From: Escherichia phage ESCO13
Strand: one strand, 5' to 3'
Sequence record: NC_047770.1
DNA length: 64,000 bases
Shown: positions 1 through 64,000 of the stretch, in pieces
Numbering within the stretch: position 1 is the stretch's first letter
How the letters are laid out: every line of letters begins with the position of its first letter
Notes under the pieces: generated by a model
What the model saw: only the letters and a program-made list of their open reading frames with translations
The model's database searches: none
What the model was told of the DNA's origin: nothing
Program-made: the position numbers and the translations under genes

Positions 1-1084
1 ACCGACACAGAACAAAACTGAATAAATCGCGGTATCGAGCTAATCAACCAGCAAACGAATAACCATACCTCCCAGGGTTACAGGCTGTTAGAGAGCCATT
101 TAGAGCGGTTAAAATCGATCAACAACCAACAACAAACCATCAAAAACACCCTTTTACCTCCTTTCTAGTGCAATGATAACCATTATCATCTACCCATGAT
201 TATCTATGCAATATAAGCGCATAATTATAATGTTGATAATAGTTCGCAACAACTAACCAACAAACAACATAAAACAATAAGCAAACTAATCATAATCAAA
301 GGAATAATAGCAAGATGATTGATAACGACAAACAATCAAACCATGATGAATACTAAGCAAGATAACGATAACACGACAAAACAACCAACTAACGAACAAT
401 AACAAACGAAACCATTAAAATAATAACTATTAGCAAAATAGTGCATGAATGAAATCATTACAAAACGAATCATTCACAGAGTCATCATTAGCACGCTATG
501 CCGGACACATAGCGAGCTAATAATAAGCCAACTACACCCCAACAATCATAACCATCGGTGACGGTTATTTCTTGTTACTGCGTAGCTTGCAATAATTGCA
601 AGCGTAATGACGCTTACACTTATTGCGCTGGCTTATTATTAGCATTATATGTAATTACCAAGATCATAACATTAGCGCAATAACAATAATCATTGTAATG
701 GTTACATAAGGAAACAATTAGCATAGCAATAATTATTGGGGGCAATGGGAGGATGATTATCATCATTCCGATACATTGCACACTATGCACATAATAGAAT
801 AAAAGTCAATAATTTTGGGGGCGAAATGTTACCGCCACAGGCGGGAATGTTGAGCACCTTCTCTTAAACGTAAATAAAATCAGAATAATCTTGATTTATT
901 TTAATTTTTATGTTAATAAACGTTTAAATAATAATCATTCTCATATAAATAATAGTCCGTCTGTCATGAGCGGGATCAGTTGACATTGTTCTGTCATATG
1001 ATGAAGTTGCCAAGCCATTGATAAATAAGTGTTTGTGTGATTTATAATCAAGTGGCCCACCTTGTCGCTACGTTGGCATGAGCC
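1..1084. other. ORF-free A/C-rich non-coding region (+ strand T- and G-poor)
   Basis: No ORF >=60 aa in six frames; caacaa/aacaa low-complexity tracts; 8-bp inverted repeat gcttgcaa/ttgcaagc at 585-603. Confidence 0.5.
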
Positions 1085-1465
1085 TTGCATAAGTCATTGA
1101 ATACGAATGATAATTATTCTCATTCGCATGATATTTGGGAATTGTCGCTGCGTGGACCTGACGGCCCGAAAATTCGCGTTAAGCACTTCTTACGTATGCG
1201 CCATGATTTTTGCCATATCATATTGATTCTATTAGATATTCTTGCCATTATTGCCATGAAACAGGGTGTCCCGAAATAATCTCTCCCCGTAGATATTTTG
1301 GGTTACTTTTTATACAAGAGCGGGGTGTCAAAAATAATCGGTATATATGGGATAATTGATAGGAATCCCCTATGATAAATCGATTGTAATTCCTTAAGAT
1401 TGATTGTATGATGTTGGTGATTGATGATTGCCATGAAAGATGGCTAACGATGAGAGGAGATTGTC

Positions 1466-1810
1466 ATGCAAGAGAGTAAAAATGTTCCGTTGAGTAGTTT
1501 ACGTCTAATGAAGTTTTACAAAGCTTGGTTTGCTGGTGAGGTAGAAGGTCACACAACGAGTGGTTTGTGCATATGTTTGATTAAGTATGTAGAGGGAACA
1601 TACCCTGATGAACTGTTACCTCGTCTACAACAAGAGATGAAATCCCAGTTTATTGGTGCAGGACTAGATTACAATTTCCCGTTTAATGAAGGTGGTTATG
1701 AGGAATACACCTTTGAACATAAAAAACATATTTGCCATAAAAACAAACATCGTATACAATGGGTGCTAGATAGAATTCAAGATTATGAAGGAGAGAAAAA
1801 TGACAAATAG
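1466..1810 (+). CDS. hypothetical protein, early paralog family A (copy 1 of 7)
   Basis: SD gagaggag upstream; motifs FYKAW..TSGLCxCL..AGLDYNFPFN..WVLDRI shared with 6 other ORFs. Confidence 0.6.
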   Translation: MQESKNVPLSSLRLMKFYKAWFAGEVEGHTTSGLCICLIKYVEGTYPDELLPRLQQEMKSQFIGAGLDYNFPFNEGGYEEYTFEHKKHICHKNKHRIQWVLDRIQDYEGEKNDK

Positions 1811-2168
1811 TATTCCGTTGAGCAGTGCAACATTGCTTCGCTTCTATAAAGCATGGATTGCCAACTATCCTGCAATGAATCGCACAACGAGTGGCTTATG
1901 TGGTTGTCTGGTAGATTATGTAGATGATTTTGTTGGTGAGACAACTAGAGAAGAAGATAGAAGGTGGCGTGATCATTTGTTAGACCGTTTGAAATATGAA
2001 ATGAGGAAACAATTTACATGTGCAGGGCTGGACTACAATCTTCCGTTCAATGCAGATTGCATGGATTACCTTTCAGAGTGTATAAATTTGGCGTGTCATA
2101 CCAACACGTTACGTCTTCAATGGGTGAAAGATCGCATTGAAGATGCAAATAATGCTTGCATTGAATAA
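1800..2168 (+). CDS. hypothetical protein, paralog family A (copy 2)
   Basis: Start moved to ATG 1800 after SD gaaggagag; motifs FYKAW..GLCGCL..AGLDYNLPFN..WVKDRI. Confidence 0.6.
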   Translation: MTNSIPLSSATLLRFYKAWIANYPAMNRTTSGLCGCLVDYVDDFVGETTREEDRRWRDHLLDRLKYEMRKQFTCAGLDYNLPFNADCMDYLSECINLACHTNTLRLQWVKDRIEDANNACIE

Positions 2169-2226
2169 AAATGTCTGTATGATAGTTTGCATACCGCGCA
2201 TAACAAACAGCTAATGAGGAGATGAA

Positions 2227-2436
2227 ATGAAGAATTTGAAAACTGTCACAATGTTCTTGACTGATCCTACACGTGTGCAAGCACTGGCTAAAGCCAGCCG
2301 TGTAGCTGTAGAATTCCAAAACTTTAAGCCGTCCGTTGTGACAGGCAGTGAAACGTGTGTTATCGATTTCATTAACGAATACTTCCGAGGGAATCCGGTT
2401 GGTCGTTACTTTATTAAGGGTCTGAAGGATGCATAA
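2227..2436 (+). CDS. hypothetical protein
   Basis: ORF with SD gaggag 6 nt upstream. Confidence 0.5.
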   Translation: MKNLKTVTMFLTDPTRVQALAKASRVAVEFQNFKPSVVTGSETCVIDFINEYFRGNPVGRYFIKGLKDA

Positions 2437-2659
2437 CATGAAACGCATGAAAATTCGTATTGAGAATGATGGTGGTTATAAAGGACTTACCCGTGCAAAA
2501 TTTCCACTTGTGTTGGAAGCTACTGTGGAATACAGTGGGCTTGCTCATGTGCGATTCTCGAAGATGATGGAAGTGCAGGAATGGTTTTGGGACGAGATAG
2601 ATGCACGAGAAGGGGAAGATTATGTTTTCTTTCCTCACGAATATGAAATTGTCTATTAA
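2429..2659 (+). CDS. hypothetical protein (family D; C-terminus W-W-E-DYVFF shared with 7048-7269)
   Basis: ORF, weak SD; paralog-like C-terminus. Confidence 0.45.
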   Translation: MHNMKRMKIRIENDGGYKGLTRAKFPLVLEATVEYSGLAHVRFSKMMEVQEWFWDEIDAREGEDYVFFPHEYEIVY

Positions 2660-2662
2660 GGG

Positions 2663-2911
2663 TTGTGTGCAATGATCACACCACAACAGAATGAAGCAGC
2701 AATGGATCTTCTCGATAGTTTGTATTTCGATAATTGGTACTCTGAATGTGAATGGATGAATATGCAAACTCTGAAAGAGAAGACAAAAGCGTTGATTACA
2801 GTAGATCAATTTCTTGCAGAGACGGAAAGAATGAATTATGATATGGCATCTCGCGCACGACGCGTTTCCATTTTCAATAAAATGTTAGCATTATGGGGAG
2901 GTAGAAAATGA
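2663..2911 (+). CDS. hypothetical protein
   Basis: ORF packed between neighbours. Confidence 0.45.
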   Translation: MCAMITPQQNEAAMDLLDSLYFDNWYSECEWMNMQTLKEKTKALITVDQFLAETERMNYDMASRARRVSIFNKMLALWGGRK

Positions 2912-3369
2912 GACAATTCACTATACTGGCAGCTTATGTGCAATGTGTTCACGATTATGTTAGTGCTCATACAGGTTTGCTGGAAGTTACCAGTAAAATT
3001 GAAGGTAATATGGGTACTGTCTGTGTGCAACATACTTTATCCAATGTGCCGTTTAAAGTGTTCACTGTTGTAGCTGCCGATTACAATCGTGTAGATGTGC
3101 GTTTCTTGGATCATAATTTTCGTAACGCACTAGATAATATTGAAGATTATCTTCCCGTGAAACCTTTGTCGTTTCCACCGAGTCGTGCAAATAATGTAGT
3201 GACAAACCTTAATGAAAGGAATGTGGCTATGCACAAAAAAGTCCGTCAATTGAAAATGCTGATGGAAATGCAAGAAGAGATTGAAAAAGAGCTAAAAGAA
3301 GATTTTGGTATGCTTCCAAAAGACGCTTTGAAATGGTATGATGAACTAGGAGGAGAGAGCAATGTTTAA
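2908..3369 (+). CDS. hypothetical protein
   Basis: SD ggggagg upstream; start overlaps preceding stop. Confidence 0.5.
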   Translation: MRQFTILAAYVQCVHDYVSAHTGLLEVTSKIEGNMGTVCVQHTLSNVPFKVFTVVAADYNRVDVRFLDHNFRNALDNIEDYLPVKPLSFPPSRANNVVTNLNERNVAMHKKVRQLKMLMEMQEEIEKELKEDFGMLPKDALKWYDELGGESNV

Positions 3370-3820
3370 AGAAGGTCATGTCTACCGTTTCCAGGATGAG
3401 GATTATATGCGACTATATTCTACCTTTGATAACAGTATTGCGGCTATCATTGGAGAGAATTTTTTCGAGGTGTTGAGCACTGATGCAAATGGTAATATCT
3501 TGTCAATGGTTGTAATAGGTATGAGAGATGGTATTATCACTGCTGGTGATGGGGATCGTTACATAATCAATTCTGCTCATATAGATTATTTTGTTGACGG
3601 TGGTGTTCGTGGTGGTCGTGGAAAACCCCAAGAAGAACCTGTTGATACAACAAAAGAAGAGTGGTATGTTGTAATGACTGATGACACCTGTATTTCTGGA
3701 TTTGAAAGTTATGAAGAAGCTTTGAAAGAAGCAGCAGAGCATAAAATGGCTAATCCTACAGAAGAGGTTGAAGTTTATAAACGTCTGGTTGTTGCTACCA
3801 TCGGCGTATCTTTTGTTTAA
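3362..3820 (+). CDS. hypothetical protein, paralog family B (MFK-G-VY-F N-terminus)
   Basis: SD aggagg; N-terminus MFKEGHVYRFQDED similar to next two ORFs. Confidence 0.55.
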   Translation: MFKEGHVYRFQDEDYMRLYSTFDNSIAAIIGENFFEVLSTDANGNILSMVVIGMRDGIITAGDGDRYIINSAHIDYFVDGGVRGGRGKPQEEPVDTTKEEWYVVMTDDTCISGFESYEEALKEAAEHKMANPTEEVEVYKRLVVATIGVSFV

Positions 3821-3832
3821 AAGGAGAATGTT

Positions 3833-4618
3833 ATGTTTAAAGTAGGTTTTGTTTATAATTTCAAATCAGAAGATACCAAAAAGAATTTTGGTAAAGCCAG
3901 TATTCGTAACGCTTTCTTTGTAGGTTGCATTCAAGATAGCAAGTTTAAAGTTTTAGATGTTGATTTTCTAGGTTCTGTGTCAAAGGTGAAAGTATTAGAC
4001 ACAAATAAGATCATCGAAGGTAGTTCTGGGCTTTTCCCTGAAGGTTATAAGCTTGTAAGTTGTATGGATTATACTCGTTTTGAAGAACATACTCCTGAAG
4101 ATTATGAAGATTCTCCTACAGGAGGCTGTGTCTTTGTAGAAGGTGGTGTCTATAAGTTTGCAAGTGAACAAGATCGTAAGCTTTTCGCCAATTATATTGA
4201 CGGCGGACAAACGACAAACAATGTAAACCGAAAAATTTCCGATCTTATTGGCGATGATCCTTTCGTGATCACAAAGATGGTTGGACAAGATGTAACAGCA
4301 ATCCGTAGGCTTGTATGTAATACAAATCATGTAGCAGGTGAAGGTTGGTTCAAAGAAGCTTGTGCACTGCTAATCAAAAGCGATAACCCTTACTTTAAAA
4401 ATATTAAAGATGCTGTTGAGCCTAAACAAGAGGAACCCGCAGTGAATTTTAAACACTATGCTATTGTTAAAGGTATGAATGTCCAACTGGTGTCACATTC
4501 TTACGAAGAGATCGCCACAGAAGCAAAAAAGATGAAAGAAGAATACCCAATTTCTACTGTTGAGATCTATGAGCGTATTGGTGTTGTTAGTATTGAGCCT
4601 ACTGCGGTAATAAAATAA
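3833..4618 (+). CDS. hypothetical protein, paralog family B
   Basis: SD aaggag; N-terminus MFKVGFVYNFKSED. Confidence 0.55.
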   Translation: MFKVGFVYNFKSEDTKKNFGKASIRNAFFVGCIQDSKFKVLDVDFLGSVSKVKVLDTNKIIEGSSGLFPEGYKLVSCMDYTRFEEHTPEDYEDSPTGGCVFVEGGVYKFASEQDRKLFANYIDGGQTTNNVNRKISDLIGDDPFVITKMVGQDVTAIRRLVCNTNHVAGEGWFKEACALLIKSDNPYFKNIKDAVEPKQEEPAVNFKHYAIVKGMNVQLVSHSYEEIATEAKKMKEEYPISTVEIYERIGVVSIEPTAVIK

Positions 4619-4627
4619 GGAGCTATT

Positions 4628-5065
4628 ATGTTCAAAGCTAATGCTGTTTACTGTTTCAAAAGCAAAGCTGCATGTGAAGCTTTCTCTATGATCTCTGATG
4701 AAAATTTCAAAATGGCAGCTTTGATTGACGGATCTTGTTTCCGCGTCGAAGCTGTTAGTGAATCAGGATCTGTTTGCTCGTTGACTTTATTGGACAGCGG
4801 AGATATTATTGAAGCTGGACAGTATCCGTTCAGAAGTTGGGAGATATTGTTAGCTCGCGGAGAGCGTAACTTTTTTATGTGCGTGTCTGCGGGGGAAGTT
4901 GTGAAAGAAACTAAGGATGTTTCTGTTTACAATTCTGAATTTATAAGTTATAGTGAGTATCAATATCTGGAAGGCATTGTTGGTCACTTGTTATCTCTGA
5001 TTGATACTGAATGTGACTTGCCTGAATCATTGAAAGAAGAGTTGAAAGCATTAGATCTGTTATAA
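4628..5065 (+). CDS. hypothetical protein, paralog family B
   Basis: SD aaggag; N-terminus MFKANAVYCFKSK. Confidence 0.55.
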   Translation: MFKANAVYCFKSKAACEAFSMISDENFKMAALIDGSCFRVEAVSESGSVCSLTLLDSGDIIEAGQYPFRSWEILLARGERNFFMCVSAGEVVKETKDVSVYNSEFISYSEYQYLEGIVGHLLSLIDTECDLPESLKEELKALDLL

Positions 5066-5092
5066 TGTTTCGCACAACGAAAGGAGAATAAG

Positions 5093-5392
5093 ATGAATCT
5101 GACCGAACAGTTACGCCGTATTGCAAAAGAAGCTTCCTTCAACTTCCCTGTTGAAGAAGTGATCGAGACATGTTTTGCTGAAGCACGAGCGGGAAACTCT
5201 TCAAGAAATTTCACGCCATCTGATTTTGGTTTGGATAATTCCCCTACCCACCCAGGGGAGATCTACAATCAGGTGAAGTGGATGGATGAAGCAGTAGCAA
5301 TTCTTCGTGAGCGTGGGCTTATTGTTTATAAAGAAATGGATCTGAACGGGGCATACGAGTGGATCACTATTGATTGGTCGGAGGTGAAATAA
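5093..5392 (+). CDS. hypothetical protein
   Basis: SD aaggag upstream. Confidence 0.5.
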   Translation: MNLTEQLRRIAKEASFNFPVEEVIETCFAEARAGNSSRNFTPSDFGLDNSPTHPGEIYNQVKWMDEAVAILRERGLIVYKEMDLNGAYEWITIDWSEVK

Positions 5393-5601
5393 TGGTTACT
5401 ATCACATTGACAGTTACACAAGAGCAAGCAGAAGAATTACGTGATGCAGTGGCATACATGGGACGCTCTTATTATATGCCTTATAAATCACAAGATGTTT
5501 TTGCTACAGCCATTGAGAAAGCTTTAAACAAATATCGAGAAACTCATGCCGTTCCTAAAGTATCAGCAGAAGAGTTTGGCACTTGGCACGAAGTTCACTA
5601 A
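5392..5601 (+). CDS. hypothetical protein
   Basis: Start moved to ATG 5392 after SD ggaggtg. Confidence 0.45.
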   Translation: MVTITLTVTQEQAEELRDAVAYMGRSYYMPYKSQDVFATAIEKALNKYRETHAVPKVSAEEFGTWHEVH

Positions 5602-5611
5602 GGAGGTTTCG

Positions 5612-5845
5612 ATGAAAGGTAATAAGATGAAAGTTAATCAAGTGCCGAGTGCATACACTTTGTGGCTTGCGCGAGCGTTACACCAGACGATCAAAGACCC
5701 TAAGAAGCCAATGAAGAGTGGGAAGAAGTTTATGTCTAAGGGCAAAACAACCTTTGGCTTCACTCGTATGTCTGTTAAGATGAAAAGGCTGGGGTATAAG
5801 CCAAACTACGCTCGTTACCCTTCCGAATACAACTGGTTTGATTAA
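5612..5845 (+). CDS. hypothetical basic (Lys-rich) protein
   Basis: Start moved to ATG 5612 after SD aaggagg. Confidence 0.45.
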   Translation: MKGNKMKVNQVPSAYTLWLARALHQTIKDPKKPMKSGKKFMSKGKTTFGFTRMSVKMKRLGYKPNYARYPSEYNWFD

Positions 5846-5860
5846 AGAGGAGAACAAAAC

Positions 5861-6145
5861 ATGAAAACATCTATTCGCGTAAAACATGATCCAAACAGCA
5901 GTTACCCATACGCGGATGTTGAACGTCATGAAGGAGACTATTACACCATAAAACGTAAAGTCCCAACTGATACAGGGTTTAACTTTGATGTTATTGCACT
6001 GGATGATCAAGGTGTTGATAATCTGGTGAATGCATTACTCGCATTGAAGGAAGTACGATATGAAAATCAGACTAAAGGTAAAGTGGCTTTCGATTCTTGT
6101 GATCGTTTAGCCGAAGAGATTGCCGAATGGCGTGATACTCACTAA
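5861..6145 (+). CDS. hypothetical protein
   Basis: SD agaggag upstream. Confidence 0.5.
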   Translation: MKTSIRVKHDPNSSYPYADVERHEGDYYTIKRKVPTDTGFNFDVIALDDQGVDNLVNALLALKEVRYENQTKGKVAFDSCDRLAEEIAEWRDTH

Positions 6146-6160
6146 AACAGGAGAAAGATT

Positions 6161-6337
6161 ATGGCTACTTTTCAACAATTGAAAGATGTTTCACGTTTAA
6201 TAAGAAAAATCCGAGAAGCAGACGCTGCTGTGCGGAATGCATTAACGCCAGCAGAGCGTGAAGATCTTGAAGAGGAGGTGAAAACAGCCGAGAATGCTTT
6301 TGCTGCGTATCTTTCAACACTGTATACAGGAGGTTAA
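6161..6337 (+). CDS. small hypothetical protein (58 aa, not in ORF track)
   Basis: ATG with SD caggag; fills gap; stop abuts next ATG. Confidence 0.35.
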   Translation: MATFQQLKDVSRLIRKIREADAAVRNALTPAEREDLEEEVKTAENAFAAYLSTLYTGG

Positions 6338-6652
6338 ATGTCAGAGGAACTTAAAGAATTTTATCAGGCATATCATAACTGGCTATTAGCTGGTGCTCCA
6401 GATAATAATCCTTTCTGGCATGATAAAGGATTATGTAGTTGCCTCTACCTTTGGACTGGTGGTTACGATGATCTAAATTATGAAATGCAAATGCAATTCC
6501 GTGAGGCAGGATTGTCTGAAGAATACCCGTTTGATGACGGAGATTGGTTTAAATATGATTTTGCACAAAGAAACGGGCTATTGCATTTGAATGCTGCCCG
6601 TATAAAATGGGTAAAAGATCATGCTACACAGGAGGATGTGCAATGCCAATAG
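6338..6652 (+). CDS. hypothetical protein, paralog family A (copy 3)
   Basis: SD acaggagg; motifs FYQAY..GLCSCL..AGLSEEYPFD..WVKDH. Confidence 0.6.
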   Translation: MSEELKEFYQAYHNWLLAGAPDNNPFWHDKGLCSCLYLWTGGYDDLNYEMQMQFREAGLSEEYPFDDGDWFKYDFAQRNGLLHLNAARIKWVKDHATQEDVQCQ

Positions 6653-6843
6653 TGTTTAGTTTCTTGGTAATTGTTATAGTTGTTCTTTTCGCAGCATGGC
6701 TTTGGGATTTTGACCCAGGAGCAGCGCAGCAAAGAGCTACAGACTGGAAAGAACAATGTATTGTGCTCAAACATGAACGAAATGCGGAGAAATTTCTTGA
6801 CCTGGAGTGTGATCGCCTTGTAAGATACAAGCAAGATAAATAA
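6643..6843 (+). CDS. small membrane protein, family C (KEQCIVxK..KFLD)
   Basis: Start moved to ATG 6643 after SD aggagg; hydrophobic N-terminus; paralog of 12317-12523. Confidence 0.5.
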   Translation: MPIVFSFLVIVIVVLFAAWLWDFDPGAAQQRATDWKEQCIVLKHERNAEKFLDLECDRLVRYKQDK

Positions 6844-6857
6844 CCTTGAGGTGCAAA

Positions 6858-7046
6858 ATGGTAATTGAGATTAAACTTGAATATGCTGGGGCTGTTGCCT
6901 TGATCGCACAAACGTTTGGAGCAAAAATTGAAGAAGTGTATATCAATGCCTGGAGCGTAGAGATTGATGTTCCTATGGATAACATTGCGAATCGCTTGCT
7001 GGTGGCAGAGTGTGAACGCACCAACATAATCTACAAAGGAGCATAA
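6858..7046 (+). CDS. hypothetical protein
   Basis: Start moved to ATG 6858 after SD gaggtg. Confidence 0.4.
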   Translation: MVIEIKLEYAGAVALIAQTFGAKIEEVYINAWSVEIDVPMDNIANRLLVAECERTNIIYKGA

Positions 7047-7047
7047 T

Positions 7048-7269
7048 ATGAAAATTAGAGTTTGTGATGTATTGGGTTATGTTGGTTTTGAGAATGTTCA
7101 GATTCCTTTTGTTGTTGAAGCACATCTTGTTAGCGATGATATGACAACATTCTTTGTTACGATAGAAGAAATGTCCAAAGTTGAGGGATGGGAGTGGTTT
7201 GAAGAAGATGTTTGGGAAGGTTGTGATTACGTATTTTTCTCTGATGAAGTGAATGTTCTTTCGGAGTAG
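7048..7269 (+). CDS. hypothetical protein (family D)
   Basis: SD aaggag; C-terminus WEWFEEDVWEGCDYVFF resembles 2429-2659. Confidence 0.5.
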   Translation: MKIRVCDVLGYVGFENVQIPFVVEAHLVSDDMTTFFVTIEEMSKVEGWEWFEEDVWEGCDYVFFSDEVNVLSE

Positions 7270-7271
7270 GT

Positions 7272-7478
7272 ATGTCTTGTTTTACAAAAGCAGTGTCCAT
7301 ATGTAAGAAACAGTATGAAAGTGATTACGGAATATTTAATATTCCAGCAGATCATACGGAGTATTGTTCATGTGGTGGCAGGATGAAGAAAACAGTGATT
7401 TATGCGGATAGTGGAGACGAACTTGTTCCGGTTATGGTTTGCAAAGCTTGTCATTCTATTAAAACATTAAAAGCGTAA
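7272..7478 (+). CDS. hypothetical Cys-rich protein
   Basis: ORF with SD ggag; CxC..CxxC. Confidence 0.45.
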   Translation: MSCFTKAVSICKKQYESDYGIFNIPADHTEYCSCGGRMKKTVIYADSGDELVPVMVCKACHSIKTLKA

Positions 7479-7573
7479 GGAGTCGGGACACCCGACGATT
7501 GGAGCTAAAAATTTTGCGTACAACCCTTTCCGCCCAACAGGGGCGCGTCGGGTAAATAAAGAGGAGAGTTTAT

Positions 7574-7972
7574 ATGAAAAAGATCATTGTAGGTTTATTG
7601 CTACTCGTTGCATCACTTGGAACAGCAAATGCGTCTCAAGTTTATGAGTGTGTGTCAGATGTGGTTGTTAAAAATCTGAAAGGTGAAGTGATTTCTGGTC
7701 CTAAGAAAATGGCTTCTGTTGTCATTAATAAAGATAACTCCTTTATCCTTAAAAATTCAGGTGGTGCTTTGATGAGTGGCATTCTGCAATACACAGGAGA
7801 AAAAAGTAAAGATGGTAGTGCTATGTACGGTTCACAACAATTTATTGGCACTACTGAAGTAGTAATGATGCGCACAGAGTATCGAGACACTTTGGCTTGG
7901 TTTGCATTTCTAAAAAATGATAAAACAATAACGAATGTTCTTACTCTAGAAGCTGATTGTACGCAACGATAA
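7574..7972 (+). CDS. secreted hypothetical protein (signal peptide)
   Basis: SD agaggag; N-terminus MKKIIVGLLLLVASLGTANA. Confidence 0.55.
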   Translation: MKKIIVGLLLLVASLGTANASQVYECVSDVVVKNLKGEVISGPKKMASVVINKDNSFILKNSGGALMSGILQYTGEKSKDGSAMYGSQQFIGTTEVVMMRTEYRDTLAWFAFLKNDKTITNVLTLEADCTQR

Positions 7973-7981
7973 GGGGGATTT

Positions 7982-8428
7982 ATGACTAAAATGAGACATT
8001 ACGCTGTAAACTGCAACGATGTTTGGCGTTTGTGTCCTGATGATCCGACAGAAGGCACATTTGTAAGATATGAGGATTATAAAGAGTTATCGGATGCTGT
8101 AGTCGCATTGTTAACAGATATCCGTTCACGTTATCCAGGACAAGATTTCACTTGCCCTCACATCAAACTTCTTGCCCTTCTGGTAGAAGGTGAGAAAGAA
8201 GTGGAAGATGGCTTCAAGCGTGTAGAGTATCAAGGTGAAACTTTAGAGGTTCCTGAATTTGTTAATTATATTGCAACAGATTCGAGTGGCGAGCGTTATG
8301 GCTACAGCCATAAGCCAGAGATTCCTGATTGGATTCCCGCTTGGAGATATTCCGTTAGTACCGGAGACTATATCTTCCTTGGTGTAGGTAGTAGTAAGGA
8401 TTGGCGTTTCTCTTTGACAGAGGTTTAA
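7982..8428 (+). CDS. hypothetical protein
   Basis: SD aaggggg upstream. Confidence 0.5.
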   Translation: MTKMRHYAVNCNDVWRLCPDDPTEGTFVRYEDYKELSDAVVALLTDIRSRYPGQDFTCPHIKLLALLVEGEKEVEDGFKRVEYQGETLEVPEFVNYIATDSSGERYGYSHKPEIPDWIPAWRYSVSTGDYIFLGVGSSKDWRFSLTEV

Positions 8429-8432
8429 TAAT

Positions 8433-8696
8433 ATGAAAGAGACATTGCCAGCAGCATACCGTTTGAATGATGAACGTATTTGGGAGTGGACCGACGTTTC
8501 TTGTTTTTACCCTGAAATAGTTCAATATTGGCGAGCAAAAGGGTGTGTTGTAGTTATCAACCCTTGTGGACCAGTGGATGAAGATTGCTTGTATCTCGAT
8601 GGAAAGTGGCACAGTTATTGTCGCTGGCCTTTTGAGTGGATGTGTAAAGAAGATCTCCCAGAGGGTTGGGAGTATCCAAAAGCAAATAGGAGATAA
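8433..8696 (+). CDS. hypothetical Cys/Trp-rich protein
   Basis: ORF with SD gagg. Confidence 0.45.
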   Translation: MKETLPAAYRLNDERIWEWTDVSCFYPEIVQYWRAKGCVVVINPCGPVDEDCLYLDGKWHSYCRWPFEWMCKEDLPEGWEYPKANRR

Positions 8697-8697
8697 T

Positions 8698-9060
8698 ATG
8701 TCTAAAGATTTTGTTGAAGTGTTTGTCAAAGATGAAGAAACTGGTTTAGGCACGGGTTTCATTTGTGAAGAAACTTTTAAACGTGAACAAGAAAAAGCTA
8801 TCCTTATGCGAAACTATGATCATGCATTAGAACAATGGAAAAATGCAGAACAAAAATGCAAAAACCTTTATGCAGAAAATAGAAAACTACAAGATCAAAT
8901 GGAGTTGTTAGCTATCAGTTTACGATCTCTCATTTTGGCTGTAGAAGACGGTTTTAAAAATCCAGATGGTTTTCCTGTGAGCGATATTGAACATGATTTG
9001 TATCTTGCTCGTGGTGCTTACTTTTATGTTAAACAGAAGTCTGTAGAAGGAGAGAAGTGA
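8698..9060 (+). CDS. hypothetical protein
   Basis: Start moved to ATG 8698 after SD aggaga. Confidence 0.45.
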   Translation: MSKDFVEVFVKDEETGLGTGFICEETFKREQEKAILMRNYDHALEQWKNAEQKCKNLYAENRKLQDQMELLAISLRSLILAVEDGFKNPDGFPVSDIEHDLYLARGAYFYVKQKSVEGEK

Positions 9061-9257
9061 TGGAAGAAAAACTGGAACGTATTATCGAGTTAGCCATGTC
9101 TATTGGCTACGACGATTGTTTTCTCCAAACTATTGGAGAAACACAGAACGATTACGACTCTTGGGTGAAAGAGTTGGAAGAACTCAAAACTTCCTTGATT
9201 GCTGACTTTGCTGAAGCCGAGGATAAAGCAGATCGTTACAACTATCTGTGTCGATAA
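9057..9257 (+). CDS. hypothetical protein
   Basis: ATGA start/stop overlap with upstream gene. Confidence 0.45.
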   Translation: MMEEKLERIIELAMSIGYDDCFLQTIGETQNDYDSWVKELEELKTSLIADFAEAEDKADRYNYLCR

Positions 9258-9319
9258 GCCTTGACATTTATTTTATGTATGGTATACATACATTATCAAC
9301 GTGAGCAAGGTGGTGTAAT

Positions 9320-9592
9320 ATGAATAAAGATCGGTTTCTTTCTTTAGTCGCGGAAGCTCCTTTTGATGTTCTTGGGGTGAGATTATGGAAAGACAGAAAC
9401 TATGGGTTAGATGTTCAAACATACTCTCTTTGGTTGGTTGGGGAGCACAGCTTAGATGAAAGCTTGTGCATGGGTAGGGATTCTCGTTCCCTCTGTTTAA
9501 AGTTCAGAAGCTTAGAACGCGCAAACAAAGAGCAAGAAAAACTAACGAGGTGGCTAAATGAAAACAAGCACAAGGTTGATGGAGTTTTATAA
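9320..9592 (+). CDS. hypothetical protein
   Basis: SD aaggtgg upstream. Confidence 0.45.
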   Translation: MNKDRFLSLVAEAPFDVLGVRLWKDRNYGLDVQTYSLWLVGEHSLDESLCMGRDSRSLCLKFRSLERANKEQEKLTRWLNENKHKVDGVL

Positions 9593-9884
9593 AATTTATC
9601 TAGCATGGATTGATGTTGGTGCTCCTGATGGTAAACCTTTTCGGCGGGATTGTGGTTTGTGTGCCAACTTGTTCGATTATGTGCACAGAGGTAATTACAA
9701 CCCCATTATAACAACCTTGTCAGATGAAATGCACGCACAGTTTTACCACAAAGGGTTGAGTCAAGCACTCCCTTTCAATGAGAACTACGATGCATATATC
9801 TTAGAATCAGATGCAGAGGTATGTCACCTGAACGTGGACAGGATTAATTGGGTAAGAGATCGTATTGCAGAGGAGGATGAATAA
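9558..9884 (+). CDS. hypothetical protein, paralog family A (copy 4)
   Basis: SD gaggtgg; motifs FYKIY..GLCANL..KGLSQALPFN..WVRDRI. Confidence 0.6.
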   Translation: MKTSTRLMEFYKIYLAWIDVGAPDGKPFRRDCGLCANLFDYVHRGNYNPIITTLSDEMHAQFYHKGLSQALPFNENYDAYILESDAEVCHLNVDRINWVRDRIAEEDE

Positions 9885-10111
9885 TGTCGGATTATAACTG
9901 GTATGAACTTGAGGCTGTTTGTCAGTTTTATGACTCAATAGTTCTGCGTGATCCAATCTGTCAAGAATTGAGTCGCCGTGCAAGTGCATTGGCAATCCGT
10001 GTTAAAATAAACGGTTGGAACGCAGATTTGGAAAAAGAGTTGGAATTTCTCTTAGAAAACACGCGGGTCTTCCGCAAAGTGTTCCCTGAATGGTTTGAGA
10101 TGGAAGAATGA
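9884..10111 (+). CDS. hypothetical protein
   Basis: SD gaggagg; start overlaps upstream stop. Confidence 0.45.
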   Translation: MSDYNWYELEAVCQFYDSIVLRDPICQELSRRASALAIRVKINGWNADLEKELEFLLENTRVFRKVFPEWFEMEE

Positions 10112-10329
10112 TCATGTGGATTGTGCGTCTTAAATATGATGGCCCTGATCCTTGGGTGAGAACAGTTTGCGGATGTGATACTAAAGAGTCAGCAGATAAA
10201 GCTGGAAGAATGATAAGTGCCTTTTATAATAGTAAACCTCTTTGTTTAGAAATGTCTGGTGTGGTTTGTATGAGCATGTTCGAATACTACTCTTATGAAA
10301 TCAAAGAACACCAAGGGGAATGGAAATAA
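10108..10329 (+). CDS. hypothetical protein
   Basis: ATGA overlap with upstream gene. Confidence 0.4.
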   Translation: MIMWIVRLKYDGPDPWVRTVCGCDTKESADKAGRMISAFYNSKPLCLEMSGVVCMSMFEYYSYEIKEHQGEWK

Positions 10330-10391
10330 ATCGTTGACAGAAGGATTTGTCTTTGTCATAATCATCTCATCGAAACAAAGAGGAGAAAATC

Positions 10392-10946
10392 ATGAAAAAG
10401 TTTATTTGCACCCGTTCCACTAACAGTGATATCCTTGTAGGTAAAGTTATCAAAGGAGAACTCTTCCATGCAAACGGTAAGAAATATATTCTGCTGAAAG
10501 ATTCTTTCAACGGGGAATATCCACGCTGCACTTTCTTCAATTACAATACTCCATTTGCTTTAGAAGGAGATGCTTGGGACTGGGCTGAACTTCATCCTTT
10601 CTGTGAAGATGGACAGACAGAAGAGCAGGAAGAATCTACGGGAAGTTTACGTGATAAACTGCGTAATAAAGCACTGCAAGCAAATTCCCATTTTACTGAA
10701 ATGGTAGACGCCGTTCTATTAGAGATTGAAGATTGTGCGGAACAAGGGAAGTTTGAAAAATACTTTGAACCTTCCAGTTTTGGTTTGTGCAATAACCCTT
10801 CTTCTTATGAACAGATAAGTGAGCAGAAAAGAGGGGCAAATGTTGTAGCTACAATGCTACGTGCAAAAGGTTTGGATGTAACGTTGGCAACCGCAGAGCA
10901 CAGTATTTTTGGGATTATTAAACACATCATCATCAGTTGGAACTAA
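10392..10946 (+). CDS. hypothetical protein
   Basis: SD agaggag; downstream of promoter at 10334. Confidence 0.5.
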   Translation: MKKFICTRSTNSDILVGKVIKGELFHANGKKYILLKDSFNGEYPRCTFFNYNTPFALEGDAWDWAELHPFCEDGQTEEQEESTGSLRDKLRNKALQANSHFTEMVDAVLLEIEDCAEQGKFEKYFEPSSFGLCNNPSSYEQISEQKRGANVVATMLRAKGLDVTLATAEHSIFGIIKHIIISWN

Positions 10947-10959
10947 GAGGAGAGAGCAT

Positions 10960-11274
10960 ATGAAAATAGAAGAGGTAGAAGCAATCCTGCAAGCGGCTGT
11001 TGAGAAAGGTGCAATCGCTAAGTATGACCGTCAGAAAGAAGAGCACGACACTCATTTCGCTCGTGAGTTTTACATCACAGGTGTAGACGGCACAGAAGTG
11101 ATGTTGGAATGGTATGTAAACATGATGACCTTACATATTGGCAGTTTCGAGATGTGGGTGTGGAGCATAGGGATCTCCGATACCCACCCTGGCTTCCGAG
11201 TGAGTTTGGATTTCACCTCTTACGAAGGTGATCGCTGTGCCCGTATTGGTCGTCGCAATTCATTTCAAGGTTAA
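10960..11274 (+). CDS. hypothetical protein
   Basis: Start moved to ATG 10960 after SD agaggagag. Confidence 0.45.
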   Translation: MKIEEVEAILQAAVEKGAIAKYDRQKEEHDTHFAREFYITGVDGTEVMLEWYVNMMTLHIGSFEMWVWSIGISDTHPGFRVSLDFTSYEGDRCARIGRRNSFQG

Positions 11275-11285
11275 CTGGAGGGTTT

Positions 11286-11624
11286 ATGAAAAAGGCACTA
11301 CTGATCGCGCTGTTCCTGGTGACTCCTCCTGTTATGGCAGACACTGTACCTAAAGTTAATGGCTTTGGGGATTCAAAAGTTGTAACCAAGGATCGCTTTG
11401 TCCAAACTGGTATGACTGGGGCTTTGGATTATATCATTACAGACACAAAGACAGGGTGCCAGTTTGCTATCGTCTATAATGGCGGGGTCATTCCTTTGGG
11501 TTGCTTCTCGGAGACTGGGGCTTTGGATTATATCATTACAGACACAAAGACAGGGTGCCAGTTTGCTATCGTCTATAATGGCGGGGTCATTCCTTTGGGT
11601 TGCTTCTCGGAGTTCAAAAAATGA
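11286..11624 (+). CDS. secreted protein with perfect 33-aa tandem repeat
   Basis: Signal peptide MKKALLIALFLVTPPVMA; unit TGALDYIITDTKTGCQFAIVYNGGVIPLGCFSE occurs twice. Confidence 0.5.
   Translation: MKKALLIALFLVTPPVMADTVPKVNGFGDSKVVTKDRFVQTGMTGALDYIITDTKTGCQFAIVYNGGVIPLGCFSETGALDYIITDTKTGCQFAIVYNGGVIPLGCFSEFKK
11415..11612 (+). repeat. perfect 99-bp direct tandem duplication (2 copies) inside CDS
   Basis: Identical run actggggctttggattatatcattacagacacaaagacagggtgccag... repeated back to back. Confidence 0.7.
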
Positions 11625-12028
11625 AAAATATCCGTGTGAAGTTTCTTGCCTCTAAGTTTATTAATGTTCGAGACTATTTGACCATAGGTCGGATCTACAA
11701 CGCCAAAGTAGCAGATGAGAACTGTTTCATTGTTGTGGATGATGAAGGATCTGAACTCTATTGTCTGTTTGAAAATTGCAGCTATGGGGTGTGGCAAGTT
11801 ATGTCGGAAGAAGACGAAAAGAAAGAGAGCGAAATGTATATCCCAGAAGGATACGTCTTGGTCCCGAAAGAGCCTACCCCAGAAATGTTGGAGGCAGCGA
11901 AGGACTGGACGGGGCTAACCCGAACAGCAGAAGTTGTCTATAAGTCGATGATCGCGGCTTCGCCGCTTATTGGAAAAGGGGTAGGGAAAGAAAATGAGAT
12001 CAAGCGAAGCTTTACTGGAGTTTTATGA
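11621..12028 (+). CDS. hypothetical protein
   Basis: Start moved to ATG 11621 (ATGA overlap, SD ggag). Confidence 0.45.
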   Translation: MKNIRVKFLASKFINVRDYLTIGRIYNAKVADENCFIVVDDEGSELYCLFENCSYGVWQVMSEEDEKKESEMYIPEGYVLVPKEPTPEMLEAAKDWTGLTRTAEVVYKSMIAASPLIGKGVGKENEIKRSFTGVL

Positions 12029-12320
12029 GTGGTGGTTGGATCAGGCTATGGGTCAAGATCCAAACGAAAACATCAAAGCTTGTGGTTTGTGTCATGCAGT
12101 GGAAGTGTATTGCGGGGAAGACCAAGATTTGTATCTTTCCCTTTTTGATGAAATGACAGAACAGTTTGAAGCGGAAGGTTTGGAATGGAACTATCCTTTC
12201 TATGGTGAGTGGGATCTGTCAGGTTGGATTCCTTGTTATTGGATTGAGAAGAAGTCCGGCACCCAACATAAAAACTTCCACCGTCTTTCTTGGGTCTATG
12301 ACCGTCTGGAGGAGGCATGA
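11994..12320 (+). CDS. hypothetical protein, paralog family A (copy 5)
   Basis: Motifs FYEWW..GLCHAV..EGLEWNYPFY..WVYDRL. Confidence 0.55.
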   Translation: MRSSEALLEFYEWWLDQAMGQDPNENIKACGLCHAVEVYCGEDQDLYLSLFDEMTEQFEAEGLEWNYPFYGEWDLSGWIPCYWIEKKSGTQHKNFHRLSWVYDRLEEA

Positions 12321-12523
12321 GTTTTCACGCTTTCTTTAATCTTTTGTTATTATTGATCTTTTTGGGATTCCTGATTCTCCTTGCCAGTGTTGCATCAGAT
12401 ATGCAAAAAGAACAGATAGATCTTAAGGAACAATGTATCGTTTTTAAACAAGAAAAAGATGCCAATAAATTTCTTGACAACAATTGCTTCAACTTTGTAA
12501 AATGGAACCCTGATAAAGATTGA
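12317..12523 (+). CDS. small membrane protein, family C
   Basis: Hydrophobic N-terminus; KEQCIVFKQEKDANKFLD matches 6643-6843. Confidence 0.5.
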   Translation: MSFHAFFNLLLLLIFLGFLILLASVASDMQKEQIDLKEQCIVFKQEKDANKFLDNNCFNFVKWNPDKD

Positions 12524-12533
12524 GGAATAAATC

Positions 12534-13205
12534 ATGAAAAAGTTTGTTGTTTACAGTCGTCTTTCTAAACAGAAAAAAGGTGAGGCACAATATGGTATGG
12601 AGAGCCAAGAGAATGATATCCGTTACTTCTTAGACTCTGTGCCTGATGCTGAAGTTATTGGTCAATTTTCTGAATACTATTCGGGTAAGGGCGATTGGAA
12701 GCAACGTAAGGAACTGGTCAAAGCGGTTGAAATGTGTAAAGCTACCGGAGCAACTTTATTGGTAGCTAAAGTTGACCGCTTGGGTCGTAACAACGCCTCC
12801 GTAGCAACTCTTCTAGAAATGATCGATGTTAAGATAGCCATCATGCCAGATGCAGATAAAATGGTTATACAGCTTCTGTCTGTTCTGGCTGAACAAGAAG
12901 TCAGAGGTATTGCTGATCGTATTAAAAAGGGTCTTGCTGTAGCAAAAAGCAAAGGTGTTTTATTAGGCAGTGCTAATCCTAAAACTGCCGCTGCACGTAG
13001 AAAAGGAAAAATGGAATACAATTCTGTTAAAGCAGACGCTTTTGCAGAGACATTCCGTGAACGCTTGGAGATCCTTAGAGATTTAAATACACCTTACAAA
13101 ACTATTGCTGAAAAATTCAATAGTAAGAAAATCGCAACAGCACGTGGTGGTAAGTGGGATGCTAAAACTGTTTCTCGCTTGTGTGCTAGATTGAACATTA
13201 AATAG
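12534..13205 (+). CDS. serine recombinase (resolvase/invertase family)
   Basis: N-terminal YSRLS with catalytic Ser; VDRLGRN; QLLSVLAEQEVRGIADRIKKG; C-terminal HTH; SD gaggaataaatc. Confidence 0.7.
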   Translation: MKKFVVYSRLSKQKKGEAQYGMESQENDIRYFLDSVPDAEVIGQFSEYYSGKGDWKQRKELVKAVEMCKATGATLLVAKVDRLGRNNASVATLLEMIDVKIAIMPDADKMVIQLLSVLAEQEVRGIADRIKKGLAVAKSKGVLLGSANPKTAAARRKGKMEYNSVKADAFAETFRERLEILRDLNTPYKTIAEKFNSKKIATARGGKWDAKTVSRLCARLNIK

Positions 13206-13213
13206 GAGAGGAT

Positions 13214-13624
13214 ATGAAACAAGAAAATGAATCTGTAGATCACTTAATCATGCTGTCAGCCCTTTTTGCCGGATGGGAGGTATTTTTTGAAAATTTGTTC
13301 AATTCTGCTACAGATGGTTCTGATTTTATGCGCCAATTTAAACGACGAACTGTTGAGGACTATACTTTCTATTCAGGTCGGATTGAAAAAGGTTACGAAG
13401 ATACAAATACAACACTCACCATTAAAGTTTTAGATGTGATGTTTAGTGTTATAGATGCTATCGATGAAAGTCTTCCGATTTTAGAAGATTGCAATACGAA
13501 AGCTTATGTTTACAAAATAGCCCGTGCTTATGTGTCTGCAAACAGTTGTCTTCTTTCCACCCAAATTGCGGTGAACAATCTTGCCAACTTGTTCGATGAA
13601 GGAGAAACTTTTTATGACAATTGA
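13214..13624 (+). CDS. hypothetical protein
   Basis: SD ggagagg upstream. Confidence 0.45.
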   Translation: MKQENESVDHLIMLSALFAGWEVFFENLFNSATDGSDFMRQFKRRTVEDYTFYSGRIEKGYEDTNTTLTIKVLDVMFSVIDAIDESLPILEDCNTKAYVYKIARAYVSANSCLLSTQIAVNNLANLFDEGETFYDN

Positions 13625-13979
13625 TTTGAAGTGTAAGAGGATTCTTTTAGATTTCTATAATAATTGGTTAGAACACCTCCGTCTCTTTCCACGAGAAAGT
13701 GGTTACGCTGATGTTGGCTTATGCCGAGGTCTACGTATGTATATAAGTGATGAATTTCGAGCCGATCATTCTTTAGCATATTCTGTTTATGGTATGCAAT
13801 TAGCCAGTTTTGAAAATGCTGGTTTAGATACAACTTTCCCGTTTAACACAGCAAAATCTTTTGAGCAAGAGTGTAAGGAAAAACGTTGCATGTTTAATGA
13901 AAAACGTGTACAGTGGGTTAAGGATCGAGTTAAACAACTGGAACAAGAGTTGGATTTCTTCTATGATGAGGCAGAATAA
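13614..13979 (+). CDS. hypothetical protein, paralog family A (copy 6)
   Basis: Start moved to ATG 13614 after SD ggagaaa; motifs FYNNW..GLCRGL..AGLDTTFPFN..WVKDRV. Confidence 0.55.
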   Translation: MTIDLKCKRILLDFYNNWLEHLRLFPRESGYADVGLCRGLRMYISDEFRADHSLAYSVYGMQLASFENAGLDTTFPFNTAKSFEQECKEKRCMFNEKRVQWVKDRVKQLEQELDFFYDEAE

Positions 13980-14251
13980 TGGATAGACAAACCTTAAAAA
14001 CAATGGCAGATGCCACTAATTCCCCGTACTTTGAAAAAGTAAGTAAATTGGTAGCTCAAGCCGCAGAGGAAGGATATTATAACATAAACATCCACAACCC
14101 AAGTCTTATACTAGAAATGCCAAGTGATAAGAAGATACAAGAGAGTATCTGTGAAGGTATTGTTAGTTACTGGCGCGAGCGTGGGTGTGGTGCAAACATG
14201 GCTTTAGACAGTGCAAACATTGTAAGATATATAAATATTTCTTGGGGGTGA
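13979..14251 (+). CDS. hypothetical protein
   Basis: TAATG overlap with upstream gene. Confidence 0.45.
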   Translation: MDRQTLKTMADATNSPYFEKVSKLVAQAAEEGYYNINIHNPSLILEMPSDKKIQESICEGIVSYWRERGCGANMALDSANIVRYINISWG

Positions 14252-14255
14252 TTTT

Positions 14256-14867
14256 ATGATTCAATGCACTCATATCCAAATTACTTGGAGAGATGAACTT
14301 TACCATTTGGGACAATTTACTGTAGGGGAAACATACCCTGTCATTAAACATAATCCTAACATCGCAAACTTTGACAGGATGGTTCTTGTTGAGGACGATC
14401 TAGGTCAAACTTATTCTTTAGATCTAAAATATCCGTTTTCTTACGGCTACGATTGGATCGTTACTTTTGAAGACGTGGAGGAAAATAAAACAATGAACGA
14501 AAAAAATTCTTGGTATTATCGTTGTGAACTGCCGCCAGTAGGTGAAAAGGTTATCTTTGTTCCTGATTTGGAAAGATATTCTTGGGACAGTTCTTATTCT
14601 GTTCCTAAAGAAGGAACAGAAGTTGAAGTTATTGCACATCGCACAACTTCGCATGGTAACGATGTAGCAGTTGTTTTCTGGGATGATGAAGGCGCTGCTT
14701 GTGCAGGTGGCTTTGTTGCAGGTAATTTTGAACCCCTGCCAGATCCTTTGAAGGAGGCAATTTTAGGCGTAGCTTCTTTTGGACTCTCTTACACGTCTGC
14801 ACAGGAGATCGTAGAAGGTATTTTAAACGGTACCGTTCCAAACGAAATTTTCAAACAGATTAAATAA
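14256..14867 (+). CDS. hypothetical protein
   Basis: SD gggggtg; followed by terminator hairpin. Confidence 0.5.
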   Translation: MIQCTHIQITWRDELYHLGQFTVGETYPVIKHNPNIANFDRMVLVEDDLGQTYSLDLKYPFSYGYDWIVTFEDVEENKTMNEKNSWYYRCELPPVGEKVIFVPDLERYSWDSSYSVPKEGTEVEVIAHRTTSHGNDVAVVFWDDEGAACAGGFVAGNFEPLPDPLKEAILGVASFGLSYTSAQEIVEGILNGTVPNEIFKQIK

Positions 14868-14873
14868 CAGTTG

Positions 14874-14900
14874 CACCCCGTTCTTCGGGGTGTTATTGTA
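14874..14900 (+). terminator. intrinsic terminator hairpin
   Basis: caccccg-ttctt-cggggtg followed by ttattgt. Confidence 0.5.
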
Positions 14901-14918
14901 TACGTAAAGGAGGAGATA

Positions 14919-15257
14919 ATGTATTACACTGAAGACTACATACTGTATAACTTTTTTAAAGGCTGGTTGAAATGGGCTGAACAAGCTCCTGTCGGAGATT
15001 GTGTTTTTCCTTGGGATTCTCGTCAAGGTTTGTGTCGTTGTTTGGAAGATTGGCTTATAACCACAAACTACAACTCAGAAACTAAGAAATCTACATCACA
15101 GAGACTAAAAATGTTATTTGAAGAAGATGGTTTAGATCCGATTTATCCTTTCGGTGAGGAAAGTTTCCACAATGGTCTTTTCCTTGGCACTCAACATTAT
15201 GATAAAGATCGTGTAGATTGGGTAAAAGAAAAGGTAGCACAGTATGAATGGGGTTAA
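14919..15257 (+). CDS. hypothetical protein, paralog family A (copy 7)
   Basis: Start moved to ATG 14919 after SD aaaggaggag (track start would span the terminator); motifs FFKGW..GLCRCL..DGLDPIYPFG..WVKEKV. Confidence 0.55.
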   Translation: MYYTEDYILYNFFKGWLKWAEQAPVGDCVFPWDSRQGLCRCLEDWLITTNYNSETKKSTSQRLKMLFEEDGLDPIYPFGEESFHNGLFLGTQHYDKDRVDWVKEKVAQYEWG

Positions 15258-15447
15258 GAATTATCACCGCTGGTTAGAAAGCTATCTTAAGAAATGCGAA
15301 CTTGGTGTTCCAGGTTATACTTACGACACGGACGAGATTCTTGATGAAATGGAAGTTTGGTTTAAAGAGCCTCGTGAACTATTGGCAAATATTCTAATGG
15401 CTTGGGATGGTACGGCACAAAGCATCGAAGGAGGTAGAAATGAGTAA
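15244..15447 (+). CDS. hypothetical protein
   Basis: ORF overlapping upstream stop. Confidence 0.4.
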   Translation: MNGVKNYHRWLESYLKKCELGVPGYTYDTDEILDEMEVWFKEPRELLANILMAWDGTAQSIEGGRNE

Positions 15448-15574
15448 GAAATTGTTTAATATTCGTGAGAATCGTGATGGATCGTTCTCTGTAGTCAATG
15501 AATTTAACGTTTCGGTTGGGACTTTTATTACTAAACGTCAAGCAGAACAAGTAAGAGATACTTTAAACAAGTAA
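15440..15574 (+). CDS. small hypothetical protein (44 aa, not in track)
   Basis: ATG 7 nt after SD gaaggaggt. Confidence 0.3.
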   Translation: MSKKLFNIRENRDGSFSVVNEFNVSVGTFITKRQAEQVRDTLNK

Positions 15575-15591
15575 GTTTTAAGGGGGGACTT

Positions 15592-16011
15592 ATGTTAGGT
15601 AAGATCAAAGCTTTTTTCAAACGTGTTATTGAAGGAAGTCCAACAGAAGGTGCATTAGGAAGATCCCTAACAGGAGAACCACTTGCCATAATTTCTATCA
15701 GTCGGCATGGTGGATATTCCATTCGACAAACACCTTTAGGTATAAAAGGTAGTATGCTTTCTTGGACAATATCTCAAGTTGGTGATAACAGGCTTGCAGC
15801 TATAGCATTGCTTCGTGGGGAGTATGACTATTGTTTATCAGCATCTTGTAAAAAGCACCTTATAGAGCACATTAGAGACAGAGTAGAAAGAGAAGGCGGA
15901 TACTTCTTCGAAACTAAGAGAAACGAACAAGGGACTCTTGACTTCACTAAGGTTTACTGGGACAATCATACTCGTCAAACTGTTGAACAACTTCTGGAGG
16001 AAAGATGTTAA
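15592..16011 (+). CDS. hypothetical protein
   Basis: SD aagggggg upstream. Confidence 0.5.
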   Translation: MLGKIKAFFKRVIEGSPTEGALGRSLTGEPLAIISISRHGGYSIRQTPLGIKGSMLSWTISQVGDNRLAAIALLRGEYDYCLSASCKKHLIEHIRDRVEREGGYFFETKRNEQGTLDFTKVYWDNHTRQTVEQLLEERC

Positions 16012-16214
16012 AAGCTTTTGCTATATACTCTACTGTAGGATTCTTTTATTGGATTATAGTTATTGTTGGATGTTGGTTAGGTTCTTGTGTTGTGATGGGA
16101 GAATGGTTAACATACAATGTATTTGAATGGGATGTAGTTTGTAGATCATTACTTGTTATATGGACTGTTATTGTTTGTTGGATAACTGTTAGTCTAACAT
16201 TGGATCTATACTGA
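16005..16214 (+). CDS. small membrane protein (2 predicted TM helices)
   Basis: SD ggaggaaag; hydrophobic Trp/Cys-rich sequence. Confidence 0.45.
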   Translation: MLKAFAIYSTVGFFYWIIVIVGCWLGSCVVMGEWLTYNVFEWDVVCRSLLVIWTVIVCWITVSLTLDLY

Positions 16215-16371
16215 TTAATAGATGGTAGATAGATGATCATAGTTTATCTACCTTCACTTACGTTTCATACCTCACTATCGTGAGTAACATGAAACATTAT
16301 TATATAGAAATCTACTACTCGCTATCGCTCGTAAACATATGTTTAGGGTACCATATTTTTTTGAAAAAGTC

Positions 16372-16470
16372 AATGCTGATTCACCTATCAATCATCTGTT
16401 TAAGATAAGTCTTACCTATCAATCTAAGTCTTAACTAGTATTGCACCTATAGTAAGACTATTCCTATAGT
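16372..16470. repeat. intergenic repeated motifs (cctatcaatc x2, cctatag x2)
   Basis: Direct repeats in the 360-bp gap before promoter at 16508. Confidence 0.4.
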
Positions 16471-16507
16471 TATTAACCCTCTTCTTCTGTAGAATGTAAT
16501 TAGATCC

Positions 16508-16536
16508 TTGACAAACTCACAAAGCTTGTGTTACAT
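16508..16536 (+). promoter_or_regulatory. sigma70-like promoter
   Basis: TTGACA-17-TTACAT. Confidence 0.45.
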
Positions 16537-16574
16537 TGTGTCTCACAGGTGAATAATACCGAACAGGAGGAAGA

Positions 16575-16790
16575 ATGAGTTCCAATTTTCTATACAAAGC
16601 AAAAGATTCACGAGATGGAGAGAACCATTGGTGGTTGATCACAGGAGATGGTGTTATCATCCTACCGTGGGACGGAGAGACAAAAGTTCAAATACTAGAG
16701 AAAGTAAAAGGTGTTAGTTTTAATGTTAGTCATGACATAACAACTTTCAAAGCTTTTGCTATGAATCCTAGTCTTGTTGCTGAATGGTAA
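16575..16790 (+). CDS. hypothetical protein
   Basis: SD caggagg upstream. Confidence 0.45.
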   Translation: MSSNFLYKAKDSRDGENHWWLITGDGVIILPWDGETKVQILEKVKGVSFNVSHDITTFKAFAMNPSLVAEW

Positions 16791-16803
16791 TCCAGGAGAA
16801 AAT

Positions 16804-17022
16804 ATGACTAAAATGTATGCAGCCGTTGATAAGCTGGATGGGTCTGATTCTGTTTTTATTTTGAATAAAATGGGTGTCTTAGTTTATGCCCGAACTTCTC
16901 AAAACATAGAACACCAAGTGGAAGCAGCACAAATTTTAGAGCAAATAACCCCTCCATACCTATACTCAAATGTTGAGCGTTTTAACGATGCACTTGGTTT
17001 GACGTTAATAGCGGAATGGTAG
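16804..17022 (+). CDS. hypothetical protein
   Basis: Start moved to ATG 16804 after SD ccaggagaa. Confidence 0.45.
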   Translation: MTKMYAAVDKLDGSDSVFILNKMGVLVYARTSQNIEHQVEAAQILEQITPPYLYSNVERFNDALGLTLIAEW

Positions 17023-17222
17023 TAATGGCGAAAATGTTGGAAATTGATAATGTCGTAACAATCACTACGTCCATACCTTGTCCTCCTATGCCTTGCCCCT
17101 ATTGTGGTGGTGCAGGATATGTTATGGCGGACGTAGGTCAAATTTACGAGTGCAACCCGTGCAAAACCACAGGTTATATCCAAATAGAATCAGAGGAGAA
17201 ACACTATGAGCCAAAACGCTAA
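17016..17222 (+). CDS. hypothetical Cys-rich (zinc-ribbon-like) protein
   Basis: CPPMPCPYCGG...CNPCK. Confidence 0.4.
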   Translation: MVVMAKMLEIDNVVTITTSIPCPPMPCPYCGGAGYVMADVGQIYECNPCKTTGYIQIESEEKHYEPKR

Positions 17223-17655
17223 AGAAAAAGAAGTAATCACGGTAATCCGTCAGATGGAAGGTGCCGAAAACAATGCTTTTGTTACTAAGATTCTTCTTAA
17301 TATCTTTGAAGATGTTATTTTAAACAACCCTGGTCATAAAGATTATCAGTATGATGTTATGATGGGTGCTTTGCTTGAGATTAACAAAAACACTTTTGCT
17401 GAATATGAGCAACACATGCTTTTACCAGAGGAAGATCAGGATTATTTGTTATCTGGTGCTTTAAGTGCACAAGAAAATTTCTACCACGTTCTTAATATGG
17501 CTTATGCAGATGAACTTGCTGTTTCCCTTGAAGAGCGTATTCAAATGGTTCGTGATGTGATGAATGAACAAATCCAAGAAGTTGAAGACTTGGTAGCAGA
17601 ACCTTTAGCAGAAATTCGTGCAGCTATTGAAAAACAAAAAGGAACTCAATCATGA
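17206..17655 (+). CDS. hypothetical protein
   Basis: SD agaggag upstream. Confidence 0.5.
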   Translation: MSQNAKEKEVITVIRQMEGAENNAFVTKILLNIFEDVILNNPGHKDYQYDVMMGALLEINKNTFAEYEQHMLLPEEDQDYLLSGALSAQENFYHVLNMAYADELAVSLEERIQMVRDVMNEQIQEVEDLVAEPLAEIRAAIEKQKGTQS

Positions 17656-17819
17656 TGCAAGTAGGTGATGTGGTTTGCCTTAAAGGTGCAAACAAACAAA
17701 TGACAGTAATAGAAAGTTATGGTGAATCTTGTAAAGTAACTTGGTTCGATGAAAACGGGGAATTGCAACACGCCATATTCGATCAAAAAGCTTTGAGGAA
17801 GGTTGAAGAAAAAGAATGA
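17652..17819 (+). CDS. small hypothetical protein (55 aa, not in track)
   Basis: ATGA overlaps on both sides; fills gap. Confidence 0.3.
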   Translation: MMQVGDVVCLKGANKQMTVIESYGESCKVTWFDENGELQHAIFDQKALRKVEEKE

Positions 17820-18079
17820 GCCATCCGTCAATATTTTTCTGTTTTGTAGATCTTGAAAACGAGTCTTTAATCGTTGATAGTGAGGGTTACTTCACTTATT
17901 GGGAATCCGAGCACGAAACTATAAGTGTAGTGAAAGAAATTATGCAAACCAATCCAAGCCTACCAGCGCATAAGTACGGTATTGCAAAAGTGTTTGTTAC
18001 TAAAACAGAGTACACAAAAGAGCGAAGCACTTTGTACCATAATATTGAAGTGATTCACTATTTCAAAGATGTTATTTAG
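17816..18079 (+). CDS. hypothetical protein
   Basis: ATGA overlap start. Confidence 0.45.
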   Translation: MSHPSIFFCFVDLENESLIVDSEGYFTYWESEHETISVVKEIMQTNPSLPAHKYGIAKVFVTKTEYTKERSTLYHNIEVIHYFKDVI

Positions 18080-18087
18080 GAGGTTAT

Positions 18088-18696
18088 ATGGAAGAGAAGA
18101 TTTGGGATGGTAAAGATCCTTTAGAAGTTGGACACGTAGCGCGTGTCAAAAAATCTACTACAGGTCCTGGTTTTTCTGGTTTGTATCATATACCAGAAGA
18201 AGGTCAGCACGTTACAATTTTGGCTCGTGACAAACAAAACGGAGCAACGCCTGTGTGGATTGTTCGTTGGTATGACAAAGATCTTAACATTTGCTTGTCA
18301 CCTATTATGGCTCATTTGCTGGAAGCCCCTTGCTCTGAAGAAGCTCTAATTTTTGTTTCGGCTTTTCAGAAAGCCACAGGTTTAACATTAGATGCAAAAG
18401 ATGTGCAAAAAGCATTTGACATTATTCAGGAAGACAACGATACTACATCTAACGACGAACTGGTTGAAGTTACAATCTTATCTTCAGCAGATATCCGAGA
18501 GATTGATAATTGTGATTTTCCAATCACATTTAAAATGTCGCAGAAAGACATGCAGTCATCTGGAAGTTGTTTTGGTATACCTCGTTGGTTTTTTGATTCT
18601 ATCAAAAATTCTACTACAGAGGGATCAGACTATGATCAAGATGACGTGCTTTGGTTCTTAAAAAACCGAGAGATTGTTCTCTCACCACTTAAATAA
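18088..18696 (+). CDS. hypothetical protein
   Basis: SD aggaggt upstream. Confidence 0.5.
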   Translation: MEEKIWDGKDPLEVGHVARVKKSTTGPGFSGLYHIPEEGQHVTILARDKQNGATPVWIVRWYDKDLNICLSPIMAHLLEAPCSEEALIFVSAFQKATGLTLDAKDVQKAFDIIQEDNDTTSNDELVEVTILSSADIREIDNCDFPITFKMSQKDMQSSGSCFGIPRWFFDSIKNSTTEGSDYDQDDVLWFLKNREIVLSPLK

Positions 18697-18705
18697 GGAG
18701 AAATA

Positions 18706-18807
18706 ATGGTTTCATTTATCGTAGGTGTAGTTGTAGGCTATCTTATTAACAAATATCAAGACGTTATCACGGCAAAAGTAAAAGACATTTTAGACTCATC
18801 TAAATAA
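18706..18807 (+). CDS. small membrane peptide (33 aa, not in track)
   Basis: ATG after SD taaggag; hydrophobic core. Confidence 0.3.
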   Translation: MVSFIVGVVVGYLINKYQDVITAKVKDILDSSK

Positions 18808-18859
18808 TCTATCAAAGCTGCATCTTCAATAGGTGCAGCCTTTTAAAAGGAGATATGGC

Positions 18860-19033
18860 ATGACTAAACGCACTGATTTTAAATGTATGCATTGTGGGAA
18901 ATCTTTTGGGGATCATCAAGCTCGCACATTCAACTGTCCACGTAAAGGTCGCGGAAATTTTAAAGGTTTTAATCCCGCACATGTTTATTCTCCAGATTAC
19001 GATAAGCCAGAAGAAGAAAAATTTGTTATTTAA
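18860..19033 (+). CDS. small zinc-finger-like protein
   Basis: Start moved to ATG 18860 after SD aaggag; CMHCGK...CPRKG. Confidence 0.4.
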   Translation: MTKRTDFKCMHCGKSFGDHQARTFNCPRKGRGNFKGFNPAHVYSPDYDKPEEEKFVI

Positions 19034-19045
19034 TAAGGAGGTCAT

Positions 19046-19327
19046 ATGGAACTCGTTCAAGAATTGTATAATGCTTTAGGAGCAAAAGGAAAAGATTGGC
19101 CCGAACATGCGCTTATTGCTATAAGAGACTCCGATGGTGAGATTAAGTTTTCAAGCGTAAGTAAAGAGCACATCGTAGAAACAAAACTGGGTATTTACAT
19201 GCGTGGAACTTATTGCTTATTCAACACCAGAATGGTAGAAGCCCCTGTTATCGAGGATGGAACAAAAGATTGCCCCACAATCGTAACAAAATCTGAATAT
19301 GAGAAGTTTTTCTACGCTAAGGCTTGA
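19046..19327 (+). CDS. hypothetical protein
   Basis: SD aaggaggt upstream. Confidence 0.5.
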   Translation: MELVQELYNALGAKGKDWPEHALIAIRDSDGEIKFSSVSKEHIVETKLGIYMRGTYCLFNTRMVEAPVIEDGTKDCPTIVTKSEYEKFFYAKA

Positions 19328-19372
19328 CACAGAAACAATACTATAGGATAGTGATCCTATCGTAGCAATAGA

Positions 19373-19394
19373 ACCCGCTTCGGCGGGTTTTTTC
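19373..19394 (+). terminator. intrinsic terminator (UUCG tetraloop)
   Basis: acccgc-ttcg-gcgggt then T6. Confidence 0.65.
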
Positions 19395-19418
19395 ATATCT
19401 GTAGCAATAGGAGGTCGT

Positions 19419-19649
19419 GTGTTAAATAAAATCGAAGAAGGTTGTATGGCATTTTTGGTAGATAACCCGTTTCCCTTTATGGTTAAGGTCCATGTAGGAG
19501 AGTATTTAGGTTATGACGAATGGGATTGTAGTATCAATAGTGAAATGCACCACTATCAACCAACAATACTTAAGACGGATCAAATGGCGCGTATTACAGT
19601 AGAGGATGAATTGATCATTGAGTTATACGAGAGAGCACTACACAAGTAA
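19419..19649 (+). CDS. hypothetical protein (GTG start)
   Basis: GTG 5 nt after SD aggaggt. Confidence 0.45.
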   Translation: MLNKIEEGCMAFLVDNPFPFMVKVHVGEYLGYDEWDCSINSEMHHYQPTILKTDQMARITVEDELIIELYERALHK

Positions 19650-19692
19650 GCTAGAACCCACCTAAATCGAACAGAGACGCTCTAAAATAGAA

Positions 19693-19720
19693 AAGGCACC
19701 CACTTGGGTGCCTTTGTTTT
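19693..19720. terminator. bidirectional terminator at the +/- convergence point
   Basis: ggcaccc-actt-gggtgcc flanked by A-run upstream and T-run downstream. Confidence 0.6.
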
Positions 19721-19991
19721 ATTCTTCGTTAGATTGCGTCTCAGACGCGTTAAATTCGGTTTCAGTACAACTTGCTAGGTAGCTTATATTTTGCATCACT
19801 ACAACTACAGGTGTTTGAAGTTTATCTTCTAGCCCCGCAGCCACTTGAGCCAAGGCATTATCAATATTTGATTTCCTAACGCCTGTTCCATGTCCTGTTG
19901 CCAAGTAAAGATTACCTTCCCCTTTTTGTGTAGCATTGGCAAAGTAGTAAACGTAATGTGCAAGGTAGTAATCACGGATTTCTTCAGTCAT
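19719..19991 (-). CDS. hypothetical protein
   Basis: SD aggaga upstream (minus strand). Confidence 0.5.
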   Translation of the reverse strand: MTEEIRDYYLAHYVYYFANATQKGEGNLYLATGHGTGVRKSNIDNALAQVAAGLEDKLQTPVVVVMQNISYLASCTETEFNASETQSNEE

Positions 19992-20009
19992 TTTATTCTC
20001 CTAATAAGA

Positions 20010-20027
20010 AAGGGGCCGAAGCCCCTT
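20010..20027 (-). terminator. intergenic hairpin AAGGGGCCGAAGCCCCTT (copy 1 of 3)
   Basis: GGGGC-UUCG-GCCCC on the minus transcript, followed by U-rich tract. Confidence 0.45.
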
Positions 20028-20034
20028 GAGTGGT

Positions 20035-20850
20035 TTATTTGTTTAAGTGGTCTTCGACCATTTTAATGAAACCTTCATTGCTGAAGGCTGTTGCAGCTTT
20101 TTCTCGGTAAACAAAAACTCCACGATCTTCATAGAGAAGTGTTTCTTCGTAATTAACTCCAGGGTTAACTACAACCATTTTTGTACCCATACTAAGTGCA
20201 GGAAATAATTCCCAATTAAAATTGATAACTTGGTTTGAACATCCTACTACTACAACCAAATCTTGCATGGTCAAAGTATCGAACAAGTGAGCCATATCTA
20301 CATACAAAGGTGCAGCCTCACCAAAAAATACAACATTAGGCTTCACCCAGTTATAATCATCTATGTTTATACTATTGTAACCAATATCTACCAGTGTTTT
20401 GTAATCTCCAGGATGCATACGGTAAACTACTTCAGGAAGATATCCGTGTACGTGAATAACAGAATCTCTGTCTACACCTGCTCGCTCTAGTAGATCATCA
20501 ACGTTTGTTGTCAAGTTTACTATTTGGTTAGGATATTCCTTAAACCACTTTGCTATTTGAATATGTGCAGCATTAGGTTGTACATCTTTAAGCTCAACAC
20601 GTCTTTTGTTATAAAATTCGTGTGTTTTGGCATACAAATCCATACCGTTCTCATCTACACCACCGACCACTGGAAGACCTGGAGATGTTCTAACACGATA
20701 ACCTGCTTGGAAAGCTCCAATATCGCAGACCTCTTCTAAATCATATTCTTCCCATAAAGCACGACCACTATCTGTGTCTGTTCTAAATGTTCGAATCCCA
20801 CTGTCTGCACTTAAACCTGCACCGCTTACAAAAATCACTCGTCTTGGCAT
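20035..20850 (-). CDS. Sir2-like (sirtuin-family) NAD-dependent protein
   Basis: VIFVSGAGLSADSGIRTFR (GAGxS..G..FR); TTNVDDL; HG; SD gaggagg. Confidence 0.7.
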   Translation of the reverse strand: MPRRVIFVSGAGLSADSGIRTFRTDTDSGRALWEEYDLEEVCDIGAFQAGYRVRTSPGLPVVGGVDENGMDLYAKTHEFYNKRRVELKDVQPNAAHIQIAKWFKEYPNQIVNLTTNVDDLLERAGVDRDSVIHVHGYLPEVVYRMHPGDYKTLVDIGYNSINIDDYNWVKPNVVFFGEAAPLYVDMAHLFDTLTMQDLVVVVGCSNQVINFNWELFPALSMGTKMVVVNPGVNYEETLLYEDRGVFVYREKAATAFSNEGFIKMVEDHLNK

Positions 20851-21320
20851 TCTTCCTCCTCAAATGGATCATAAGAATTGTACTCGTAAGTATCATCTTC
20901 TGAAAATTCTACTTCGAAATAAATATCAAACTCTGCAAACAGACGTAGGATGTTAGACATGCTGTAATAATTATCGTAGGCAGATTCAGCTTCATAGTAA
21001 ACATAAAGCAAATGGTTAGCCTTATCATCTTCCAAATATTTCCCGTCTGCATACGCATAGTCTGCATATGCTTTACCTGCATCTTCCACAAGAGAACGAT
21101 CAAGCAGAGTAGGAAATGGTTTCTCTTTTTCTTTTAGTTTGCTCACTAACCAATGTGCAATATCATTCCATTCTGCATCCATACCACTAAAGCAACTTGC
21201 TTCTTCTCCAAAAGAAGCTTCTCCTAAATCGCCACTAATACGAATAACATTAGATGAATTATAGCCACACGTTTCACAATCAGAGTAACTATTATGCACA
21301 TTGACATTTACTTGAAACAT
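20835..21320 (-). CDS. hypothetical acidic protein
   Basis: SD aggagg upstream. Confidence 0.45.
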   Translation of the reverse strand: MFQVNVNVHNSYSDCETCGYNSSNVIRISGDLGEASFGEEASCFSGMDAEWNDIAHWLVSKLKEKEKPFPTLLDRSLVEDAGKAYADYAYADGKYLEDDKANHLLYVYYEAESAYDNYYSMSNILRLFAEFDIYFEVEFSEDDTYEYNSYDPFEEEECQDE

Positions 21321-21378
21321 ATTCCCTCCTATAAAAGAAAAGCCCCCTGAAACAGGAGGCTTTGTTCAGATGCTGGCA

Positions 21379-22032
21379 CTATACCAGACTTTGTAGGTAT
21401 TTGTCAAGGGCTTCTTGATCGCCTTGACAAACATAGCAACGGAAGTCTTGAGCCGAAGGTTGTTTATTTTCATCCCAGTCCCAATAAACATTACCCTTAT
21501 AACGTGAACCAGGAAACTCAAAAGAGGCTGTATGTGTAATGTATCCTGGGCCACCAGTGAAATCACAGAATGAGAATTGGGGGTATGCCGCCTTTACTGC
21601 CTCAATAAACCAAGCTTTACGATCTAAAGCTTCATTGATGCTATACGCATGTCTCTCCATTTCTTCCCACGTTTTCCAGACACTTCTCTCATCAGGAGAA
21701 AAGACAAGCCATTCTGGAAGGTATAGAGTGTCATAGTAATCATCATATTCGATCTCGGAGGCGCACGAAGCTGACTCCTCCAGTTTTGAGTAATCAAAAG
21801 CAGAATATACCCACCAACCATCTTCCAGTAACGCTTTGATAGGGACGAAGCCTTTATCAGCATATTGATCGAATTGTTTGACACGGTGGCTTGTGCAGTC
21901 TTCAAACTCACATTCTAAACGATATGCACCTTTTCGACGAGCCTCAAGACCGTGTGTACTGAAAATAACAACACTTCCTTCACCATCATTACGATCTACT
22001 TGATAAGCAACCACTGGTTTTGAATTTGACAT
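21379..22032 (-). CDS. hypothetical protein
   Basis: SD aaggagaaa; ATGA overlap. Confidence 0.5.
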   Translation of the reverse strand: MSNSKPVVAYQVDRNDGEGSVVIFSTHGLEARRKGAYRLECEFEDCTSHRVKQFDQYADKGFVPIKALLEDGWWVYSAFDYSKLEESASCASEIEYDDYYDTLYLPEWLVFSPDERSVWKTWEEMERHAYSINEALDRKAWFIEAVKAAYPQFSFCDFTGGPGYITHTASFEFPGSRYKGNVYWDWDENKQPSAQDFRCYVCQGDQEALDKYLQSLV

Positions 22033-22715
22033 TATTTCTCCTTATCTAGAAGATTGTTAGACAAAAACACTGCACGAGCAAAACCACGTGCGGTTAGTGA
22101 TCTAAGTTGTTTTGTTTTTGCACTAGCTCCACCTAAGCTTTTCCAACCCCAGAAGCAGCCTATATGATCTACTGGTTTCTTCACTGGTTGAACAAAACCA
22201 TTGCCGTGCCAAATACAAGTTTTCTTTGTATACCCATCACGGGTAGGCATTTTAGGATGAAAGCTTCCTTCCTCTTCAAACAAATACCCACCATACTCAT
22301 AAGGATCAAAGTAAAAATCGGGTTTACGCCATAAGGTTGAAAGTTTACCTACTGGGTTCTCAATCATCCAAGGAACATTATATTTGTTACCCAAAGCTTC
22401 CACTACACGAATATTAGCTAAAGCTTCATCCAATTCCTCTGTGCTGCGTTCGTGTTTGCTACCACTACCTGCTAACATAGTGCAAGGTGGAAATCCAAAA
22501 ATAATATCGGGTTTAGGTATCCCATGATCTTCAGGGTTGAATGTAGAATCTATCCAGGCATTCACATAGGTTATGTTTGGGTGCTCCATCCTAACCTCGT
22601 ATTTACCGTGATCCCCTTCATCAGCGTTTACACAAAAACACTTGTGACCTGCTTCGGCATAACGTAACACCATGATCCCAGATCCGTCAAACATAGACAA
22701 AACTGTTTTACTCAT
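22032..22715 (-). CDS. DNA (cytosine-5)-methyltransferase-like protein
   Basis: Start moved to ATG 22715 after SD ggagggg; SMFDGSG (FxGxG), GFPPCT (PC), MIENPVG (ENV-like). Confidence 0.5.
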   Translation of the reverse strand: MSKTVLSMFDGSGIMVLRYAEAGHKCFCVNADEGDHGKYEVRMEHPNITYVNAWIDSTFNPEDHGIPKPDIIFGFPPCTMLAGSGSKHERSTEELDEALANIRVVEALGNKYNVPWMIENPVGKLSTLWRKPDFYFDPYEYGGYLFEEEGSFHPKMPTRDGYTKKTCIWHGNGFVQPVKKPVDHIGCFWGWKSLGGASAKTKQLRSLTARGFARAVFLSNNLLDKEK

Positions 22716-23103
22716 TACCCCTCCATTCAAGACAAGCCATAACTTTACGCCAATCACTTTCTGTAAGAAAAATCTCGTTTGCTTTCTTCCACAAATCTAA
22801 ATCGTGAAGGGTTGGAATACGATATGTTAGTTCACAGAATCTATGCTCTTCTTCTGTAATATAACCAAAATGCAGAGCCACATCGTGAAACCAACACCAA
22901 CCATGCATCTCTCGAACAACATGGTCATGTTGAGACATTATTTTATGCCGTAAACCTAACCAACAAGGAACAGATACTTTAGTAGTCTTTAATCTGTGAT
23001 CAACAGTATTAGAGTATTCAATAATAGCTGTCAGTTTCAATCGTGCTTTTTCTAAATCCTCATGCGTCACTTTGAAATAACTTTCTGAAAGATATCCACA
23101 CAT
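22708..23103 (-). CDS. hypothetical protein
   Basis: Start moved to ATG 23103 after SD gaaggagg. Confidence 0.45.
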   Translation of the reverse strand: MCGYLSESYFKVTHEDLEKARLKLTAIIEYSNTVDHRLKTTKVSVPCWLGLRHKIMSQHDHVVREMHGWCWFHDVALHFGYITEEEHRFCELTYRIPTLHDLDLWKKANEIFLTESDWRKVMACLEWRGNE

Positions 23104-23104
23104 A

Positions 23105-24046
23105 TTAATAACCTCCTTCAAAAGGCTTTACTACATGTTGATTAGCTTTAAAACGTTCAACATAGTCGTTTTCGCCCATGTTTTCATATAGCTTAATAAC
23201 AACATAAAAGTTTTCCCAAGCATATTCCCTAAACCAACCACTAGTGATGGATGTGCAGACTTTAGATAAAGCCATTATAAAACTTTGCTTAGGGGTTGGA
23301 CCTCCGATCTCTCCACCGAAAGGAATTTGTGAACGTTCCAAAGCCAAAACACACGCTTCTTCATAAACACCTAACAGGCGCACATGTTTTGGTTGAGCAA
23401 AAAACTTTTCTTTGCTGGTCATAACTTCACTTCCATCTTTCATATAAGATTTATATGCCGGAGCATCCATTACCGCGATTGCTTCATGGATAGAATCATG
23501 ATCATAAACATACGGAACCTCATCACCTTTAAAAAAGTCTTTACTTTTTACGTTTAAGTTCGGATGAGAGTAAGTGTATGTTTCTTTCTCACGCAACTCA
23601 TAAATACTCTTAAGATTTTCTGGGATCTTTGCGCCCAGTGATCGCATGAAATGAATATCTTTCATAGTTTTAAAGAAGTGAGGACTATCCTTTTTAAAAC
23701 GATGACTCATTTTAAGAAGGTAGAGCACATCTAAAGGAGCAACAACATGTCCAGCGTAAGTTCGACGAACATCATCAGAATCTTCACAATAACTAATCAA
23801 AGCTTCTGTGCTATCTCCTTGAGAAGCAATATCGTATTCCAAATGTGCACCAGCTATCATTTTGACATGGCCTTTGTTTCCTTTACGTTCTACAAGTTCA
23901 ACAAACTCCTCTTGAGAGAACATTTTTGATAATTCTTCCCACTCTTGTTCTGTACACAGGTAATCTAAATCTACACAAGGGCGATACAAGTCTTTTCCCA
24001 TGCCCATAGCATGAATTTGCAATGCACGGCTACCAATTAACACCAT
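23105..24046 (-). CDS. hypothetical protein, possible nucleotidyltransferase fold
   Basis: N-terminal LIGSRAL ... CVDLDY (GS...DxD pattern); SD agaggag. Confidence 0.4.
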   Translation of the reverse strand: MVLIGSRALQIHAMGMGKDLYRPCVDLDYLCTEQEWEELSKMFSQEEFVELVERKGNKGHVKMIAGAHLEYDIASQGDSTEALISYCEDSDDVRRTYAGHVVAPLDVLYLLKMSHRFKKDSPHFFKTMKDIHFMRSLGAKIPENLKSIYELREKETYTYSHPNLNVKSKDFFKGDEVPYVYDHDSIHEAIAVMDAPAYKSYMKDGSEVMTSKEKFFAQPKHVRLLGVYEEACVLALERSQIPFGGEIGGPTPKQSFIMALSKVCTSITSGWFREYAWENFYVVIKLYENMGENDYVERFKANQHVVKPFEGGY

Positions 24047-24100
24047 AATATTTCTCCTCTATTGGTTGATAGGTTAAGTTTATCAAGCTTCCAGATTCCT

Positions 24101-24127
24101 GTCAATAAAAAACCCGCCGAAGCGGGT
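24101..24127 (-). terminator. minus-strand intrinsic terminator
   Basis: acccgc-uucg-gcgggu on minus RNA, then U6. Confidence 0.5.
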
Positions 24128-24136
24128 TATTATTTA

Positions 24137-24409
24137 CTAACACATTGAGGAAGAAGAGATCCAAACACCTCTTGTGGTTAAACCATTTTCATCCAACTCT
24201 ACACCATAATCTTCACAAATAAAATCAATATAGTGATCTGCGGCTGGCGTTCCTGTAGGGTAATAAGTTTCTCCGTTACCGTAGTCACCTATCCAAGCTT
24301 GTTCCTGAAACTGTTCACAAAGTTCTTCAATTTCCTTACGAAACTTTCTTTGTGCTTGTTCCATCTCTTTAACTTTCTTTTTTATCAGCAGTTCGCCTTC
24401 AGACTCCAC
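24137..24409 (-). CDS. hypothetical acidic protein
   Basis: SD aaggagag upstream. Confidence 0.45.
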   Translation of the reverse strand: MESEGELLIKKKVKEMEQAQRKFRKEIEELCEQFQEQAWIGDYGNGETYYPTGTPAADHYIDFICEDYGVELDENGLTTRGVWISSSSMC

Positions 24410-24418
24410 AATCTCTCC

Positions 24419-24637
24419 TTAACAGCTACTACTGTGCCAAACGCCTTGAGAATTAACGACGAAACCCTCATCACCTTCACCATAACAAGAAGAGGATTGC
24501 CAATCTTCAAAACAGATTGCGTCATCTTCTAAACTAAGACCAAAACCAGCATCTTCAGCTTCTTTTGTAAGTTCGTCCACTAAAGCCATAATAGCTTGGG
24601 CTTTTTCAGTTAATTCTTCAACATTACGATAACTCAT
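24419..24637 (-). CDS. hypothetical protein
   Basis: Start moved to ATG 24637 after SD agaggag; TAATG overlap. Confidence 0.4.
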   Translation of the reverse strand: MSYRNVEELTEKAQAIMALVDELTKEAEDAGFGLSLEDDAICFEDWQSSSCYGEGDEGFVVNSQGVWHSSSC

Positions 24638-24906
24638 TAGTATTTCTCCTCTGGTTGGAAAACGGAACGACAGGCCCACATAGAAGCTTCTTTCAACTTA
24701 GTCTTTGCTATTGAAATTTGGTCAAGGCGGGTGGATATATTGGTAGACTCTTCCAAATCTTCACAATCATCCAATTCAGTCCACAATTCAGACATTAGAG
24801 CATCAAAGATTAAGCCTAATCGAACTTCAGCATCTTTAATAGCATTCACTTTACCAATTTTGTCATCGGTATGCGGTTTATAACCTTTGATATCTTCGAT
24901 TCCCAC
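24637..24906 (-). CDS. hypothetical protein (GTG start)
   Basis: Start moved to GTG 24906 after SD aggaggt. Confidence 0.4.
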   Translation of the reverse strand: MGIEDIKGYKPHTDDKIGKVNAIKDAEVRLGLIFDALMSELWTELDDCEDLEESTNISTRLDQISIAKTKLKEASMWACRSVFQPEEKY

Positions 24907-24917
24907 TTTACCTCCTA

Positions 24918-25115
24918 TTAACAACTTAAAGAAGATGGATGCCAATTTGTTCCAGTATTCTCATTTTCATCTTCTGGATCATAATAACCACCCATCCCAT
25001 ATTCAGGGGAGAAACTGAAACCTTCACCAGTCTCGTCTGCTAACTGCTCTGCTTCTGCTAAAGCCTCATAAGCTGCTTTTACGGCTTCTTCTACTGTTTT
25101 AAACTTGGTCGTCAT
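24918..25115 (-). CDS. hypothetical protein
   Basis: SD gagaggag upstream. Confidence 0.4.
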   Translation of the reverse strand: MTTKFKTVEEAVKAAYEALAEAEQLADETGEGFSFSPEYGMGGYYDPEDENENTGTNWHPSSLSC

Positions 25116-25389
25116 AAAATTTCTCCTCTCCTAAAGACATGTTGACATGAAATGCGCGGTATGTAAATTCGTTGTCCGTTGTGTTTGAATAAAACTCAAA
25201 TTGAACAACACCGTCTTGAGAAGACAAATACATGCCAATTTGAACTGTTCCTTCTGGTACCAGGTAAGCATACTCTGGACGTAGGGTTACATTGTAAAAA
25301 TAAAGTTCCCCAACACCCATTTCATCCCAAGCTTCCCAAGCGGTAACGAAGTTACTTTCAAAACTTGTTACTGATCCGAACTCTGCCAT
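25099..25389 (-). CDS. hypothetical protein
   Basis: SD gaggagg upstream. Confidence 0.45.
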   Translation of the reverse strand: MAEFGSVTSFESNFVTAWEAWDEMGVGELYFYNVTLRPEYAYLVPEGTVQIGMYLSSQDGVVQFEFYSNTTDNEFTYRAFHVNMSLGEEKFYDDQV

Positions 25390-25880
25390 AAAACCTCCTC
25401 AATCTTGTAGTTTGACTCCATCTCCAACACATTTCCACGAACGTCTCTCCGAAGAAAGGCATAAGCTTTATTAGGTATTGTAGACTCATATTTAACCATA
25501 TCTGGCACAGCAAAAGATACTACTACTCCTGCTGGGCTTCTGTCAAGAGCCTTATTAATATTTCTAAGGATATCATTAGCCAAGATTTCTGCCAATTCTC
25601 CAAGAACAGTTTCGGTTATATCTTTATATCCCATTAAGTATTTGTTGATATCTTTCATCTCTGTATTGTTCAGAGTATAATCCAAAGGATAGAAATTCAA
25701 AGCGGAGTCACTTTTATGTGTCCACATGAAATGCACCCGATCCGAGCAGAATCGTAACCCTCTTTGAAGAATATCTTCTACAACAGGCAGAATTTCTTTT
25801 GTCACATCATTAACCATGTTGTAATCTAAGATTTCTGCCAAGTTTGTTCTTTGTTCACCACGTTTACGTTTAGGAATCAC
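25368..25880 (-). CDS. hypothetical protein
   Basis: ORF with weak SD. Confidence 0.45.
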   Translation of the reverse strand: MIPKRKRGEQRTNLAEILDYNMVNDVTKEILPVVEDILQRGLRFCSDRVHFMWTHKSDSALNFYPLDYTLNNTEMKDINKYLMGYKDITETVLGELAEILANDILRNINKALDRSPAGVVVSFAVPDMVKYESTIPNKAYAFLRRDVRGNVLEMESNYKIEEVLWQSSDQ

Positions 25881-26451
25881 TTGTTATTGCCCTCATTACC
25901 AAAGGTCGTAGAAAATCGTAAATCTCTTGTTTTGTTTTCCCACGAATGTTTAAACAAGGAACATTATTGGCTTTAGCTATCTTCCAAGCCGTAGCTGTTC
26001 CACCTTTTGCATCTCCATGTTTATCAGTATTAGCACAAGCCAACAAGAAACATGATGGAGCAGGATTCTCCAAATCTCTACCTAACACTTGATGCACATT
26101 ACGTTGGTGCAATTTTCTAGCACCCTGCTTAAGCTTTTCATAGGCTGGGTGAACATCTTTGATCCATTGCACAGAGATAGCATAGTTCATTGTATCTGGT
26201 TTTGCAAGAACAATAACATCTCCTGGAATCTGATTACCTTTGAAATTTTCCCAAGGAACATAAATCTCCTTGTTAGTAGGATTTTCAGACTCTTGGACAC
26301 CTGTTTCAAAAGCAGAATCACTACCCTCTGCCTTCCCAGACCTTAATTTAAACCCAAGGTTTGAAAGCCATTTCCCTATGCCTACCATCAAAGCCCACTC
26401 TTCTTCGGATATGTCTCTACTTCCAACTCCCGTATAGAACAGTTCTGCCAT
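25870..26451 (-). CDS. hypothetical protein, possible DprA/SLOG-like nucleotide-binding fold
   Basis: Start moved to ATG 26451 after SD gaggtga; GVGSRD ... SGKAEGSDSAF. Confidence 0.35.
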   Translation of the reverse strand: MAELFYTGVGSRDISEEEWALMVGIGKWLSNLGFKLRSGKAEGSDSAFETGVQESENPTNKEIYVPWENFKGNQIPGDVIVLAKPDTMNYAISVQWIKDVHPAYEKLKQGARKLHQRNVHQVLGRDLENPAPSCFLLACANTDKHGDAKGGTATAWKIAKANNVPCLNIRGKTKQEIYDFLRPLVMRAITSDS

Positions 26452-26458
26452 AATCACC

Positions 26459-26767
26459 TCAACAAGTAATTTCAAAAGGTGTATACGGTTCCGTATTTCT
26501 CATGATCCAAGGACTGCTAGGATTGCTCGGATCATAAGGACCAAAAGGTTTTATGGTCGGTTGTGTTTCTTTCTTCTGAATCTCTTCAAAAATACGACGA
26601 AGTTCAGAATATTCTTGATCCACCATAAGATTCGGTGCATCTGATTCTACAGCTTGCAGGTTATCTTCCTTAAGAACAATCTCACGAACAAGATTAACAT
26701 CTTCTGTTTCTAAGATAACTTCTTTACGGATATTACCTACACTTTGAATAATTGTAATCTTATACAT
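26459..26767 (-). CDS. hypothetical protein
   Basis: SD gaggagg upstream. Confidence 0.45.
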   Translation of the reverse strand: MYKITIIQSVGNIRKEVILETEDVNLVREIVLKEDNLQAVESDAPNLMVDQEYSELRRIFEEIQKKETQPTIKPFGPYDPSNPSSPWIMRNTEPYTPFEITC

Positions 26768-27510
26768 TAATCCTCCTCAAGAGTTGAATAAAATTGAAGA
26801 CCACCGTCCATATCGAAATAAGCAAATGTTAAGTTATTATTGAACACAGATCCAGTATCCATATAAACACGATTCGCATTGATAATAGGTGTTTTTACAT
26901 AAGAGTGTCCATGAAACACATAATCCACACCCATCACAACAGGAAGTTTCATTCCCTCTTTAGCACAGTCTACCATATCTCTGTCCCACATAAGTGCTTC
27001 AGCAAAACGGTTTTCCTGTGTTTTTGTCATCTTCGAAATGTATTCTGGAATATCTGTTACAGGGAGATATTCCAAAGAAGATGGATACCCACCATGAATA
27101 AACGCAAGTTTCATGCCTCTGTAGTTAACAATGAGAACAACAGGTAAATCTTCTGTCATCATTGCTAAGGCTGTAGCTCCTTCTTCACCACATTCTTCAA
27201 AGACCGTATATCCTCCATTTTGATACCAACACTCGTAGTAGCTACGATCTCCTTCCAGCATACCTTTAATCATCATGTCTTCATGATTGCCACGAATAGC
27301 GTAGCGATTGTGTTTACGAGTAAATTCTAAAACACAACGAAAGTTTTGCTTTCCACGGTCAGTAAGATCTCCTAGAGATACAACCACATCTGTATCTCGG
27401 ATACCTAACTTTGCCTTTCCTTTTTCATACAAATTATAACAACCGTGTAGATCTCCAATTATAAAAAGATCTTGATCGCTTTTAACAGTAATTTCTCTGT
27501 GTATGATCAC
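26767..27510 (-). CDS. Ser/Thr protein phosphatase (PPP-type metallophosphoesterase)
   Basis: GDLHGCY; GDLTDRG; GNHE; SD gaggagg. Confidence 0.7.
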   Translation of the reverse strand: MIIHREITVKSDQDLFIIGDLHGCYNLYEKGKAKLGIRDTDVVVSLGDLTDRGKQNFRCVLEFTRKHNRYAIRGNHEDMMIKGMLEGDRSYYECWYQNGGYTVFEECGEEGATALAMMTEDLPVVLIVNYRGMKLAFIHGGYPSSLEYLPVTDIPEYISKMTKTQENRFAEALMWDRDMVDCAKEGMKLPVVMGVDYVFHGHSYVKTPIINANRVYMDTGSVFNNNLTFAYFDMDGGLQFYSTLEED

Positions 27511-27836
27511 TTATCCTCCTCAAAATCTAAGAAAATAAAAATATTCACCTTTCCTTCAATCTCTTGTTCTAAAACAAGATCGGCAAATTCTGCATAAGCT
27601 TTCTCTTCAACTTTTTCAATATGTTCTGCGGCATCTTTAAAAGGTGTATCCCCATCCACCTTTACTAATAAGAAAAGAGATCGCATTTCGACGCTTTTAC
27701 TGTTACGAGGAAGGAAATCTACAGCTTCAACAATTCTCCAACCCAAATAGCCAGGGGTTTTATGAATCTCCCCTAAATACTTTTCTAAGATTTTACGACC
27801 CTCGTCGATAAGGGCTTGTTCTGTAGTAATTTCCAT
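27507..27836 (-). CDS. hypothetical protein
   Basis: SD gaggagg upstream. Confidence 0.45.
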   Translation of the reverse strand: MEITTEQALIDEGRKILEKYLGEIHKTPGYLGWRIVEAVDFLPRNSKSVEMRSLFLLVKVDGDTPFKDAAEHIEKVEEKAYAEFADLVLEQEIEGKVNIFIFLDFEEDK

Positions 27837-27846
27837 TCCTTCCTCC

Positions 27847-28419
27847 TCAAATTATTAACGAAACCGCATGACTAAATCTTGGTTCAGATATAACCTCTGC
27901 TACAGTCACATATGTATCGTGCAGCCAAAAAGATTCTACTCTACAAACACAAATACCGTTGATAATGAAATCTACACAGGATTTATTATTTTCGCACACC
28001 TGTTGACTATAAACAACCCCTAAAGAGTCATAAAGTGATCTCACTGTTGCTACCATTTCATCTGTTTCGTCTTCCTGTGAAACAAAGAAAACGAATACAG
28101 ACAAGTTATTAGCGAAAGTATTGCTATTCTCTACTTCAACCGACTTACAAGGTAAAAAGGAGTAATATTTACCGTTAGGTATCAATTTCGCCTCAACCTG
28201 GTTAAGTATGCTTTGAGATGGTTTTGTTACATAAAAAAGATTTTCTGTTGGGTTTTCAACATTACTCCTTACTATGCAACGAGTGGGGTTCGAAGGATCA
28301 AAAACATGATCGAAATCGACACACACAGGTAAGTTAACAACTTTAAACTTTTTGCTAAGAATGCTTACTGCTGTAAAAATCAAACCAGCATTTATTTTGC
28401 CAGTGAAAGTTGAACGCAT
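27847..28419 (-). CDS. hypothetical protein
   Basis: Start moved to ATG 28419 after SD gaggag. Confidence 0.45.
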   Translation of the reverse strand: MRSTFTGKINAGLIFTAVSILSKKFKVVNLPVCVDFDHVFDPSNPTRCIVRSNVENPTENLFYVTKPSQSILNQVEAKLIPNGKYYSFLPCKSVEVENSNTFANNLSVFVFFVSQEDETDEMVATVRSLYDSLGVVYSQQVCENNKSCVDFIINGICVCRVESFWLHDTYVTVAEVISEPRFSHAVSLII

Positions 28420-28433
28420 AACTACTCCTCGGA

Positions 28434-28628
28434 TCATTCTACCAAAGAGAATTCCGCCTCTTCCAGGTAGATTACAGACCTTGTTGCATGATATTTAACG
28501 CTCCAGAAATTACCTTCGCGCCGTAAAAGTATCTCATTCACATCAAGATTGCTTAGAAAAACCATATAACTTAAAGCTTGTTGACGCGTTGAGAATTGTT
28601 TCTCTAAAAGTTCTTCTCCGCTCTGCAT
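28434..28628 (-). CDS. hypothetical protein
   Basis: SD aaggaggg upstream. Confidence 0.4.
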   Translation of the reverse strand: MQSGEELLEKQFSTRQQALSYMVFLSNLDVNEILLRREGNFWSVKYHATRSVIYLEEAEFSLVE

Positions 28629-28673
28629 AATCCCTCCTTAAAATACTCCCTCCGAAAAGGGAGTATAAGTATA

Positions 28674-28877
28674 TCACGTAGTTGTTATGTTGTCTTCTTG
28701 GATACTAGAATCCACTTCTGCAAACATATCTTCTGCACTGTAATTATTTCCAGTCCAGCGTGATAAAAGGATAGCACCAATCTCTTTTGCATGAGATTCG
28801 GACTCTGCATAAACGTTAGTCCCAGTGTCACCTTTTTTCTTTTCATGTGCATAAATGCAGTAATAATTGTAAGCCAT
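28674..28877 (-). CDS. hypothetical protein
   Basis: TAATG overlap start. Confidence 0.4.
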   Translation of the reverse strand: MAYNYYCIYAHEKKKGDTGTNVYAESESHAKEIGAILLSRWTGNNYSAEDMFAEVDSSIQEDNITTT

Positions 28878-29113
28878 TAATCTTCCCAGTCATTGCCCTC
28901 GGTAGAGTGAACTAAAGCTCGCACGATACCACCGTAATCTACTGCCTGATTTGCAGCATGTTCGGCATAAACTTCAATGGCTTTTTTGAAGAAAAGAGCA
29001 GTAGCTGCTTCAATATTATCCATTTCGCCATCTACGTCAGTAGAAAGTGAAAGGTTGAGGCTTTCATCTACTTCATCAAAATCAATAGCCACTGTCATAA
29101 TTAGTTTACCCAT
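28877..29113 (-). CDS. hypothetical acidic protein
   Basis: SD aaggag upstream. Confidence 0.4.
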   Translation of the reverse strand: MGKLIMTVAIDFDEVDESLNLSLSTDVDGEMDNIEAATALFFKKAIEVYAEHAANQAVDYGGIVRALVHSTEGNDWED

Positions 29114-29125
29114 AGTTCACACTCC

Positions 29126-29635
29126 TTAAACAAAATAAAATGGTTGAGAGAGGCCCAAACGATTCTTTGGGTCGTATACATACCAAGCGTATGCTGTCTT
29201 ATCTGTTCCACCTGCAACAAACGAAGGCCGTTCTGAAAGGACTATAAGGTTTGTTGGTGGATTCTTTTGATGGAACTCTCGTCGTTTCTTTGACTCCAAG
29301 AAGCCCAACCGAAGAAGATAAATACAAACATCCGCCTCTTTTAAGCTCTTTTCCAAGAACTCCATTGCTAACTTAAATGGAGGATTTGTGATTATAATGT
29401 CGGGACGATTTTCCCATTCATGACTAAAATAATCTTTACCTTCTTCAAGTTCGCAATATTCTGAACCTTCAGGAAAATGGCGATAAATCGCTTCAGCTTC
29501 ACCTCTGCAAGGTTCTGCAAAAACCCAACCTTCTTCCTTTAGATTTTTGAAATCTATAACACTAAACAAACTATTGATTGCTTTTTGCGGTGTCGGATAA
29601 TAATCGCTCGTTGGGCGATCATAATCTAATGCCAT
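29126..29635 (-). CDS. phage-type DNA N6-adenine methyltransferase-like protein
   Basis: DYYPTP; EPCRGEAEAI; IITNPPF (NPPF motif IV); SD agaggag. Confidence 0.6.
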   Translation of the reverse strand: MALDYDRPTSDYYPTPQKAINSLFSVIDFKNLKEEGWVFAEPCRGEAEAIYRHFPEGSEYCELEEGKDYFSHEWENRPDIIITNPPFKLAMEFLEKSLKEADVCIYLLRLGFLESKKRREFHQKNPPTNLIVLSERPSFVAGGTDKTAYAWYVYDPKNRLGLSQPFYFV

Positions 29636-30053
29636 CTAAAATCTCCTCTTTTGTAATATTATCCAACTCTTTAAAGGATGAAATCTCGTTTAATAATCCT
29701 ATTTGATCAGCCTCTAGAGGATAAGTGTTTTTATCTGTTTTTCTAGACAGAATATCTTCAACAAACTTATCAATAGCCAAAGAAGAATCATAAAATTTTA
29801 AAAGTTGGTAATCCATAGGAGATATTTTGTCATCTCTTAGAAATATTTCTAACATGTTTTCAGGAGTATCGTGGTTTAGTTTATGTTCACCAAAAATATT
29901 AACTTCGTAAACATCTTTGCCAAACCAACGTTTCTTCTTTTCAACAGTATAGGTTTTTGCCACCAGACCATCTAAACAGTTTCTTGCCCTCTTACATGTT
30001 TGACGGTAAGAGTGGATAGCGCCTTCAACAAACTTAGCAGGAACTTGTAACAT
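29619..30053 (-). CDS. hypothetical protein
   Basis: SD taggagatt upstream. Confidence 0.45.
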   Translation of the reverse strand: MLQVPAKFVEGAIHSYRQTCKRARNCLDGLVAKTYTVEKKKRWFGKDVYEVNIFGEHKLNHDTPENMLEIFLRDDKISPMDYQLLKFYDSSLAIDKFVEDILSRKTDKNTYPLEADQIGLLNEISSFKELDNITKEEILDGIRL

Positions 30054-30065
30054 TATTAATCTCCT

Positions 30066-30093
30066 ATGTTTAAGAAATGCCCCCGAAGGGGCA
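30066..30093 (-). terminator. minus-strand hairpin with U-rich tail
   Basis: ugcccc-uucg-ggggca on minus RNA, then uuucuu. Confidence 0.4.
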
Positions 30094-30098
30094 GTTTG

Positions 30099-30791
30099 TT
30101 AAATAGCGGTTCCTTCGAAATCCGCCACATTTACGAGATTAATATTTTCAGATTTAGAAGTCAAGTTGTTTTCTGCAACAGATTTTTCTTCAGTATCCGC
30201 CTCGTTACCTGCCACGTTACGAGGTTCTTCTTCACCGTAGGGATTACCGAATTTCAAAAGATTGATCAATTCTTCTTTGGAGAAGTTTTCTAAATCATCA
30301 TCTGTTAATTCAATAATCTCGTCTTGTTCTTCAATAAATGTTTCACCACCAGAAAAAGCATCTCGCTTTTTAGCTACTTCCATAGCCTGTTCTGGTGTTG
30401 CCCCTGCATCAAGAGCAGCTAAAGCAAAGTCTGACCCGCTTCCTACCGCATAATATTCTTCATCAATCGGATATGCACGTGTTGGGTTATTACCTTCGTG
30501 CAGGAAAATACGTCCGTCTGGATGAACAACAAGTGCAATAAACTCTTCATCTTCTTTATCTGGATCAGAGTGAATCATCAAACCAGGGACAGCATCACGT
30601 GCTGCTTCGCACTGTAGATTTTGTTCAAACCATTGAAAGAAAGAAAGCACGGAGGTCAGACGACCAGCACCACCTACAAGGTAATCTCCAATTTTTCGGA
30701 CCTTTTTGAAATTAATAGAATCTACACGTCCACCAAAAGTTACCTTACCGTCACTCAAAATCTTATTTTTGGTTGCAATAATTGTCGTCAC
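30099..30791 (-). CDS. HslV (ClpQ)/proteasome beta-subunit-like Ntn peptidase with acidic C-terminal extension
   Basis: MTTIIATK (Thr2 nucleophile); KKVRK; GGAG; GSGSDFALAA; resembles E. coli HslV (from memory); SD gaggagg. Confidence 0.65.
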   Translation of the reverse strand: MTTIIATKNKILSDGKVTFGGRVDSINFKKVRKIGDYLVGGAGRLTSVLSFFQWFEQNLQCEAARDAVPGLMIHSDPDKEDEEFIALVVHPDGRIFLHEGNNPTRAYPIDEEYYAVGSGSDFALAALDAGATPEQAMEVAKKRDAFSGGETFIEEQDEIIELTDDDLENFSKEELINLLKFGNPYGEEEPRNVAGNEADTEEKSVAENNLTSKSENINLVNVADFEGTAI

Positions 30792-31294
30792 TATTCTTCC
30801 TCCTCTGTTAATGTTTTAAGAACCGCTTTCCCGCCATTCACATATTTGCAGATGTATTCTATCGCACGTAGTGTCTCTTTGTCAACAAAAATTTGATCAG
30901 ACGTTGCGAGCGGGTTATTAAGAAGATCACTACAATCACGAACAAGCAGTGCTTTCTTATTAAACAAATTACTTAAGAACAGTAACTTCGCCTCTTCTTC
31001 TGTTATGTGCAGAAGGCTGGGATCGGAGCCAGCTATTCCTATTATACAATCAAACAAGCTTTCTTTACTATCAGAAAGTTCTTGAAAATGGTTTAAAAGC
31101 CAATCTTCTCCTAGACACCAACATTTAAACATTTCCAGTTTATCTCGGAGGGTCATATTCTCTAAAGTAAGAGCAATCTCTTTTTCAATATGGTTTACAC
31201 AAATTTGACGAAATTCGTTAGGTTTTACGAGTCCCGTTTGATAGCACTCATCTATACCGCTTCTTCCGATAGCTATTGTTGCTACACCCATCAA
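30791..31294 (-). CDS. hypothetical protein
   Basis: SD aaggagg upstream. Confidence 0.45.
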   Translation of the reverse strand: MMGVATIAIGRSGIDECYQTGLVKPNEFRQICVNHIEKEIALTLENMTLRDKLEMFKCWCLGEDWLLNHFQELSDSKESLFDCIIGIAGSDPSLLHITEEEAKLLFLSNLFNKKALLVRDCSDLLNNPLATSDQIFVDKETLRAIEYICKYVNGGKAVLKTLTEEEE

Positions 31295-31326
31295 TCCTCC
31301 TTATAAATGGCTTCCCTGCCACATTA

Positions 31327-32085
31327 TTAAATAAACACTTCAGTAATCAGTTTAGACAAACGTCCACGTTTATTATCGTCCGTTGTCAGTTCAACGTATC
31401 CAATAAAATCTACAATTGGCTCACGAACACCTTCTTCATTTTCTGGATATAAAAGTTCCAAAATTTGATGCAGACCATTGCTACGTTTTTTAATTGCATA
31501 TGTCTGGCGAACATCGCCTAATACAATAACATGCGTATTAATACCTGCACGTTCAATAAGAAGTTTAAGTGTTTCTGTTGACATAAGTTGTGCTTCGTCA
31601 ATAATGACGATTGTATTATCCAGGGTAGCCCCCAACAAATAGTTAGGAATATTCAATTCGATCTTACCTGATCCAATATCGTTTTCCAATTTGTTGGCGG
31701 TCATGAATTGCTGGAAAATACGTTTTGTAGATTCATAGTGTGCTGCTAGTTTATCTGTTTTATCCCCAGACAAGAAACCAATCTGGTCATCTCCGACTTC
31801 AGTAGGGTTCTTGATAAAAAGTAGTTTACGGAAGTCTCCTGAACGAAGCATCTGCAAAGCTTTCCATAAAGCAACAGAGGTTTTACCAGTCCCTGCCGGA
31901 GCATTTACAACAGTCAGATCATTCCAGATCATGCTTTGAACAATCTTATTTTGGTCCCCTTCAGGCATAAATTCATCTAAACGGTAATCGTCATTACCTA
32001 CCGCTTTTGCTGCATAACGGCTTTCAATCTTTGCTGAATTAGCCAGTTTCTGCCGTTGTGTTTTAGCTGCGGTTTTATTTCCCAT
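31327..32085 (-). CDS. phoH: PhoH-like ATPase
   Basis: Walker A NAPAGTGKTSVAL; Walker B-like IVIIDEAQ; start moved to ATG 32085 after SD aaggag, which places the GGGGCCGAAGCCCC hairpin in the intergenic gap. Confidence 0.75.
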   Translation of the reverse strand: MGNKTAAKTQRQKLANSAKIESRYAAKAVGNDDYRLDEFMPEGDQNKIVQSMIWNDLTVVNAPAGTGKTSVALWKALQMLRSGDFRKLLFIKNPTEVGDDQIGFLSGDKTDKLAAHYESTKRIFQQFMTANKLENDIGSGKIELNIPNYLLGATLDNTIVIIDEAQLMSTETLKLLIERAGINTHVIVLGDVRQTYAIKKRSNGLHQILELLYPENEEGVREPIVDFIGYVELTTDDNKRGRLSKLITEVFI

Positions 32086-32102
32086 AGTAGCACTCCTTTT
32101 AG

Positions 32103-32120
32103 AAGGGGCCGAAGCCCCTT
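32103..32120 (-). promoter_or_regulatory. intergenic hairpin AAGGGGCCGAAGCCCCTT (copy 2 of 3)
   Basis: Identical 18-mer between lysozyme stop and phoH SD. Confidence 0.45.
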
Positions 32121-32122
32121 TA

Positions 32123-32623
32123 TTAGTTGTAAGCATCTAAAGTTCCAGAAGTCAGAACTTTAATTACTCGTTCAGCACGGTTTGGCGTCTGGCTATACCA
32201 TCGGCTTTTACGCATGTTTTTACCTGCTTGAGTATAATATGCATTGCTGATTAAAGTCAAGCTATTTTGAAACCCTTCAGCACCTTTTAACCCCAACTGG
32301 AAAACCATGTTGATTATTCCCAATTTACGAGTATCACTCACCTTATCATAGATTGGTGATAAGATAGCACTGTTTTTTATGTCTCTCTTCACTTTTGCAA
32401 CATCGTCAGCAAAGATTTGACGGGCTTCTTTTTCTGTGATAACTCCATTAGTCTTACGACCAAGAAGATTATCTAAGATTTGAATAGCCTTTGCTTTATC
32501 TTTTATTTTAGTCAGAAGGTGTCCTATGCCGACTGTCCAATAACCAAGATGATCTTGGTAAACAGTAAGCTTCAGTCCTTCATCGACTCGTAGCATATCA
32601 AACTCATCTACTACTTTAGCCAT
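32123..32623 (-). CDS. T4-type lysozyme (endolysin)
   Basis: EGLKLTVYQDHLGYWTVGIGHLL resembles the T4 lysozyme catalytic region; SD aggaag. Confidence 0.75.
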   Translation of the reverse strand: MAKVVDEFDMLRVDEGLKLTVYQDHLGYWTVGIGHLLTKIKDKAKAIQILDNLLGRKTNGVITEKEARQIFADDVAKVKRDIKNSAILSPIYDKVSDTRKLGIINMVFQLGLKGAEGFQNSLTLISNAYYTQAGKNMRKSRWYSQTPNRAERVIKVLTSGTLDAYN

Positions 32624-32630
32624 TTACTTC

Positions 32631-32780
32631 CTATTCGTCGTCTCCTACTCCGTGATCCAACTCATTAAACAACAGATGTTCTGGAGAAGTTTCACGTTTT
32701 GGTTTCGTTTTCTTTATGTTGGACTTCAGCTCATTTGCCAAAGCACGAGAAAAGATCTTACGTTTCTGTTTACTTTTCAT
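32631..32780 (-). CDS. small basic protein (49 aa, not in track)
   Basis: ATG after SD ggagtaa; fills lysozyme-glutaredoxin gap. Confidence 0.3.
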   Translation of the reverse strand: MKSKQKRKIFSRALANELKSNIKKTKPKRETSPEHLLFNELDHGVGDDE

Positions 32781-32785
32781 AATTG

Positions 32786-33046
32786 TTACTCCGCAATTTG
32801 AGCCATGAGATCACGCAGTTCGGTAAAACCGCCTACGTATGTTACCTCCCCGTTCACTTCAGACAGAATTTGTGGAAATGTGCGTGGAGGAACTCCGGTA
32901 AGATCAACAACTGTTTTAGTCATTGATTCTAAATCATAGTCTTGGTCAAGACTTAAATATTCAAACTGTTTATTGCGCATAGTCAATAGTTGTTTTGACA
33001 TTTCACAAAATTGACAGTTAGGTTTACCAAAAATTACAAATTCCAT
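32786..33046 (-). CDS. glutaredoxin/NrdH-like redoxin
   Basis: CQFC active site near N-terminus; about 86 aa; SD aaggagagg. Confidence 0.6.
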   Translation of the reverse strand: MEFVIFGKPNCQFCEMSKQLLTMRNKQFEYLSLDQDYDLESMTKTVVDLTGVPPRTFPQILSEVNGEVTYVGGFTELRDLMAQIAE

Positions 33047-33888
33047 TACCTCTCCTTATTAAGTAATACTGCTAAAGACTGTTCAATACCTTTATTTAAA
33101 TCTGATTTTGTAAGATAGTGACTGGTTACTAGTTGTGACTTCACCGGACGTGCTGCTGGAGCATTATAGGTTGAAGCTGATACCGCCGATATCTTAACAG
33201 GTTCTGGCATCTGTGTCAAGATCTTTTCCGCAAACTCCGCCCAAGAAATAAGATGGCTTCCTGCAAAATGGTAAGTCTTAACAGACCTTGACCAACCTGT
33301 TTTTAATACTTCAAAAATAGCTTCTGCTAAATCTGGAGCATATGTTGGACAAGAGAACTGATCAGCAACAATAATAAAATCACGTTGTCCATCATTATAG
33401 CGAGACAACATAGTTTTTAGAAAGTTATTTCCAAATTCGCTATATACCGAGGCTGTTCGAATAATATATGCATTTGGGTTAACTCCTCGCACCATTTTTT
33501 CACCAAGTTCTTTCGTATACCCATAATTGTTTATTGGGTTAGGTGTAGTGTCTTCAAAAATAGGATGAGAATAATTAAAAATATAGTCTGTGGAAATATG
33601 CACAAAATCAATTTTAAGTTTGCTGCACACTGCCGCAATATTTGCAGGGCCATAAGCATTAACAGCCAAAGCAGTAGCAAAATCTTGTTCGGCTTTATCT
33701 ACAGCCGTATAAGCGGCGCAATTAATAACACCATCTACATAATCTTCAACAATAGCGTTTCGCACAGCTTCAAAATTTGTAATATCTACACGTTCTTTAG
33801 GATAAATTAAAGATACATTTGCAGGGGCAACTTTACGTAAAGCTTGTCCCAGTTGTCCATTACCACCCAATACCAGATATGTTAGCAT
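33046..33888 (-). CDS. rmlD: dTDP-4-dehydrorhamnose reductase
   Basis: [17 protein letters not shown] Rossmann N-terminus; last gene of rml order. Confidence 0.65.
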   Translation of the reverse strand: MLTYLVLGGNGQLGQALRKVAPANVSLIYPKERVDITNFEAVRNAIVEDYVDGVINCAAYTAVDKAEQDFATALAVNAYGPANIAAVCSKLKIDFVHISTDYIFNYSHPIFEDTTPNPINNYGYTKELGEKMVRGVNPNAYIIRTASVYSEFGNNFLKTMLSRYNDGQRDFIIVADQFSCPTYAPDLAEAIFEVLKTGWSRSVKTYHFAGSHLISWAEFAEKILTQMPEPVKISAVSASTYNAPAARPVKSQLVTSHYLTKSDLNKGIEQSLAVLLNKER

Positions 33889-34448
33889 ACACCCTCGCTA
33901 CGTAACTGTTGAAAAGATTTAGCCATTGCATCTTTTGTTGATAGGATAGGTTTAAAACCTTCATCAAAAATCATATCGAAGCCCCAATCGATCCCTATAT
34001 CAGGATCATCCCAACGTAAACTTTCTTCACTAGAAGGGTCGTATGGAGTTGTGCATTTGTATTCAAAGATAGCATCCATACTCAAAACTATAAAACCATG
34101 TGCCAAACCAGGTGGAAGCCAAAACTGCGTATGGTGTCGTGCACGAAGAACAACACCGTCCCAAGCACCGTAAGTAGGACTATCTTTACGTAAGTCTACA
34201 GCGAAATCCAATACTTCACCACTTACACAACGAACAAGCTTACCTTGCGGATTATTTGTTTGAAAGTGCATTCCTCGCAAAACACCGAAGTTTGATTTAG
34301 ACATGTTATCTTGAACGAAAGTTTGTCTACCAATGATATCTTCGTATTTTTGTTCATTATATGTTTCTAAAAAGAAACCACGGTCGTCTTTATAAACGTC
34401 TGGTTTGATAATTACCGCACCTTCAATTTTTGTTTTTTCTACTTTCAT
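33882..34448 (-). CDS. rmlC: dTDP-4-dehydrorhamnose 3,5-epimerase
   Basis: Start moved to ATG 34448 (ATGA overlap with rmlA stop); cupin-like RmlC sequence. Confidence 0.65.
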
Positions 34449-35323
34449 TTTCCCTCCGCTAATTTGAGTAGGTATTGCCCGTACTCTGTTTTCTTCAGTG
34501 AGTTTCCATGGTAGACCAAAGTCTCTAAAGAAATCCACCCTTTTTTGAAAGCAATTTCTTCCAGGCACGCAATCTTCAATCCTTGACAGTTCTCAATAGT
34601 CTGCACGAATTGACCAGCTTCCATCAGACTGGCGTGTGTTCCTGTGTCAAGCCAAGTAAATCCTCGTCCGAGAACTTCCACTTGTAACTTCCTGTCTTCG
34701 AGGTAGCTGCGATTGATATCAGTGATCTCCAGTTCTCCACGCGCGGAAGGGGTTACTTCTAATGCACGTTGAATAACAGAGTTATCATAGAAATACAAAC
34801 CTGTGACAGCATAATCTGATTTAGGATTTTCAGGTTTCTCTTCAATAGAAATAACTTGACGATTACTCCCAAATTCAACCACACCGAATCGTTCAGGATC
34901 TTTCACCAAACACCCGAAGATACAAGCTCCGCCCCAAACATCTACCATCTCACTAGCGTCAATCAGTAGTTTACCAAAGCTTTGTCCGAAGAATAGGTTG
35001 TCACCTAAAATAAGAGCAACAGAGTCTTCTCCGATAAAATCTTTACCGATGATGAAAGCGTCCGCAAGACCTCGTGGCTTGGATTGGATTGCGTAAGTGA
35101 GTTTTATCCCAAACATAGACCCATCTCCAAGAAGATACTCAAAGTCTTCCTGATCGCCTGGTGTGGTGATGATTAAGATATCCTTAATGTCAGCCAACAT
35201 CAATACCGATAAAGGGTAGTAGATCATGGGTTTGTCATACACAGGGAGCAATTGCTTGCTCACACTGCGTGTTACCGGATGAAGGCGGGTTCCACTTCCT
35301 CCCGCCAAAATAATACCTTTCAT
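34445..35323 (-). CDS. rmlA: glucose-1-phosphate thymidylyltransferase
   Basis: [20 protein letters not shown] aaggagg. Confidence 0.8.
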
Positions 35324-35331
35324 AACCCTCC

Positions 35332-36324
35332 TTAAATCTTCTCACTCCACCATTGAGGGTTGTTTAAGTACCATTCAATCGTTGAGTAGAGATCTTGTTC
35401 AAATGTAGAGTTTGCACTCCAACCCAGTTCAGACTCTATTTTAGAAGGATTGATTTCATAACGCAAGTCATGTCCTTTACGATCTTCAACAAAAGTTATC
35501 AAGTTGGAAGAAGGGTAGGTTCCTGCTTCTGGATGTACAGCATCCATGTAGTCACAAACCATATAGATGATCTCCATATTGGTTTTGGGATTACGTGTTC
35601 CAACATTATACGTTTGACCTGGTTCTCCACCTGTTGCCACTTGAAGAATAGCTCGCGCATGATCCTCAACAAAAAGCCAGTCTCGCACCTGATCGCCTTT
35701 ACCATACACCGGAATCTCTTTATTCGTCAAGATACTTGTGATGATTTTTGGGATCAGCTTTTCTGGATGTTGATAAGGTCCAAAGTTATTGGAGCAGTTG
35801 GTTATCACAACAGGTAAACCGTAGGTACGGTACCAAGCTTTCACAAGATGGTCAGATGCTGCCTTAGACGCACTGTACGGGCTTGAAGGGGCATAAGCTG
35901 TCTCTTCGGTAAAGGGAACGCCAGAGTCTGCCATATCGCCGTACACTTCGTCTGTGGAGACATGTACGAACATCTTAAGTTTATTTTTTGGGAGGAGCCT
36001 TGCAGCTTCCAATAAATTGTATGTACCAATAATATTGGAGTCGATGAAAACTCGTGGATTCTTGATAGAATTATCCACATGACTCTCTGCCGCTAAGTGA
36101 ATGATGAAATCGGGATTGCACTCTACTACTAAACTTTTGACCTGGGTTTCGTTTGCCAAATCTGTTATGCTCAGTTTAACGTGAGTGATATCGCCTACAT
36201 TCTCAATATCTGCTGCATAGCCCATCTTATCAACGACAAAAACTTCGTTATTGGGATCTTGACAAAGAGAGCGCACCACGGCACTCCCAATAAAACCAAG
36301 ACCACCTGTTACCAGATAGCGCAT
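35332..36324 (-). CDS. rmlB: dTDP-glucose 4,6-dehydratase
   Basis: [22 protein letters not shown] (YxxxK); SD aaggagaa. Confidence 0.8.
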
Positions 36325-36333
36325 CAGTTCTCC

Positions 36334-36660
36334 TTACCAGACATGTTGAGAAATAATAGTTTCCGTTTTAATGTTATATTTTTCAAGTAGCTTTGCATAG
36401 GCTTCTTTTGCATTCTCATTCAATTGCTCAAGATCTACAGCTATGCTTCCTTCTCCGCCTTCTAAATCAAGGCCATATATGCAATAAGACTCATCCGCAT
36501 CGTAGAAAGGAGAGATGCGGCTTAAGTCAAGACCTTCTTGTAAGAACCAGTTAAAATCTCCGTCAAATTCTTCTTCAATTCTAGGATCTTCTCCTACAGC
36601 CTCTTCCCACTTATTTAAAGGTGCACCCTGTAACATACGCCATTCGATATCAATACCCAT
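36334..36660 (-). CDS. hypothetical acidic protein
   Basis: SD ggaggag upstream. Confidence 0.45.
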   Translation of the reverse strand: MGIDIEWRMLQGAPLNKWEEAVGEDPRIEEEFDGDFNWFLQEGLDLSRISPFYDADESYCIYGLDLEGGEGSIAVDLEQLNENAKEAYAKLLEKYNIKTETIISQHVW

Positions 36661-36814
36661 TTTTCATCTCCTCCTCTTCTTGAGCAGCTTTAATAATTGC
36701 TTCATAAATATCGTAAGCAATGCCTCCACAACATCTAGCTTCGAAAGCTATTGCTTCTGCAATGTGATCTGTTAATTCTCGTGGAATGCGAACATACTCT
36801 TTTTCACTCTCCAT
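36650..36814 (-). CDS. small hypothetical protein (54 aa, not in track)
   Basis: ATG after SD ggaggtag. Confidence 0.3.
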   Translation of the reverse strand: MESEKEYVRIPRELTDHIAEAIAFEARCCGGIAYDIYEAIIKAAQEEEEMKNGY

Positions 36815-36956
36815 CTTCTACCTCCAACCCTTCTTTTTCAAAGACTACTACTCGTCCCTCACCATGACAATTCAGGCAAGGAAATGTTACCATAATTTCC
36901 ACTTCCATCTGTCCCGTCCCACCGCACACAGGACAAAAAATAAGTTTTTCAGCCAC
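36804..36956 (-). CDS. small zinc-ribbon protein (50 aa, GTG start, not in track)
   Basis: GTG after SD aaggagg; CPVC...CLNC. Confidence 0.3.
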   Translation of the reverse strand: MAEKLIFCPVCGGTGQMEVEIMVTFPCLNCHGEGRVVVFEKEGLEVEDGE

Positions 36957-37165
36957 TATTCCTCCTTAATTATTTCAAATTTGGCAACACCATTTACAAT
37001 AATATGACCACAAGACATAACTCCTAGCCAAGGATCGCCGTTTTTCTTCAGGCGTTTACCGAATACATCACAAAAACCATTCTTCATTTCAGAGGCTTCA
37101 TAAGAAGCCCCTTTATCAAAAACGTCTTTGAATGTGTCGATTATACCAACACATTTCAAAATCAT
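36956..37165 (-). CDS. hypothetical protein
   Basis: SD gaggag; ATGA overlap with nrdB stop. Confidence 0.4.
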   Translation of the reverse strand: MILKCVGIIDTFKDVFDKGASYEASEMKNGFCDVFGKRLKKNGDPWLGVMSCGHIIVNGVAKFEIIKEE

Positions 37166-38250
37166 TCGAAGTCAAGCTCCTCATCATCAGAGAGATCTTT
37201 GTTAGCTGAATTCAATTTGTAGTTAGTTAACTGAATCTCTTGGGCTGCTGACTGAATCAAATCAGGATTCAACCATTTTTCCATCCAAGCTAAAGGGCTA
37301 TGTTTAGGTGCTTTAAACTTGGCTTTCATTTTCAATCGACGATAAATAGGAGCAGCATTGAAATAAACCCACTGTTTAGACAATTCGGCGTTAAGACCTA
37401 CAATAAAACGACCTTCACTAAACAGGTAGTCACACCACTGTTCCTCTTGTTCAACAACAGTGTCGAGGATCAAAGTCAACTCTTCAATATTGTCTTCGTA
37501 AATTTTACGCCAAATTGGGTCATGCATCAATGCATCAATTACAGCATAATCCATCTTAACATGCAAGATTTCATCTAGCATAATTTTCTGGATCAGTTTA
37601 CAAGCCCCAACAAACAGTTGTTGTTCTGCCATAGCAAAAGTAGCAGAGAAGGAAGATATAAACTGAATACCTTCTAATCCAATCAGGGCTACCATCCCTT
37701 TAAGAATCAGCAGTCGAAGTTCATCGTTAGCTTCAATCAATCCTAGAGCATACTTATGACCAGCTTCTTCCAACTGACCCATGATATCAGCAATGATACC
37801 CATACGATTGAAAATTTTATCATTAATCATAATCTGATTGATGACTTCAATTGGATCTGGAGTACATTGACGGATTATTTCAGAATACGTTAACGCATGG
37901 AGAACTTCCATTTCACTCTGCTTCATCATCATAGCACAGGCTTCATTGTTACTCAAAAATGGAGAGAACAAAGTGATGATTGATTTTGCAAGAGAATCAT
38001 TTTCCCATTGGAACGATAAGTTTTTAATCATAACATCATAGTTGTTTTTAGAACAAGCTACGAAATCTTTACGTGTCTGATCCAGATTGACTTCATTCTC
38101 ATCCCAATCTTGTGCTTTTTGAAGTTTGTAGAGTTTGTGCATTTCTGGATAAGTTACGTTAACAGAATCAAAGATCCCTAATTGCTCCCCCAAAAATACT
38201 GGATATTTTCCTGTTTTGTAAACTTCATTGTGTAAATTAATTGCTGCCAT
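37162..38250 (-). CDS. nrdB: ribonucleotide reductase class Ia small subunit
   Basis: Ferritin-like motifs EVLHALTY and GLEGIQFISSF; acidic C-terminal tail DDEELDFE; SD gtggagga. Confidence 0.8.
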   Translation of the reverse strand: MAAINLHNEVYKTGKYPVFLGEQLGIFDSVNVTYPEMHKLYKLQKAQDWDENEVNLDQTRKDFVACSKNNYDVMIKNLSFQWENDSLAKSIITLFSPFLSNNEACAMMMKQSEMEVLHALTYSEIIRQCTPDPIEVINQIMINDKIFNRMGIIADIMGQLEEAGHKYALGLIEANDELRLLILKGMVALIGLEGIQFISSFSATFAMAEQQLFVGACKLIQKIMLDEILHVKMDYAVIDALMHDPIWRKIYEDNIEELTLILDTVVEQEEQWCDYLFSEGRFIVGLNAELSKQWVYFNAAPIYRRLKMKAKFKAPKHSPLAWMEKWLNPDLIQSAAQEIQLTNYKLNSANKDLSDDEELDFE

Positions 38251-38575
38251 TTAAGTCCTCCACTATATAACACATGCTTTTAAGTTCTGCAATATCTTCT
38301 TCGCTTGCTCCGTCTATCTTATAAACACCTTCTAGACCATCCCATACACTTTTAGTTAAGATTATTGTTATGTTATTTTCTGATCTTGCTCTACCTAATG
38401 CAAAAGCCGTTGCACTAGGATCATCAGAAGCCCATATTTGTATATCCCTAAGTTGGTAGGCAGCAATATAATTGCAACACCAATGTAAAGTAAAATCTTT
38501 GGAATCTACCAAGATAACGGTTCCATCACGTTTATGGATAGGTGATGCGCCTGGTAACACTATTAATGTTTCCAT
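38237..38575 (-). CDS. hypothetical protein
   Basis: SD aaggaga upstream. Confidence 0.45.
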   Translation of the reverse strand: METLIVLPGASPIHKRDGTVILVDSKDFTLHWCCNYIAAYQLRDIQIWASDDPSATAFALGRARSENNITIILTKSVWDGLEGVYKIDGASEEDIAELKSMCYIVEDLNGSN

Positions 38576-38594
38576 ATTTTCTCCTTAGAAAATA

Positions 38595-38612
38595 AAGGGG
38601 CCGAAGCCCCTT
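38595..38612 (-). terminator. intergenic hairpin AAGGGGCCGAAGCCCCTT (copy 3 of 3)
   Basis: Directly after nrdA stop; U-rich tail on minus transcript. Confidence 0.5.
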
Positions 38613-38616
38613 GATA

Positions 38617-40863
38617 TCACATAGAGCAGCCTTCACAACCAGATTCTTTTAAGTTATCTTCTTGTGCTAAAGAGTCTGCTGATTTTGTTCTACTGTTAAG
38701 GTAATACAATGACTTGCCACCCAGTCTAGCAAAATTCAGAATAAACTGCATCTCAGCTTTCACTGATAAACGTCCACCTACCAATTTAGAATAATCTAGC
38801 CAAGAATCACAAGAAATTCCTTGGTCCGTAAACTTGGTAAAGATACCATACATTTCTGCAAGATCTTTAGCCGGAGTGTCCCAGGCAGACTGGTAGAACA
38901 TTTTCAGTTTTTCATAATCTGGAACAATAAATAATACGCTACCTTTCTGACTTTGTTTATACATAATAGTATCACGAACAGGGTACAGAGAGTTAGTAGT
39001 ATTGCTTACCAAACTGCTGGACTCATTAGGTGCAATAGCAGCCAAGACACTGTTACGGATACCACCTTGTTCAATGATTTCAGCACGTAAGCCTTCCCAG
39101 TCCATTTTAAGATCAAAATTACCGATACTATCTACTGTTTTAGCATAAGTGTCAATTGGTAGCCAACCTTGAGGCCATTTGGTCTTATCGATCCATTCTG
39201 CATTACCTTTTTCCTTAGCCAGACGCAGAGAGGCTTTTGCCAACCAAAAGTAATGACGTTCTGCAAGTTCATGCATTAATTTTTTAGCATAAGCATCTGA
39301 ATAATTTACAAAATTACTTGCCAAATAATGCGCTAAGTTTGTAATACCTACACCAATAGATCTACGTGCTTTAGCAGTTATTTCGTTATGTTTAAATGGA
39401 TAATCCATTGTTTCAATAACGTTGTCAATTGTCAATACAGTGTAGTATGCAACATCCTCATATTCTTCAGGTAAGACACGACCAGCGACAATAGAAGATA
39501 AGAAGCATAAAGCCAATTCTTGATCTTCTGTATTCTCACCAGTAAAGAGATCCGGCATATTGTGGAAAGCTTTAGTTGGTAAGAAGATCTCTTGACACAG
39601 GTTTGATTGATACACCGTATCCAGGAAAGGTGTATGGTTGTTAACGTTGTCAGCAAAGAACATGTAAATACGTCCTGTTTCTGCACGTTGAACAATAATC
39701 TCTGTCAGAAGATCACGAGCCTTAACAAATTTTTTCTTAATGCGACGACGGCTTACTTTGTCATAAACTGCATCAAACTCTTCTTCACTTTTATACAAGG
39801 CTTCATAAAGTTCAGGAGCATCATCACAACTAACTAACATCCAGTCTTCGTTTTTTGCTGCTCGACGCAAGAACGAACGGTTAACAACAATAGAATAATC
39901 TAGTTTGTCTACTCGTTTATCTATAGGTGTTGTTGGATTCTTCAGTCGAATCAGATCGTCGAAGTCTGGTTCAAGTATGGTAAAGGTAACTGTAGCACTA
40001 CCTCCACGGCTTGCTTGCTTCGAAGCTCCAACACTATCTTCCATCCATTTCAGATATGGAAGAAGACCACCATGAATAATACGATTATTCTTAACACCTT
40101 GACCTGTGGCACGAGTTTGAAGATTAACACCAATACCTGCGTTATTCAACGTATACTCATGAGCTAAGTAATTAGCAATGGCTAAAGACTCTGCCGTATC
40201 GTCTGCACGGAACAAACAACAAGACGCACTTCCTTTGATTGGAGTTCGTAGAGTTGTCAGATATGGCGATGGCAGATTAATCTTAAGATCGCTGACATAA
40301 GTATAAAGTTTTTTAATATCTTCTATACGGCGTTCTTTTGGTTGGATCTCCATAACCTTCATTGCGATACCAATGAAAAGGAACTGTGGAGACTCATGCA
40401 CCACATCGTTTACTGCATCTCGAATAAGATATTTATCCACCATTTGACGTAAAACAGAATAACCATAAGTTAGATTTTTATTATGCTTTACAATCTTACC
40501 GATTTCTTTGATCTCTTCATCAGTATAATCCATTTTAGCCCAATGACCACGTTCTACCATATCATGATAAAAGGTATTCAGTGAAGGGATACTGTGGTAT
40601 CCCCCATGAGCCTGTTTGTAAATCATACCCAGAAGAAGTCTTCCTGCCATATCACTGTAAGCTTGTGTTTTCTTGTCAATACACGCTGCAATCATTGCTT
40701 TATGCAGATCACGTGTAGACACACCGTCATAACACCGCTTCACAGCTTCTAATTCAATTTCAGACCAGTTTAGTTTACCTGCTGCAAATTCAGACCACTT
40801 GCGAAGTTTTTCTGGATTAAACTCCTCTGTCTTACCGTTAGATTTAGTTACAAAACGAATCAA
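38617..40863 (-). CDS. nrdA: ribonucleotide reductase class Ia large subunit
   Basis: 748 aa; N-terminal ATP-cone-like region; C-terminal Cys pair CEGC; adjacent nrdB; SD gggaggag. Confidence 0.85.
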   Translation of the reverse strand: MIRFVTKSNGKTEEFNPEKLRKWSEFAAGKLNWSEIELEAVKRCYDGVSTRDLHKAMIAACIDKKTQAYSDMAGRLLLGMIYKQAHGGYHSIPSLNTFYHDMVERGHWAKMDYTDEEIKEIGKIVKHNKNLTYGYSVLRQMVDKYLIRDAVNDVVHESPQFLFIGIAMKVMEIQPKERRIEDIKKLYTYVSDLKINLPSPYLTTLRTPIKGSASCCLFRADDTAESLAIANYLAHEYTLNNAGIGVNLQTRATGQGVKNNRIIHGGLLPYLKWMEDSVGASKQASRGGSATVTFTILEPDFDDLIRLKNPTTPIDKRVDKLDYSIVVNRSFLRRAAKNEDWMLVSCDDAPELYEALYKSEEEFDAVYDKVSRRRIKKKFVKARDLLTEIIVQRAETGRIYMFFADNVNNHTPFLDTVYQSNLCQEIFLPTKAFHNMPDLFTGENTEDQELALCFLSSIVAGRVLPEEYEDVAYYTVLTIDNVIETMDYPFKHNEITAKARRSIGVGITNLAHYLASNFVNYSDAYAKKLMHELAERHYFWLAKASLRLAKEKGNAEWIDKTKWPQGWLPIDTYAKTVDSIGNFDLKMDWEGLRAEIIEQGGIRNSVLAAIAPNESSSLVSNTTNSLYPVRDTIMYKQSQKGSVLFIVPDYEKLKMFYQSAWDTPAKDLAEMYGIFTKFTDQGISCDSWLDYSKLVGGRLSVKAEMQFILNFARLGGKSLYYLNSRTKSADSLAQEDNLKESGCEGCSM

Positions 40864-40879
40864 CTTCTCCTCCCTATTA

Positions 40880-41122
40880 TTAATGCATATTCAAAACATC
40901 TACATCATAACCGAACTTCATTTCATTAAAAAGTCCATTAGCATATAGAAAACCTTCAAAATGAGTTATGTCATCAAACCCTTTTGCTTTTGCTCGACGG
41001 TCTGCTTCTTGTCTTTTAGGAGATAAACGTTTTGAAGTGTCTAGAATTACAGTTACATTACAACCAACAGTTTCATCAAAATAGACTTCGATTTCACAGC
41101 CTTCATATTTATTATCAGTCAT
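40880..41122 (-). CDS. hypothetical protein
   Basis: Start moved to ATG 41122 after SD gagagg. Confidence 0.4.
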   Translation of the reverse strand: MTDNKYEGCEIEVYFDETVGCNVTVILDTSKRLSPKRQEADRRAKAKGFDDITHFEGFLYANGLFNEMKFGYDVDVLNMH

Positions 41123-41130
41123 TGTCCCTC

Positions 41131-41574
41131 TCATTGATTAGTATCATCTGCTTTCGCAGGATCATAAGAGTTACCGAAATCATCCATCTTAATATGTGAC
41201 GCACCCCAACCTGTAAATTCTTCATCACCAAAATGAAAAATATCATTTTCTTGATAGATTCGTTTAAAACCACAATTAGGTGAAACAGGGAAAGTGAAAA
41301 GCGTTGTATTTGCAAACACTACTCGCTTATCGTTATTGCTTCGGATATTCACATTACGCTCAACAGAATAGTGTGAATCTTCAGCCATACCCAGCATTAC
41401 AAGCGACGCTCTAATAACAGCATTTTGTTTCTCGTGTGGGATATTGCCATTGTGTTTATTTGATTCTAGTTTCCAGATAGGGGTAGACATTACAGTAGAC
41501 ATGCTTACGGTAGCCCAAGTTGTAGTATTTACTAATGACATATTTTCTCCTTCATTTTGAATGGGAGGACTCAC
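41131..41574 (-). CDS. hypothetical protein
   Basis: SD ggaggagg upstream. Confidence 0.45.
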   Translation of the reverse strand: MSPPIQNEGENMSLVNTTTWATVSMSTVMSTPIWKLESNKHNGNIPHEKQNAVIRASLVMLGMAEDSHYSVERNVNIRSNNDKRVVFANTTLFTFPVSPNCGFKRIYQENDIFHFGDEEFTGWGASHIKMDDFGNSYDPAKADDTNQ

Positions 41575-41639
41575 CTCCTCCCAGTATTGTGCTATATTAT
41601 ACTAAAACTAATACTAAAGTCAATAACTATTTAAACAGA

Positions 41640-42638
41640 TCACCATTTAGTATGATTTGTTAAAAGTTGACGATGTTGAATCCAGCCTTTGAAATTGCCA
41701 GACCAAAACTTACCATTACGATCTACATGGGTAATACCTGGTTCCCAAGAGTTAAAATCCCAAGGAGCATTGATAAACAAATCTTCAAAACAGTTCTCTC
41801 CATATTGTTCGCATGTTTCTTGCATTGGAGTGGCTTGATGTTCAAACGGAGAAGCATGAACCTTGCGCCCAGTCAGCAAGCGACCATAGATATCTAAAGC
41901 TTTATCTTTAGTTGCATTTAAACGACGATAGCTAACCTGTGCACAACACGAAGCTGAAATAGCTTTGGCTTCTTCCAAAGTAAGCACAACGACTTCTCCA
42001 GATTCATTTTGAACGTAGTATCCACCAAAAACAAAATGATCGTCACCTTCTGTGCCAATAGTATCATAGAAATGGTCTACATAAGGTGTGTGCCATTGCC
42101 CTGGTTTCAGCACTTCTGGTGTAGATCCTTCATACTCTTTGTGCATCTCTTTAGCCAAAGCTTCGATAGTAGGATCGGCTTCTTTGTCATCACGTAGCCA
42201 CCAGAAATTTTCATATTCTGTTGCTGTCAGAACTGTTTTAATTCGTTGGAAAGGTTCCAGAAGACGGTTTGCAACTTGTTTGTGGTACCCTGCCAAAGAA
42301 AATTCTTCTGCAAAACGTGCTGCACTAAGCGCGGCAAGATCCCACCACTCTTGAGCAGTATAACCTGCATCAATAAGAGCGTCATGATCAACACCTTTAT
42401 CCTGCATACCAGGTTGGTTAGCCCCAAAACGATAAGGACGAGCAGGTTGATTTCGCACCATTTCAATCAGTGTTTTAACAGGTATAGCACGGCTAGAAGC
42501 AGCATTACGACTGAACAGGCGGTGAGTCATCAATTCTGAATGAATAATACGTGGATATTCTAGTTCAAAAGTTACAATCTCTTTTCCGTCTTCAGTGATG
42601 GAATGCGCAATAATACTAGCCGAAATCTGTTTTGTCAT
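41640..42638 (-). CDS. ThyX-like flavin-dependent thymidylate synthase homolog (long, divergent)
   Basis: THRLFSRNAASSRA resembles the ThyX RHRxxSxNExSxRY motif with first Arg replaced by Thr; 332 aa; SD aaggaga. Confidence 0.5.
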   Translation of the reverse strand: MTKQISASIIAHSITEDGKEIVTFELEYPRIIHSELMTHRLFSRNAASSRAIPVKTLIEMVRNQPARPYRFGANQPGMQDKGVDHDALIDAGYTAQEWWDLAALSAARFAEEFSLAGYHKQVANRLLEPFQRIKTVLTATEYENFWWLRDDKEADPTIEALAKEMHKEYEGSTPEVLKPGQWHTPYVDHFYDTIGTEGDDHFVFGGYYVQNESGEVVVLTLEEAKAISASCCAQVSYRRLNATKDKALDIYGRLLTGRKVHASPFEHQATPMQETCEQYGENCFEDLFINAPWDFNSWEPGITHVDRNGKFWSGNFKGWIQHRQLLTNHTKW

Positions 42639-42647
42639 TTTTTCTCC

Positions 42648-43256
42648 TTAGTTTTTAAAATTGTTCAAAGTGTTAAAAACATCCAAACATGTTAGCCACT
42701 GATCTTCTAAACCTGTGATCACAACATTTGGTTTTTTCTTTAGTTCTTCTAGATGGTTATCTTTATAAGGCGTATTAAAATATATTTTAACCACTTCATC
42801 TGGAAAATATAGTAGGTTATCAGCCCTGTCATCTATTGCTATATCACAAGGCAATAAGTATTTTTCTTTCGTAGCAAAAAAGCCGTTGCCAGATCCTTTG
42901 CTAAAATCAATCGTATCTAATGTTCTTAAAACATGCTTATGTTTAGAACTTAAGTGACCACCTTTTGTCACACTCGCGATCAAAAGATTGCTACCTTTCC
43001 TTGAAACATACTTTAAGAAATCTGGCATACCTGGAACAAAACCCATTGTATCGTAGAGATGAGGATTATCCAGAAATCCGTAAGGATCTATGTTGAACTC
43101 TTCCCTGAAACCAGGAAAATAGTTGGTAAGATCATAATCTGCATTTTTTGTGAATGTGTCGATTTTAACACCAAGGCCACTAATCTTATTCAACCATTCT
43201 AACCAAGCAACATCTAACGGAGCCACAACTAAATCCCAATCACATACTATCTGCAT
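42648..43256 (-). CDS. HAD-like phosphatase, possible 5'(3')-deoxyribonucleotidase
   Basis: N-terminal VCDWDLVV (DxD-type motif I); IAIDDRADN; SD gaggagg. Confidence 0.4.
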   Translation of the reverse strand: MQIVCDWDLVVAPLDVAWLEWLNKISGLGVKIDTFTKNADYDLTNYFPGFREEFNIDPYGFLDNPHLYDTMGFVPGMPDFLKYVSRKGSNLLIASVTKGGHLSSKHKHVLRTLDTIDFSKGSGNGFFATKEKYLLPCDIAIDDRADNLLYFPDEVVKIYFNTPYKDNHLEELKKKPNVVITGLEDQWLTCLDVFNTLNNFKN

Positions 43257-43292
43257 AAAACCTCCTCTCTCTTTTAGTATAGTTATCTTATA

Positions 43293-43868
43293 CTAACTTT
43301 CAATTTCCTGCAATAGGATTTTGACTATTTGTTTACGGCGTTTTGCTACTGTGCTTTCAGGTTCTATTTTACGCTTCTTCAGCCATGCTTTATCTTTCTT
43401 AGCTCTACACAAAGCTATCGCTTCTTTTTCAGCTTTTGCTTCTTCAAAAGATATGCCTTGCTTGTCTGCATAAGCAAGAATAGAGTTGCACAATTTACAA
43501 ACCATTCGCAAATCTTCTTCTTTCACATAGATCAAACGGAAAACAAAAAGAGGAATATCATCAAAACATTGAAGTTGTTTTGCTGCGTGAATATGATCCA
43601 CTTGGAAGTCTTTCATTCCTCCTCTATGTCCACATATTTCGCACTCACAATTCCAAACTTGTTTTGGTTTTCCAGTTTTCTTATCTAGTATTACATTGCC
43701 GTCTTTATCTACGCGATCAACTTTAAAACGCCTTGCATTGATAACCTTAATTTTATTAGGGTGTCTCATCCATGCTTTTCTAAAACATCCCCTAAGATAA
43801 GTATAAAATTCCGCTTGTGTTTTCCAGGGTGTTCCTTCACCCCACATTATTTTTGGTTCACCTGCCAA
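43293..43868 (-). CDS. HNH endonuclease
   Basis: CECEICGH ... VDHIHA ... CKLCN. Confidence 0.65.
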   Translation of the reverse strand: MAGEPKIMWGEGTPWKTQAEFYTYLRGCFRKAWMRHPNKIKVINARRFKVDRVDKDGNVILDKKTGKPKQVWNCECEICGHRGGMKDFQVDHIHAAKQLQCFDDIPLFVFRLIYVKEEDLRMVCKLCNSILAYADKQGISFEEAKAEKEAIALCRAKKDKAWLKKRKIEPESTVAKRRKQIVKILLQEIES

Positions 43869-44035
43869 TATTGCTCACCTTTTTAGCTGTATATTCCCCT
43901 GGTGGGATATTGTGTTTAAAAAACAAAAGGCGGTCTAACCCCGCCTTGCACATTGTTTCTGGAATAGTCAAAGTTAGTAAAAGTTTATCACCTTTTCGGT
44001 TGAATATTTTATAAACTTCTCCTGCTCCATATTGT

Positions 44036-44437
44036 TTAGTATTGCTCGCCACTAATACGTTCCTTAAGTTGTTTAATAGCTTCGATTGCATCTACATAAG
44101 AAGAGTTATACATGTGTTTCAGTGCCACTCGGATTAAAGGATCTTTTGTGAAGAAATCAATAAGAAGCATAGCTTGATCATGTTTAGCTGCATTTGTCAT
44201 AGATGGATAATTTTCACGAACCATATACGTGTTATTTTGCATAAGGGTTCTTTCTAGTTCGATACAATGAATAGCTTTATCTAGGTTAATCTGACGTTCA
44301 CCTTTAATACGTGTTGCGTATTTTGCCAATTTGCAAAAACAAGGTGTGCCACCAACCAAATAAGCTAGTTCAATAGGTTGCATTGCCATTTTTGTGTAGT
44401 GATCACCGTCAACCTGATTATCAAAAGCATTAGACAT
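44036..44437 (-). CDS. hypothetical protein
   Basis: SD caggagg upstream. Confidence 0.45.
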   Translation of the reverse strand: MSNAFDNQVDGDHYTKMAMQPIELAYLVGGTPCFCKLAKYATRIKGERQINLDKAIHCIELERTLMQNNTYMVRENYPSMTNAAKHDQAMLLIDFFTKDPLIRVALKHMYNSSYVDAIEAIKQLKERISGEQY

Positions 44438-44657
44438 AATTTTCCTCCTGAATTCCTACTGCGCCTTCTTCTGGGTAATCTGTGTAATAAGCTACCCTAC
44501 CTTGATAGATAACATCACCATCATCATTGTAGATTGCTGTATCTTCTTGAATTGTTATTTTAACGTCAAGTAAATCTGGGTCTTTCTCGATGGTATAGTT
44601 TAAACCTAACATTTCAAACAGTTCGAAAATTTCGTTACCTGTTAATGTAATGCTCAT
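44430..44657 (-). CDS. hypothetical protein
   Basis: Start moved to ATG 44657 after SD aaaggagg; downstream of minus promoter. Confidence 0.4.
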   Translation of the reverse strand: MSITLTGNEIFELFEMLGLNYTIEKDPDLLDVKITIQEDTAIYNDDGDVIYQGRVAYYTDYPEEGAVGIQEENYV

Positions 44658-44684
44658 ATTTCCTCCTTTTATTGTGGTTAGCAG

Positions 44685-44713
44685 AGTATACACTAATATA
44701 AAATTTTTGTCAA
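44685..44713 (-). promoter_or_regulatory. sigma70-like promoter (minus strand)
   Basis: TTGACA-17-TATACT read on the minus strand. Confidence 0.5.
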
Positions 44714-44740
44714 TAAAAAAGGGAGCAATAAGCTCCCTGA
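44713..44740 (-). terminator. minus-strand intrinsic terminator
   Basis: agggagc-uuauu-gcucccu then U6 on minus RNA, directly after the exonuclease gene. Confidence 0.55.
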
Positions 44741-44743
44741 TTA

Positions 44744-45703
44744 TTAGATTCCAATAATAGTTGCTGCTCGTTTATCTTTGGATCTGGTGTTTGCTCTACT
44801 ACGTGACAAACCTCCACAAGATTCACAACGAATGATATCGAAAGAACTTACCGCAGTGTGGTATTGCTTACCAGTAACAACGTGAACATGATCACTGCCG
44901 CAACGAGAACAACGGACTTTCTCATCTGGGTAATAAGCGGATAAGTTAGGATGCTGTGGAATCCACGGAAGGATTTTCATATACAAATCACGGAGTGAAA
45001 CAACATCACCGTCATTGTAAATCTGCATACGTTCAAAAGCATCACGATCACCTTCACAACATGCTTTCCATAAAGGGAACCCCTCGTTATCCAGTTTTTC
45101 ACTTTCTGTTTCGAAATATGCTCCCATTTCTTTAAGGGAGTTGGAAGGAAGTGCAAATTGTTTCTTAGCTGCCTTCAATGTATCAACAACTACATAATTA
45201 GAAGGAGGAGCCATATCGTGATATGCAAATCGTTGGTTAATGTATGCACGGTCAAACTTATATCCGTTGTGTGCCACAACTACATCTGCCTCATTCAGAA
45301 GGTTCCAAAGATCTTGGCAAAGCTCCCAATCATCTGTATGATCAATATCAAAAAGAGGATAAGAAGACAAGTTCTTACCTTCCACTTCACCAGTATACAG
45401 GTCGGCAGAAGAGTAAGATAACAAATAACCCCTACGAATTACTTGATCTGGAGAAATGAAGGCTTTGAATCGACGGAAAGTATATGCAATCTCTGGTGCA
45501 GTTTCAACATCAATAATTTTAATAACTGGTTGTTTCTTTTTAACTGGCTCTTGTTTACTTGCACCGAAACGTGCAAGGAAATCATTTACTGTGCTTTTTC
45601 TTGTCGGGCTACCTAAAACAATTGCTGCAATATTGCGAGAAGACATACCCTCTGCACTCATACTAAGGATATCTGCTTTCTGCTCTTCTGTTAATCTGCT
45701 CAC
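44744..45703 (-). CDS. DnaQ-like (DEDD) 3'-5' exonuclease with N-terminal HTH and C-terminal zinc ribbon
   Basis: IIDVETA (Exo I), VAHNGYKFD (Exo II), YNDGDVVSLRDLY (Exo III); CSRCGS...CESCGG; SD aggagg. Confidence 0.55.
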   Translation of the reverse strand: MSRLTEEQKADILSMSAEGMSSRNIAAIVLGSPTRKSTVNDFLARFGASKQEPVKKKQPVIKIIDVETAPEIAYTFRRFKAFISPDQVIRRGYLLSYSSADLYTGEVEGKNLSSYPLFDIDHTDDWELCQDLWNLLNEADVVVAHNGYKFDRAYINQRFAYHDMAPPSNYVVVDTLKAAKKQFALPSNSLKEMGAYFETESEKLDNEGFPLWKACCEGDRDAFERMQIYNDGDVVSLRDLYMKILPWIPQHPNLSAYYPDEKVRCSRCGSDHVHVVTGKQYHTAVSSFDIIRCESCGGLSRSRANTRSKDKRAATIIGI

Positions 45704-46389
45704 TCTGCCTCCTGTTGTGAGATGTATGACTGAAGCATACTCTCAAATGTTGTATCGTCATTATCCCAGCGTTTCATGTATACCAACTGGAAAATTGTTT
45801 CTATCCATTCATCTGTTGTCATATGGACTTCTTCTCCATCCCAAGAAGTAAAATTAACACCATCTGGGAACCACGAGTAGTAAGTATCTTTAACTGTTTG
45901 GAAAAGCTCTGCTTGAGTTTTACAAGCTGAAAGAAGATTAAAACAAGTAATATCTCCAAACTTAATATCAAAATCTTGATAAGGTCGGATACTATCTGTT
46001 TTATCTCCCATTAGCATCTGATAGGCTAACCAATAACTTCCCCAACCTTTAACTTCTTTCTTTTTACCTTTATCTACGATCCATATGTCGCCAATAGACT
46101 CGTCAATAAGAATTATATCTGGATTTTTAAATACTCCATCCTCTTTGTAGAAATTAAAAAGGATACTAGGAGTATGTAAACTATCTTTATCTATAGACAC
46201 TACAATATAAGAAAATTTACCCGTCCTTTTATAATCTTTATAACCTTGGAAACCATACTTCTCTAACTCATCGTCAGCCTCTATTACAGTAACAACATCA
46301 CCATTGTGGAACTCCACAAGATAATCTTTGGTTTCTGAAAGCTGAAGTGGTTTGATATCTAATCGTTCAGACTTATATTCTACAGGCAT
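45700..46389 (-). CDS. hypothetical protein; reading frame stays open 147 codons further upstream (to 46830) with no ATG/GTG/TTG
   Basis: Track ORF from ATG 46389 has no SD; the in-frame extension contains Walker A-like GVIGVGKT. Confidence 0.4.
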   Translation of the reverse strand: MPVEYKSERLDIKPLQLSETKDYLVEFHNGDVVTVIEADDELEKYGFQGYKDYKRTGKFSYIVVSIDKDSLHTPSILFNFYKEDGVFKNPDIILIDESIGDIWIVDKGKKKEVKGWGSYWLAYQMLMGDKTDSIRPYQDFDIKFGDITCFNLLSACKTQAELFQTVKDTYYSWFPDGVNFTSWDGEEVHMTTDEWIETIFQLVYMKRWDNDDTTFESMLQSYISQQEAE

Positions 46390-46830
46390 TTTGAAGGCGT
46401 GTCTGAAAGTTTTTCCTACGCCAATAACTCCGCAATATTTTTCTAAACGTAGATGTTTTAGAATACCTAAGACTTTTGTTTTAGCTGCTTGGAAGGTGTG
46501 TCCGATATCTTCTGGCGGGTATTGCTTATCAATAATTTCGAACTCTTCCTTTGTGAAGGGACGTTTGTTTTTGGAGGCTCTTTCTGCATTTGTATCTCCT
46601 AGCCAACCTCCAATTTTAGTCTTACTTTTACCCCAAAACTCTGTCTTATTTTTAAATTCCTTTTGAGCACCTGAAGGGATGTGCTTCGCAATGATTGTTC
46701 TTTTCTCTAATGCAGACGCTGCTTGGAAAGCAATCTGATCATAATCAATTGCAGCTATTGTCTCTTCGTTGACATATAAATGAAGATCTTCAGGTTTAAT
46801 TAAAATATAACCGCTAATATTTCCCCCTAA

Positions 46831-47040
46831 TTATTCATCGTCATCCTCTGTTGAGAATGTTTTAGTATACGGACATTGACGACTTTTCGGGATTGCTATA
46901 ACTTCATCTTGGTTAGCGTTAGAATAGTAGCAATATTTTGTGTTGCCATTAACTTCAGAATCAGACAAGATTAAAGTAATTTGACCTGCTGCTACTGTGA
47001 AACTAAAAGCTAAAAGAACGACTGTCAGAATCTTTTTCAT
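46831..47040 (-). CDS. small secreted protein (signal peptide)
   Basis: MKKILTVVLLAFSFTVAAG; SD aggagg. Confidence 0.45.
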   Translation of the reverse strand: MKKILTVVLLAFSFTVAAGQITLILSDSEVNGNTKYCYYSNANQDEVIAIPKSRQCPYTKTFSTEDDDE

Positions 47041-47112
47041 AACGCCTCCTAAAAAGCCTACCTCATTAAGTAGGTAGGCATAATATCATAACTAATCCCG
47101 CAAGTCAAGAAC

Positions 47113-47991
47113 TTATTTAAGGATTGTTGCTTTGGTTAAATCTTCCATCAGACCTCGAATCTCATTGAAGCACAGAAGGACTGAAGCTTCAATACTACCT
47201 TCTTCGTCTGCAAAATATTTCGGAAAACGTAGTTTAGAAAGTTTAAACTCTTTATCCACTACAAAATCTACAACACCGTCATATTCAAGACCGATTGCAA
47301 CAACATCTTTACCATCTTCTTTTAGTTCGACAGCTTTAGACTCGTATAGAGATTCTTTACTCCAAACAACAACGCCCTCGCTATCCTCCATTTTGATATA
47401 ATTTCCGAGAGTAATACGATCTGCTTCGTGATTCTCCAGCAATTCACCAAAACCTTTTACAATAGCTTCTTCGTGCACACTAAAACCTACCGAAGGGAAA
47501 GTCCCCAGGACGGAACGGAGGAAAGAAGTAATCTCTTCTGCAACCTTTTTACTTCCATTAAGAACATAAAGAAGATTCGTAGTTTTATCCAAGACAACAT
47601 AGTTAAAGAAATCTTCAGGTTCTGTTTCAGGCAATAGTGCAAATTCAATATCTTCTTTCATTGCTTTGACTACTTCTTTATCGACATAAAACTCTTTACC
47701 TTCGCTCTCCATGTCCTGACGCATTTCTTCTAGACGTTCATTCAGAATACGTTTAACTTTCTTTTTATCTACCTTCTTCACAGATTGACCTACATTAAGC
47801 AGTTCAAGATCTGAAAACTCTTTTACAAATTTAGAGTCATCTTCGAAACGAACAAGACCGATAGTGTGTGACTGGGAGCCTTCTGCTGTTACAAATTCCA
47901 GAGGAATATCTGTAATGCTGTTAAGGGATGCTACAGAAGCATTGTCACCAACAACCATAGGCAGAGCGGATTTAAAAGATTTTACAAACAT
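47113..47991 (-). CDS. RdgC-like recombination-associated protein
   Basis: Central LLPE...NLLYVLNGSKKVAEEI..LRSVLGTFP resembles E. coli RdgC (from memory); about 290 aa; SD taggagg. Confidence 0.45.
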   Translation of the reverse strand: MFVKSFKSALPMVVGDNASVASLNSITDIPLEFVTAEGSQSHTIGLVRFEDDSKFVKEFSDLELLNVGQSVKKVDKKKVKRILNERLEEMRQDMESEGKEFYVDKEVVKAMKEDIEFALLPETEPEDFFNYVVLDKTTNLLYVLNGSKKVAEEITSFLRSVLGTFPSVGFSVHEEAIVKGFGELLENHEADRITLGNYIKMEDSEGVVVWSKESLYESKAVELKEDGKDVVAIGLEYDGVVDFVVDKEFKLSKLRFPKYFADEEGSIEASVLLCFNEIRGLMEDLTKATILK

Positions 47992-48047
47992 GTTTCCTCC
48001 TATTTAATACATCTCACATTACCGCCCATAAAGGGCGGCTTACAACA

Positions 48048-48773
48048 TTACTTATTAATAATACCTGCAATATTAGGTTTGACAAAGGTCGATGGTTTCA
48101 TGATCTTACCTTTATCATCAAAGAACACATACACTTTCTGTTTTTCATTATAAACAGCATGAACACCAGTGTATGCCCCTTCTGGACGATTGGCATTTCG
48201 TTCTTCAATTGCAGCGCATTCTTGTGCAATGGCTGAATCGATATCCGAAGTTTTCCAAGTTTTCAGCAACTGTTGTTTAGTTGGATACTTGGAATCATTA
48301 CTTTTCAATACCTCTTTAATAACTTTCTTTTCTGGATATTTTGAACGGATTAGAGTGTCACGAGACATACGCATAATACCAGCAGCCATTAGTGCCATTT
48401 GAACTGGCTCTGTAAATGTTTGTTCCAAAGCATCAAAATCAGTATACACAGTTGGAGTAAAAACATCGCCTACAGCATAGTCCAAGAAATTCATCGTATG
48501 TTCTTCACCAAAGAACATGTAGGTCAGATAACTGGATACTACAAAAATATCCGCTGCTGCATCCAAGAGTTCTACATGATCGTTTACTTTCGCGGCTGTT
48601 TCATACTCTTTAAGCTCTTCACGAACGAATCCGATTTGGGACATAAATAGCTCTTGAGTGAATTCAGGTTGTTCACCACCTCGTGCTTTAGCATTCCAAT
48701 CAATCACGTGCTTCGCTGCATTTTTGAAAAATTCAGTATCGAACTTAATATCTTTAAAAAAATTCTCGATCAT
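48048..48773 (-). CDS. MazG-like nucleotide pyrophosphohydrolase (putative)
   Basis: REELKEYE ... ELLDAAADIFVV resembles the MazG EExxE...D core; SD aaggag. Confidence 0.4.
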   Translation of the reverse strand: MIENFFKDIKFDTEFFKNAAKHVIDWNAKARGGEQPEFTQELFMSQIGFVREELKEYETAAKVNDHVELLDAAADIFVVSSYLTYMFFGEEHTMNFLDYAVGDVFTPTVYTDFDALEQTFTEPVQMALMAAGIMRMSRDTLIRSKYPEKKVIKEVLKSNDSKYPTKQQLLKTWKTSDIDSAIAQECAAIEERNANRPEGAYTGVHAVYNEKQKVYVFFDDKGKIMKPSTFVKPNIAGIINK

Positions 48774-48782
48774 TATAACTCC

Positions 48783-48965
48783 TTATTTAAAATAGCTTTC
48801 TAGAAAGTTGCTAATATTTACTACAGTCTCACCCATGTAAATTCCTGCGAAACCGAAAACAAGCATACGTGGAATATTGAAATACCATTTATCCGCTGGA
48901 AAAGATGCCAGAATTACAATAGCAATTGCTATCAGCATCATAAGAATTGTTGCTAAAATTATCAT
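48783..48965 (-). CDS. small membrane protein
   Basis: Start moved to ATG 48965 after SD ggaggc; hydrophobic. Confidence 0.4.
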   Translation of the reverse strand: MIILATILMMLIAIAIVILASFPADKWYFNIPRMLVFGFAGIYMGETVVNISNFLESYFK

Positions 48966-49156
48966 AAAAATGCCTCCAGGTATTTTGAACAATGATAAGC
49001 TAAGAAACAAGAAACTACCGCATACCCAACTCCAGACATACATGAATCAATCACAACACATACGGTTCTTTTCTTTGAATTCTTAGGAAAGTTTTCCGAA
49101 GCATTCATACAATAAAAAGAAAGTACACTGAAAACGATTAAAATGGCTAAGAACAT
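48962..49156 (-). CDS. small membrane protein
   Basis: SD aaggagg; hydrophobic N-terminus. Confidence 0.45.
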   Translation of the reverse strand: MFLAILIVFSVLSFYCMNASENFPKNSKKRTVCVVIDSCMSGVGYAVVSCFLAYHCSKYLEAFL

Positions 49157-49165
49157 TTTTCCTCC

Positions 49166-50281
49166 TTACTCTGCTGGTTCCCAAGTGCCTGGGATCATTT
49201 CTCGAATACGAACACCAACAGGTTTTGTTGGAATACCTTCATCTGAAAATTCTTCATACTCTATTTCAACGAACTGATTAATCAAGGTAGAAGCATTCTC
49301 TGCTTTACGATAATTGATAGTCTCATGAGCATCTTTACGCATTAAGAATTCGACTACTTTACCATTTTCCATCTCACCTGTCAACACTCCATCGCCATTT
49401 TTATCGCTTTTTGAATTTGTTACTTTAACTTCAAGGGTGTGGCGAGGCTTACGTTTAATAACGTCATAAGAACGTTTATCAAATTCGTAAACTCCGTGAG
49501 CATTACGATATACTACACCTTCAGCTTTCTCAAGTAAAGCTTTTTCATAGAAAGCGTCAAACTGCTCTTGGTTTTCAATATACTCTGTATGAACTACACA
49601 AATAAGCTCGTCAAGACCATAATCTTCAACTACTGCCTTAAGAGCAGCAAGAGCATCAACACGTTTTTCAAACGGTAGACCTGGAACTGGAATATCGTAT
49701 ACGTAATAATTCAGCAAAGGTGTATTTGCATTATGCTTCTTCCAAGCACTGTTAATTTGTTGCAGACTAAGGACACCTAACCCAGCAAACACTTCACCAT
49801 CAAGAGGATGACCAACAACTTCACTAATAAAGTTTGGAATACCTTTCCAATGAGGTGGCAGGTTATACACTTCCCCAGCTTTTGATAAACACTCCCCTTT
49901 CATGTTAATCATAGAACGTAACCCGTTCAGTTTGTATTGTGCATAACCAGGGAACACAACCCTTTCAGGATAATCTTTATAATCCTGGCATTTCATTGGT
50001 GTGGAAGGAACATGGTTTTCAGCTTCTTCTTTTGTTTTATAATAGCCATTCTTTAACTGTTTTGTCCATTTGGCAAAAGCTTCAAGTTCAGCTTGTTCTT
50101 CCGGTGTTGTTTCATTGGAACGACCAATGTTTTTTGCTTCTGCTGTATAAGATTTTTCTGTGATCTTTCCACCTACTCTTCCATGAGCTACAGTAACAAC
50201 TGCACCATCTGTATATACTGTCCACTGTTTAAGTTTTCCTTTTGAATCTTTACCATACAGCGTTTGATTTGTTTGTTGCAT
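49166..50281 (-). CDS. ATP-dependent DNA ligase
   Basis: KLNGLR (motif I), LDGEVF (III), EGVVYR (IV), VIKRK (V); start uncertain between 50281 and 50293. Confidence 0.7.
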   Translation of the reverse strand: MQQTNQTLYGKDSKGKLKQWTVYTDGAVVTVAHGRVGGKITEKSYTAEAKNIGRSNETTPEEQAELEAFAKWTKQLKNGYYKTKEEAENHVPSTPMKCQDYKDYPERVVFPGYAQYKLNGLRSMINMKGECLSKAGEVYNLPPHWKGIPNFISEVVGHPLDGEVFAGLGVLSLQQINSAWKKHNANTPLLNYYVYDIPVPGLPFEKRVDALAALKAVVEDYGLDELICVVHTEYIENQEQFDAFYEKALLEKAEGVVYRNAHGVYEFDKRSYDVIKRKPRHTLEVKVTNSKSDKNGDGVLTGEMENGKVVEFLMRKDAHETINYRKAENASTLINQFVEIEYEEFSDEGIPTKPVGVRIREMIPGTWEPAE

Positions 50282-50502
50282 TAGTCCTCCCATTTAAAAA
50301 CTGAAATTTTCAATCTGTTACACACTTCATCCAAATCTGCGTCGAGTAACGTTGTAGATGTTGCCAACATATAATCAATGCTTGTGAAACCTTGCCCTTT
50401 GGCATAGTCAAGCATATCTTCATACATATCTTCAAGATCACCGTCATCAAAAGTAGCTAGAAAATCCTCGTCTCCGCTACGAACATAAAATGCAGTACTC
50501 AT
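50281..50502 (-). CDS. hypothetical acidic protein
   Basis: ATGA overlap with upstream gene. Confidence 0.4.
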   Translation of the reverse strand: MSTAFYVRSGDEDFLATFDDGDLEDMYEDMLDYAKGQGFTSIDYMLATSTTLLDADLDEVCNRLKISVFKWED

Positions 50503-50690
50503 TCTTCTTCATCCCAAGATTCAAAAGCACAACAATCATCGGTTTCTATAATACCAACACGTCCGCAGGTATTGCAAGTGATTTTATCCCCGTAGAATAA
50601 ATAATTTTTATCACCCTCTGTGTTTACAGTTATGTCATTACTACCACAAGGGCAAGTCAGCCAACCAACAACAACGATATCTTTTTTCAT
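50499..50690 (-). CDS. small zinc-ribbon protein
   Basis: CPCGS ... CNTCGR; SD aaggaggg. Confidence 0.4.
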   Translation of the reverse strand: MKKDIVVVGWLTCPCGSNDITVNTEGDKNYLFYGDKITCNTCGRVGIIETDDCCAFESWDEEE

Positions 50691-50699
50691 AATCCCTCC

Positions 50700-51026
50700 T
50701 TAAGCGTTCAGTTCGTTGTTGAGTTCGTAAATCTCTTCTTGAAGAGCATCAATCTCTTCCTCCAAACGGGAGATCTCTTCTTTTAGATATACCATTTCGG
50801 ATTCTTTCTCTTCTAATTCATTTTCAAATTTTACTTTATTAGCCTCATTTTCATAATGCAGTTCAGCGTAATCATCACGCATTTGTTCAATAAGATGAAT
50901 CAGAGACAAGATATAATTGTCTCCCGTTTCATCACGCCACTCTTCACCGTGACGGAGAACGGTAATTCGTCCAGTATCTTCATCTAAAATTGTCTCATAT
51001 TTACGATCATCTGTATAAATCTGCAT
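50700..51026 (-). CDS. hypothetical coiled-coil protein
   Basis: SD aaggagaaa; heptad-rich acidic C-terminus. Confidence 0.45.
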   Translation of the reverse strand: MQIYTDDRKYETILDEDTGRITVLRHGEEWRDETGDNYILSLIHLIEQMRDDYAELHYENEANKVKFENELEEKESEMVYLKEEISRLEEEIDALQEEIYELNNELNA

Positions 51027-51035
51027 TATTTCTCC

Positions 51036-51440
51036 TTATTGAAGTTTAAGTGAACCACGAAGACGTTTCTCTTGCTGATCACGGATATATTGTGGAACCT
51101 CGTGAATTGAATCATTACCGTGCCTATTTTCAACAATTAAAGAGATAACTTGATAACCAAACTCTTCAGCAAGAGCTAGATAAGGTTTAAGTTCTTTCTC
51201 TGTGGTTGAAGTATTAGAAACAATAATCTTGTTAAGATTAGATGCCATAGCATCACGAACAATACCCTGACACCATGCGTGTGCTTTACCTACATTTTCT
51301 GGCTTCCAATCGTAAACACCACTCTCTGTGTAATGATATTGATCTGCCTCACAGATAGGCCAATAACCTTCAGAAATAATTTCTGCTACTGTAGATTTAC
51401 CAGCACCTGAAACGCCACGTAAAATGATAAGTTGTTTCAT
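51036..51440 (-). CDS. Pnk-like P-loop 5'-OH polynucleotide kinase
   Basis: LIILRGVSGAGKSTVAE (Walker A) and IIVSNTSTTEKELKPY resemble the T4 Pnk kinase domain (from memory); SD ggagga. Confidence 0.55.
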   Translation of the reverse strand: MKQLIILRGVSGAGKSTVAEIISEGYWPICEADQYHYTESGVYDWKPENVGKAHAWCQGIVRDAMASNLNKIIVSNTSTTEKELKPYLALAEEFGYQVISLIVENRHGNDSIHEVPQYIRDQQEKRLRGSLKLQ

Positions 51441-52373
51441 TTATCCTCCAAAAAAGTTTTCGATTTTTTCACGTCGCTCTTGCTGATTTAAAGCAGCCCA
51501 TTGAGTCTTCGTAAAATTATTTCGAATCCATTCTAACAAAGCGTAATATTCTTCGTCAACCATTTGTTTGGCATTTTTTGGATTATCCCAAATCAGATCC
51601 CACTTTTTATCTCCACCGCGCATAAGAAACTTCTTAGTAAGATAGTGTGGTGATTTAATTTTTAAAAGTAAGTTGAACGGATAGTTTGTTTCACGAACTA
51701 CAAACCCTTCGTGTTTACAATGTTTAGACATTTCAACAACATCTGAAAACTTAACCATTGGATGAACTTCAGGACGCTTAAATTTGGTGACAGAAGCAAT
51801 TCCATCAAGAGCACCTTCAGGTAACATAAAACTTGTCCCATCAGGATTTTGAATTCTGGCACCAATTAAGTATGCACCTGGTTCTTCTTCGACAATATGC
51901 GGATCAGAAGGATCACAGATTTCAAAAAGGAAAGTTGCTTTTGCACTCTCTGTCCATTTGATGAAATGTTCTATGTCATCACACTCTGAAACAATACGAT
52001 TCTTTGCAATACTTGCAAAATCTGATTCAAGGCTTCCTGTTGTCGATACAATAAGTTGACCTTTATATACACCTACAGAGGCCATAAAACCATTTACTTT
52101 ACGAACCACATCTACAAGTTCATCCAATGGTAGATCTGTGCCATTCTCAAAACGATTAAAAATCTTAGTGAAAGGCCAAATAACAACATTGTCATCAGCA
52201 TCAACAACGATTCCGCGACATTCTAGAAGACGAGAATCAATGCTCCATAAGTTATCCCAGAAAACTTTGTTCTTATACTTAAGAACAGATAGACCAGAAT
52301 ACTCTCCTTCTTTATATGTTTTCTTATGAACTAAACCTTTTTCAACCAAATCGTCGCAATTAAATTTATTCAC
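51441..52373 (-). CDS. RNA ligase-like nucleotidyltransferase (Rnl2-like)
   Basis: KVNG (motif I), HEGFVVRE (IV), LLLKIKSP (V); SD aaggagag. Confidence 0.6.
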   Translation of the reverse strand: MNKFNCDDLVEKGLVHKKTYKEGEYSGLSVLKYKNKVFWDNLWSIDSRLLECRGIVVDADDNVVIWPFTKIFNRFENGTDLPLDELVDVVRKVNGFMASVGVYKGQLIVSTTGSLESDFASIAKNRIVSECDDIEHFIKWTESAKATFLFEICDPSDPHIVEEEPGAYLIGARIQNPDGTSFMLPEGALDGIASVTKFKRPEVHPMVKFSDVVEMSKHCKHEGFVVRETNYPFNLLLKIKSPHYLTKKFLMRGGDKKWDLIWDNPKNAKQMVDEEYYALLEWIRNNFTKTQWAALNQQERREKIENFFGG

Positions 52374-52374
52374 A

Positions 52375-52926
52375 TTACTCTCCTTTGATTATTTTGTGAT
52401 GGTCTACAGTCACGATATCTCGTTTACTCATCATAGAAATTATCTCATCAAAATGCAAGATTTTTCCGTGTGCATCCCAACCCACATCTAACATTTTACC
52501 ATAAGCTTCATCAGGGAAAGATCCGTGGGAATGCCCGTGTAGCATGATTGATCCACGACCTTGTTTATTCCAGGAGGCCATAGGGTAATGACTTAAGACG
52601 AAGAACAGCTTCTGATATTTCACTTCGTCATAATACACCACTTCACCATACTCTGCAAGCACTTCTCGGTGTTTGCTGTAGTCATGGTTCCCAACACAGT
52701 AGGTGATATCTCCTTGGAGACGAGAAGCAATTTTACGGGTATCTTCTTCAGTTCCGAAACAGAAGTCGCCCAAATGCCACATCTTAACACCAGGAGTAGT
52801 AGCACATTTGTTCCATGCTTCGATCAAGGCTTCTGTCATGTGGTCCATATCTTCCCACGGACGATATTCAGGAGCAAACTCTCGAATACGTTTATGCATA
52901 AAATGCAAATCGCTTGTAATAAACAT
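52375..52926 (-). CDS. calcineurin-like metallophosphoesterase (end-healing phosphatase candidate)
   Basis: SDLHF (DxH), LGDF (GD), GNHD, HGHSH; SD gaggga. Confidence 0.65.
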   Translation of the reverse strand: MFITSDLHFMHKRIREFAPEYRPWEDMDHMTEALIEAWNKCATTPGVKMWHLGDFCFGTEEDTRKIASRLQGDITYCVGNHDYSKHREVLAEYGEVVYYDEVKYQKLFFVLSHYPMASWNKQGRGSIMLHGHSHGSFPDEAYGKMLDVGWDAHGKILHFDEIISMMSKRDIVTVDHHKIIKGE

Positions 52927-53282
52927 TAGTATAATCCCTCGCTAAATAATTCATGGTCGTGACCATTACGCTCATGGTCGATCTGGTCAGCATTTTCCGC
53001 GATGATGTAAGCATCCGCACGACTCCACCAATTGTAATACTGATCGATAAAGCCTTGATTATCTGGTGTGCACAAAGTTTTGTTGATTACACCTGCTTCT
53101 TTCAACACGTTTAACTGTGCATATAGTACAGGATTTGCATGTCGAACACAAGGAATAATTAACTCTTCACCATTATTCAAAATATACTTATTTGCAGCAC
53201 AGACGATAACACGTTGCGCATAATGACCCTCACCCATCCAGGTAAGAGGTTGGTAACAAATATTGTTTTCAATACCACTCAT
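52926..53282 (-). CDS. hypothetical protein
   Basis: SD gaggagg upstream. Confidence 0.45.
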   Translation of the reverse strand: MSGIENNICYQPLTWMGEGHYAQRVIVCAANKYILNNGEELIIPCVRHANPVLYAQLNVLKEAGVINKTLCTPDNQGFIDQYYNWWSRADAYIIAENADQIDHERNGHDHELFSEGLY

Positions 53283-53288
53283 TGTTTC

Positions 53289-53432
53289 CTAATCCTCCTC
53301 TCTTAAGTTATCCTCGAAAAAACTAGTGTCTGGAAGTAAAAGATCATTACTTGTGTCGGGCCAATCCTCTTCTTCTCGGTAGATAAAGTAACCTTCGTCC
53401 TCTTCTTGTTCCGACCAAACCGAATGATGCAT
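53289..53432 (-). CDS. small acidic protein (47 aa, not in track)
   Basis: ATG after SD aaggaga; fills 150-nt gap. Confidence 0.3.
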   Translation of the reverse strand: MHHSVWSEQEEDEGYFIYREEEDWPDTSNDLLLPDTSFFEDNLREED

Positions 53433-53441
53433 GTTCTCTCC

Positions 53442-53786
53442 TTAGTAGTGCACACGAATCATTTTAATACCATAACGCAGCATAGATTCTTTTGCAAGCA
53501 TGAATTTATCCCCAGCGGCGGGATTAGAAGTATGCACGAAAATGGTGGGTGAACCAAAGCAAGGTTTACCAAACGCCAGAAGTTCTTCCAGGTACAGGAA
53601 AACATCATACCCATCTTGGTCTGACTCCATACCTAAATCATTGTCAAAAGACCACTCGGTTACTCTTCGATACAGTTTAGCAGGATCGTTGAGAAAGGCC
53701 ATAGCTTCTTGTGACGTTTTAAACCAAATTGCATCCTCCTGTCCATAGTCGGCTGGGTTCCGCATATCATCTATCCAAACTTTCAT
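53442..53786 (-). CDS. hypothetical protein
   Basis: SD aaggagg upstream. Confidence 0.45.
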   Translation of the reverse strand: MKVWIDDMRNPADYGQEDAIWFKTSQEAMAFLNDPAKLYRRVTEWSFDNDLGMESDQDGYDVFLYLEELLAFGKPCFGSPTIFVHTSNPAAGDKFMLAKESMLRYGIKMIRVHY

Positions 53787-53796
53787 ATAACCTCCT

Positions 53797-54267
53797 TTAA
53801 GCTGGCATGATTAAAAAAGAACTTTCCACTTCAAAATGCCAATCATCAACAAGCCCTGATTCCCAATCCTTCTCTTCATGGAAAGAGCAAATCCAACGGT
53901 ACATACCTGGCGGTGTATTCTCAACATCTTCTGGCAACCCATAATCCAAAGCTGTCTTACCGTTCTCTGTAAAACTAGGATGGAGATTAGGAGCCTTCAG
54001 TACAGAAACCATACCTCCAACATCCACAGCTACGATCCACTCTGTCATGTATGGGCTGTCATATTGAGGCTCATCAGAACCTACCTCAACAGCCTCTGTG
54101 CGTAAGATGATAATAGCCTGCTCTGTGATTGGGGCTTTGACAATATAACCGTGGTCCTCAAAAAGATCGATAACCTCGAACTCATCGCCGTTTTCGACAC
54201 CATAACTCTTATTCAAAGAGATAAACTTCGGGTTATCATCGTAAGCTTTAGTTACTTTAATTCTCAT
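53797..54267 (-). CDS. hypothetical protein
   Basis: SD gaaggagg upstream. Confidence 0.45.
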   Translation of the reverse strand: MRIKVTKAYDDNPKFISLNKSYGVENGDEFEVIDLFEDHGYIVKAPITEQAIIILRTEAVEVGSDEPQYDSPYMTEWIVAVDVGGMVSVLKAPNLHPSFTENGKTALDYGLPEDVENTPPGMYRWICSFHEEKDWESGLVDDWHFEVESSFLIMPA

Positions 54268-54467
54268 TTTTCCTCCTTCACTTTAACCTCAAATTCTACA
54301 GGATTACCCTCAATGTAAAAACACTGATACTCTGCCTTATCATCATCACGAGGCCAAGTTACCAAGGAGTTATAGCAATCTTCTGGTGCTTTGAAGATGG
54401 TTTTAGTCTCCACAGTAACATTCCCATTAAGTGTTGCCAATACCACCCACCCAGCTACAGGGATCAT
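54264..54467 (-). CDS. hypothetical protein
   Basis: Start moved to ATG 54467 after SD ggagg. Confidence 0.35.
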   Translation of the reverse strand: MIPVAGWVVLATLNGNVTVETKTIFKAPEDCYNSLVTWPRDDDKAEYQCFYIEGNPVEFEVKVKEEK

Positions 54468-54646
54468 AGTGCCTCCACTTTCCACGTTTTACCATTATCA
54501 ACCAAGGTTTTTGCTACAGCATACTCCTTCCCATTAATAATGAAATAATAAACTATAAAAGATTTTCCGATTGTTACTGTCTTAGTAACCTCTACACGTT
54601 TAACACCTTGCATGTATTTCGCCTTACCGGAATAAAGTAAAATCAT
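54464..54646 (-). CDS. hypothetical protein
   Basis: SD agagga upstream. Confidence 0.4.
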   Translation of the reverse strand: MILLYSGKAKYMQGVKRVEVTKTVTIGKSFIVYYFIINGKEYAVAKTLVDNGKTWKVEAL

Positions 54647-54924
54647 TTTGCATTCCTCTTATTGTTGATAACATCCATAGTAGTATATGGTTTATTAGTG
54701 CCATGATATTCCAGAATCATTGGAGAGCCTTCTTGCACTACTTCAAAAATACCATAAACAGAACTTTCAGCAAATACCATTTGCTTCGTGCCTTCATCGT
54801 TTACAACGAGAGAAAACTTCTTGCCTGTCCCGTTGAGGATCTCGTATTTCTTGCCAGCAGTGAATAATCCAGAGTACCACTCGTTATCTGTTGCTTTTAC
54901 ACACTTCAGGAAAGTCTTGATCAT
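54643..54924 (-). CDS. hypothetical protein
   Basis: SD agaggag; ATGA overlap. Confidence 0.45.
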   Translation of the reverse strand: MIKTFLKCVKATDNEWYSGLFTAGKKYEILNGTGKKFSLVVNDEGTKQMVFAESSVYGIFEVVQEGSPMILEYHGTNKPYTTMDVINNKRNAK

Positions 54925-55274
54925 TTCTTTTTGCTCCTCTTTTTAGATTTCTCATACAAACCTAACACAGCCGCTTCTTTTGCACAAGTAGGAACCGAAG
55001 TCATTCCCCTTCTTTTTGCTTCTGGTAGTTGCAAAGTCCATATTCCCCACCAATAAATTTGGTCTGCCGTGAGTGGTTCAGCCATTGGATCTGCCTCCTG
55101 CTCCTCAAGACGTTGCAACGCTTCTTCAATCTTCTCGATTGGTGTGTCAAAGACGAATGCCTCCGTATCAAATTTATCTTTCTTAGGAACTGATTTGGCT
55201 ACTTTGAGAACCTCGTTTTTCGGTTTCTTAGTAACGTTCTTTGGCTTTGATAACTTCTTCGGTGTTTTCGCCAC
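54921..55274 (-). CDS. hypothetical Lys-rich basic protein
   Basis: SD ggaggt; Lys-rich termini. Confidence 0.45.
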   Translation of the reverse strand: MAKTPKKLSKPKNVTKKPKNEVLKVAKSVPKKDKFDTEAFVFDTPIEKIEEALQRLEEQEADPMAEPLTADQIYWWGIWTLQLPEAKRRGMTSVPTCAKEAAVLGLYEKSKKRSKKK

Positions 55275-55467
55275 TTACTACCTCCATACGATCTAAAAAG
55301 TCATTCACAAATCTCCAGTAACGTTGACCTGTTCTAAGATCTTCATAGATAACCACAGGATCAAACACTTTAGATATTCCGGCAGGTTTTGGAAATTCCA
55401 CTACCGTATATAAACCACCTTTTGCTACACAAGAATAGGTTACGCCTGTAATTGGATAGTTGCTCAT
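55228..55467 (-). CDS. hypothetical protein
   Basis: SD ggag upstream. Confidence 0.45.
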   Translation of the reverse strand: MSNYPITGVTYSCVAKGGLYTVVEFPKPAGISKVFDPVVIYEDLRTGQRYWRFVNDFLDRMEVVSGENTEEVIKAKERY

Positions 55468-55658
55468 TTCTTTACGTACTCCATGATTGGGGTATGGTCG
55501 CCAGTAAGCGTAACACGGCTGTAGGACACATCTTGTGTCTTCAGTGTATCAATCCACTCTAAGAAGTGTTCTTTCGCTTCTGTGTAGTTCTGTGTGCCTT
55601 TAACAACGTGTATACCATCTAGAGTTACACGGAATACCATTTGAATAACGTCTTTCAT
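55464..55658 (-). CDS. hypothetical protein
   Basis: SD aaggagg; ATGA overlap. Confidence 0.4.
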   Translation of the reverse strand: MKDVIQMVFRVTLDGIHVVKGTQNYTEAKEHFLEWIDTLKTQDVSYSRVTLTGDHTPIMEYVKK

Positions 55659-55771
55659 TTCTTACCTCCTTTGTTGTCAAAATAACTTACCAGAACATCG
55701 TGAACCACACACATGGCAAAAATCAGAACAATTGTTGTCAGGACTGGATTCTCACTAATTAGTGCTATCAT
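55655..55771 (-). CDS. small membrane peptide (38 aa)
   Basis: Start moved to ATG 55771 after SD ggaggtgg. Confidence 0.3.
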   Translation of the reverse strand: MIALISENPVLTTIVLIFAMCVVHDVLVSYFDNKGGKK

Positions 55772-56078
55772 CTTTAACCACCTCCAATTGCCTTTCGAGT
55801 TTGACTTTGTTTGAGAACTGATAATGACACAACTTACATTGCATGTCAACAATCTGATCGTGATTTAACCCTACAATTTTAACTTCCTTTGCACCATCCC
55901 ATTCCAAATACTCAAAGCCATCCAAATGAGTACTCTTGTCCAACAAAAATGCTATCTGCTGCCATTCGATCTGAATGTCATTTAAATGATATGCTGCACA
56001 GAAGATATCCTCGTAGTAAAAGACGATCATTGTCATTGCTTCGTCCAGCACAACTACCTCTTGTCTTGTAAATCTCAT
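55755..56078 (-). CDS. hypothetical protein (first gene of the minus-strand block)
   Basis: SD aggagg 5 nt upstream. Confidence 0.45.
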   Translation of the reverse strand: MRFTRQEVVVLDEAMTMIVFYYEDIFCAAYHLNDIQIEWQQIAFLLDKSTHLDGFEYLEWDGAKEVKIVGLNHDQIVDMQCKLCHYQFSNKVKLERQLEVVKDDSTN

Positions 56079-56332
56079 TCTAGCCTCCTAAACGCGTCTC
56101 TGACGCACTTTTTATATATAAGATGATAAATCACCTTACCTAGTAAGTGAACTTGCTCTACGAGCCTCTTATGAAGCTTATGTTATAGGCTATACTATTG
56201 CTACCTGTTTAAGCAAGGTTTTTGCACACAGAAAATAATTTTAATAAAACTCTTGACTTTTGTGTTCGAAGTATGCTACCCTAGAAATCTATTAACGAGC
56301 GCAGCGAGTTAAGGTTTTAGGTTGTTGATGTA

Positions 56333-56366
56333 GTACTCTGTACTCAAGTACTGTACTCCGTACTAG
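56333..56366. repeat. five tandem GTACT(C) heptamer repeats
   Basis: gtactct gtactca agtact gtactcc gtactag in the divergent intergenic region. Confidence 0.6.
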
Positions 56367-56520
56367 ATTAATAATTATTAAATATTAATAATAAATAATT
56401 ATTAGATCTAACAAACAGGTACAGTGTATCAGAACTGGTACGTACAGATCAACTTCTATCAATTAAAAATAAAATAATAAATTATTATAAATAATACTTG
56501 ATCTATAGATCAGTATGAAG
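56367..56520. promoter_or_regulatory. AT-rich palindromic block with further GTAC-containing motifs
   Basis: attaataattattaaatattaataataaataattatt; ggtacagtg, ggtacgtacag, gtacagtacgg. Confidence 0.4.
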
Positions 56521-56558
56521 TACAGTACGGAACATCTTAACAAGAATGGAGGTGTGCA

Positions 56559-56744
56559 ATGATTAGCGAGAATCCGTGCAAATGGCATCATGTACCTATT
56601 AAAGATTGTATGTCTTGTAATCCACGTTCTATTTATAACATTGCATCTTATGACGATGACAATGTGTTAGACGATGATGAAGGCTGGGAGGATTTAGATT
56701 GGACTGGTTATGAAACCAAAAAGGATAAAATTATTCCTAGTTGA
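56559..56744 (+). CDS. hypothetical protein
   Basis: SD ggaggtg upstream. Confidence 0.45.
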   Translation: MISENPCKWHHVPIKDCMSCNPRSIYNIASYDDDNVLDDDEGWEDLDWTGYETKKDKIIPS

Positions 56745-56781
56745 CTTAAGATATCCTTCGTGCTAAACTAGAAGTGAGGAG

Positions 56782-57033
56782 ATGCCGATCACTCCCCATT
56801 TGGGGTTCGAAGGATATATGCAAAATAGTTTTTATTTTAGGTGCCGTGCTTGTAATAGGCATTTGACAAACCACTCCAGACGTGATAAAAATGGAGTCAT
56901 CAAGGAATCAGACCTCTGTTCTATTTGCACAGGTTTGGCTTTTGATGATAGTCCCGAAAGGGTTTATCAGCATCAATGTATAACAGACGTTCTCGTGTCA
57001 AACTTGGTAGAGGACGAACAACTAACAGATTAG
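56782..57033 (+). CDS. hypothetical Cys-rich protein
   Basis: SD gaggag; CRACN...CSIC. Confidence 0.45.
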   Translation: MPITPHLGFEGYMQNSFYFRCRACNRHLTNHSRRDKNGVIKESDLCSICTGLAFDDSPERVYQHQCITDVLVSNLVEDEQLTD

Positions 57034-57041
57034 GAGGAACA

Positions 57042-57290
57042 ATGTCTCTATTAGAAAAACACGTGTTTGAAGATGGTAACGGCAATGCAGTTTTTCTTTT
57101 CCATCCAGAAAAATACACATCTGAAAACAATGGTACAACTTCTATTGTAATCACTAAAGATGTTAAAGTTATTGATTTCTTGGCTCTGATGCGAGAGATG
57201 GATCTTGAAATTAACACTTTTAACGCAGAAGCTTTGGTTGTTGCTCTTCTGGAAAAGAAAGATAGTGAAGAAGTAGCAGAATATGCTTAA
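57042..57290 (+). CDS. hypothetical protein
   Basis: Start moved to ATG 57042 after SD taggagg. Confidence 0.45.
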   Translation: MSLLEKHVFEDGNGNAVFLFHPEKYTSENNGTTSIVITKDVKVIDFLALMREMDLEINTFNAEALVVALLEKKDSEEVAEYA

Positions 57291-57297
57291 ATAACTA

Positions 57298-57327
57298 TTG
57301 ACAAACGTATCCTTCATATGTTAGGAT
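57298..57327 (+). promoter_or_regulatory. possible promoter ahead of the tRNA cluster
   Basis: TTGACA-18-TAGGAT (weak -10). Confidence 0.3.
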
Positions 57328-57536
57328 ACGTTCATCAAGTGTGGTAACAGGGTCGTTGACTTTTGTTAAGAGGGGCTTGCACTGCGGTAGTGTTAGAGAC
57401 TACTTCTTCAGAGGTTAGCTACCAAAGAGGAAAAGGAATAGTCTCGGCTCAAGAACTTTTACGCTGAAAGTTGGGCTTGGTCTTAGAGAATGTAGCGGTT
57501 CTCTACAATCGTCAGCGTCTCTGTTACCACATTTAT

Positions 57537-57608
57537 GGCCCTGTAGCTCAATGGGAGAGCTGTCGGCTCATAACCGATAGGTAGCTGGATCGAAACCAGC
57601 CAGGGCCA
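57537..57608 (+). tRNA. tRNA-Met or Ile2 (anticodon CAT)
   Basis: Hand-folded cloverleaf; acceptor ggccctg/cagggcc; loop cuCAUaa; CCA encoded; resembles E. coli tRNA-Ile2 (from memory). Confidence 0.7.
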
Positions 57609-57613
57609 CCAAA

Positions 57614-57685
57614 GTCTTTATGGTGTAATGGATAGCACAGGAGTCTTCTAAACTCTTAGTCAAGGTTCGATTCCTTGTAAAGACA
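57614..57685 (+). tRNA. tRNA-Arg (anticodon TCT)
   Basis: Acceptor gtcttta/taaagac; loop cuUCUaa; T-arm caagg-ttcgatt-ccttg; CCA encoded. Confidence 0.7.
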
Positions 57686-57884
57686 CCAGAACATTTTAAC
57701 ATGAATTAGCTCAAGTGATTTGAACCCACTACTGATCATGGTGGCAGAGAATGAGGCAAGTATGTCAGACATTATAAACAAAGGCCACGGTTATATTAGA
57801 AGACATAAATGCTCGAAGAGCACCGTTCGTGGAGAACGGGGGTTGGTGGAGTCACCATTCATGGTAAAATGTTTTAAAAAACTA

Positions 57885-57914
57885 TTGACAACAAACATTA
57901 TTTTATGTTAGATT
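57885..57914 (+). promoter_or_regulatory. sigma70-like promoter inside the tRNA cluster
   Basis: TTGACA-18-TAGATT. Confidence 0.4.
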
Positions 57915-57922
57915 ATAAGTAT

Positions 57923-58010
57923 GGAAGGGCAAATCGATGTGGCGACGAAAACGGTCTTGAAAACCGCCGAGCTTGAAAGAGCCTTGGGAGTTCGACTCTC
58001 CCTCCTTCCG
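57923..58010 (+). tRNA. tRNA-Ser (anticodon TGA)
   Basis: Long variable arm; loop cuUGAaa; T-arm gggag-ttcgact-ctccc; CCA encoded. Confidence 0.6.
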
Positions 58011-58018
58011 CCAGATTA

Positions 58019-58101
58019 GGTAGATTGGTGAAATGGTAGCCACGACAGTTTGCTAAACTGTAGTCGGAAACGGCGTGTAGGTTCGAGTCCTACATCTACC
58101 G
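58019..58101 (+). tRNA. tRNA-Ser (anticodon GCT)
   Basis: Acceptor ggtagat/atctacc; loop uuGCUaa; long variable arm; CCA encoded. Confidence 0.6.
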
Positions 58102-58234
58102 CCAAGTTCTTTTTAATGTAGCTTACTTTAGCAGAGTAAATCTTCGGCAAGTGGCGGTAACCACTTTACCGATACCTCATAGTTAGTGGTGTGAACACTG
58201 GCTATTTTAAAAAGAATTTAAATATTAGTATTTA

Positions 58235-58319
58235 GGTGAGTTAATTCCGTAGGGGTAGCGGGGCAGACTGTAAATCTGTTATCATTGCGATTCGGGTGGT
58301 TCGACTCCATCACTCACCA
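58235..58319 (+). tRNA. tRNA-Tyr (anticodon GTA)
   Basis: Acceptor ggtgagt/actcacc; loop cuGUAaa; long variable arm; CCA encoded. Confidence 0.65.
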
Positions 58320-58328
58320 CCAAATTAA

Positions 58329-58411
58329 GATGAGTTGGCTGAATGGTTTAAGCGGCGGACTGTTAATCCGTGTTCGAAAGAACAATATAGGTTCGAATCC
58401 TATACTCATCG
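58329..58411 (+). tRNA. tRNA-Asn (anticodon GTT) with unusually long variable arm
   Basis: Anticodon arm gcgga-cuGUUaa-tccgt matches E. coli tRNA-Asn (from memory); extra gttc-gaaa-gaac hairpin in variable region; CCA encoded. Confidence 0.55.
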
Positions 58412-58505
58412 CCAGAATTATGGACTTGTAGAGTTAAGGTAAACCCCCCAGTCGCCAATAGGCTTCTGGAATTGCAGGTATCGAATCCTGCCGAGTCCCA
58501 GCATT

Positions 58506-58577
58506 GCTCCTATAGTATAATGGCTATTACAACGGTTTTGTAATCCGTGGATCTCTGTTCGATTCAGTGTGGGAGCA
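58506..58577 (+). tRNA. tRNA-Thr (anticodon TGT)
   Basis: Acceptor gctccta/tgggagc; loop uuUGUaa; one mismatch each in anticodon and T stems; CCA encoded. Confidence 0.5.
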
Positions 58578-58854
58578 CCAACACAACATTAAGAGCACTG
58601 TGATTGATCGTCGTATCCTGTGCACAAGGTCTGCTCGAAAGACAGTGTTCTTAGTATTGTGTTGATCACAAAAAGAGTCACCCGAAACTTGACCGGAGTA
58701 GGGTTGGATGGGGCAAAATGAGAAGCGGCTCTCCCATCGACAGCAACGAAGAATAATATTTGACTTTGGTTTTGTATTATTTTAAGTTAGCTTACCGAAC
58801 GTAGGGCTAGTCACCCAACGGGATACTCGTCACTGTCCCAATCAATAAAAGTCT

Positions 58855-58883
58855 TGACAACAAATAGTAAAATGTAGTATAGT
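58855..58883 (+). promoter_or_regulatory. sigma70-like promoter upstream of tRNA-Gly
   Basis: TTGACA-17-TATAGT. Confidence 0.5.
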
Positions 58884-58894
58884 AAATATATATG

Positions 58895-58965
58895 GCGTTC
58901 TTGGTGTAGCGGTAGCATTCCGTCCTTCCAAGTCGGCGGCACGAGTTCGATCCTCGTAGAACGCT
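58895..58965 (+). tRNA. tRNA-Gly (anticodon TCC)
   Basis: Acceptor gcgttct/agaacgc; loop cuUCCaa; T-arm acgag-ttcgatc-ctcgt; CCA encoded. Confidence 0.65.
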
Positions 58966-59066
58966 CCAAATTATTTAATAAAGGGTTGCCAGAAAACTTT
59001 CTCTTTTACTCATGGTTTTCTCCTTCTCTCACACTTCTTCTGGTTGCCCTTCATTAAATGATTTAT

Positions 59067-59139
59067 TGGTTTGTAGTGTAGTCCGGTAGCACACGACACT
59101 TTGACTGTCGTAGGTTTGGTTCAAATCCAGACAGACCAG
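59067..59139 (+). tRNA. tRNA-Gln (anticodon TTG)
   Basis: U1-A72 and discriminator G as in E. coli tRNA-Gln (from memory); loop cuUUGac; CCA encoded. Confidence 0.65.
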
Positions 59140-59235
59140 CCATATAACAAAGGTGAGTCACTACCTTAAGTGTGAAGTTAAAAACGAGGAGCCGCCGAAC
59201 ACTTTCTTTTGCGGTGTACCTTTAGAATGTTATCA

Positions 59236-59309
59236 CGGGACGTAGCACAGCTTGGTAGTGCGCTCGCTTTGGGAGCGAGAGGTCGAGTGTTCGAATCACT
59301 CCGTCCCGA
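59236..59309 (+). tRNA. tRNA-Pro (anticodon TGG)
   Basis: C1-G72 start as in bacterial tRNA-Pro; loop uuUGGga; T-arm gagtg-ttcgaat-cactc; CCA encoded. Confidence 0.7.
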
Positions 59310-59318
59310 CCAATTAAA

Positions 59319-59389
59319 TGTTTCGTAGTTCAATGGTAGAACCCACGACTGATAATCGTGAGACACAAGTTCGATTCTTGTCGAAACAA
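59319..59389 (+). tRNA. tRNA-Ile (anticodon GAT)
   Basis: Anticodon arm cacga-cuGAUaa-tcgtg; T-arm acaag-ttcgatt-cttgt; CCA encoded. Confidence 0.65.
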
Positions 59390-59470
59390 CCAGTTTCCCG
59401 TTAGACTTACAGGATAAGAGTTCCACAGCTTATTGTGATGCTGGTTCGAATCCAGCACGGGATACATAAT

Positions 59471-59546
59471 AGCGGGATAGAGGAGTCTGGTCGTCCTCGC
59501 CAGTTTCATATGCTGGAGATCATCGGTTCAAATCCGATTCCCGCCT
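59471..59546 (+). tRNA. tRNA-Met (anticodon CAT), A1-C72 mismatch
   Basis: D-stem gagg/cctc; anticodon arm ccagt-uuCAUau-gctgg; T-arm atcgg-ttcaaat-ccgat; CCA encoded. Confidence 0.6.
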
Positions 59547-59664
59547 CCAAATATCGCTTGCCAGCGGTATCTTTGAAGACCTTGCCTGGTTCCTTCTAAG
59601 ATGGAGGGGTGCGACTCCTTAACGCACAATTATAATAAAGCATTTCAACTTAACAGTATTTACT

Positions 59665-59688
59665 AGCCTCCTTATTGGAGGCTTTTTG
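59665..59688 (+). terminator. intrinsic terminator after the tRNA cluster
   Basis: agcctcc-ttatt-ggaggct then TTTT. Confidence 0.65.
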
Positions 59689-59706
59689 CTATCTATTGAA
59701 TAAAAC

Positions 59707-59735
59707 TTGACTTATTATTTTTTATATGTTAAGAT
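59707..59735 (+). promoter_or_regulatory. sigma70-like promoter
   Basis: TTGACT-17-TAAGAT; precedes SD aggagg and ATG 59757. Confidence 0.5.
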
Positions 59736-59756
59736 AAAGTTTAGGAGGATTTTATT

Positions 59757-60053
59757 ATGCCTAAACTAAAACGTGGTCGTGGAAGACCAACAGCCGAAAT
59801 GCAACAGATCTACGCAATGGATGCGGCGCAAGCAAGTGTAAAAGAATTATTTGCAGAGCATTATTTAGAAGCTATGCGATATATTGTTGAACTTGTTAAT
59901 GATAAGGATGCAGCAAAACCTCTCCGCTTCCAAGCAGCTAAAGCTATTAAAGAGCAAGTAGAAGAATGGTTAGAAGAACATTATGAAGCTATGGAAGAAG
60001 AAACTCCTGCCGTGCAGAATACAGATGACGTTCCTAAAAAGATCGTAATCTAA
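59757..60053 (+). CDS. hypothetical protein with basic N-terminus (KRGRGRPT)
   Basis: SD taggagga; possible DNA-binding or small terminase candidate (speculative). Confidence 0.5.
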   Translation: MPKLKRGRGRPTAEMQQIYAMDAAQASVKELFAEHYLEAMRYIVELVNDKDAAKPLRFQAAKAIKEQVEEWLEEHYEAMEEETPAVQNTDDVPKKIVI

Positions 60054-60194
60054 TCCCTCTCCTCTCTTGGGGCTTTGCCCCCTCCTCCTTGTTATTTTTA
60101 ACACCCCTCTCCGAAAGGTTAGGGGCTTTTTTATTTTTAATGCTTGCAATTGTATATACTTTTGTGATAAGATCAGATATGAGGAGGATAAAAT

Positions 60195-60365
60195 ATGCGC
60201 AATTTTGTAGTTAAAAATGATTTTAACCGTTCTTCTTATCATAAAGATAAAAAGAATGATTACACACGGGCTTGGAACTTGGAGGAAGAACTTTATGATG
60301 ACAGAGAAGACGTGGGAAGAGATCCTAGTGGAGGCTCAACCGATGGAAGTGAAGAAGATAGTTAA
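60195..60365 (+). CDS. small hypothetical protein (56 aa); alternative overlapping ORF 60295-60432
   Basis: ATG 7 nt after SD gaggagg; a second SD/ATG at 60295 in another frame. Confidence 0.3.
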   Translation: MRNFVVKNDFNRSSYHKDKKNDYTRAWNLEEELYDDREDVGRDPSGGSTDGSEEDS

Positions 60366-60415
60366 CAACGCCCCTTCTCTTCCTAAAATAAAATTTTATG
60401 AGGAAGTAGAAGATA

Positions 60416-60808
60416 ATGAATCTAAAGACTAAAACTGTATTAGGTTTTGTTTTAATTGTTGTTCTTATTCTTGCCGGAATGTTTGCTTATAACAAGATAC
60501 ATGAGTCTGGCTACAAAGATGGTGTTGCCTATCAAGCGCAATTATATCAAGCAGCCCAAGCAAAAGCAAAACAGGATTTTGATGTTCTTCAAAAAAGAGC
60601 AGATGAAGAAAGAGCATTATTAAATACCCAAATAAACAACTTGTCTAAAAACAATGCACAATTAAAAGCAGATTTAGAGAAGAAGAAACAAACGATCAAT
60701 GAGGATACAACGAATTATGCAAAAACTAATTCTGGCAGTATGTCTTGCTTTGCCCCTAATGATGACGGGTTGTTCATCATCAACAAAAGTTTCCCCAGTT
60801 CTTATTGA
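60416..60808 (+). CDS. i-spanin-like protein (N-terminal TM helix plus coiled coil)
   Basis: LGFVLIVVLILAGMFAY TM segment followed by Q/A/K-rich helix. Confidence 0.45.
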   Translation: MNLKTKTVLGFVLIVVLILAGMFAYNKIHESGYKDGVAYQAQLYQAAQAKAKQDFDVLQKRADEERALLNTQINNLSKNNAQLKADLEKKKQTINEDTTNYAKTNSGSMSCFAPNDDGLFIINKSFPSSY

Positions 60809-61043
60809 TGAGTGTAAGGCTGTAGCCATAGAAAAGGTTAAAGGTCCAGATTCGGATTTGATGGATAAAGTATCGACACCTGTGCCATACACTAAAAATC
60901 AAATTGCAAAAGGGGTTAGTAGATCTGAAGTTGTTAACAACCAAACTCAAAACAACGCTCTTTGGGAGCAAGATAGACGAAAGGTTTTAGGTTTACAAAC
61001 ATATATTAAAACACTGCAAGAAAAAGGTATTATTGCTGAATAA
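60699..61043 (+). CDS. o-spanin-like outer-membrane lipoprotein, gene overlaps the i-spanin candidate
   Basis: Lipobox LMMTGC after signal peptide; out-of-frame overlap with 60416-60808. Confidence 0.45.
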   Translation: MRIQRIMQKLILAVCLALPLMMTGCSSSTKVSPVLIDECKAVAIEKVKGPDSDLMDKVSTPVPYTKNQIAKGVSRSEVVNNQTQNNALWEQDRRKVLGLQTYIKTLQEKGIIAE

Positions 61044-61052
61044 GGAGGGAAT

Positions 61053-63128
61053 GTGGCAAAGAAAAAGGCAGCAGGTAGTTTAGCTGGAGTAGATATTGAA
61101 GTAAAGGCTCAACCAGGTAAACAGACTCTTGCAATGGATTTAATGCCAGAAGTTATGATTTATGGTGGTGCCGCTGGATGTGTTTCTGCTGAAACGGAAT
61201 ATCTTACAAAAGATGGTTGGAAACAGATTAGTGAATATTCGGGAGAGGATATTTACCAATACAACCCTAAGAATAAGCGTTTAGAATTGGTAACACCTTA
61301 CTTTGTAGAATACGATTTAAATGGAGATAATCTATACAGAATAACAAATGGTGTAGGATTGTTCCAAGAACTTAGTATGGAACACCGTTTTGTATTCTAT
61401 AAGAAAAAGAAATCAAAGAAACATTTCGAGATTCTTGTAGGAGATCTTATTGCATTACAGCAAATAGGAAAACCCCTGCAAGGTTATGTAGAAAATCCAT
61501 TCGGTAAACGTGTTCCTTTTAACATACCTGGTAAAAAGAGCACTTACTTAAAAATACACGAGGTTATTTCAACAGATGATAAGAAATATTGTTTTGAGAC
61601 TCCAAGCAGCTATATTGTCTTTAGACGTGGCGATCACTGCTTCGTTACTGGGAATAGCGGCAAGTCTCGTCTGCTATTGCTGAAAGCTTTAAAATACGCC
61701 TACAAAGACCCTTTGTTTGGTGGAATACTTTTCCGTAAGAACACCACTGCTCACCGTAAACCAGGTGGTCTGTTTACAGAAGCAAAACGTTTGTATCTTC
61801 CTTTACAACCGCACGTAAAAGAAAGTACAATGGATATCATTTTTGAAGCCACTGGCGGCGGAACCCTCAAATTTGACCATTTGGAAAACGATAACGTAAC
61901 CGCAGAAACAAACCATCAGGGTACACAGTATTCAATGGTAGGTTTTGACGAGTTAACCCACTTCACACAGTATGAAATGCTCTATCTTCTGGGACGTATG
62001 CGTTCAGAATCAGAAACAAGCTTCATGTTGTGCACATGTAACCCCGATGCAGATAGTTGGGTTTTGAATTGGGTACTACCTTATCTCGATGAGGGCGGTT
62101 ATCCTAGAGAAGATATGTGTGGTAAACAAAAATATTTCATCATTGTTAACGATGAACCTGTTTTTGCTGACACACCTGAAGAACTGAAAGAAAAATATCC
62201 AGAAAACTGTTTCATGGAAAACCCTAATACAGGGGAGACAGTTGTTATTGAACCACAAACTTTCGTATTTATCGGTGGGACAATATTTGATAACCCAGAA
62301 TTGATTAGGCTTAACCCTAATTATTTAGCACAGCTTAAATCACAAACAGCAATCAAAAGAGCACAACTCTTGGACGGCTGTTGGTTTGCACGTATACAGA
62401 AAGAGTCTTTCTTCCAACGTGAATGGTTGCATAAGATATCTTATAAAGATGTTCCTAATAATCTTAAACTAATGCGAGCATGGGATAAAGCTGTTTCAGT
62501 TCCTACAGAAACTTATCGTTATCCAGACTATACAACATCTGTCAAAATGGGTAAAGACCAAGATGGTAATATCTACATCTTTGGTGACTATGATTATGAT
62601 GCTGTGGATGAGAAAAGTAAAATTTTCGGAAGGTTTCGAAGATTACCTGGGGAAAGGGATAACCTGATTCTAAATCAATGTAAGATTGATGGACCAGAAG
62701 TTACAGTAGTTCTTCCTAAAGACCCATCTGGTGCTGGGACAATAGAATATACAGAGTCTGCAAAGAAACTTATTCTAGAGGGTTTTGTTGTTAAACCAGA
62801 TGCTATGCCAGGCAACAAGAAAAAGCTTCAGCGTTTTATGCCTTTTAGTAGTGCGTGTCAAAACGGTTTTGTTTATATTGTTGAAGATTCTTTCCCTAAT
62901 GTGGAAACTTTAACCCACTTTTATAAAGAATTGGAATCTTTCAATGGTGAAAGATCTACAGCCACTATTAAAGATGACATTCCCGATGCTGCTGCTTCTT
63001 GTTTCAATACTCTGTCAAAAGAGAATACTTTCAAAGCAGTAGCTATCCCTGCAACAACAAATGCTCCTACAGGATACAGTAGAATGAACAGCGGATTTCA
63101 CCAACCGTATAGTGTCCGTAAAAGATAA
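61053..63128 (+). CDS. terminase large subunit with mini-intein inserted in Walker A (GTG start)
   Basis: Extein junction GGAAG/SGKS reconstitutes Walker A; Walker B-like MVGFDE; about 690 aa directly upstream of probable portal; SD aaggaggg. Confidence 0.6.
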   Translation: MAKKKAAGSLAGVDIEVKAQPGKQTLAMDLMPEVMIYGGAAGCVSAETEYLTKDGWKQISEYSGEDIYQYNPKNKRLELVTPYFVEYDLNGDNLYRITNGVGLFQELSMEHRFVFYKKKKSKKHFEILVGDLIALQQIGKPLQGYVENPFGKRVPFNIPGKKSTYLKIHEVISTDDKKYCFETPSSYIVFRRGDHCFVTGNSGKSRLLLLKALKYAYKDPLFGGILFRKNTTAHRKPGGLFTEAKRLYLPLQPHVKESTMDIIFEATGGGTLKFDHLENDNVTAETNHQGTQYSMVGFDELTHFTQYEMLYLLGRMRSESETSFMLCTCNPDADSWVLNWVLPYLDEGGYPREDMCGKQKYFIIVNDEPVFADTPEELKEKYPENCFMENPNTGETVVIEPQTFVFIGGTIFDNPELIRLNPNYLAQLKSQTAIKRAQLLDGCWFARIQKESFFQREWLHKISYKDVPNNLKLMRAWDKAVSVPTETYRYPDYTTSVKMGKDQDGNIYIFGDYDYDAVDEKSKIFGRFRRLPGERDNLILNQCKIDGPEVTVVLPKDPSGAGTIEYTESAKKLILEGFVVKPDAMPGNKKKLQRFMPFSSACQNGFVYIVEDSFPNVETLTHFYKELESFNGERSTATIKDDIPDAAASCFNTLSKENTFKAVAIPATTNAPTGYSRMNSGFHQPYSVRKR
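61179..61655 (+). mobile_element. candidate mini-intein (about 159 aa) within the terminase gene
   Basis: Starts Cys (CVSAETEYLTKDGW), ends ...FVTGN followed by Ser; no homing-endonuclease-sized insert. Confidence 0.5.
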
Positions 63129-63132
63129 TTGT

Positions 63133-63161
63133 TGACAAAAGTCACTTTAAAGTGTATTATA
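63133..63161 (+). promoter_or_regulatory. sigma70-like promoter between terminase and portal
   Basis: TTGACA-17-TATTAT. Confidence 0.5.
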
Positions 63162-63228
63162 ACTAGATAGGTGAGGTTGTATATAATACAGCCTTGCCTT
63201 AACGATTTTATACCTGACTGGAGGAACA

Positions 63229-64000
63229 AGTGTCAACAGGAAAAAGAACGTACACTAAAAAGTCAGAATACTGGGACAAAGGTGCTGCAAATAAAGCTGC
63301 TCTCTCTCCAACAAAAGAGGCAGAGAAAGAGAAAACGTTACTCCTGTCACCTGAAATAGGAACGATCGGATTAAACTCAATCAAAGCATTTACGAATTTC
63401 ATGCAACCTTATGAGACTCGTTTCCCAGAATGTATTCGCACTTTTAAAGAGATGGGTGAAGACCCTGATGTAGCTACTGCTCTTGACGCTACATATATCT
63501 TTGTAGATAGAGCATTCTTTGATTTCAAGATAAAATACAATGTAAACTCGGCAAAGTCAAGAAAAGCTGCTAAGTTTATTGATTACATGTTACGCAATAT
63601 GCAAGCCCCTCTACGTCAATATGTTAGATCACTTTTGACATATAAGCAATATGGTTTTGCATTCGCAGAGAAAGTTTATGAGTTGGATGAAGATCCTAAG
63701 AGTCCTTACTTTGGGTATTGGCGATTGACCAAACTGGCTTTTAGACCACAAGACACTCTTCACATGGCTCAACCTTTTACATATTCGGCAGACGGACGTT
63801 CTATTCTATCTGTTAACCAGAATATCACCAATACGATGTTAGCTCCAGGTAATACAACTTTAGAAACTGGTATTAAAGAAATTCCTTTCAGTAAAGTTTT
63901 ATTTGTTGGTAGTAACATTACAGAGAATAACCCACTAGGAGTTAGTCCGCTTTTAGCTGTATATCGTAGCTGGCGTGAAAAATCTCTTATTCAGGAATTT
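63229..64000 (+). CDS. probable portal protein, 5' partial (runs off window end; GTG start)
   Basis: Open frame to the end of the window after SD ggagg; position right after terminase. Confidence 0.45.

What the first reader, a model, noticed from the sequence alone, without database searches (positions are those of the whole stretch)
56080..56558. Divergent intergenic hub with GTACT heptamer repeats and AT-rich palindromes
The 480-bp gap between the first minus-strand gene and the + strand genes holds five tandem GTACT(C) heptamers, an AT-rich palindromic block and further GTAC motifs. Iteron-like repeats beside an AT-rich tract suggest a replication origin or a regulator-binding array controlling both transcription units.
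Basis: seen in the sequence. Interest (0 to 1): 0.55.

Follow-up and report, generated by a model that had tools for sequence, protein, structure and literature searches.

The report
Phage promoter hub with GTAC cluster
The 480-bp gap is the central two-way transcription control region of a phAPEC8-like E. coli phage, and it holds a cluster of GTAC motifs that this genome otherwise avoids; the cluster looks more like a regulator-binding module than a replication origin, though an origin is not excluded.

Summary
Five GTACT copies sit at 56333-56364, next to a 38-bp A/T-only palindrome, and five more GTACs follow up to 56528. GTAC is the most avoided tetramer in this phage (observed/expected 0.35), so the cluster is far from chance and is unique in the 151.7-kb genome.

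The window is a Phapecoctavirus, near-identical to vB_EcoM-Ro121c4YLVW. The gap separates the leftward DNA-metabolism genes from the rightward tRNA, packaging and structural genes.

A promoter scan finds four sigma-70-type promoters in alternating directions. Three of them (P1, P_L1, P2) keep their hexamers and positions in the diverged phiWec188 clade. The GTACT array does not: it is a 37-nt insertion specific to the phAPEC8 clade. It lies, with the palindrome, between the convergent promoters P1 and P_L1.

As iterons the repeats are weak. The cores are 5 bp, the spacing is 7, 8, 5 and 7 bp, and the array is missing from the sister clade. GC skew turns at every strand switch, so it says nothing about an origin.

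My best reading is a multi-promoter switch with GTAC-centred operator sites for an unknown factor. A transcription-primed origin (a promoter firing into the genome's most meltable DNA) stays a live rival. Nothing here is experimentally shown.

The parts
56123..56151 (-). P_L2, the predicted leftward promoter next to the first minus-strand gene (TTCACT-N17-TATCAT)
   Evidence: Found by the promoter scan. My position-weight scan scores it 10.6, in the top 0.065% of genome positions. The block is invariant in 9 relatives.
56094..56106 (-). 5' leader hairpin (GCGTC-aga-GACGC on the minus strand), just upstream of the AGGAGG ribosome-binding site (about 56084-56089) and the ATG ending at 56078
   Evidence: One search flagged it as a terminator-like hairpin on the + strand. 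It has the same promoter-hairpin-ribosome-binding-site layout as about 25 early genes of this phage. Its function is inferred.
56253..56282 (+). P1, a predicted rightward promoter: TTGACT-N18-TGcTACCCT (extended -10). An 18-bp A/T run lies upstream at 56232-56249.
   Evidence: Score 12.2, top 0.033%. The -35, the TGn and the TACCCT are identical in phiWec188, phiWec179 and PsgM04F although the spacer has changed.
56292..56312 (+). Conserved start of the P1 transcript with the small hairpin TTAAC-N11-GTTAA
   Evidence: The 26-mer CTATTAACGAGCGCAGCGAGTTAAGG is identical in clades A and B. The hairpin appears in the RNA fold.
56309..56321 (.). TTAAGGTTT unit with variable copy number
   Evidence: It is duplicated in UP17 and Ro121lw and present in about three copies in anhysbys.
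56332..56366 (+). GTACT array: five GTACT copies (two of them inside AGTACT palindromes), including CTGTAC twice
   Evidence: repeat family D6. It falls inside a 37-nt insertion relative to clade B. It is identical in 11 of 15 clade-A genomes and in two metagenome contigs.
56367..56404 (.). AT1: a 38-bp A/T-only near-palindrome
   Evidence: I2: 18-nt arms, 89% complementary. It is the longest A/T-only run in the genome. Clade B has no A/T-only tract at this position.
56423..56452 (-). P_L1, a predicted leftward promoter: TTGATC-N18-TGaTACACT. It faces P1. Its spacer holds GTACGTAC, and GTACAG lies just downstream of its -10.
   Evidence: Score 11.1, top 0.052%. Clade B has TTGATC-N18-TGtTACTAT at the homologous position with a different spacer. 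The hexamers are conserved in 15 relatives, except TTGATA in phAPEC8.
56461..56496 (.). AT2: a 36-bp A/T-only tract between the back-to-back promoters P_L1 and P2. It is likely a shared upstream (UP-type) element.
   Evidence: It is the second-longest A/T-only run in the genome. It is partly conserved in clade B, where a 23-bp A/T run lies at the same place. Its length varies among relatives. The UP-element role is inferred.
56498..56526 (+). P2, a predicted rightward promoter (TTGATC-N17-TACAGT). Its -10 is embedded in GTACAGTAC. The GGAGG site and the ATG at 56559 follow.
   Evidence: Score 10.5, top 0.069%. Clade B has TTGACT-N18-TGtTAGAGT at the same place, score 13.3.
56419..56528 (.). 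Five further GTAC sites (56419, 56438, 56442, 56520, 56525). Three of them are GTACAG, the reverse complement of the array's CTGTAC.
   Evidence: None of them is a GTAC at the homologous clade-B positions.

Best explanation
The gap is the central bidirectional control region of a Phapecoctavirus genome. It holds four host-type (sigma-70) promoters in alternating directions: P_L2 (leftward), P1 (rightward), P_L1 (leftward) and P2 (rightward).

P_L2 and P_L1 feed the leftward block of about 36 kb of small genes and DNA-metabolism genes. P1 and P2 feed the rightward block of two small Cys-rich proteins, the tRNA cluster, and the lysis, terminase and structural genes. AT2 lies between the back-to-back pair P_L1 and P2 and most likely serves as their shared upstream element.

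P1 and P_L1 fire towards each other across about 125 bp. In the phAPEC8 clade that convergent stretch carries an added module, the GTACT array plus the AT1 palindrome.

I propose that the ten GTAC-centred sites form one operator set for a DNA-binding factor that has not been identified. They comprise five sites in the array and five that overlap the P_L1 spacer and start and the P2 -10. CTGTAC/GTACAG occurs five times in both orientations. Occupying these sites would block P1 read-through and shut P_L1 and P2. That would set the balance or the timing between leftward and rightward transcription.

What is shown: the sequence anatomy, the statistical singularity, and the conservation of three promoter cores across clades. 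What is inferred: that the promoters fire, that AT2 acts as an upstream element, and that a protein binds the GTAC sites.
For: - Identity and context: the window matches vB_EcoM-Ro121c4YLVW and ESCO37 at 100% over the 3 kb tested. The gene map shows a divergence point between the two large blocks.
- Promoters: four sites score in the top 0.03-0.07% genome-wide. The phage's many other promoters are plain sigma-70 type, and many are followed by a leader hairpin; P_L2 and P1 share this layout. The rV5 paper also found sigma-70-type promoters throughout (PMC3606486).
- Conservation: P1, P_L1 and P2 keep their -35 and extended -10 and their order in the phiWec188 clade, while the spacers and the DNA between the promoters have diverged.
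- The GTAC sites look maintained rather than accidental. The hub has 10. Other non-coding DNA has 3 against 15.9 expected, and coding DNA has 49 against 158. GTAC is the most avoided tetramer.
- Five of the ten sites lie outside the slippage-prone array, in unique sequence that overlaps promoter elements. Clade B has no GTAC at those positions.
- Clade B carries a different short repeat in the same convergent stretch (GATCTAAAAGAC and GATCTTAAAGAC, plus a third AGATCT). This fits clade-specific operators.
Against: - No transcription start, protein binding or expression data exist for this phage group.
- No candidate regulator was found. The eight flanking ORFs and the extra clade-B ORF have no Pfam or PDB match and only unknown-function PHROG families.
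- Spacing of 5-8 bp is too tight for most DNA-binding dimers to fill every site.
- The array is a recent clade-specific insertion, so it may simply not have been purged yet.
- The region is an indel hot spot, which suggests loose constraint. dw-ec lacks 14 nt of the array, EP57 lacks the P2 -10, and one copy in the nieznany record lacks P_L1 and AT2. Some of these may be assembly errors.
- AT1 is not upstream of any good promoter, so this model does not explain it well.
Confidence: 0.4

Rival explanations
1. Transcription-primed replication origin of the T7 primary-origin or T4 oriF/oriG type. P1 (or P_L1) transcribes into the AT1/AT2 tracts. The duplex opens there, and an R-loop or the phage primase-helicase starts DNA synthesis. 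The GTACT array would be an accessory site for loading or priming.
For: - The hub holds the two longest A/T-only runs and the most AT-rich 150 bp of the 151.7-kb genome.
- A strong predicted promoter points into AT1 from about 80 bp away.
- The genome record annotates a T7 gp4-like primase/helicase and a family-A DNA polymerase.
- The locus is unique in the genome.
- Cumulative GC skew has a local minimum here.
Against: - GC skew turns at all four strand switches (about 25, 69, 105 and 141 kb), so the minimum is explained by gene orientation (the same was reported for rV5).
- AT1 and the array are absent from clade B, which must also replicate.
- AT2 is explained as well by a shared upstream promoter element.
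- The same genome has another candidate. A 1.2-kb non-coding stretch (NC_052654 134,400-135,630) has direct repeats of 72 and 51 nt and is also very AT-rich.
Confidence: 0.2
2. The promoter hub is real, but the GTACT array has no function. It would be a young product of slippage or insertion in a loosely constrained spacer, not yet removed by the selection that depletes GTAC elsewhere.
For: - The array is clade-specific.
- The neighbouring TTAAGGTTT unit and AT2 also vary in copy number or length among genomes more than 95% identical.
- dw-ec has a 14-nt deletion between GTACT copies.
- All clade-A genomes are at least about 94% identical across the gap, which leaves little time for purging.
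Against: - Five extra GTACs lie in unique, non-repetitive sequence that overlaps promoter elements, and slippage cannot create those.
- The hub has about 15 times the GTAC density of other non-coding DNA.
- The array is identical in 11 of 15 genomes and in two metagenome contigs.
Confidence: 0.25
3. A methylation-sensing element. The GTAC sites, and the GATC sites in the -35 boxes of P_L1 and P2, would be methylation targets. Their fully methylated or hemimethylated state after replication would switch the promoters or license an origin, as GATC heptamers do at P1 oriR and GATC sites do in Dam-regulated promoters.
For: - GTAC and GATC sit inside promoter elements: TTGATC at both -35 boxes, and GTACAGTAC over the P2 -10.
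- The phage encodes at least two methyltransferase-like ORFs. By eye, 22032-22757(-) has the motifs FDGSG, PPC and ENP, and 29126-29635(-) has NPPF.
- The nanopore-only BI-EHEC assembly (PMC8686590) reads ATAC at 22 of the 46 aligned GTAC sites. Most of its 29 changed GTAC sites are this one change. The bias is strand-asymmetric (22 G>A against 2 C>T, and 9:0 where either change would be synonymous), and no GTAC was gained. This is the pattern expected from base-calling errors at a modified motif.
Against: - The specificity of the methyltransferases is unknown, and neither matches a Pfam or NCBIfam model.
- A phage that methylates GTAC would have little reason to avoid GTAC.
- dw-ec comes from the same country, and its sequencing method was not checked. 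It keeps every GTAC in the hub that its 14-nt array deletion does not remove.
- Four GATCs in 110 bp occur at four other places in the genome.
Confidence: 0.08
4. Packaging (pac) recognition site at the head of the operon that contains the terminase. Clustered short motifs would flank a bendable AT-rich centre, as in P1 pac.
For: - The locus is unique and lies at the start of the rightward block; the large terminase gene is about 4.6 kb downstream.
- Relatives are described as circularly permuted, which implies headful packaging.
- The nieznany record breaks inside the array.
Against: - Only 1 of 69 records breaks here. That record has the hub at both ends, one copy with a 66-bp deletion, which looks like an untrimmed circular assembly.
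- The array is absent from clade B.
- No small terminase gene is adjacent.
Confidence: 0.05

Closest known systems
Divergent and convergent promoter control regions of phages (coliphage 186 pR/pL face-to-face switch; P22 immI Pant/Psar). From my own knowledge.
   Same: Several host-type promoters are packed into a few hundred bp between oppositely oriented operons. One pair fires head-on across a short overlap, so that interference and operator occupancy could set the direction.
   Different: No repressor or antisense RNA is known here, and no transcripts have been mapped. This phage is strictly lytic. The overlap carries a GTAC repeat and a 38-bp A/T palindrome that those systems lack.
Tandem short-unit operators of ribbon-helix-helix repressors (omega of pSM19035, 7-bp heptads; MetJ, 8-bp met boxes). 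From my own knowledge.
   Same: Arrays of 2-10 units of 7-8 bp next to promoters. Each unit has a small, partly palindromic core and the units can occur in either orientation.
   Different: Those arrays are strictly periodic, whereas this one is spaced 7, 8, 5 and 7 bp. No ribbon-helix-helix protein was found among the eight flanking ORFs.
Promoter-plus-unwinding-element origins (T7 primary origin; T4 oriF/oriG). From my own knowledge.
   Same: A promoter fires into a very AT-rich tract within about 100 bp, in a phage with a T7-like primase-helicase and a family-A polymerase.
   Different: No initiation has been mapped. The most extreme tract (AT1) is missing from the sister clade. Those origins have no repeat array.
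Iteron origins (lambda ori, P1 oriR, plasmid origins). From my own knowledge.
   Same: Direct repeats lie beside an AT-rich tract. P1 oriR also has 7-bp repeats built on a 4-bp palindromic methylation site.
   Different: Iterons are 17-22 bp and spaced in helical phase, and an initiator gene lies nearby. Here the cores are 5 bp, the spacing is irregular, no initiator is recognisable, and the array is not conserved.

Membership tests
Iteron-type replication origin | Three or more direct repeats of about 17-22 bp, spaced in helical phase | tested here: not met
   The repeats have a 5-bp core (units of 7-8 bp) at spacings of 7, 8, 5 and 7 bp. Tandem Repeats Finder does not call them.
Iteron-type replication origin | Adjacent AT-rich unwinding region | tested here: met
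   A 38-bp A/T-only tract abuts the array. It is the longest such tract in the genome.
Iteron-type replication origin | Initiator gene at or next to the repeats | tested here: inconclusive
   The eight flanking ORFs have no Pfam or PDB match, and their PHROG families are of unknown function. A novel initiator cannot be excluded.
Iteron-type replication origin | Repeats conserved among related genomes that share the replication genes | tested here: not met
   The array is a 37-nt insertion absent from phiWec188, phiWec179 and PsgM04F.
Iteron-type replication origin | A distinctive strand-composition switch at the site | tested here: inconclusive
   Cumulative GC skew has a minimum near here. 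It also turns at all four gene-orientation switches.
Transcription-primed origin (T7/T4 type) | Promoter directed into an AT-rich unwinding element within about 100 bp | tested here: met
   The predicted P1 has its -10 ending at 56282, and AT1 starts at 56367. This is a prediction only.
Transcription-primed origin (T7/T4 type) | DNA synthesis starts at the site | not testable with these tools
   This needs marker-frequency analysis or replication-intermediate mapping.
Sigma-70 multi-promoter control region | -35 and -10 hexamers with 16-18 bp spacing that score far above the genome background | tested here: met
   P1 scores 12.2, P_L1 11.1, P_L2 10.6 and P2 10.5, all in the top 0.03-0.07% of genome positions. 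Known-type early promoters score 11.9-13.8.
Sigma-70 multi-promoter control region | Promoter cores conserved while the surrounding sequence diverges | tested here: met
   P1, P_L1 and P2 are conserved in clade B with changed spacers. P_L2 is replaced there by a different promoter ahead of an inserted gene.
Sigma-70 multi-promoter control region | Mapped transcription start sites | not testable with these tools
   No transcript data were found for this genus.
Ribbon-helix-helix heptad operator (omega/MetJ type) | Contiguous, strictly periodic 7-8 bp units | tested here: not met
   The spacing is 7, 8, 5 and 7 bp.
Ribbon-helix-helix heptad operator (omega/MetJ type) | Cognate small repressor gene nearby | tested here: inconclusive
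   No ribbon-helix-helix or helix-turn-helix family matches the eight flanking ORFs. The rest of the roughly 270 genes was not scanned.
Known RNA family | Match to an Rfam covariance model | tested here: not met
   Only the two tRNAs downstream match. Nothing in 56079-56558 matches, even at E<=5. The 15-genome alignment shows no compensatory pairs.
Methylation-controlled element (P1 oriR / Dam-regulated promoter type) | The repeated palindromic core is a substrate of a methyltransferase present during infection | tested here: inconclusive
   The only hint is indirect: strand-asymmetric GTAC to ATAC calls in a nanopore-only assembly. The specificities of the methyltransferase-like ORFs are unknown.

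The most novel reading that the evidence does not exclude
The GTAC cluster, kept against genome-wide GTAC avoidance beside the genome's most meltable DNA, marks a replication-coupled switch. It would be either the phage's transcription-primed origin or a methylation-sensing control point. In the second case the modification state of GTAC and GATC inside the P_L1 and P2 promoter elements tells replicated templates from unreplicated ones and flips transcription from the leftward metabolic block to the rightward tRNA, packaging and structural block.
Probability: 0.15. Interest if true: 0.7.

Novelty: new member of a known kind. Interest (0 to 1): 0.4.

Why it matters
rV5- and phAPEC8-like phages are among the E. 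coli phages most often isolated for therapy and food safety. Even so, their origin of replication and the way they time gene expression are unknown. The rV5 paper could not locate an origin by skew and found no dedicated late-transcription factors.

This 480-bp hub is the one clearly singular non-coding locus at the junction of the two largest gene blocks. It therefore gives a concrete and small target for start-site mapping, binding assays and deletion.

The GTAC cluster is also a clean natural experiment. A motif that the genome purges everywhere else is kept in only one place.

Tried and rejected
- **Natural variation in the array.** BI-EHEC and KKP3954 seemed to have mutated every hub GTAC, and a 9-mer pair (GTACTGTAC at 56348 against GTACAGTAC at 56520) seemed to co-vary. 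I rejected this evidence for three reasons. BI-EHEC is a nanopore-only assembly. Its changes are genome-wide, confined to GTAC and strand-asymmetric. KKP3954 shows double hits (ATAT). These records say nothing reliable about constraint.
- **RNA element.** Rfam finds nothing. The fold z-scores are modest (-2.1 and -3.4) and are driven by the palindromic GUAC and the A/U palindromes. The alignment fold shows no compensatory pairs.
- **Host regulator sites, checked by eye.** I considered LexA, TrpR (GTACTAG half-site only), NarL heptamers (TACYYMT, at best 6 of 7 and all in direct orientation), DnaA, IHF and CRP. None fits.
- **Flanking proteins as regulators or initiators.** There are no informative matches.
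- **Collection scans with the conserved P1 leader.** A 15-mer gave only chance hits. Longer patterns gave only clade-A or clade-B copies and no third variant.
- **The Seunavirus homologue of the 61-aa gene.** It lies in a different context, so it gives no comparison.
- **The second GTAC cluster (35825-36023).** It lies inside a sugar-nucleotide dehydratase/epimerase-type gene and is unrelated.
- **The GATC cluster.** Four in 110 bp is not unique in the genome.
- **Literature.** I found no paper on this region, on Phapecoctavirus transcription or on its origin.

Full report
**What the window is.** A 3-kb stretch around the finding matches Escherichia phages vB_EcoM-Ro121c4YLVW and ESCO37 at 100% and about 60 other Phapecoctavirus genomes at 95-99.9%. 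In NC_052654 the gap lies at 68748-69227. That genome has four gene blocks. Genes run rightward over 141.7-151.7 kb and on to 25.8 kb. They run leftward over 25.9-68.7 kb, which holds the tail, head, terminase and lysis genes, ten tRNAs and two small genes. They run rightward again over 69.2-105.3 kb, which holds small genes, ligase, nucleases, ribonucleotide reductase and sugar-nucleotide genes. They run leftward over 105.3-141.6 kb, which holds about 100 small early genes. The gap under study is therefore one of only two divergence points. In window orientation it separates the leftward DNA-metabolism block from the rightward tRNA, packaging and structural block.

**The observation.** It is correct at the stated coordinates. 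GTACT starts at 56333, 56340, 56348, 56353 and 56360. Further GTACs lie at 56419, 56438, 56442, 56520 and 56525. A near-perfect A/T palindrome with 18-nt arms and no spacer lies at 56369-56404.

The background makes this striking. GTACT occurs 33 times in the window against 96.8 +/- 9.6 in shuffles. GTAC is the most under-represented of all 256 tetramers in the genome (0.35), ahead of GGCC, CCGG and CTAG. That is the usual signature of restriction-site avoidance. It fits the report that these phages are exceptionally sensitive to restriction-modification systems (PMC8594841). No other place in the 151.7-kb genome has more than three GTACs in 100 bp. Non-coding DNA outside the hub has 3 GTACs against 15.9 expected.

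The two A/T-only runs here (38 and 36 bp) are the two longest in the genome. The 150 bp from 56361 are the most AT-rich 150 bp in the genome. The locus is singular on two independent counts.

**Anatomy.** The phage's other promoters are ordinary sigma-70 type (TTGACA, 16-17 bp, TAAGAT/TAAACT/TATAAT). In the early block they are followed by a conserved leader hairpin and a ribosome-binding site. The rV5 paper says the same for a related phage.

A position-weight scan calibrated on the whole genome finds four sites in the gap, all within the top 0.03-0.07% of positions:
- P_L2, 56151-56123, minus strand: TTCACT-N17-TATCAT. The hairpin at 56106-56094 and an AGGAGG follow it.
- P1, 56253-56282, plus strand: TTGACT-N18-TGcTACCCT.
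- P_L1, 56452-56423, minus strand: TTGATC-N18-TGaTACACT.
- P2, 56498-56526, plus strand: TTGATC-N17-TACAGT.

P_L1 and P2 stand back to back around AT2. P1 and P_L1 face each other. The GTACT array and AT1 lie in the roughly 125 bp between their predicted start points.

**Comparison with relatives.** Among 15 clade-A genomes the promoter cores are invariant or nearly so, and 11 carry an identical array. Two metagenome contigs carry it too. Length changes are frequent elsewhere in the gap. The TTAAGGTTT unit has one to three copies. AT2 gains or loses 1-10 bp. dw-ec lacks 14 nt of the array, and EP57 lacks 38 bp that include the P2 -10. The nieznany record carries the hub at both ends, and one copy lacks 66 bp covering P_L1 and AT2.

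The informative comparison is with the diverged phiWec188, phiWec179 and PsgM04F clade. P1 is kept with an identical -35, TGn and TACCCT and with a 26-nt identical transcript start. P_L1 is kept as TTGATC-N18-TGtTACTAT. An A/T run of 23 bp and P2 (TTGACT-N18-TGtTAGAGT) are kept as well. Spacers and the sequence in between differ. The GTACT array falls in a 37-nt gap of that alignment, and clade B has no A/T-only tract at the AT1 position. In its place clade B has a different short repeat (GATCTAAAAGAC and GATCTTAAAGAC, plus a third AGATCT). None of the five non-array GTACs of clade A is a GTAC in clade B.

**A trap.** BI-EHEC and KKP3954 appeared to have mutated almost every GTAC in the hub. 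One inverted 9-mer pair even seemed to co-vary. Genome-wide, BI-EHEC has changed 29 of 46 aligned GTACs with none gained. The changes are strongly strand-asymmetric: 22 G>A against 2 C>T, and 9 to 0 at sites where either change would be synonymous. BI-EHEC was assembled from nanopore reads only (Guppy 4.0.11, Flye, Medaka; PMC8686590). KKP3954 shows double hits (ATAT) that selection would not need. I treat both records as unreliable at GTAC. The only thing they suggest is that GTAC may have been modified in those DNA preparations.

**Origin or not.** Cumulative GC skew peaks or troughs at about 25, 69, 105 and 141 kb, which is every strand switch. The trough at the hub therefore says nothing about replication. 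The rV5 authors reached the same conclusion for their phage.

As iterons the repeats fail on length, phasing and conservation, and no initiator is recognisable nearby. What remains in favour of an origin is the pairing of a strong predicted promoter with the genome's most meltable DNA. The phage also encodes a T7-like primase-helicase and a family-A polymerase according to the record's annotation. That is the T7 or T4 style of origin. It does not need iterons, and I cannot exclude it. A second candidate exists in the same genome. It is a 1.2-kb non-coding stretch at 134.4-135.6 kb with 72-nt and 51-nt direct repeats.

**RNA and protein checks.** Rfam finds nothing in the gap. Predicted folds are only moderately better than shuffles, and the alignment shows no compensatory pairs. 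The flanking ORFs are of unknown function.

**Verdict.**
- The gap is best read as a four-promoter control hub. I put about 0.75 on that general statement.
- The GTAC sites are probably functional. They are enriched about 15-fold over other non-coding DNA, and half of them lie in unique sequence over promoter elements.
- The most economical mechanism is a set of operator sites for an unidentified factor that gates P1 read-through, P_L1 and P2. I put 0.4 on this full model.
- The rivals are a transcription-primed origin (0.2), a functionless young insertion (0.25), a methylation-sensing element (0.08) and a pac site (0.05).
- All functional statements are inferences from sequence.

Noticed in passing
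whole window; NC_052654 genome (L002-L005): GTAC, GGCC, CCGG and CTAG are the four most under-represented tetramers (0.35, 0.38, 0.43, 0.51). This is the classic pattern of restriction-site avoidance.
   Followed up: partly
L137 (BI-EHEC, OL505078 10001-60000) and L138 (KKP3954, OR067838 90001-140000): In these two records 29 and 24 of 46 aligned GTAC sites read ATAC, GTAT or ATAT, against overall divergence of 1.5-2%. In BI-EHEC (nanopore-only) the changes are strongly strand-asymmetric, which suggests consensus errors at a modified GTAC motif rather than evolution.
   Followed up: partly
L004:34400-35630 (NC_052654 134,400-135,630; outside the window): A 1.2-kb non-coding stretch holds four Fur-box-like 21-mers (for example AAATGATAATCATTCTCATTT) at 29-bp spacing. 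It also has two to three copies of a 72-nt direct repeat with promoter-like TTGACT boxes. It could be an origin or an iron-linked regulatory region.
   Followed up: partly
L004:23700-34400 (partly window about 1-2000): About 25 small early genes each have their own TTGACA-N16/17-TAAGAT-type promoter. Each promoter is followed by a near-identical leader hairpin (GGGCGGC-AATGGT-GCCGC) before the ribosome-binding site.
   Followed up: no
window 22032-22757 (-) and 29126-29635 (-): Two annotated DNA methyltransferases have no Pfam or NCBIfam match. By eye, the first has cytosine-C5-like motifs (FDGSG, GFPPC, ENP) in only 227 aa, and the second has an NPPF motif. Their targets are unknown.
   Followed up: partly
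L151:1-460 and L152:280-499 (phage nieznany, MN850598): The record carries the hub at both ends, which looks like an untrimmed circular assembly. One copy lacks 66 bp covering P_L1 and AT2. This is either a polymorphism in the phage stock or an assembly artefact at the A/T palindromes.
   Followed up: partly
L147:412-432 and L150:263-283: The 21-mer AACGAGCGCAGCGAGTTAAGG from the conserved P1 transcript start occurs exactly in two unrelated metagenome contigs. This may be chance, since about 0.5 hits are expected.
   Followed up: no
window 35825-36023: A second, weaker GTAC cluster (6 in 200 bp) lies inside a sugar-nucleotide dehydratase/epimerase-type gene. The gene may be a more recent acquisition that has not yet adapted to GTAC avoidance.
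   Followed up: no
window 56559-56744 and 56782-57033: The first two rightward genes encode small Cys-rich proteins. One has Cx9Cx2C plus a very acidic tail, and the other has two CxxC pairs. Their function is unknown. They could be zinc-binding regulators.
   Followed up: partly
L006:2573-2785 (phiWec188 clade): Clade B has an extra 70-aa ORF inserted inside the hub, between the first leftward gene and P1. It has its own predicted promoter (TTGTGT-N16-TGnTATAGT) and no family match.
   Followed up: partly

What the first reader, a model, noticed from the sequence alone, without database searches (positions are those of the whole stretch)
57537..59546. tRNA cluster with 12 canonical genes, two degenerate tRNA-like elements and a long-variable-arm tRNA-Asn
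Hand folding gives Met/Ile2(CAT), Arg(TCT), Ser(TGA), Ser(GCT), Tyr(GTA), Asn(GTT), Thr(TGT), Gly(TCC), Gln(TTG), Pro(TGG), Ile(GAT) and Met(CAT), most with encoded CCA. Element 58422-58499 has acceptor and T-arm-like helices but an 8-nt T-loop and no anticodon arm. Element 59395-59464 has a T-arm and acceptor but a truncated anticodon hairpin. The Asn tRNA carries an extra hairpin in the variable region.
Basis: seen in the sequence. Interest (0 to 1): 0.5.

Follow-up and report, generated by a model that had tools for sequence, protein, structure and literature searches.

The report
Phage tRNA array with tRNA mimics
This is the tRNA gene array of a phAPEC8-like coliphage: twelve working tRNAs, an asparagine tRNA with an extra hairpin that turns up almost only in phages, and two anticodon-less tRNA look-alikes that are conserved RNA families rather than decayed genes, one of them matching the 'RNA3' of phage T5, whose function is unknown.

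Summary
The window is 100% identical to Escherichia phage vB_EcoM-Ro121c4YLVW (Phapecoctavirus). All 12 encode CCA.

The interpretation needs correcting on the two "degenerate" elements. They are not decaying pseudogenes.

- **TLE1 (58422-58499)** is a homolog of T5 "rna3, putative tRNA-like RNA". It lies 2-7 nt after tRNA-Asn in nearly all T5-like and phAPEC8-like carriers. Of its 18 base pairs, 11 show compensatory changes.
- **TLE2 (59395-59464)** belongs to a second family, shared with five Vequintavirinae and the siphovirus phiEB49. Seven pairs show compensatory changes.

Both have a short-looped hairpin where the anticodon arm should be. Both score just under the Rfam tRNA threshold.

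The long-arm tRNA-Asn is one of at least 22 distinct phage sequences with a GAAA-capped mini-helix in the variable region. The same pattern is essentially absent from 185,579 bacterial and archaeal genomes.

The array has three sigma-70-like promoter matches, one terminator-like hairpin, and structured spacer RNAs. The function of the mimics is unknown. I infer tRNA mimicry with an accessory, host-dependent role. Most parts are already annotated somewhere, so interest is moderate.

The parts
57298..57327 (+). Promoter-like site P1 (TTGACA, 18 nt, TAGGAT, with an extended -10 TG)
   Evidence: Consensus scan, 10 of 12 matches. The total number of promoter-like sites in the region does not exceed the shuffled expectation, so this is a consensus match, not shown function. 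It lies just after the stop codon of the upstream ORF 56976-57290.
57337..57534 (+). Spacer RNA S0: about 200 nt, closed by a 16-bp terminal stem that ends 2 nt before the first tRNA
   Evidence: MFE -76.9 kcal/mol, z = -5.3, 0 of 200 shuffles fold as well. No homolog was found outside Phapecoctavirus.
57537..57611 (+). tRNA with anticodon CAT, typed Ile2 (lysidine type) by tRNAscan-SE
   Evidence: ARAGORN; Rfam 64.5 bits; annotated tRNA-Ile-CAT in ASO2A; encoded CCA.
57614..57688 (+). tRNA-Arg(TCT)
   Evidence: (66.3 bits); encoded CCA.
57689..57874 (+). Spacer RNA S1: about 186 nt, closed by a long terminal stem
   Evidence: z = -3.8. A homolog at about 70% identity sits in the tRNA cluster of the Demerecviridae Salmonella phage R7 (L068 2501-2685). 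It has conserved blocks and a compensatory stem change, CCAC/GTGG to CACAG/CTGTG.
57885..57914 (+). Promoter-like site P2 (TTGACA, 18 nt, TAGATT, with TG)
   Evidence: 10 of 12 matches. Consensus match only; the site count does not exceed the shuffled expectation.
57923..58013 (+). tRNA-Ser(TGA), class II, with an aberrant D-arm
   Evidence: Missed by ARAGORN and by the Rfam tRNA model. Weak tRNA-Sec match of 35.7 bits. tRNAscan-SE calls tRNA-Ser-TGA in ASO2A. Sequence and CCA.
58019..58104 (+). tRNA-Ser(GCT), class II, with a 4-bp GAAA-capped extra arm
   Evidence: (56 bits).
58106..58217 (+). Spacer RNA S2, closed by an 11-bp terminal stem
   Evidence: z = -3.2. An inner stem shows compensatory changes in phage nieznany, AAGTGG/CCACTT to AGATGG/CCATCT.
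58235..58322 (+). tRNA-Tyr(GTA), class II
   Evidence: Rfam 39 bits. Not called by ARAGORN. tRNAscan-SE call in ASO2A. phAPEC8 carries a different Tyr allele at this position.
58329..58414 (+). tRNA-Asn(GTT) with an extra arm: 15-nt variable region GTTC-GAAA-GAAC + AAT, G73, CCA
   Evidence: (62.1 bits). At least 22 distinct phage sequences share this build. Only one true hit appeared in bacterial and archaeal genome contigs, on a phage-like contig.
58422..58499 (+). TLE1: anticodon-less tRNA-like RNA, homolog of T5 rna3 (RNA3)
   Evidence: Homologs in T5 and DT57C are annotated rna3. Alignment A1: 95.5% of cells paired, 11 of 18 pairs with double changes, 0 of 500 shuffles reach the observed score. 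Model R1 scores it 70.3 bits. The Rfam tRNA model gives 28.3 bits, below the cutoff of 29. No encoded CCA in this phage.
58506..58580 (+). tRNA-Thr(TGT)
   Evidence: 55.6 bits.
58581..58662 (+). Spacer hairpin S3a: 82 nt with a long, nearly perfect stem directly after tRNA-Thr
58854..58883 (+). Promoter-like site P3 (TTGACA, 18 nt, TATAGT)
   Evidence: 11 of 12 matches. Consensus match only; the site count does not exceed the shuffled expectation.
58895..58968 (+). tRNA-Gly(TCC)
   Evidence: 56.1 bits.
58969..59063 (+). Spacer RNA S4: long stem presenting a conserved pyrimidine-rich loop, CTCATGGTTTTCTCCTT
   Evidence: z = -5.2. The stem covaries between the window and Nernie while the loop is conserved.
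59067..59142 (+). tRNA-Gln(TTG)
   Evidence: 54.9 bits.
59236..59312 (+). tRNA-Pro(TGG)
   Evidence: 67.1 bits. The window carries a different allele from four other Phapecoctavirus genomes.
59319..59392 (+). tRNA-Ile(GAT)
   Evidence: 72.2 bits.
59395..59464 (+). TLE2: anticodon-less tRNA-like RNA of a second family
   Evidence: Homologs occur in Vequintavirinae A7_1 and LTH01 and in Drexlerviridae phiEB49, where it is annotated tRNA-Val. Alignment A2: 96.4% of cells paired, 7 pairs with double changes, 0 of 500 shuffles. The Rfam tRNA model gives 24.6 bits, below 29. No encoded CCA here, but CCA is present in the other lineages.
59471..59549 (+). tRNA-Met(CAT): 79 nt, 5-bp D-stem, A1·C72 mismatch
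   Evidence: 50 bits. Flagged tRNA-Pseudo-CAT in phAPEC8.
59665..59690 (+). Intrinsic-terminator-like hairpin that closes the array (AGCCTCC-TTATT-GGAGGCT followed by TTTTGCTATC)
   Evidence: ASO2A annotates a rho-independent terminator at the homologous position.

Best explanation
The region is the tRNA array of a virulent phAPEC8-like myovirus. The layout suggests transcription on the + strand from three sigma-70-like promoters, ending at one intrinsic terminator.

It encodes four kinds of product.

(i) Twelve decoding tRNAs. Most read A/U-ending codons that the 38.6%-GC phage uses 1.6-3.4 times more often than E. coli does. They probably also back up host tRNAs during infection.

(ii) A tRNA-Asn(GUU) that keeps the Asn anticodon arm and G73 but carries a GAAA-capped mini-helix in its variable region. 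This build is found almost only in phages.

(iii) Two non-decoding tRNA-like RNAs. TLE1 is the homolog of T5 RNA3. TLE2 belongs to a second family. Each keeps an acceptor stem, a T-arm and a D-region, but has a short-looped hairpin instead of an anticodon arm.

(iv) Structured spacer RNAs closed by long terminal stems.

Shown here: the gene identities, the structures, the cross-family conservation with compensatory changes, and the packing of the mimics at tRNA-like spacing (2-7 nt) inside the array.

Inferred: the mimics are cut out by RNase P and 3' trimming like their neighbours and accumulate as stable 70-80-nt RNAs. Because they cannot read codons, they act as tRNA mimics that engage a tRNA-binding factor. 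My leading guess is a host tRNA-directed defence or toxin, or a tRNA maturation enzyme. The role would be accessory and host-dependent.

Also inferred: the extra arm of tRNA-Asn changes recognition by something other than AsnRS, for example a tRNA-targeting nuclease, while Asn charging is retained.
For: - **Identity of the phage.** 100% identical to Ro121c4YLVW.
- **tRNAs.**. All 12 encode CCA.
- **Expression signals.** Promoter-like and terminator-like sites, all on the + strand.
- **Codon use.** ATA 2.1x, AGA 2.6x, ACA 3.4x, GGA 2.2x, CCA 1.7x, TAT 1.9x and AAT 1.65x the E. coli values, which are recalled from memory.
- **TLE1 homology.** T5 rna3 is annotated 'putative tRNA-like RNA' directly after tRNA-Asn, and likewise in DT57C. 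The same Asn+TLE pair occurs in Nernie and in many T5-likes.
- **TLE1 structure.** 18 pairs, 95.5% paired against 26-42% when the partners are slid, 11 pairs with double changes, 0 of 500 shuffles.
- **TLE2 structure.** 23 pairs, 96.4% paired, 7 with double changes, 0 of 500 shuffles. It is one of only two tRNA-type genes called or annotated in the 1.07-kb stretch examined of the 47-kb phage phiEB49, and there it has an encoded CCA.
- **tRNA ancestry.** Both align end to end to Rfam tRNA just under threshold, failing only at the anticodon arm.
- **Long-arm Asn.** At least 22 distinct sequences, with nine different covarying stems closed by GAAA, nearly all with G73. Three pattern hits in 185,579 genomes, of which only one is real and sits on a phage-like contig.
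- **Asn identity rule.** Asn identity is the anticodon plus G73 (PMC9976931).
- **tRNA conflict context.** A kinase, Rnl1 ligase and phosphoesterase module lies 4.6 kb upstream. T5 tRNA-Lys neutralises PARIS (PMC11464382).
- **Accessory role.** T5Mos, with a deletion of 30661-38625, lacks rna3 and tRNA-Asn and is still viable.
Against: - No expression, processing or binding data exist for TLE1 or TLE2 in this phage. T5 RNA3 itself is annotated only as 'putative'.
- In Phapecoctavirus neither mimic has an encoded CCA, although all 12 real tRNAs do. That could mean relaxed function here.
- Some relatives lack TLE1 (L037, L043, L046). L006 keeps TLE1 without Asn.
- An anticodon-less RNA cannot be a substrate decoy for anticodon nucleases. 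It could only compete for binding to the tRNA body.
- Variation within the genus is too low to test for purifying selection.
- The count of promoter-like matches in the region does not exceed the shuffled expectation (5 found against a mean of 5.6).
- The E. coli codon frequencies come from memory.
Confidence: 0.6

Rival explanations
1. TLE1 and TLE2 are decaying tRNA pseudogenes with no function of their own, carried along inside the array.
For: Both score below the Rfam tRNA threshold. Both lack an anticodon loop and, in this phage, an encoded CCA. TLE2 has a U1·U72 mismatch. Some relatives have lost TLE1. T5 survives deletion of rna3.
Against: All helices are kept by compensatory changes across unrelated phage families: 11 of 18 pairs in TLE1 and 7 of 23 in TLE2. 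An 18-nt single-stranded motif and the 8-nt T-loop are nearly invariant between T5-likes and phAPEC8-likes. Other lineages encode CCA. TLE2 is retained in a 47-kb genome, where it is one of two tRNA-type genes in the stretch examined. Random decay would break stems rather than exchange pairs.
Confidence: 0.12
2. The mimics are processing or insulation elements. Their tRNA shape recruits RNase P and 3' exonucleases so that neighbouring tRNAs (Asn and Thr; Ile and Met) are released correctly from the polycistronic precursor. The excised RNA itself does nothing.
For: They sit 2-7 nt from their neighbours, exactly like real tRNAs. TLE1 follows tRNA-Asn in nearly all carriers across families. tRNA-like 3'-end processing signals are an established mechanism (mascRNA, mitochondrial punctuation; own knowledge).
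Against: Adjacent real tRNAs already supply such cleavage sites. In L046 Asn and Thr are only 6 nt apart with no TLE1 between them. A pure processing signal would not need a nearly invariant 18-nt D-region motif or an odd 8-nt T-loop held constant across families. phiEB49 carries TLE2 after a single tRNA.
Confidence: 0.2
3. The long-arm tRNA-Asn(GUU) is a dual-identity or mischarging tRNA. With a Ser-like D-arm, a GAAA-capped extra arm and G73, it is charged at least partly by SerRS and inserts Ser at AAY codons.
For: It has the same length and layout as the phage's own tRNA-Ser(GCT), and the two anticodons differ by one base, GCT against GTT. SerRS ignores the anticodon and relies on the long variable arm plus G73 (PMC9976931).
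Against: The 18-nt stretch GGCGGACTGTTAATCCGT, spanning G26 and the anticodon stem-loop, matches E. coli tRNA-Asn as I recall it. All Asn determinants (G34, U35, U36, G73) are present. The extra stem is only 2-4 bp, shorter than in tRNA-Ser. Many family members have the U1-A72, C2-G71 Asn-type acceptor stem, and some have an Asn-type D-arm (L029). The window tRNA lacks the G2-C71 and A3-U70 pairs of Ser. It is the only phage Asn tRNA in many of these genomes.
Confidence: 0.07
4. TLE1 and TLE2 are decoding tRNAs with unconventional anticodon loops, for example quadruplet or frameshift readers.
For: ARAGORN forces the phiEB49 copy into tRNA-Val(AAC) with a possible 7-nt loop TTAACAA. T5 RNA3 could open into an 8-nt loop.
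Against: Loop size and sequence differ in every lineage, from 3 to 6 nt: AAUA, AUUU and CAACCA in TLE1; CUUA, UAU, UCU and AAC in TLE2. There is no conserved U33 or purine 37, and no conserved anticodon.
Confidence: 0.03

Closest known systems
Bacteriophage T5 rna3 ('RNA3, putative tRNA-like RNA'; AY543070 33877-33949; DT57C rna3)
   Same: This is a homolog of TLE1. It shares the motif TGTAGAGTTAAG(G)TAAACC, the 8-nt T-loop YATCRAAT, three covarying helices, and a position 2-7 nt downstream of tRNA-Asn.
   Different: The T5 copy encodes ACCA and has a 6-bp hairpin with a 6-nt loop. The window copy lacks CCA and has a longer hairpin with an internal loop and an AAUA tetraloop. No function is known for either. 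The presence of this RNA in Stephanstirmvirinae is not annotated in any record I saw.
T5 RNA1 and RNA2 ('tRNA-like stable RNA with unknown functions'), T5 RNAI, RNAIII, RNAIV and RNA2H, and T4 rnaC (species 1 RNA)
   Same: These are small stable RNAs embedded in phage tRNA arrays and closed by terminal stems that abut tRNAs. They are analogous to TLE2 and to spacers S0-S4.
   Different: blastn finds no sequence similarity to the window spacers or to TLE2. Homology is therefore not shown.
Class II (long variable arm) bacterial tRNAs: Ser, Leu, Tyr
   Same: The window tRNA-Asn has a 15-nt variable region forming a stem-loop, a 3-bp D-stem with a large D-loop, and the same 86-nt layout as the phage tRNA-Ser(GCT).
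   Different: The anticodon is GUU and the anticodon arm is of the Asn type. The extra stem is only 2-4 bp. In bacteria, class II architecture is normally restricted to Ser, Leu, Tyr and Sec (own knowledge).
Phage tRNAs that counter tRNA-targeting defences (T5 tRNA-Lys against PARIS; T5 tRNA-Tyr against retron systems)
   Same: These are phage-encoded tRNA variants in the same kind of array whose altered structure escapes a host nuclease (PMC11464382; bioRxiv 10.1101/2023.03.15.532788, abstract). They are the functional precedent for the altered Asn and for a defence-related role of the mimics.
   Different: Those are decoding tRNAs with small substitutions. No nuclease that targets tRNA-Asn, or that is blocked by an extra arm, has been tied to this family. 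The mimics cannot decode at all.
Viral and cellular tRNA-like RNAs that are processed but not used in decoding (MHV68 vtRNAs, mascRNA)
   Same: They share the acceptor/T-arm mimicry that recruits RNase P, RNase Z and the CCA-adding enzyme without aminoacylation-dependent decoding (own knowledge).
   Different: Those are eukaryotic systems and are unrelated in sequence. Rfam mascRNA matched only a real tRNA here, and weakly.

Membership tests
Canonical tRNA (Rfam RF00005) | Score at or above the gathering threshold of 29 bits | tested here: met
   Eleven of the 12 genes score 39-72 bits. Ser(TGA) is the exception: it is missed by RF00005 and gives only 35.7 bits to tRNA-Sec.
Canonical tRNA (Rfam RF00005) | The same threshold, applied to TLE1 and TLE2 | tested here: not met
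   TLE1 scores 28.3 bits and TLE2 24.6 bits, both below 29. ARAGORN calls neither.
Canonical tRNA (Rfam RF00005) | A 5-bp anticodon stem with a 7-nt loop (U33, anticodon, purine 37), applied to TLE1 and TLE2 | tested here: not met
   The loops are 3-6 nt and differ in each lineage.
T5 RNA3 family (for TLE1) | Conserved 5' single-stranded motif TGTAGAGTTAAG(G)TAAACC and 8-nt T-loop YATCRAAT | tested here: met
   These columns are invariant in alignment A1 across the window, Nernie and T5-likes. Model R1 gives 70.3 bits for the window and 96.7 bits for T5.
T5 RNA3 family (for TLE1) | Three helices (acceptor, central hairpin, T-arm) supported by covariation | tested here: met
   95.5% of cells paired; 11 of 18 pairs with changes on both sides; 0 of 500 shuffles; slid controls 26-42%.
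T5 RNA3 family (for TLE1) | Position immediately downstream of tRNA-Asn | tested here: met
   The spacer is 7 nt in the window, 4 nt in Nernie and 2 nt in T5. L006 is an exception.
T5 RNA3 family (for TLE1) | Accumulates as a stable RNA in infected cells | not testable with these tools
   The T5 and DT57C annotations say only 'putative'.
Class II tRNA | Variable region longer than 10 nt that forms a stem-loop | tested here: met
   The variable region is 15 nt, GTTC-GAAA-GAAC + AAT. The stem covaries across at least 22 family members.
Class II tRNA | Isotype Ser, Leu, Tyr or Sec | tested here: not met
   The anticodon is GTT (Asn).
tRNA-Asn identity set (E. coli AsnRS) | G34, U35, U36 and discriminator G73 | tested here: met
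   The sequence has CTGTTAA and G73. The rule comes from PMC9976931. Actual charging cannot be tested here.
tRNA-Ser identity set (E. coli SerRS) | Long variable arm, G73, and the G2-C71 / A3-U70 acceptor pairs | tested here: inconclusive
   G73 and an extra arm are present. The arm is short (4 bp), and the acceptor stem has A2-U71 and U3-A70.
Decaying tRNA pseudogene | Helices disrupted by uncompensated substitutions, and no conservation beyond close relatives | tested here: not met
   plus cross-family homologs.

The most novel reading that the evidence does not exclude
TLE1 (the RNA3 family) and TLE2 are dedicated anti-defence tRNA mimics. They would be stable, anticodon-less RNAs that bind and neutralise a host tRNA-directed immune nuclease or toxin, or hijack a tRNA maturation factor. 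The GAAA-capped extra arm of the phage tRNA-Asn would be a structural shield that makes this Q-family tRNA resistant to such an enzyme. Together they would form a portable Asn+RNA3 counter-defence module exchanged between T5-like and phAPEC8-like phages.
Probability: 0.2. Interest if true: 0.75.

Novelty: new member of a known kind. Interest (0 to 1): 0.45.

Why it matters
Small stable RNAs in the tRNA regions of T4 and T5 have gone without a function since they were first annotated there.

This analysis shows that one of them, RNA3, is not specific to T5. It is a structurally constrained RNA shared with an unrelated myovirus lineage. A second anticodon-less tRNA mimic has a similar cross-family spread.

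The analysis also shows that an Asn tRNA with an extra arm is a recurrent build found almost only in phages.

These results give concrete, small and genetically tractable targets of 70-86 nt. They can be tested for a part in the conflict over tRNAs that PARIS, retrons and anticodon nucleases have recently exposed. They also point to routine mis-annotation of these elements as tRNA-Val, tRNA-Pseudo, 'hypothetical protein', or nothing at all.

Tried and rejected
- **Literature.** Six full-text searches found nothing on T5 RNA3, on tRNA-like RNAs of phAPEC8-like phages, or on a long-arm tRNA-Asn. Absence from this library is not proof of novelty, because the 1980s T5 papers are not held.
- **Wider search for TLE1.** Model R1, searched over 34 loci (350 kb of phage tRNA regions), found no members beyond T5-likes and Stephanstirmvirinae. 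The weaker hits are ordinary tRNAs; for example, L056 981-1055 is tRNA-Met.
- **IMG/VR pattern scans.** The TLE1 scan gave 14 loci, three of them chance matches inside coding sequence. The TLE2 scan gave 4 loci, two of them chance. The single metagenome scan added only two Phapecoctavirus-like copies of TLE2.
- **Host copies.** TLE1 and TLE2 have no match in 5,426 complete E. coli genomes, so no host copy or ancestor was identified.
- **T5 stable RNAs.** RNAI, RNAIII, RNAIV, RNA1, RNA2, RNA2H and DT57C RNAX show no sequence similarity to the window spacers or to TLE2.
- **Asn alignment.** The MAFFT alignment of the long-arm Asn family (A5) puts the extra arm out of register, so I did not run the pair-count tool on it. 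I parsed the stems directly instead.
- **Selection within the genus.** Comparing five Phapecoctavirus genomes gave too few substitutions to test for selection on the mimics. It mainly exposed swapped Tyr and Pro alleles.
- **Discarded ideas.** I considered quadruplet-decoding tRNAs and small ORFs as explanations for the mimics and dropped both. The covariation pattern, and the absence of any conserved reading frame or anticodon, argue against them.

Full report
**Source and context.** The 2.6-kb region is 100% identical to Escherichia phage vB_EcoM-Ro121c4YLVW. It is 95-100% identical to about 65 other Phapecoctavirus (Stephanstirmvirinae) genomes. It lies between small ORFs of unknown function and the lysis and terminase genes.

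**Checking the tRNA calls.** ARAGORN finds 10 tRNAs. The Rfam tRNA model finds 11, adding Tyr at 39 bits. Ser(TGA) at 57923-58013 is missed by both and gives only a sub-threshold tRNA-Sec match. All 12 end in an encoded CCA, whereas the two odd elements do not. The observation therefore stands. "Canonical" is generous for three genes: Ser(TGA) has an aberrant D-arm, Tyr scores marginally, and the last Met(CAT) is flagged tRNA-Pseudo-CAT in phAPEC8.

**Organisation of the array.** Three sigma-70-like promoter matches lie on the + strand at 57298, 57885 and 58854. Two of them carry an extended -10 TG. A terminator-like hairpin lies at 59665-59683. The total count of promoter-like sites is not above the shuffled expectation, so these remain consensus matches.

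**Codon use.** ORFs of the window (38.6% GC) use ATA, AGA, ACA, GGA, CCA, TAT, AAT and AGT 1.6-3.4 times more often than E. coli does. The E. coli values are from memory. This fits the conventional codon-supply role for the tRNAs.

**RNA repair module.** About 4.6 kb upstream, on the other strand, sit three adjacent genes:
- an AAA_33 kinase-like protein;
- an Rnl1-type RNA ligase (PF09511, E = 6e-15);
- a calcineurin-like phosphoesterase.

I read this as a heal-and-seal RNA repair set of the kind T4 uses against the anticodon nuclease PrrC (the T4 parallel is own knowledge). If that reading is right, the phage invests in the conflict over tRNAs.

**TLE1 (58422-58499).** In the Justusliebigvirus-like phage Nernie and in many T5-like Demerecviridae, the gene after tRNA-Asn is followed within 2-7 nt by an element with the same anatomy. 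The T5 record annotates it as "rna3, RNA3, putative tRNA-like RNA". DT57C annotates it as "putative stable RNA with unknown functions".

An alignment of 13 distinct copies shows three features:
- an almost invariant single-stranded stretch, TGTAGAGTTAAG(G)TAAACC;
- an 8-nt T-loop, YATCRAAT;
- three helices whose sequences differ but still pair.

On the pair counts, 95.5% of cells are paired, compared with 26-42% when partners are slid. Eleven of 18 pairs change on both sides, and 0 of 500 shuffles reach the observed score. The central hairpin has a different loop in each lineage (AAUA, AUUU, CAACCA), so there is no anticodon.

With lax filters, the Rfam tRNA model aligns TLE1 end to end at 28.3 bits against a threshold of 29. 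It accepts a D-arm with one mismatch and fails only at the anticodon arm. TLE1 is thus a tRNA derivative kept for its shape, not for decoding.

T5 copies encode ACCA. The window copy does not.

The T5Mos deletion (30661-38625) removes rna3 and tRNA-Asn, and that phage still grows on laboratory E. coli. Any function is therefore accessory.

**TLE2 (59395-59464).** This is a different family. Homologs at 77-84% identity occur in five Vequintavirinae (A7_1, A73, W70, UPEC06, LTH01) and in the 47-kb siphovirus phiEB49. In the stretch of phiEB49 examined it is one of two tRNA-type genes and is annotated tRNA-Val.

The family shares:
- the D-region TAGGCTTACAGGATAAGATTCC, which includes a 4-bp hairpin with a GG-containing loop;
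- a normal TTCGAAT T-loop;
- a 5-7-bp hairpin with a 3-4-nt loop at the anticodon-arm position.

The non-Phapecoctavirus copies encode CCA. With only six distinct sequences, 96.4% of cells pair, seven pairs change on both sides, and 0 of 500 shuffles reach the observed score. The Rfam tRNA model gives 24.6 bits. Nearly every GenBank record leaves the element unannotated. One calls it tRNA-Pseudo-CAT.

**The long-arm tRNA-Asn.** The gene has, in order:
- G26 and an anticodon stem-loop that together read GGCGGACTGTTAATCCGT, an 18-nt stretch matching E. coli tRNA-Asn as I recall it;
- discriminator G73;
- a 3-bp D-stem with a large loop;
- a 15-nt variable region, GTTC-GAAA-GAAC + AAT.

A pattern scan of IMG/VR found 44 loci. 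From these and related loci I extracted at least 22 distinct Asn(GTT) genes of 83-87 nt, each with a 2-4-bp stem closed by GAAA. Nine different complementary stem sequences occur. The source contigs include T5-like phages, Stephanstirmvirinae, a 171-kb contig, contigs of about 147 kb, contigs of 291-350 kb and environmental contigs.

The same pattern hit only three places in one genome for each of 185,579 bacterial and archaeal species. Two are not tRNAs with an extra arm. The third is a tRNA-rich, phage-like contig binned into a MAG. T4-like Kha5h and T5 itself carry ordinary class I Asn genes.

Asn identity in E. coli rests on the anticodon and G73 (PMC9976931), so charging with Asn is the expected outcome. 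The resemblance to the phage's own tRNA-Ser(GCT) is close: equal length, a GAAA-capped arm, G73, and one anticodon base of difference. That leaves a small chance of SerRS cross-charging. The pattern fixed CGAAAG, so the true family may be wider than what I found.

**Spacers.** Most spacers longer than 90 nt fold into a structure closed by a long terminal stem. S5 and S6 show no significant structure.

| Spacer | z-score |
|---|---|
| S0 | -5.3 |
| S1 | -3.8 |
| S2 | -3.2 |
| S3a | not scored separately (82-nt hairpin) |
| S4 | -5.2 |
| S5 | 0.0 |
| S6 | -1.2 |

Three of them have comparative support:
- S1 has a homolog at about 70% identity, with compensatory changes, in the tRNA cluster of a Demerecviridae Salmonella phage.
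- S2 and S4 show compensatory stem changes between relatives.
- S4 presents a conserved loop, CTCATGGTTTTCTCCTT.

They resemble the T5 "stable RNAs with unknown functions" and T4 rnaC in layout, but not in sequence.

**Mechanism.**

*Shown:* gene identities, structures, covariation, cross-family conservation, tRNA-like packing inside one transcription unit, and dispensability of the T5 homolog.

*Inferred:*
- RNase P and 3' trimming release the mimics as stable RNAs.
- The mimics act by tRNA mimicry on a tRNA-binding factor.
- The Asn extra arm alters recognition by something other than AsnRS.

The precedent is T5 tRNA-Lys, which escapes the PARIS nuclease (PMC11464382).

*Rivals:* pure pseudogenes (disfavoured by the covariation), processing or insulation elements (possible, but they do not explain the invariant motifs), and unconventional decoders (disfavoured by the variable loops).

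**Verdict.** This is an ordinary phage tRNA array in kind, and most of its genes are already annotated. It also contains three under-described features: a homolog of T5 RNA3, a second family of tRNA mimics, and a phage-restricted extra-arm Asn. These are real, conserved and experimentally tractable.

Noticed in passing
window 51036-52926, minus strand: Three adjacent genes: an AAA_33 P-loop kinase-like protein (51036-51440), an Rnl1-type RNA ligase (PF09511; 51441-52373) and a calcineurin-like phosphoesterase (52375-52926). I read this as a heal-and-seal RNA (tRNA) repair module, 4.6 kb from the tRNA array.
   Followed up: partly
window 57337-57534, 57689-57874, 58106-58217, 58581-58662: Spacer RNAs S0, S1, S2 and S3a are each closed by a long terminal stem that abuts a tRNA (z = -5.3, -3.8 and -3.2 for S0-S2). 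S1 has a homolog at about 70% identity, with compensatory changes, in Demerecviridae Salmonella phage R7 (L068 2501-2685). There is no Rfam match.
   Followed up: partly
window 58969-59063 (loop 59008-59026): In spacer S4 the stem covaries with Nernie while the loop CTCATGGTTTTCTCCTT is conserved. Its reverse complement, AAGGAGAAAACCATGAG, reads as a perfect Shine-Dalgarno sequence plus ATG on the minus strand, opening mini-ORFs of 12 aa here and 8 aa in Nernie. On the + strand the loop contains an anti-SD-like CUCCUU.
   Followed up: no
window 58105-58322 and 59236-59312: Among five Phapecoctavirus genomes, tRNA-Tyr with its upstream spacer and tRNA-Pro exist as two very different alleles (30-43% variable sites). 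The rest of the array differs by 0-4%. This looks like cassette swapping of individual tRNA genes.
   Followed up: partly
window 58444-58449: The window has a run of six C in TLE1 where four other Phapecoctavirus genomes and L002 have five. This is either a homopolymer length polymorphism or a sequencing difference.
   Followed up: no
L020 (DT57C) 5918-5999: Upstream of rna3, DT57C carries what looks like a fusion of a tRNA-Tyr 5' part (anticodon GTA) to the 3' end of the long-arm tRNA-Asn. ARAGORN does not call it and the record does not annotate it.
   Followed up: no
L003 (Nernie) 1087-1165 and 3204-3349: Nernie has a 'tRNA-OTHER' with anticodon TCT, apparently no D-arm, and a long variable region. 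A further T-arm/CCA-ending element lies between Met and Ile. The rV5-like phage slur12 has a 'tRNA-???(atcc)'. Odd tRNA-like genes seem common in these arrays.
   Followed up: no
L054 (349.7-kb IMG/VR contig) 2343-3055: One jumbo-phage contig carries three Asn(GTT) genes: a 73-nt class I form, an 83-nt form with the GAAA mini-arm, and a 94-nt form with a longer extra arm.
   Followed up: no
phage records matched: Records labelled Campylobacter phage B15/A148/A132 and Listeria phage LM 4-11-1 are about 96-100% identical to E. coli phage tRNA regions. The host labels are probably wrong, or the samples were contaminated.
   Followed up: no

What the first reader, a model, noticed from the sequence alone, without database searches (positions are those of the whole stretch)
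61179..61655. Mini-intein splitting the Walker A P-loop of the large terminase
The terminase ORF reads ...YGGAAG then CVSAETEYLTKDGW...HCFVTGN then SGKSRLL. Removing the 159-aa insert (Cys start, Asn end, Ser at +1) gives GGAAGSGKS, a canonical Walker A. The insert is too small for a homing endonuclease domain and lacks the usual penultimate His, so it may be an atypical mini-intein.
Basis: partly seen in the sequence, partly recalled or inferred. Interest (0 to 1): 0.7.

Follow-up and report, generated by a model that had tools for sequence, protein, structure and literature searches.

The report
Mini-intein in coliphage terminase P-loop
The DNA-packaging enzyme (large terminase) of this phAPEC8-like E. 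coli phage is interrupted in its ATP-binding loop by a real but unannotated 159-residue self-splicing protein element (mini-intein), from a large, poorly catalogued intein family that carries both the usual first-residue cysteine and the internal cysteine used by "class 3" inteins.

Summary
The observation and the interpretation both hold. Window 61179-61655 is an in-frame 159-aa insert (Cys1 ... Thr-Gly-Asn | Ser+1) between GGAAG and SGKS of the large terminase (TerL) ORF 61053-63128. The window is a Phapecoctavirus. Fifty-five intein-less homologues carry an uninterrupted G[AS]AGSGK[ST], and the in-silico spliced protein aligns gap-free to one of them at 64% identity.

Pfam and NCBIfam see nothing in the insert. 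A profile of the insert family matches the solved AceL NrdHF intein (PDB 6ZGQ, E 3e-12). An AlphaFold model (pLDDT 90) has a HINT fold with 6ZGQ as top structural hit. Longer copies at the same site carry a LAGLIDADG endonuclease. The insert is under the same purifying selection as TerL (dN/dS 0.055 vs 0.060) and is fixed in about 130 phAPEC8/phi92-like genomes, none of which was seen to annotate it.

The missing penultimate His is a family trait shared with AceL NrdHF, an experimentally confirmed atypical class 3 intein. The window's intein has that whole signature (S-x-x-H-R, Cys at F:4, T-G-N) plus Cys1. Relatives lose either cysteine but never both, so the first nucleophile is unresolved.

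It is a new member of a known kind, of moderate interest.

The parts
61053..63128 (+). Large terminase (TerL) precursor ORF, 691 aa, GTG start with AGGAGG RBS. Predicted 78.6 kDa precursor, 60.1 kDa after splicing.
   Evidence: Pfam Terminase_6N on residues 202-460 (E 5e-17). phrog_979 terminase large subunit, E 9e-217. 99.6-99.9% identical to TerL of phAPEC8-like phages.
61053..61178 (+). N-extein (42 aa), ending in the first half of Walker A (...IYGGAAG).
61179..61655 (+). Mini-intein, 159 aa (18.6 kDa), Cys1 to Asn159.
61179..61220 (+). Block A (CVSAETEYLTKDGW). Cys1, Thr6, Glu7, Gly13 and Trp14 are invariant in the TerL set.
61356..61397 (+). Block B (GLFQELSMEHRFVF): Ser66 (B:7), His69 (B:10, codon 61383-61385), Arg70 (B:11), Phe71 (B:12).
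   Evidence: Aligned to S65/H68/R69/M70 of AceL NrdHF. Residue roles from PMC7891396.
61398..61580 (+). Linker region (residues 74-134) at the position where longer relatives carry a LAGLIDADG endonuclease. It is structured in the model (strand, helix 87-95, strands).
   Evidence: No LAGLIDADG or other Pfam match.
61581..61628 (+). Block F (KKYCFETPSSYIVFRR). Cys138 is at F:4 (codon 61590-61592) and there is no His at F:13. Lys136, Tyr137, Cys138, Tyr145 and Arg150 are invariant.
61635..61658 (+). Block G (HCFVTGN|S): Thr157 (G:5), Gly158 (G:6, in place of the usual His), Asn159 (G:7), Ser+1.
61656..63128 (+). C-extein (490 aa plus stop). It starts with SGKS (second half of Walker A), followed by the rest of the ATPase and the nuclease domain.

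Best explanation
Window 61179-61655 encodes a functional, endonuclease-free mini-intein. TerL is translated as a 78.6-kDa precursor whose Walker A loop is split (GGAAG / SGKS) by a HINT-fold domain. The domain excises itself after translation and joins the two halves with a peptide bond, giving a 60.1-kDa TerL with an intact GGAAGSGKS P-loop and a free 18.6-kDa intein. The late steps are: transfer of the N-extein to Ser+1, cyclisation of Asn159 without a penultimate His (probably helped by Arg70 at B:11, as in AceL NrdHF), then an O-to-N shift. The intein descends from a LAGLIDADG-bearing homing intein at the same site. It lost the endonuclease after becoming fixed in the phAPEC8/phi92 lineage (Stephanstirmvirinae). 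It belongs to a large family defined by Cys1 + [S/T]xxH + Cys at F:4 + [T/S]-G-N + S/C/T at +1. My best guess for the first step is that Cys1 makes the usual thioester (class 1 start), with Cys138 in the active site either relaying the acyl group or acting as a redundant initiator. Shown here: homology, predicted fold, anatomy, selection and distribution. Inferred: that it splices, and by which route.
For: Exact in-frame insert in Walker A; intein-less homologues have the joined motif. Family profile hits the AceL NrdHF intein 6ZGQ at E 2.9e-12 over the full length. AF2 pLDDT 90.4 and pTM 0.83; Foldseek's top hit is 6ZGQ (E 1.3e-7, TM 0.72/0.75) and the other listed hits are inteins, Hedgehog or BIL domains. 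Catalytic positions are invariant across copies only 28-34% identical to the window's. The profile finds 11,409 proteins (2,889 at E<=1e-10), inserted at catalytic sites of TerL, PhoH, primase, RNR large and small subunits, RtcB, SpoVR and a RecD-like helicase. Copies of 301-328 aa at the same TerL site carry two LAGLIDADG motifs, with decaying intermediates. dN/dS is 0.055 in the intein vs 0.060 in the exteins, and amino-acid identity is 88% vs 87%, window vs phi92. The phages are viable isolates and TerL is essential, so the P-loop must be restored (established knowledge; same argument). For the Cys1 start: 207 of 215 N-terminal halves have Cys1, and the 4 copies that lack the F:4 Cys all keep Cys1.
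Against: There are no experimental data on splicing for this protein. Pfam and NCBIfam intein models give no match even at E<=1-10, and single-sequence search of the PDB finds nothing. The class 1 hallmarks Asp at F:4, His at F:13 and His at G:6 are all absent. The closest characterised relative uses the F:4 Cys, not residue 1, as initiator. Seven relatives with Ala, Lys or Pro at position 1 keep the F:4 Cys, so Cys1 may not be needed here.
Confidence: 0.85

Rival explanations
1. Same intein, but it splices by the class 3 route. Cys138 (F:4) attacks the Gly-Cys1 peptide bond directly and forms a block F branched thioester, which then passes the N-extein to Ser+1. Cys1 is dispensable or only auxiliary.
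For: The closest solved and tested relative, AceL NrdHF, works this way: C124 at F:4 is essential. The window's intein shares its entire variant signature: S-x-x-H-R in block B, a hydrophobic non-Trp B:12, Cys F:4, a proline at the matching block F position (Pro142 vs Pro128), T-G-N, Ser+1, and no His at F:13 or G:6. The F:4 Cys is present in 196 of 200 C-terminal halves. Seven family members with Ala, Lys or Pro at position 1 all keep the F:4 Cys. These include allelic copies at the same P-loop site (P0168 Pro1 vs P0137/P0155 Cys1) and at the NrdF 'RDE' site.
Against: Cys1 is conserved in about 96% of copies, which is hard to explain if it has no role. By the operational definition (no Cys at position 1) it is not class 3. 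Trp at B:12 is absent. Inteins with Cys1 plus Cys F:4 have been treated as class 1 in the literature. 29% of family copies have Cys+1, which is rare in class 3.
Confidence: 0.3
2. Splicing is conditional. Cys1 and Cys138 (or Cys154) form a disulfide or bind metal, so that terminase maturation, and hence DNA packaging, responds to the redox or metal state of the infected cell.
For: Two active-site cysteines are conserved together across the family. In AceL NrdHF the modelled F:4 thiol lies 3.0 Angstrom from the N-scissile carbonyl. Redox-sensitive splicing through catalytic cysteines is documented for mycobacterial DnaB inteins (abstract, PMC6195587).
Against: Nothing in the sequence tests this. 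The E. coli cytoplasm is reducing. Model coordinates could not be inspected. Co-conservation is equally explained by catalysis alone.
Confidence: 0.1
3. The segment is a non-splicing HINT-like domain that stays in mature TerL as a structural or regulatory module.
For: About 130 homologous terminases carry it and it is under strong purifying selection.
Against: It splits the Walker A loop that 55 homologues keep intact. The conserved residues are exactly the splicing residues, including the terminal Asn and the +1 nucleophile. The same domain occurs at catalytic sites of unrelated enzymes and with homing endonucleases. The closest solved relative splices in minutes.
Confidence: 0.03

Closest known systems
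AceL NrdHF intein (PDB 6ZGQ; Hoffmann et al. 2020, PMC7891396)
   Same: Homologous (profile E 2.9e-12; top structural hit, about 20% identity). It has the same S-x-x-H-R block B, non-Trp hydrophobic B:12, Cys at F:4, a proline at the matching block F position, T-G-N C-terminus, Ser+1, and no His at F:13 or G:6. Both are of phage or metagenome origin and of mini size (146 vs 159 aa).
   Different: AceL NrdHF has Ala1 and is naturally split, sitting in an RNR small subunit. The window's intein has Cys1, is contiguous, and sits in a TerL P-loop. AceL is proven class 3, whereas the route here is untested.
Mycobacteriophage TerL P-loop inteins (TerL1-a/b; Kelley et al. 2016, PMC5050341)
   Same: They are inteins in the Walker A motif of phage large terminases and were shown to splice. 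The penultimate His is often replaced, for example by Gly, in phage inteins.
   Different: The terminase family differs (Terminase_1 vs Terminase_6 here) and so does the site: TerL1-a lies between the invariant Lys and Thr of the P-loop with TerL1-b one residue away, vs GxxG|SGKS here. Most carry an endonuclease. No detectable close sequence relationship was seen here.
Canonical class 3 (WCT) inteins: MP-Be DnaB, Msm DnaBi1, MchDnaB1
   Same: HINT fold, Cys at F:4, Thr at G:5, Ser/Thr at +1, proposed phage origin.
   Different: They lack an N-terminal nucleophile and have Trp at B:12. Here residue 1 is Cys and B:12 is Phe. Structural similarity is lower (TM 0.50-0.58 for 6BS8, 6RIX and 6RIY).
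[quoted passage not shown] 2010; Tori & Perler 2011, as cited in PMC3196547)
   Same: The same combination of an N-terminal nucleophile and an F:4 Cys.
   Different: Those were reported as few and polyphyletic. Here the combination defines one large coherent family. Their mechanistic follow-up paper could not be read here.

Membership tests
Intein (HINT-domain protein-splicing element) | In-frame insertion in a conserved host-protein motif, with homologues that lack it and have the joined motif | tested here: met
Intein (HINT-domain protein-splicing element) | HINT fold / homology to known inteins | tested here: met
   Profile vs 6ZGQ E 2.9e-12. AF2 pLDDT 90.4 and Foldseek hits to inteins, Hedgehog and BIL domains. 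Pfam and NCBIfam intein models do not match.
Intein (HINT-domain protein-splicing element) | Block B [T/S]xxH, C-terminal Asn, and Ser/Thr/Cys at +1 | tested here: met
   S66-x-x-H69, N159, S+1. Invariant or nearly so in the family.
Intein (HINT-domain protein-splicing element) | Penultimate His (G:6) | tested here: not met
   Gly158. Gly is at G:6 in nearly all 185 family copies. This feature is known to be dispensable: AceL NrdHF G145, where G145H abolishes activity, and the Bethlehem gp51 intein with penultimate Gly.
Intein (HINT-domain protein-splicing element) | Actual excision and extein ligation | not testable with these tools
   Inferred from the essential role of TerL and the viability of the phages. 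Needs expression plus western blot or MS.
Mini-intein | No homing-endonuclease domain between blocks B and F | tested here: met
   159 aa, no LAGLIDADG, HNH or other Pfam match, no alternative-frame or antisense ORF of useful size. Relatives of 301-328 aa carry the endonuclease.
Class 1 intein | Cys/Ser/Thr at position 1 | tested here: met
   Cys1, conserved in 207/215 family N-halves.
Class 1 intein | Asp at F:4 and His at F:13 assisting the junction reactions | tested here: not met
   Cys138 at F:4 and Val147 at F:13.
Class 1 intein | Linear thioester at residue 1 as the first intermediate | not testable with these tools
   Needs C1A/C138A mutagenesis and trapping of intermediates.
Class 3 intein | No Cys/Ser/Thr nucleophile at position 1 | tested here: not met
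   Cys1. Hoffmann's operational definition requires no Cys at position 1.
Class 3 intein | WCT triplet: Trp B:12, Cys F:4, Thr G:5 | tested here: inconclusive
   The triplet here is Phe71 / Cys138 / Thr157, so two of three are met. AceL NrdHF is a proven class 3 intein with Met at B:12.
Class 3 intein | Ser/Thr at +1 | tested here: met
   Ser+1.
Class 3 intein | Block F branched thioester intermediate; F:4 Cys essential | not testable with these tools
   Needs biochemistry.
Bacterial intein-like (BIL) domain | Lacks the +1 nucleophile; mainly cleaves rather than splices | tested here: not met
   Ser+1 is present, and S/C/T occupies +1 in all 185 copies. Not a BIL domain.

The most novel reading that the evidence does not exclude
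The window's intein represents a large natural family of 'two-nucleophile' inteins in which both Cys1 and the block F Cys are catalytically competent. They would act either in relay (Cys1 thioester, then Cys F:4 thioester, then Ser+1 ester) or redundantly. Such a scaffold would be the missing evolutionary bridge between class 1 and class 3 splicing. Lineages could lose Cys1 (becoming class 3, like AceL NrdHF, P0186, P0168) or lose the F:4 Cys (becoming plain class 1, like P0154, P0142b) without passing through a non-splicing state. That would contradict the proposal that class 3 arose from a crippled intein rescued by later mutations.
Probability: 0.35. Interest if true: 0.7.

Novelty: new member of a known kind. 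Interest (0 to 1): 0.45.

Why it matters
There are three reasons. (1) Annotation: a self-splicing element sits in an essential gene of about 130 sequenced phAPEC8/phi92-like phages, several used in phage-therapy or model collections. None of the records inspected flags it. A careful comparative annotation counted zero inteins in one carrier, and a 2024 paper states that no coliphage inteins have been reported. (2) Detection: the family has thousands of members, yet none of the 11 members scanned reached threshold on any Pfam or NCBIfam intein model, so intein censuses based on those models undercount phage inteins. (3) Mechanism and tools: the family combines the class 1 and class 3 nucleophiles on one scaffold. 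Its only characterised relative is a fast, clean-splicing intein of biotechnological interest. A contiguous 159-aa version that works in E. coli at 37 C is an easy system for asking which cysteine initiates splicing and how class 3 splicing evolved.

Tried and rejected
Pfam and NCBIfam scans of the insert gave no family, even at E<=1 and E<=10. Single-sequence phmmer against the PDB gave only noise, such as a portal protein and a WW domain. The signal appeared only with a profile of the family. Pfam on four long inserts gave LAGLIDADG_3 only below threshold; it passes threshold in two other family members.

A search for close relatives of AceL NrdHF returned only the crystallised construct and its own C-terminal half. 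The position of the Ala1 state within the family therefore had to be inferred from the 148 representatives. The key follow-up paper on inteins with an N-terminal nucleophile plus the WCT motif (Tori & Perler 2011), and Brace et al. 2010, are not held, and searches for intein names I recalled found nothing.

A six-frame scan of the whole window with the family profile found no second copy. I considered and rejected a BIL domain (a +1 nucleophile is present), a retained structural domain (see rivals) and a chance feature. Coordinates of the AlphaFold model could not be inspected, so Cys1-Cys138 distances were not measured. The absence of copies lacking both cysteines is not statistically meaningful (about 0.15 expected by chance).
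Full report
**1. What is in the sequence**

The window is a phAPEC8-like E. coli myovirus (genus Phapecoctavirus, subfamily Stephanstirmvirinae). The ORF in question is 99.6-99.9% identical to the "terminase large subunit" of dozens of such phages. The ORF runs from a GTG at 61053, preceded by AGGAGG, to the stop at 63128 and encodes 691 aa. Spanin genes and a block of tRNA genes lie upstream, and the portal gene lies downstream.

Cys is at 61179-61181, Asn at 61653-61655 and Ser+1 at 61656-61658. It is 159 aa, in frame, between ...IYGGAAG and SGKSRLL.... Pfam places the Terminase_6N ATPase domain on residues 202-460, directly after the insert.

**2. Is it a real insertion?**

Among the 120 best homologues, 55 (mostly 450-530 aa) have an uninterrupted G[AS]AGSGK[ST]. 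Thirty-five others are interrupted at this very point by 146-159, 246, 301 or 323-328 residues. Every one of these inserts starts with Cys and ends in [T/S]-G-N followed by SGKS. The in-silico spliced protein aligns to intein-less P0020 at 64% identity over 505 residues, with no gap at the junction.

**3. Is it an intein?**

Standard models fail: Pfam, NCBIfam and a single-sequence PDB search find nothing in the insert. PHROG's terminase profile covers the insert, and a "PhoH-like" PHROG also matches it. That was the first hint of a mobile element shared by different P-loop proteins.

A profile of 13 mini-forms (A1) matches PDB 6ZGQ, the AceL NrdHF intein, at E 2.9e-12 over almost the full length. 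Weaker hits go to RecA, gp41-1 and DnaX inteins and a BIL domain. An AlphaFold2 model built on that alignment is confident (pLDDT 90.4, pTM 0.83) and mostly beta-strand. Foldseek against the PDB returns 6ZGQ first (E 1.3e-7, TM 0.72/0.75). After it come Hedgehog autoprocessing domains, Prp8, DnaB, DnaE, RecA and gp41-1 inteins and BIL domains, with 34 hits at E<=0.001.

The longer inserts at the same TerL site contain two LAGLIDADG motifs (LRLQVAVMADGR......DEVxxWDGS) between blocks B and F, with weak Pfam support. An alignment shows a series from full-length copies, through decaying copies (P0058, P0025), to minimal copies such as the window's. This is the classic life cycle of a homing intein.

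**4. Family and distribution**

An exhaustive profile search of 1.84 billion representative proteins finds 11,409 proteins at E<=0.001 and 2,889 at E<=1e-10. In the 148 best I found 185 complete copies.
- About 85% are 250-400 aa, presumably carrying an endonuclease; LAGLIDADG_3 passes Pfam's threshold in two of them.
- Hosts include Terminase_3, PhoH, a Toprim primase, both RNR subunits, RtcB, SpoVR and a RecD-like helicase.
- A recurrent site is GxxG|[S/C/T]GK[S/T] in several different P-loop proteins.
- No Pfam intein splicing model reaches threshold on any of the nine family members scanned.

In sequenced phages, the window's intein (84-100% identity) occurs in about 130 records of Phapecoctavirus, Justusliebigvirus (phi92) and related Klebsiella phages. 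More distant relatives occur in phage DNA polymerase, RNR, RtcB and other terminase genes. Essentially every TerL that is at least 60% identical in the phage collection carries it.

Between the window and phi92, the intein and the exteins have diverged equally (88% vs 87% amino-acid identity). Both are under the same strong purifying selection (dN/dS 0.055 vs 0.060, with dS near saturation). So this is an old, fixed, vertically inherited and functional mini-intein. Only one copy of the family is present in the window.

**5. Has it been noticed?**

The records inspected (phi92, nepoznato, Bas61) call the gene "terminase large subunit", with no mention of an intein. The feature names shown in the two hit lists never mention one either. 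The BASEL paper says it annotated inteins precisely. Its table nevertheless lists 0 inteins for Bas61, whose 694-aa TerL contains the insert. [quoted passage not shown] No paper in the held library combines phAPEC8 or phi92 with a terminase intein. The library is incomplete, so this is absence of evidence only.

**6. The atypical features and the mechanism**

AceL NrdHF (Hoffmann et al. 2020) is an experimentally confirmed class 3 intein with an unusual signature:
- Ala1.
- Ser65 (B:7), His68 (B:10) and Arg69 (B:11); Arg69 contacts the C-scissile carbonyl and partly compensates for the missing penultimate His.
- Met70 at B:12 in place of Trp.
- Cys124 at F:4, the essential first nucleophile, modelled 3.0 Angstrom from the N-scissile carbonyl.
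- A Pro-Gly kink in block F and no His at F:13.
- Thr144-Gly145-Asn146 followed by Ser+1. G145H abolishes activity.

The window's intein reads Ser66, His69, Arg70, Phe71, Cys138, Pro142, no His at F:13, then Thr157-Gly158-Asn159 followed by Ser. The signature is the same, position for position, except that residue 1 is Cys where AceL has Ala. The missing penultimate His is therefore a family trait with a known workaround.

The family statistics are as follows.
- Position 1: Cys in 207 of 215 N-terminal halves.
- F:4: Cys in 196 of 200 C-terminal halves.
- G:6: Gly almost always.
- G:5: mostly Thr or Ser.
- B:11: Arg in 97 of 185.
- B:12: V/I/M/L/F, with Trp only twice.
- +1: S 109, C 54, T 22.

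The exceptions are informative. Seven copies have Ala (4), Lys (2) or Pro (1) at position 1, and all keep the F:4 Cys. The four copies with Gly or Ser at F:4 all keep Cys1. No copy lacks both.

Some of these are allelic. At the NrdF "RDE|" site, P0154 has Cys1 and Gly at F:4, while P0186 and AceL NrdHF have Ala1 and Cys at F:4. At a "GPFG|...|SGKSS" P-loop site, P0168 has Pro1 and P0137/P0155 have Cys1. The exteins are homologous in each case (49-57% identity). The counts are too small for statistics. The pattern is what one expects if either thiol can start the reaction on this scaffold.

**7. Classification**

By the working definitions it is not class 3, because it has Cys1 and lacks Trp at B:12. 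Inteins with Cys1 and Cys at F:4 have been called class 1 in the literature. It also lacks the class 1 helpers Asp at F:4, His at F:13 and His at G:6.

I file it as an intein and a mini-intein with confidence, and as class 1 by signature only. My estimates for the first step are:
- about 0.55 for a Cys1 start, with or without relay through Cys138;
- about 0.30 for a direct class 3-type attack by Cys138;
- the remainder for a redundant or conditional scheme.

All of this is inference; splicing itself has not been observed for this protein.

**8. Comparison with known terminase inteins**

Inteins in the ATPase domain, including the P-loop, of phage large terminases are well documented in actinobacteriophages and have been shown to splice. 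Non-His penultimate residues are common in phage inteins. The phenomenon is therefore known. What is new here:
- the host group (widely used coliphages);
- the insertion point (GxxG|SGKS, as opposed to the Lys|Thr junction of the P-loop reported for TerL1-a);
- the recognition that this copy belongs to a very large, badly annotated family that straddles the class 1 / class 3 boundary.

**9. Verdict**

It is a new member of a known kind, of moderate interest. There is a more interesting but unproven reading (a two-nucleophile bridge between splicing classes) that a handful of point mutants would settle.

Noticed in passing
L002 (Escherichia phage nepoznato NC_052658.1) 2023-2950; corresponds to about window 62283: In this close relative the TerL gene is additionally interrupted, after ...FIGGT, by about 1 kb carrying an HNH endonuclease gene. 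It is flanked by near-threshold Rfam group I intron matches (47.3 and 27.2 bits; gathering score 50). That phage's terminase gene therefore seems to carry both an intein and a group I intron. The window has no such interruption.
   Followed up: partly
Proteins P0144, P0150, P0194, P0257: At a conserved '...KPN[DS][LI]H|' site, two inteins of this family lie back to back with no spacer. The first ends ...[ST]GN and the very next residue is the Cys1 of the second (e.g. SFVSGN|CLDTKT), so the +1 nucleophile of intein 1 is the first residue of intein 2. The first intein of each pair is one with Ala, Lys or Ser at position 1. The host protein was not identified.
   Followed up: no
Proteins P0121 (2602 aa, 7 matched stretches), P0134 (2583 aa, 9 stretches), P0126, P0131, P0146: Some metagenomic proteins carry three or more copies of this intein family, sometimes only four residues apart (P0121...SGN|SGYQ|CHDEQT...).
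   Followed up: no
window 57537-59549 (+): A cluster of 10 tRNA genes (Met, Arg, Ser, Asn, Thr, Gly, Gln, Pro, Ile, Met) lies about 1.5 kb upstream of the packaging module. The short mechanical ORFs listed at 59178-59599 overlap three of these tRNA genes and are not real genes.
   Followed up: partly
window 60416-61043 (+): Two overlapping ORFs lie just upstream of TerL: 60416-60808, with an N-terminal hydrophobic segment, and 60699-61043, whose product begins with a hydrophobic signal-like segment ending ...LMMTGC (lipobox-like). They match the i-spanin / o-spanin (Rz-like) pair annotated at the same place in phi92, nepoznato and Bas61.
   Followed up: partly
BASEL supplementary table S5 (PMC8594841), phages Bas60-Bas62: Phi92-like phages are listed with 2, 0 and 1 inteins and 1, 0 and 1 introns. 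Other, variably present inteins and introns therefore exist in this phage group besides the fixed TerL mini-intein, which was not counted. Their locations were not examined.
   Followed up: no
window 61179-61655 vs rest of the ORF: The intein is slightly more AT-rich than its host gene (34.4% vs 39.0% GC; window 38.6%), despite long co-divergence with TerL.
   Followed up: no
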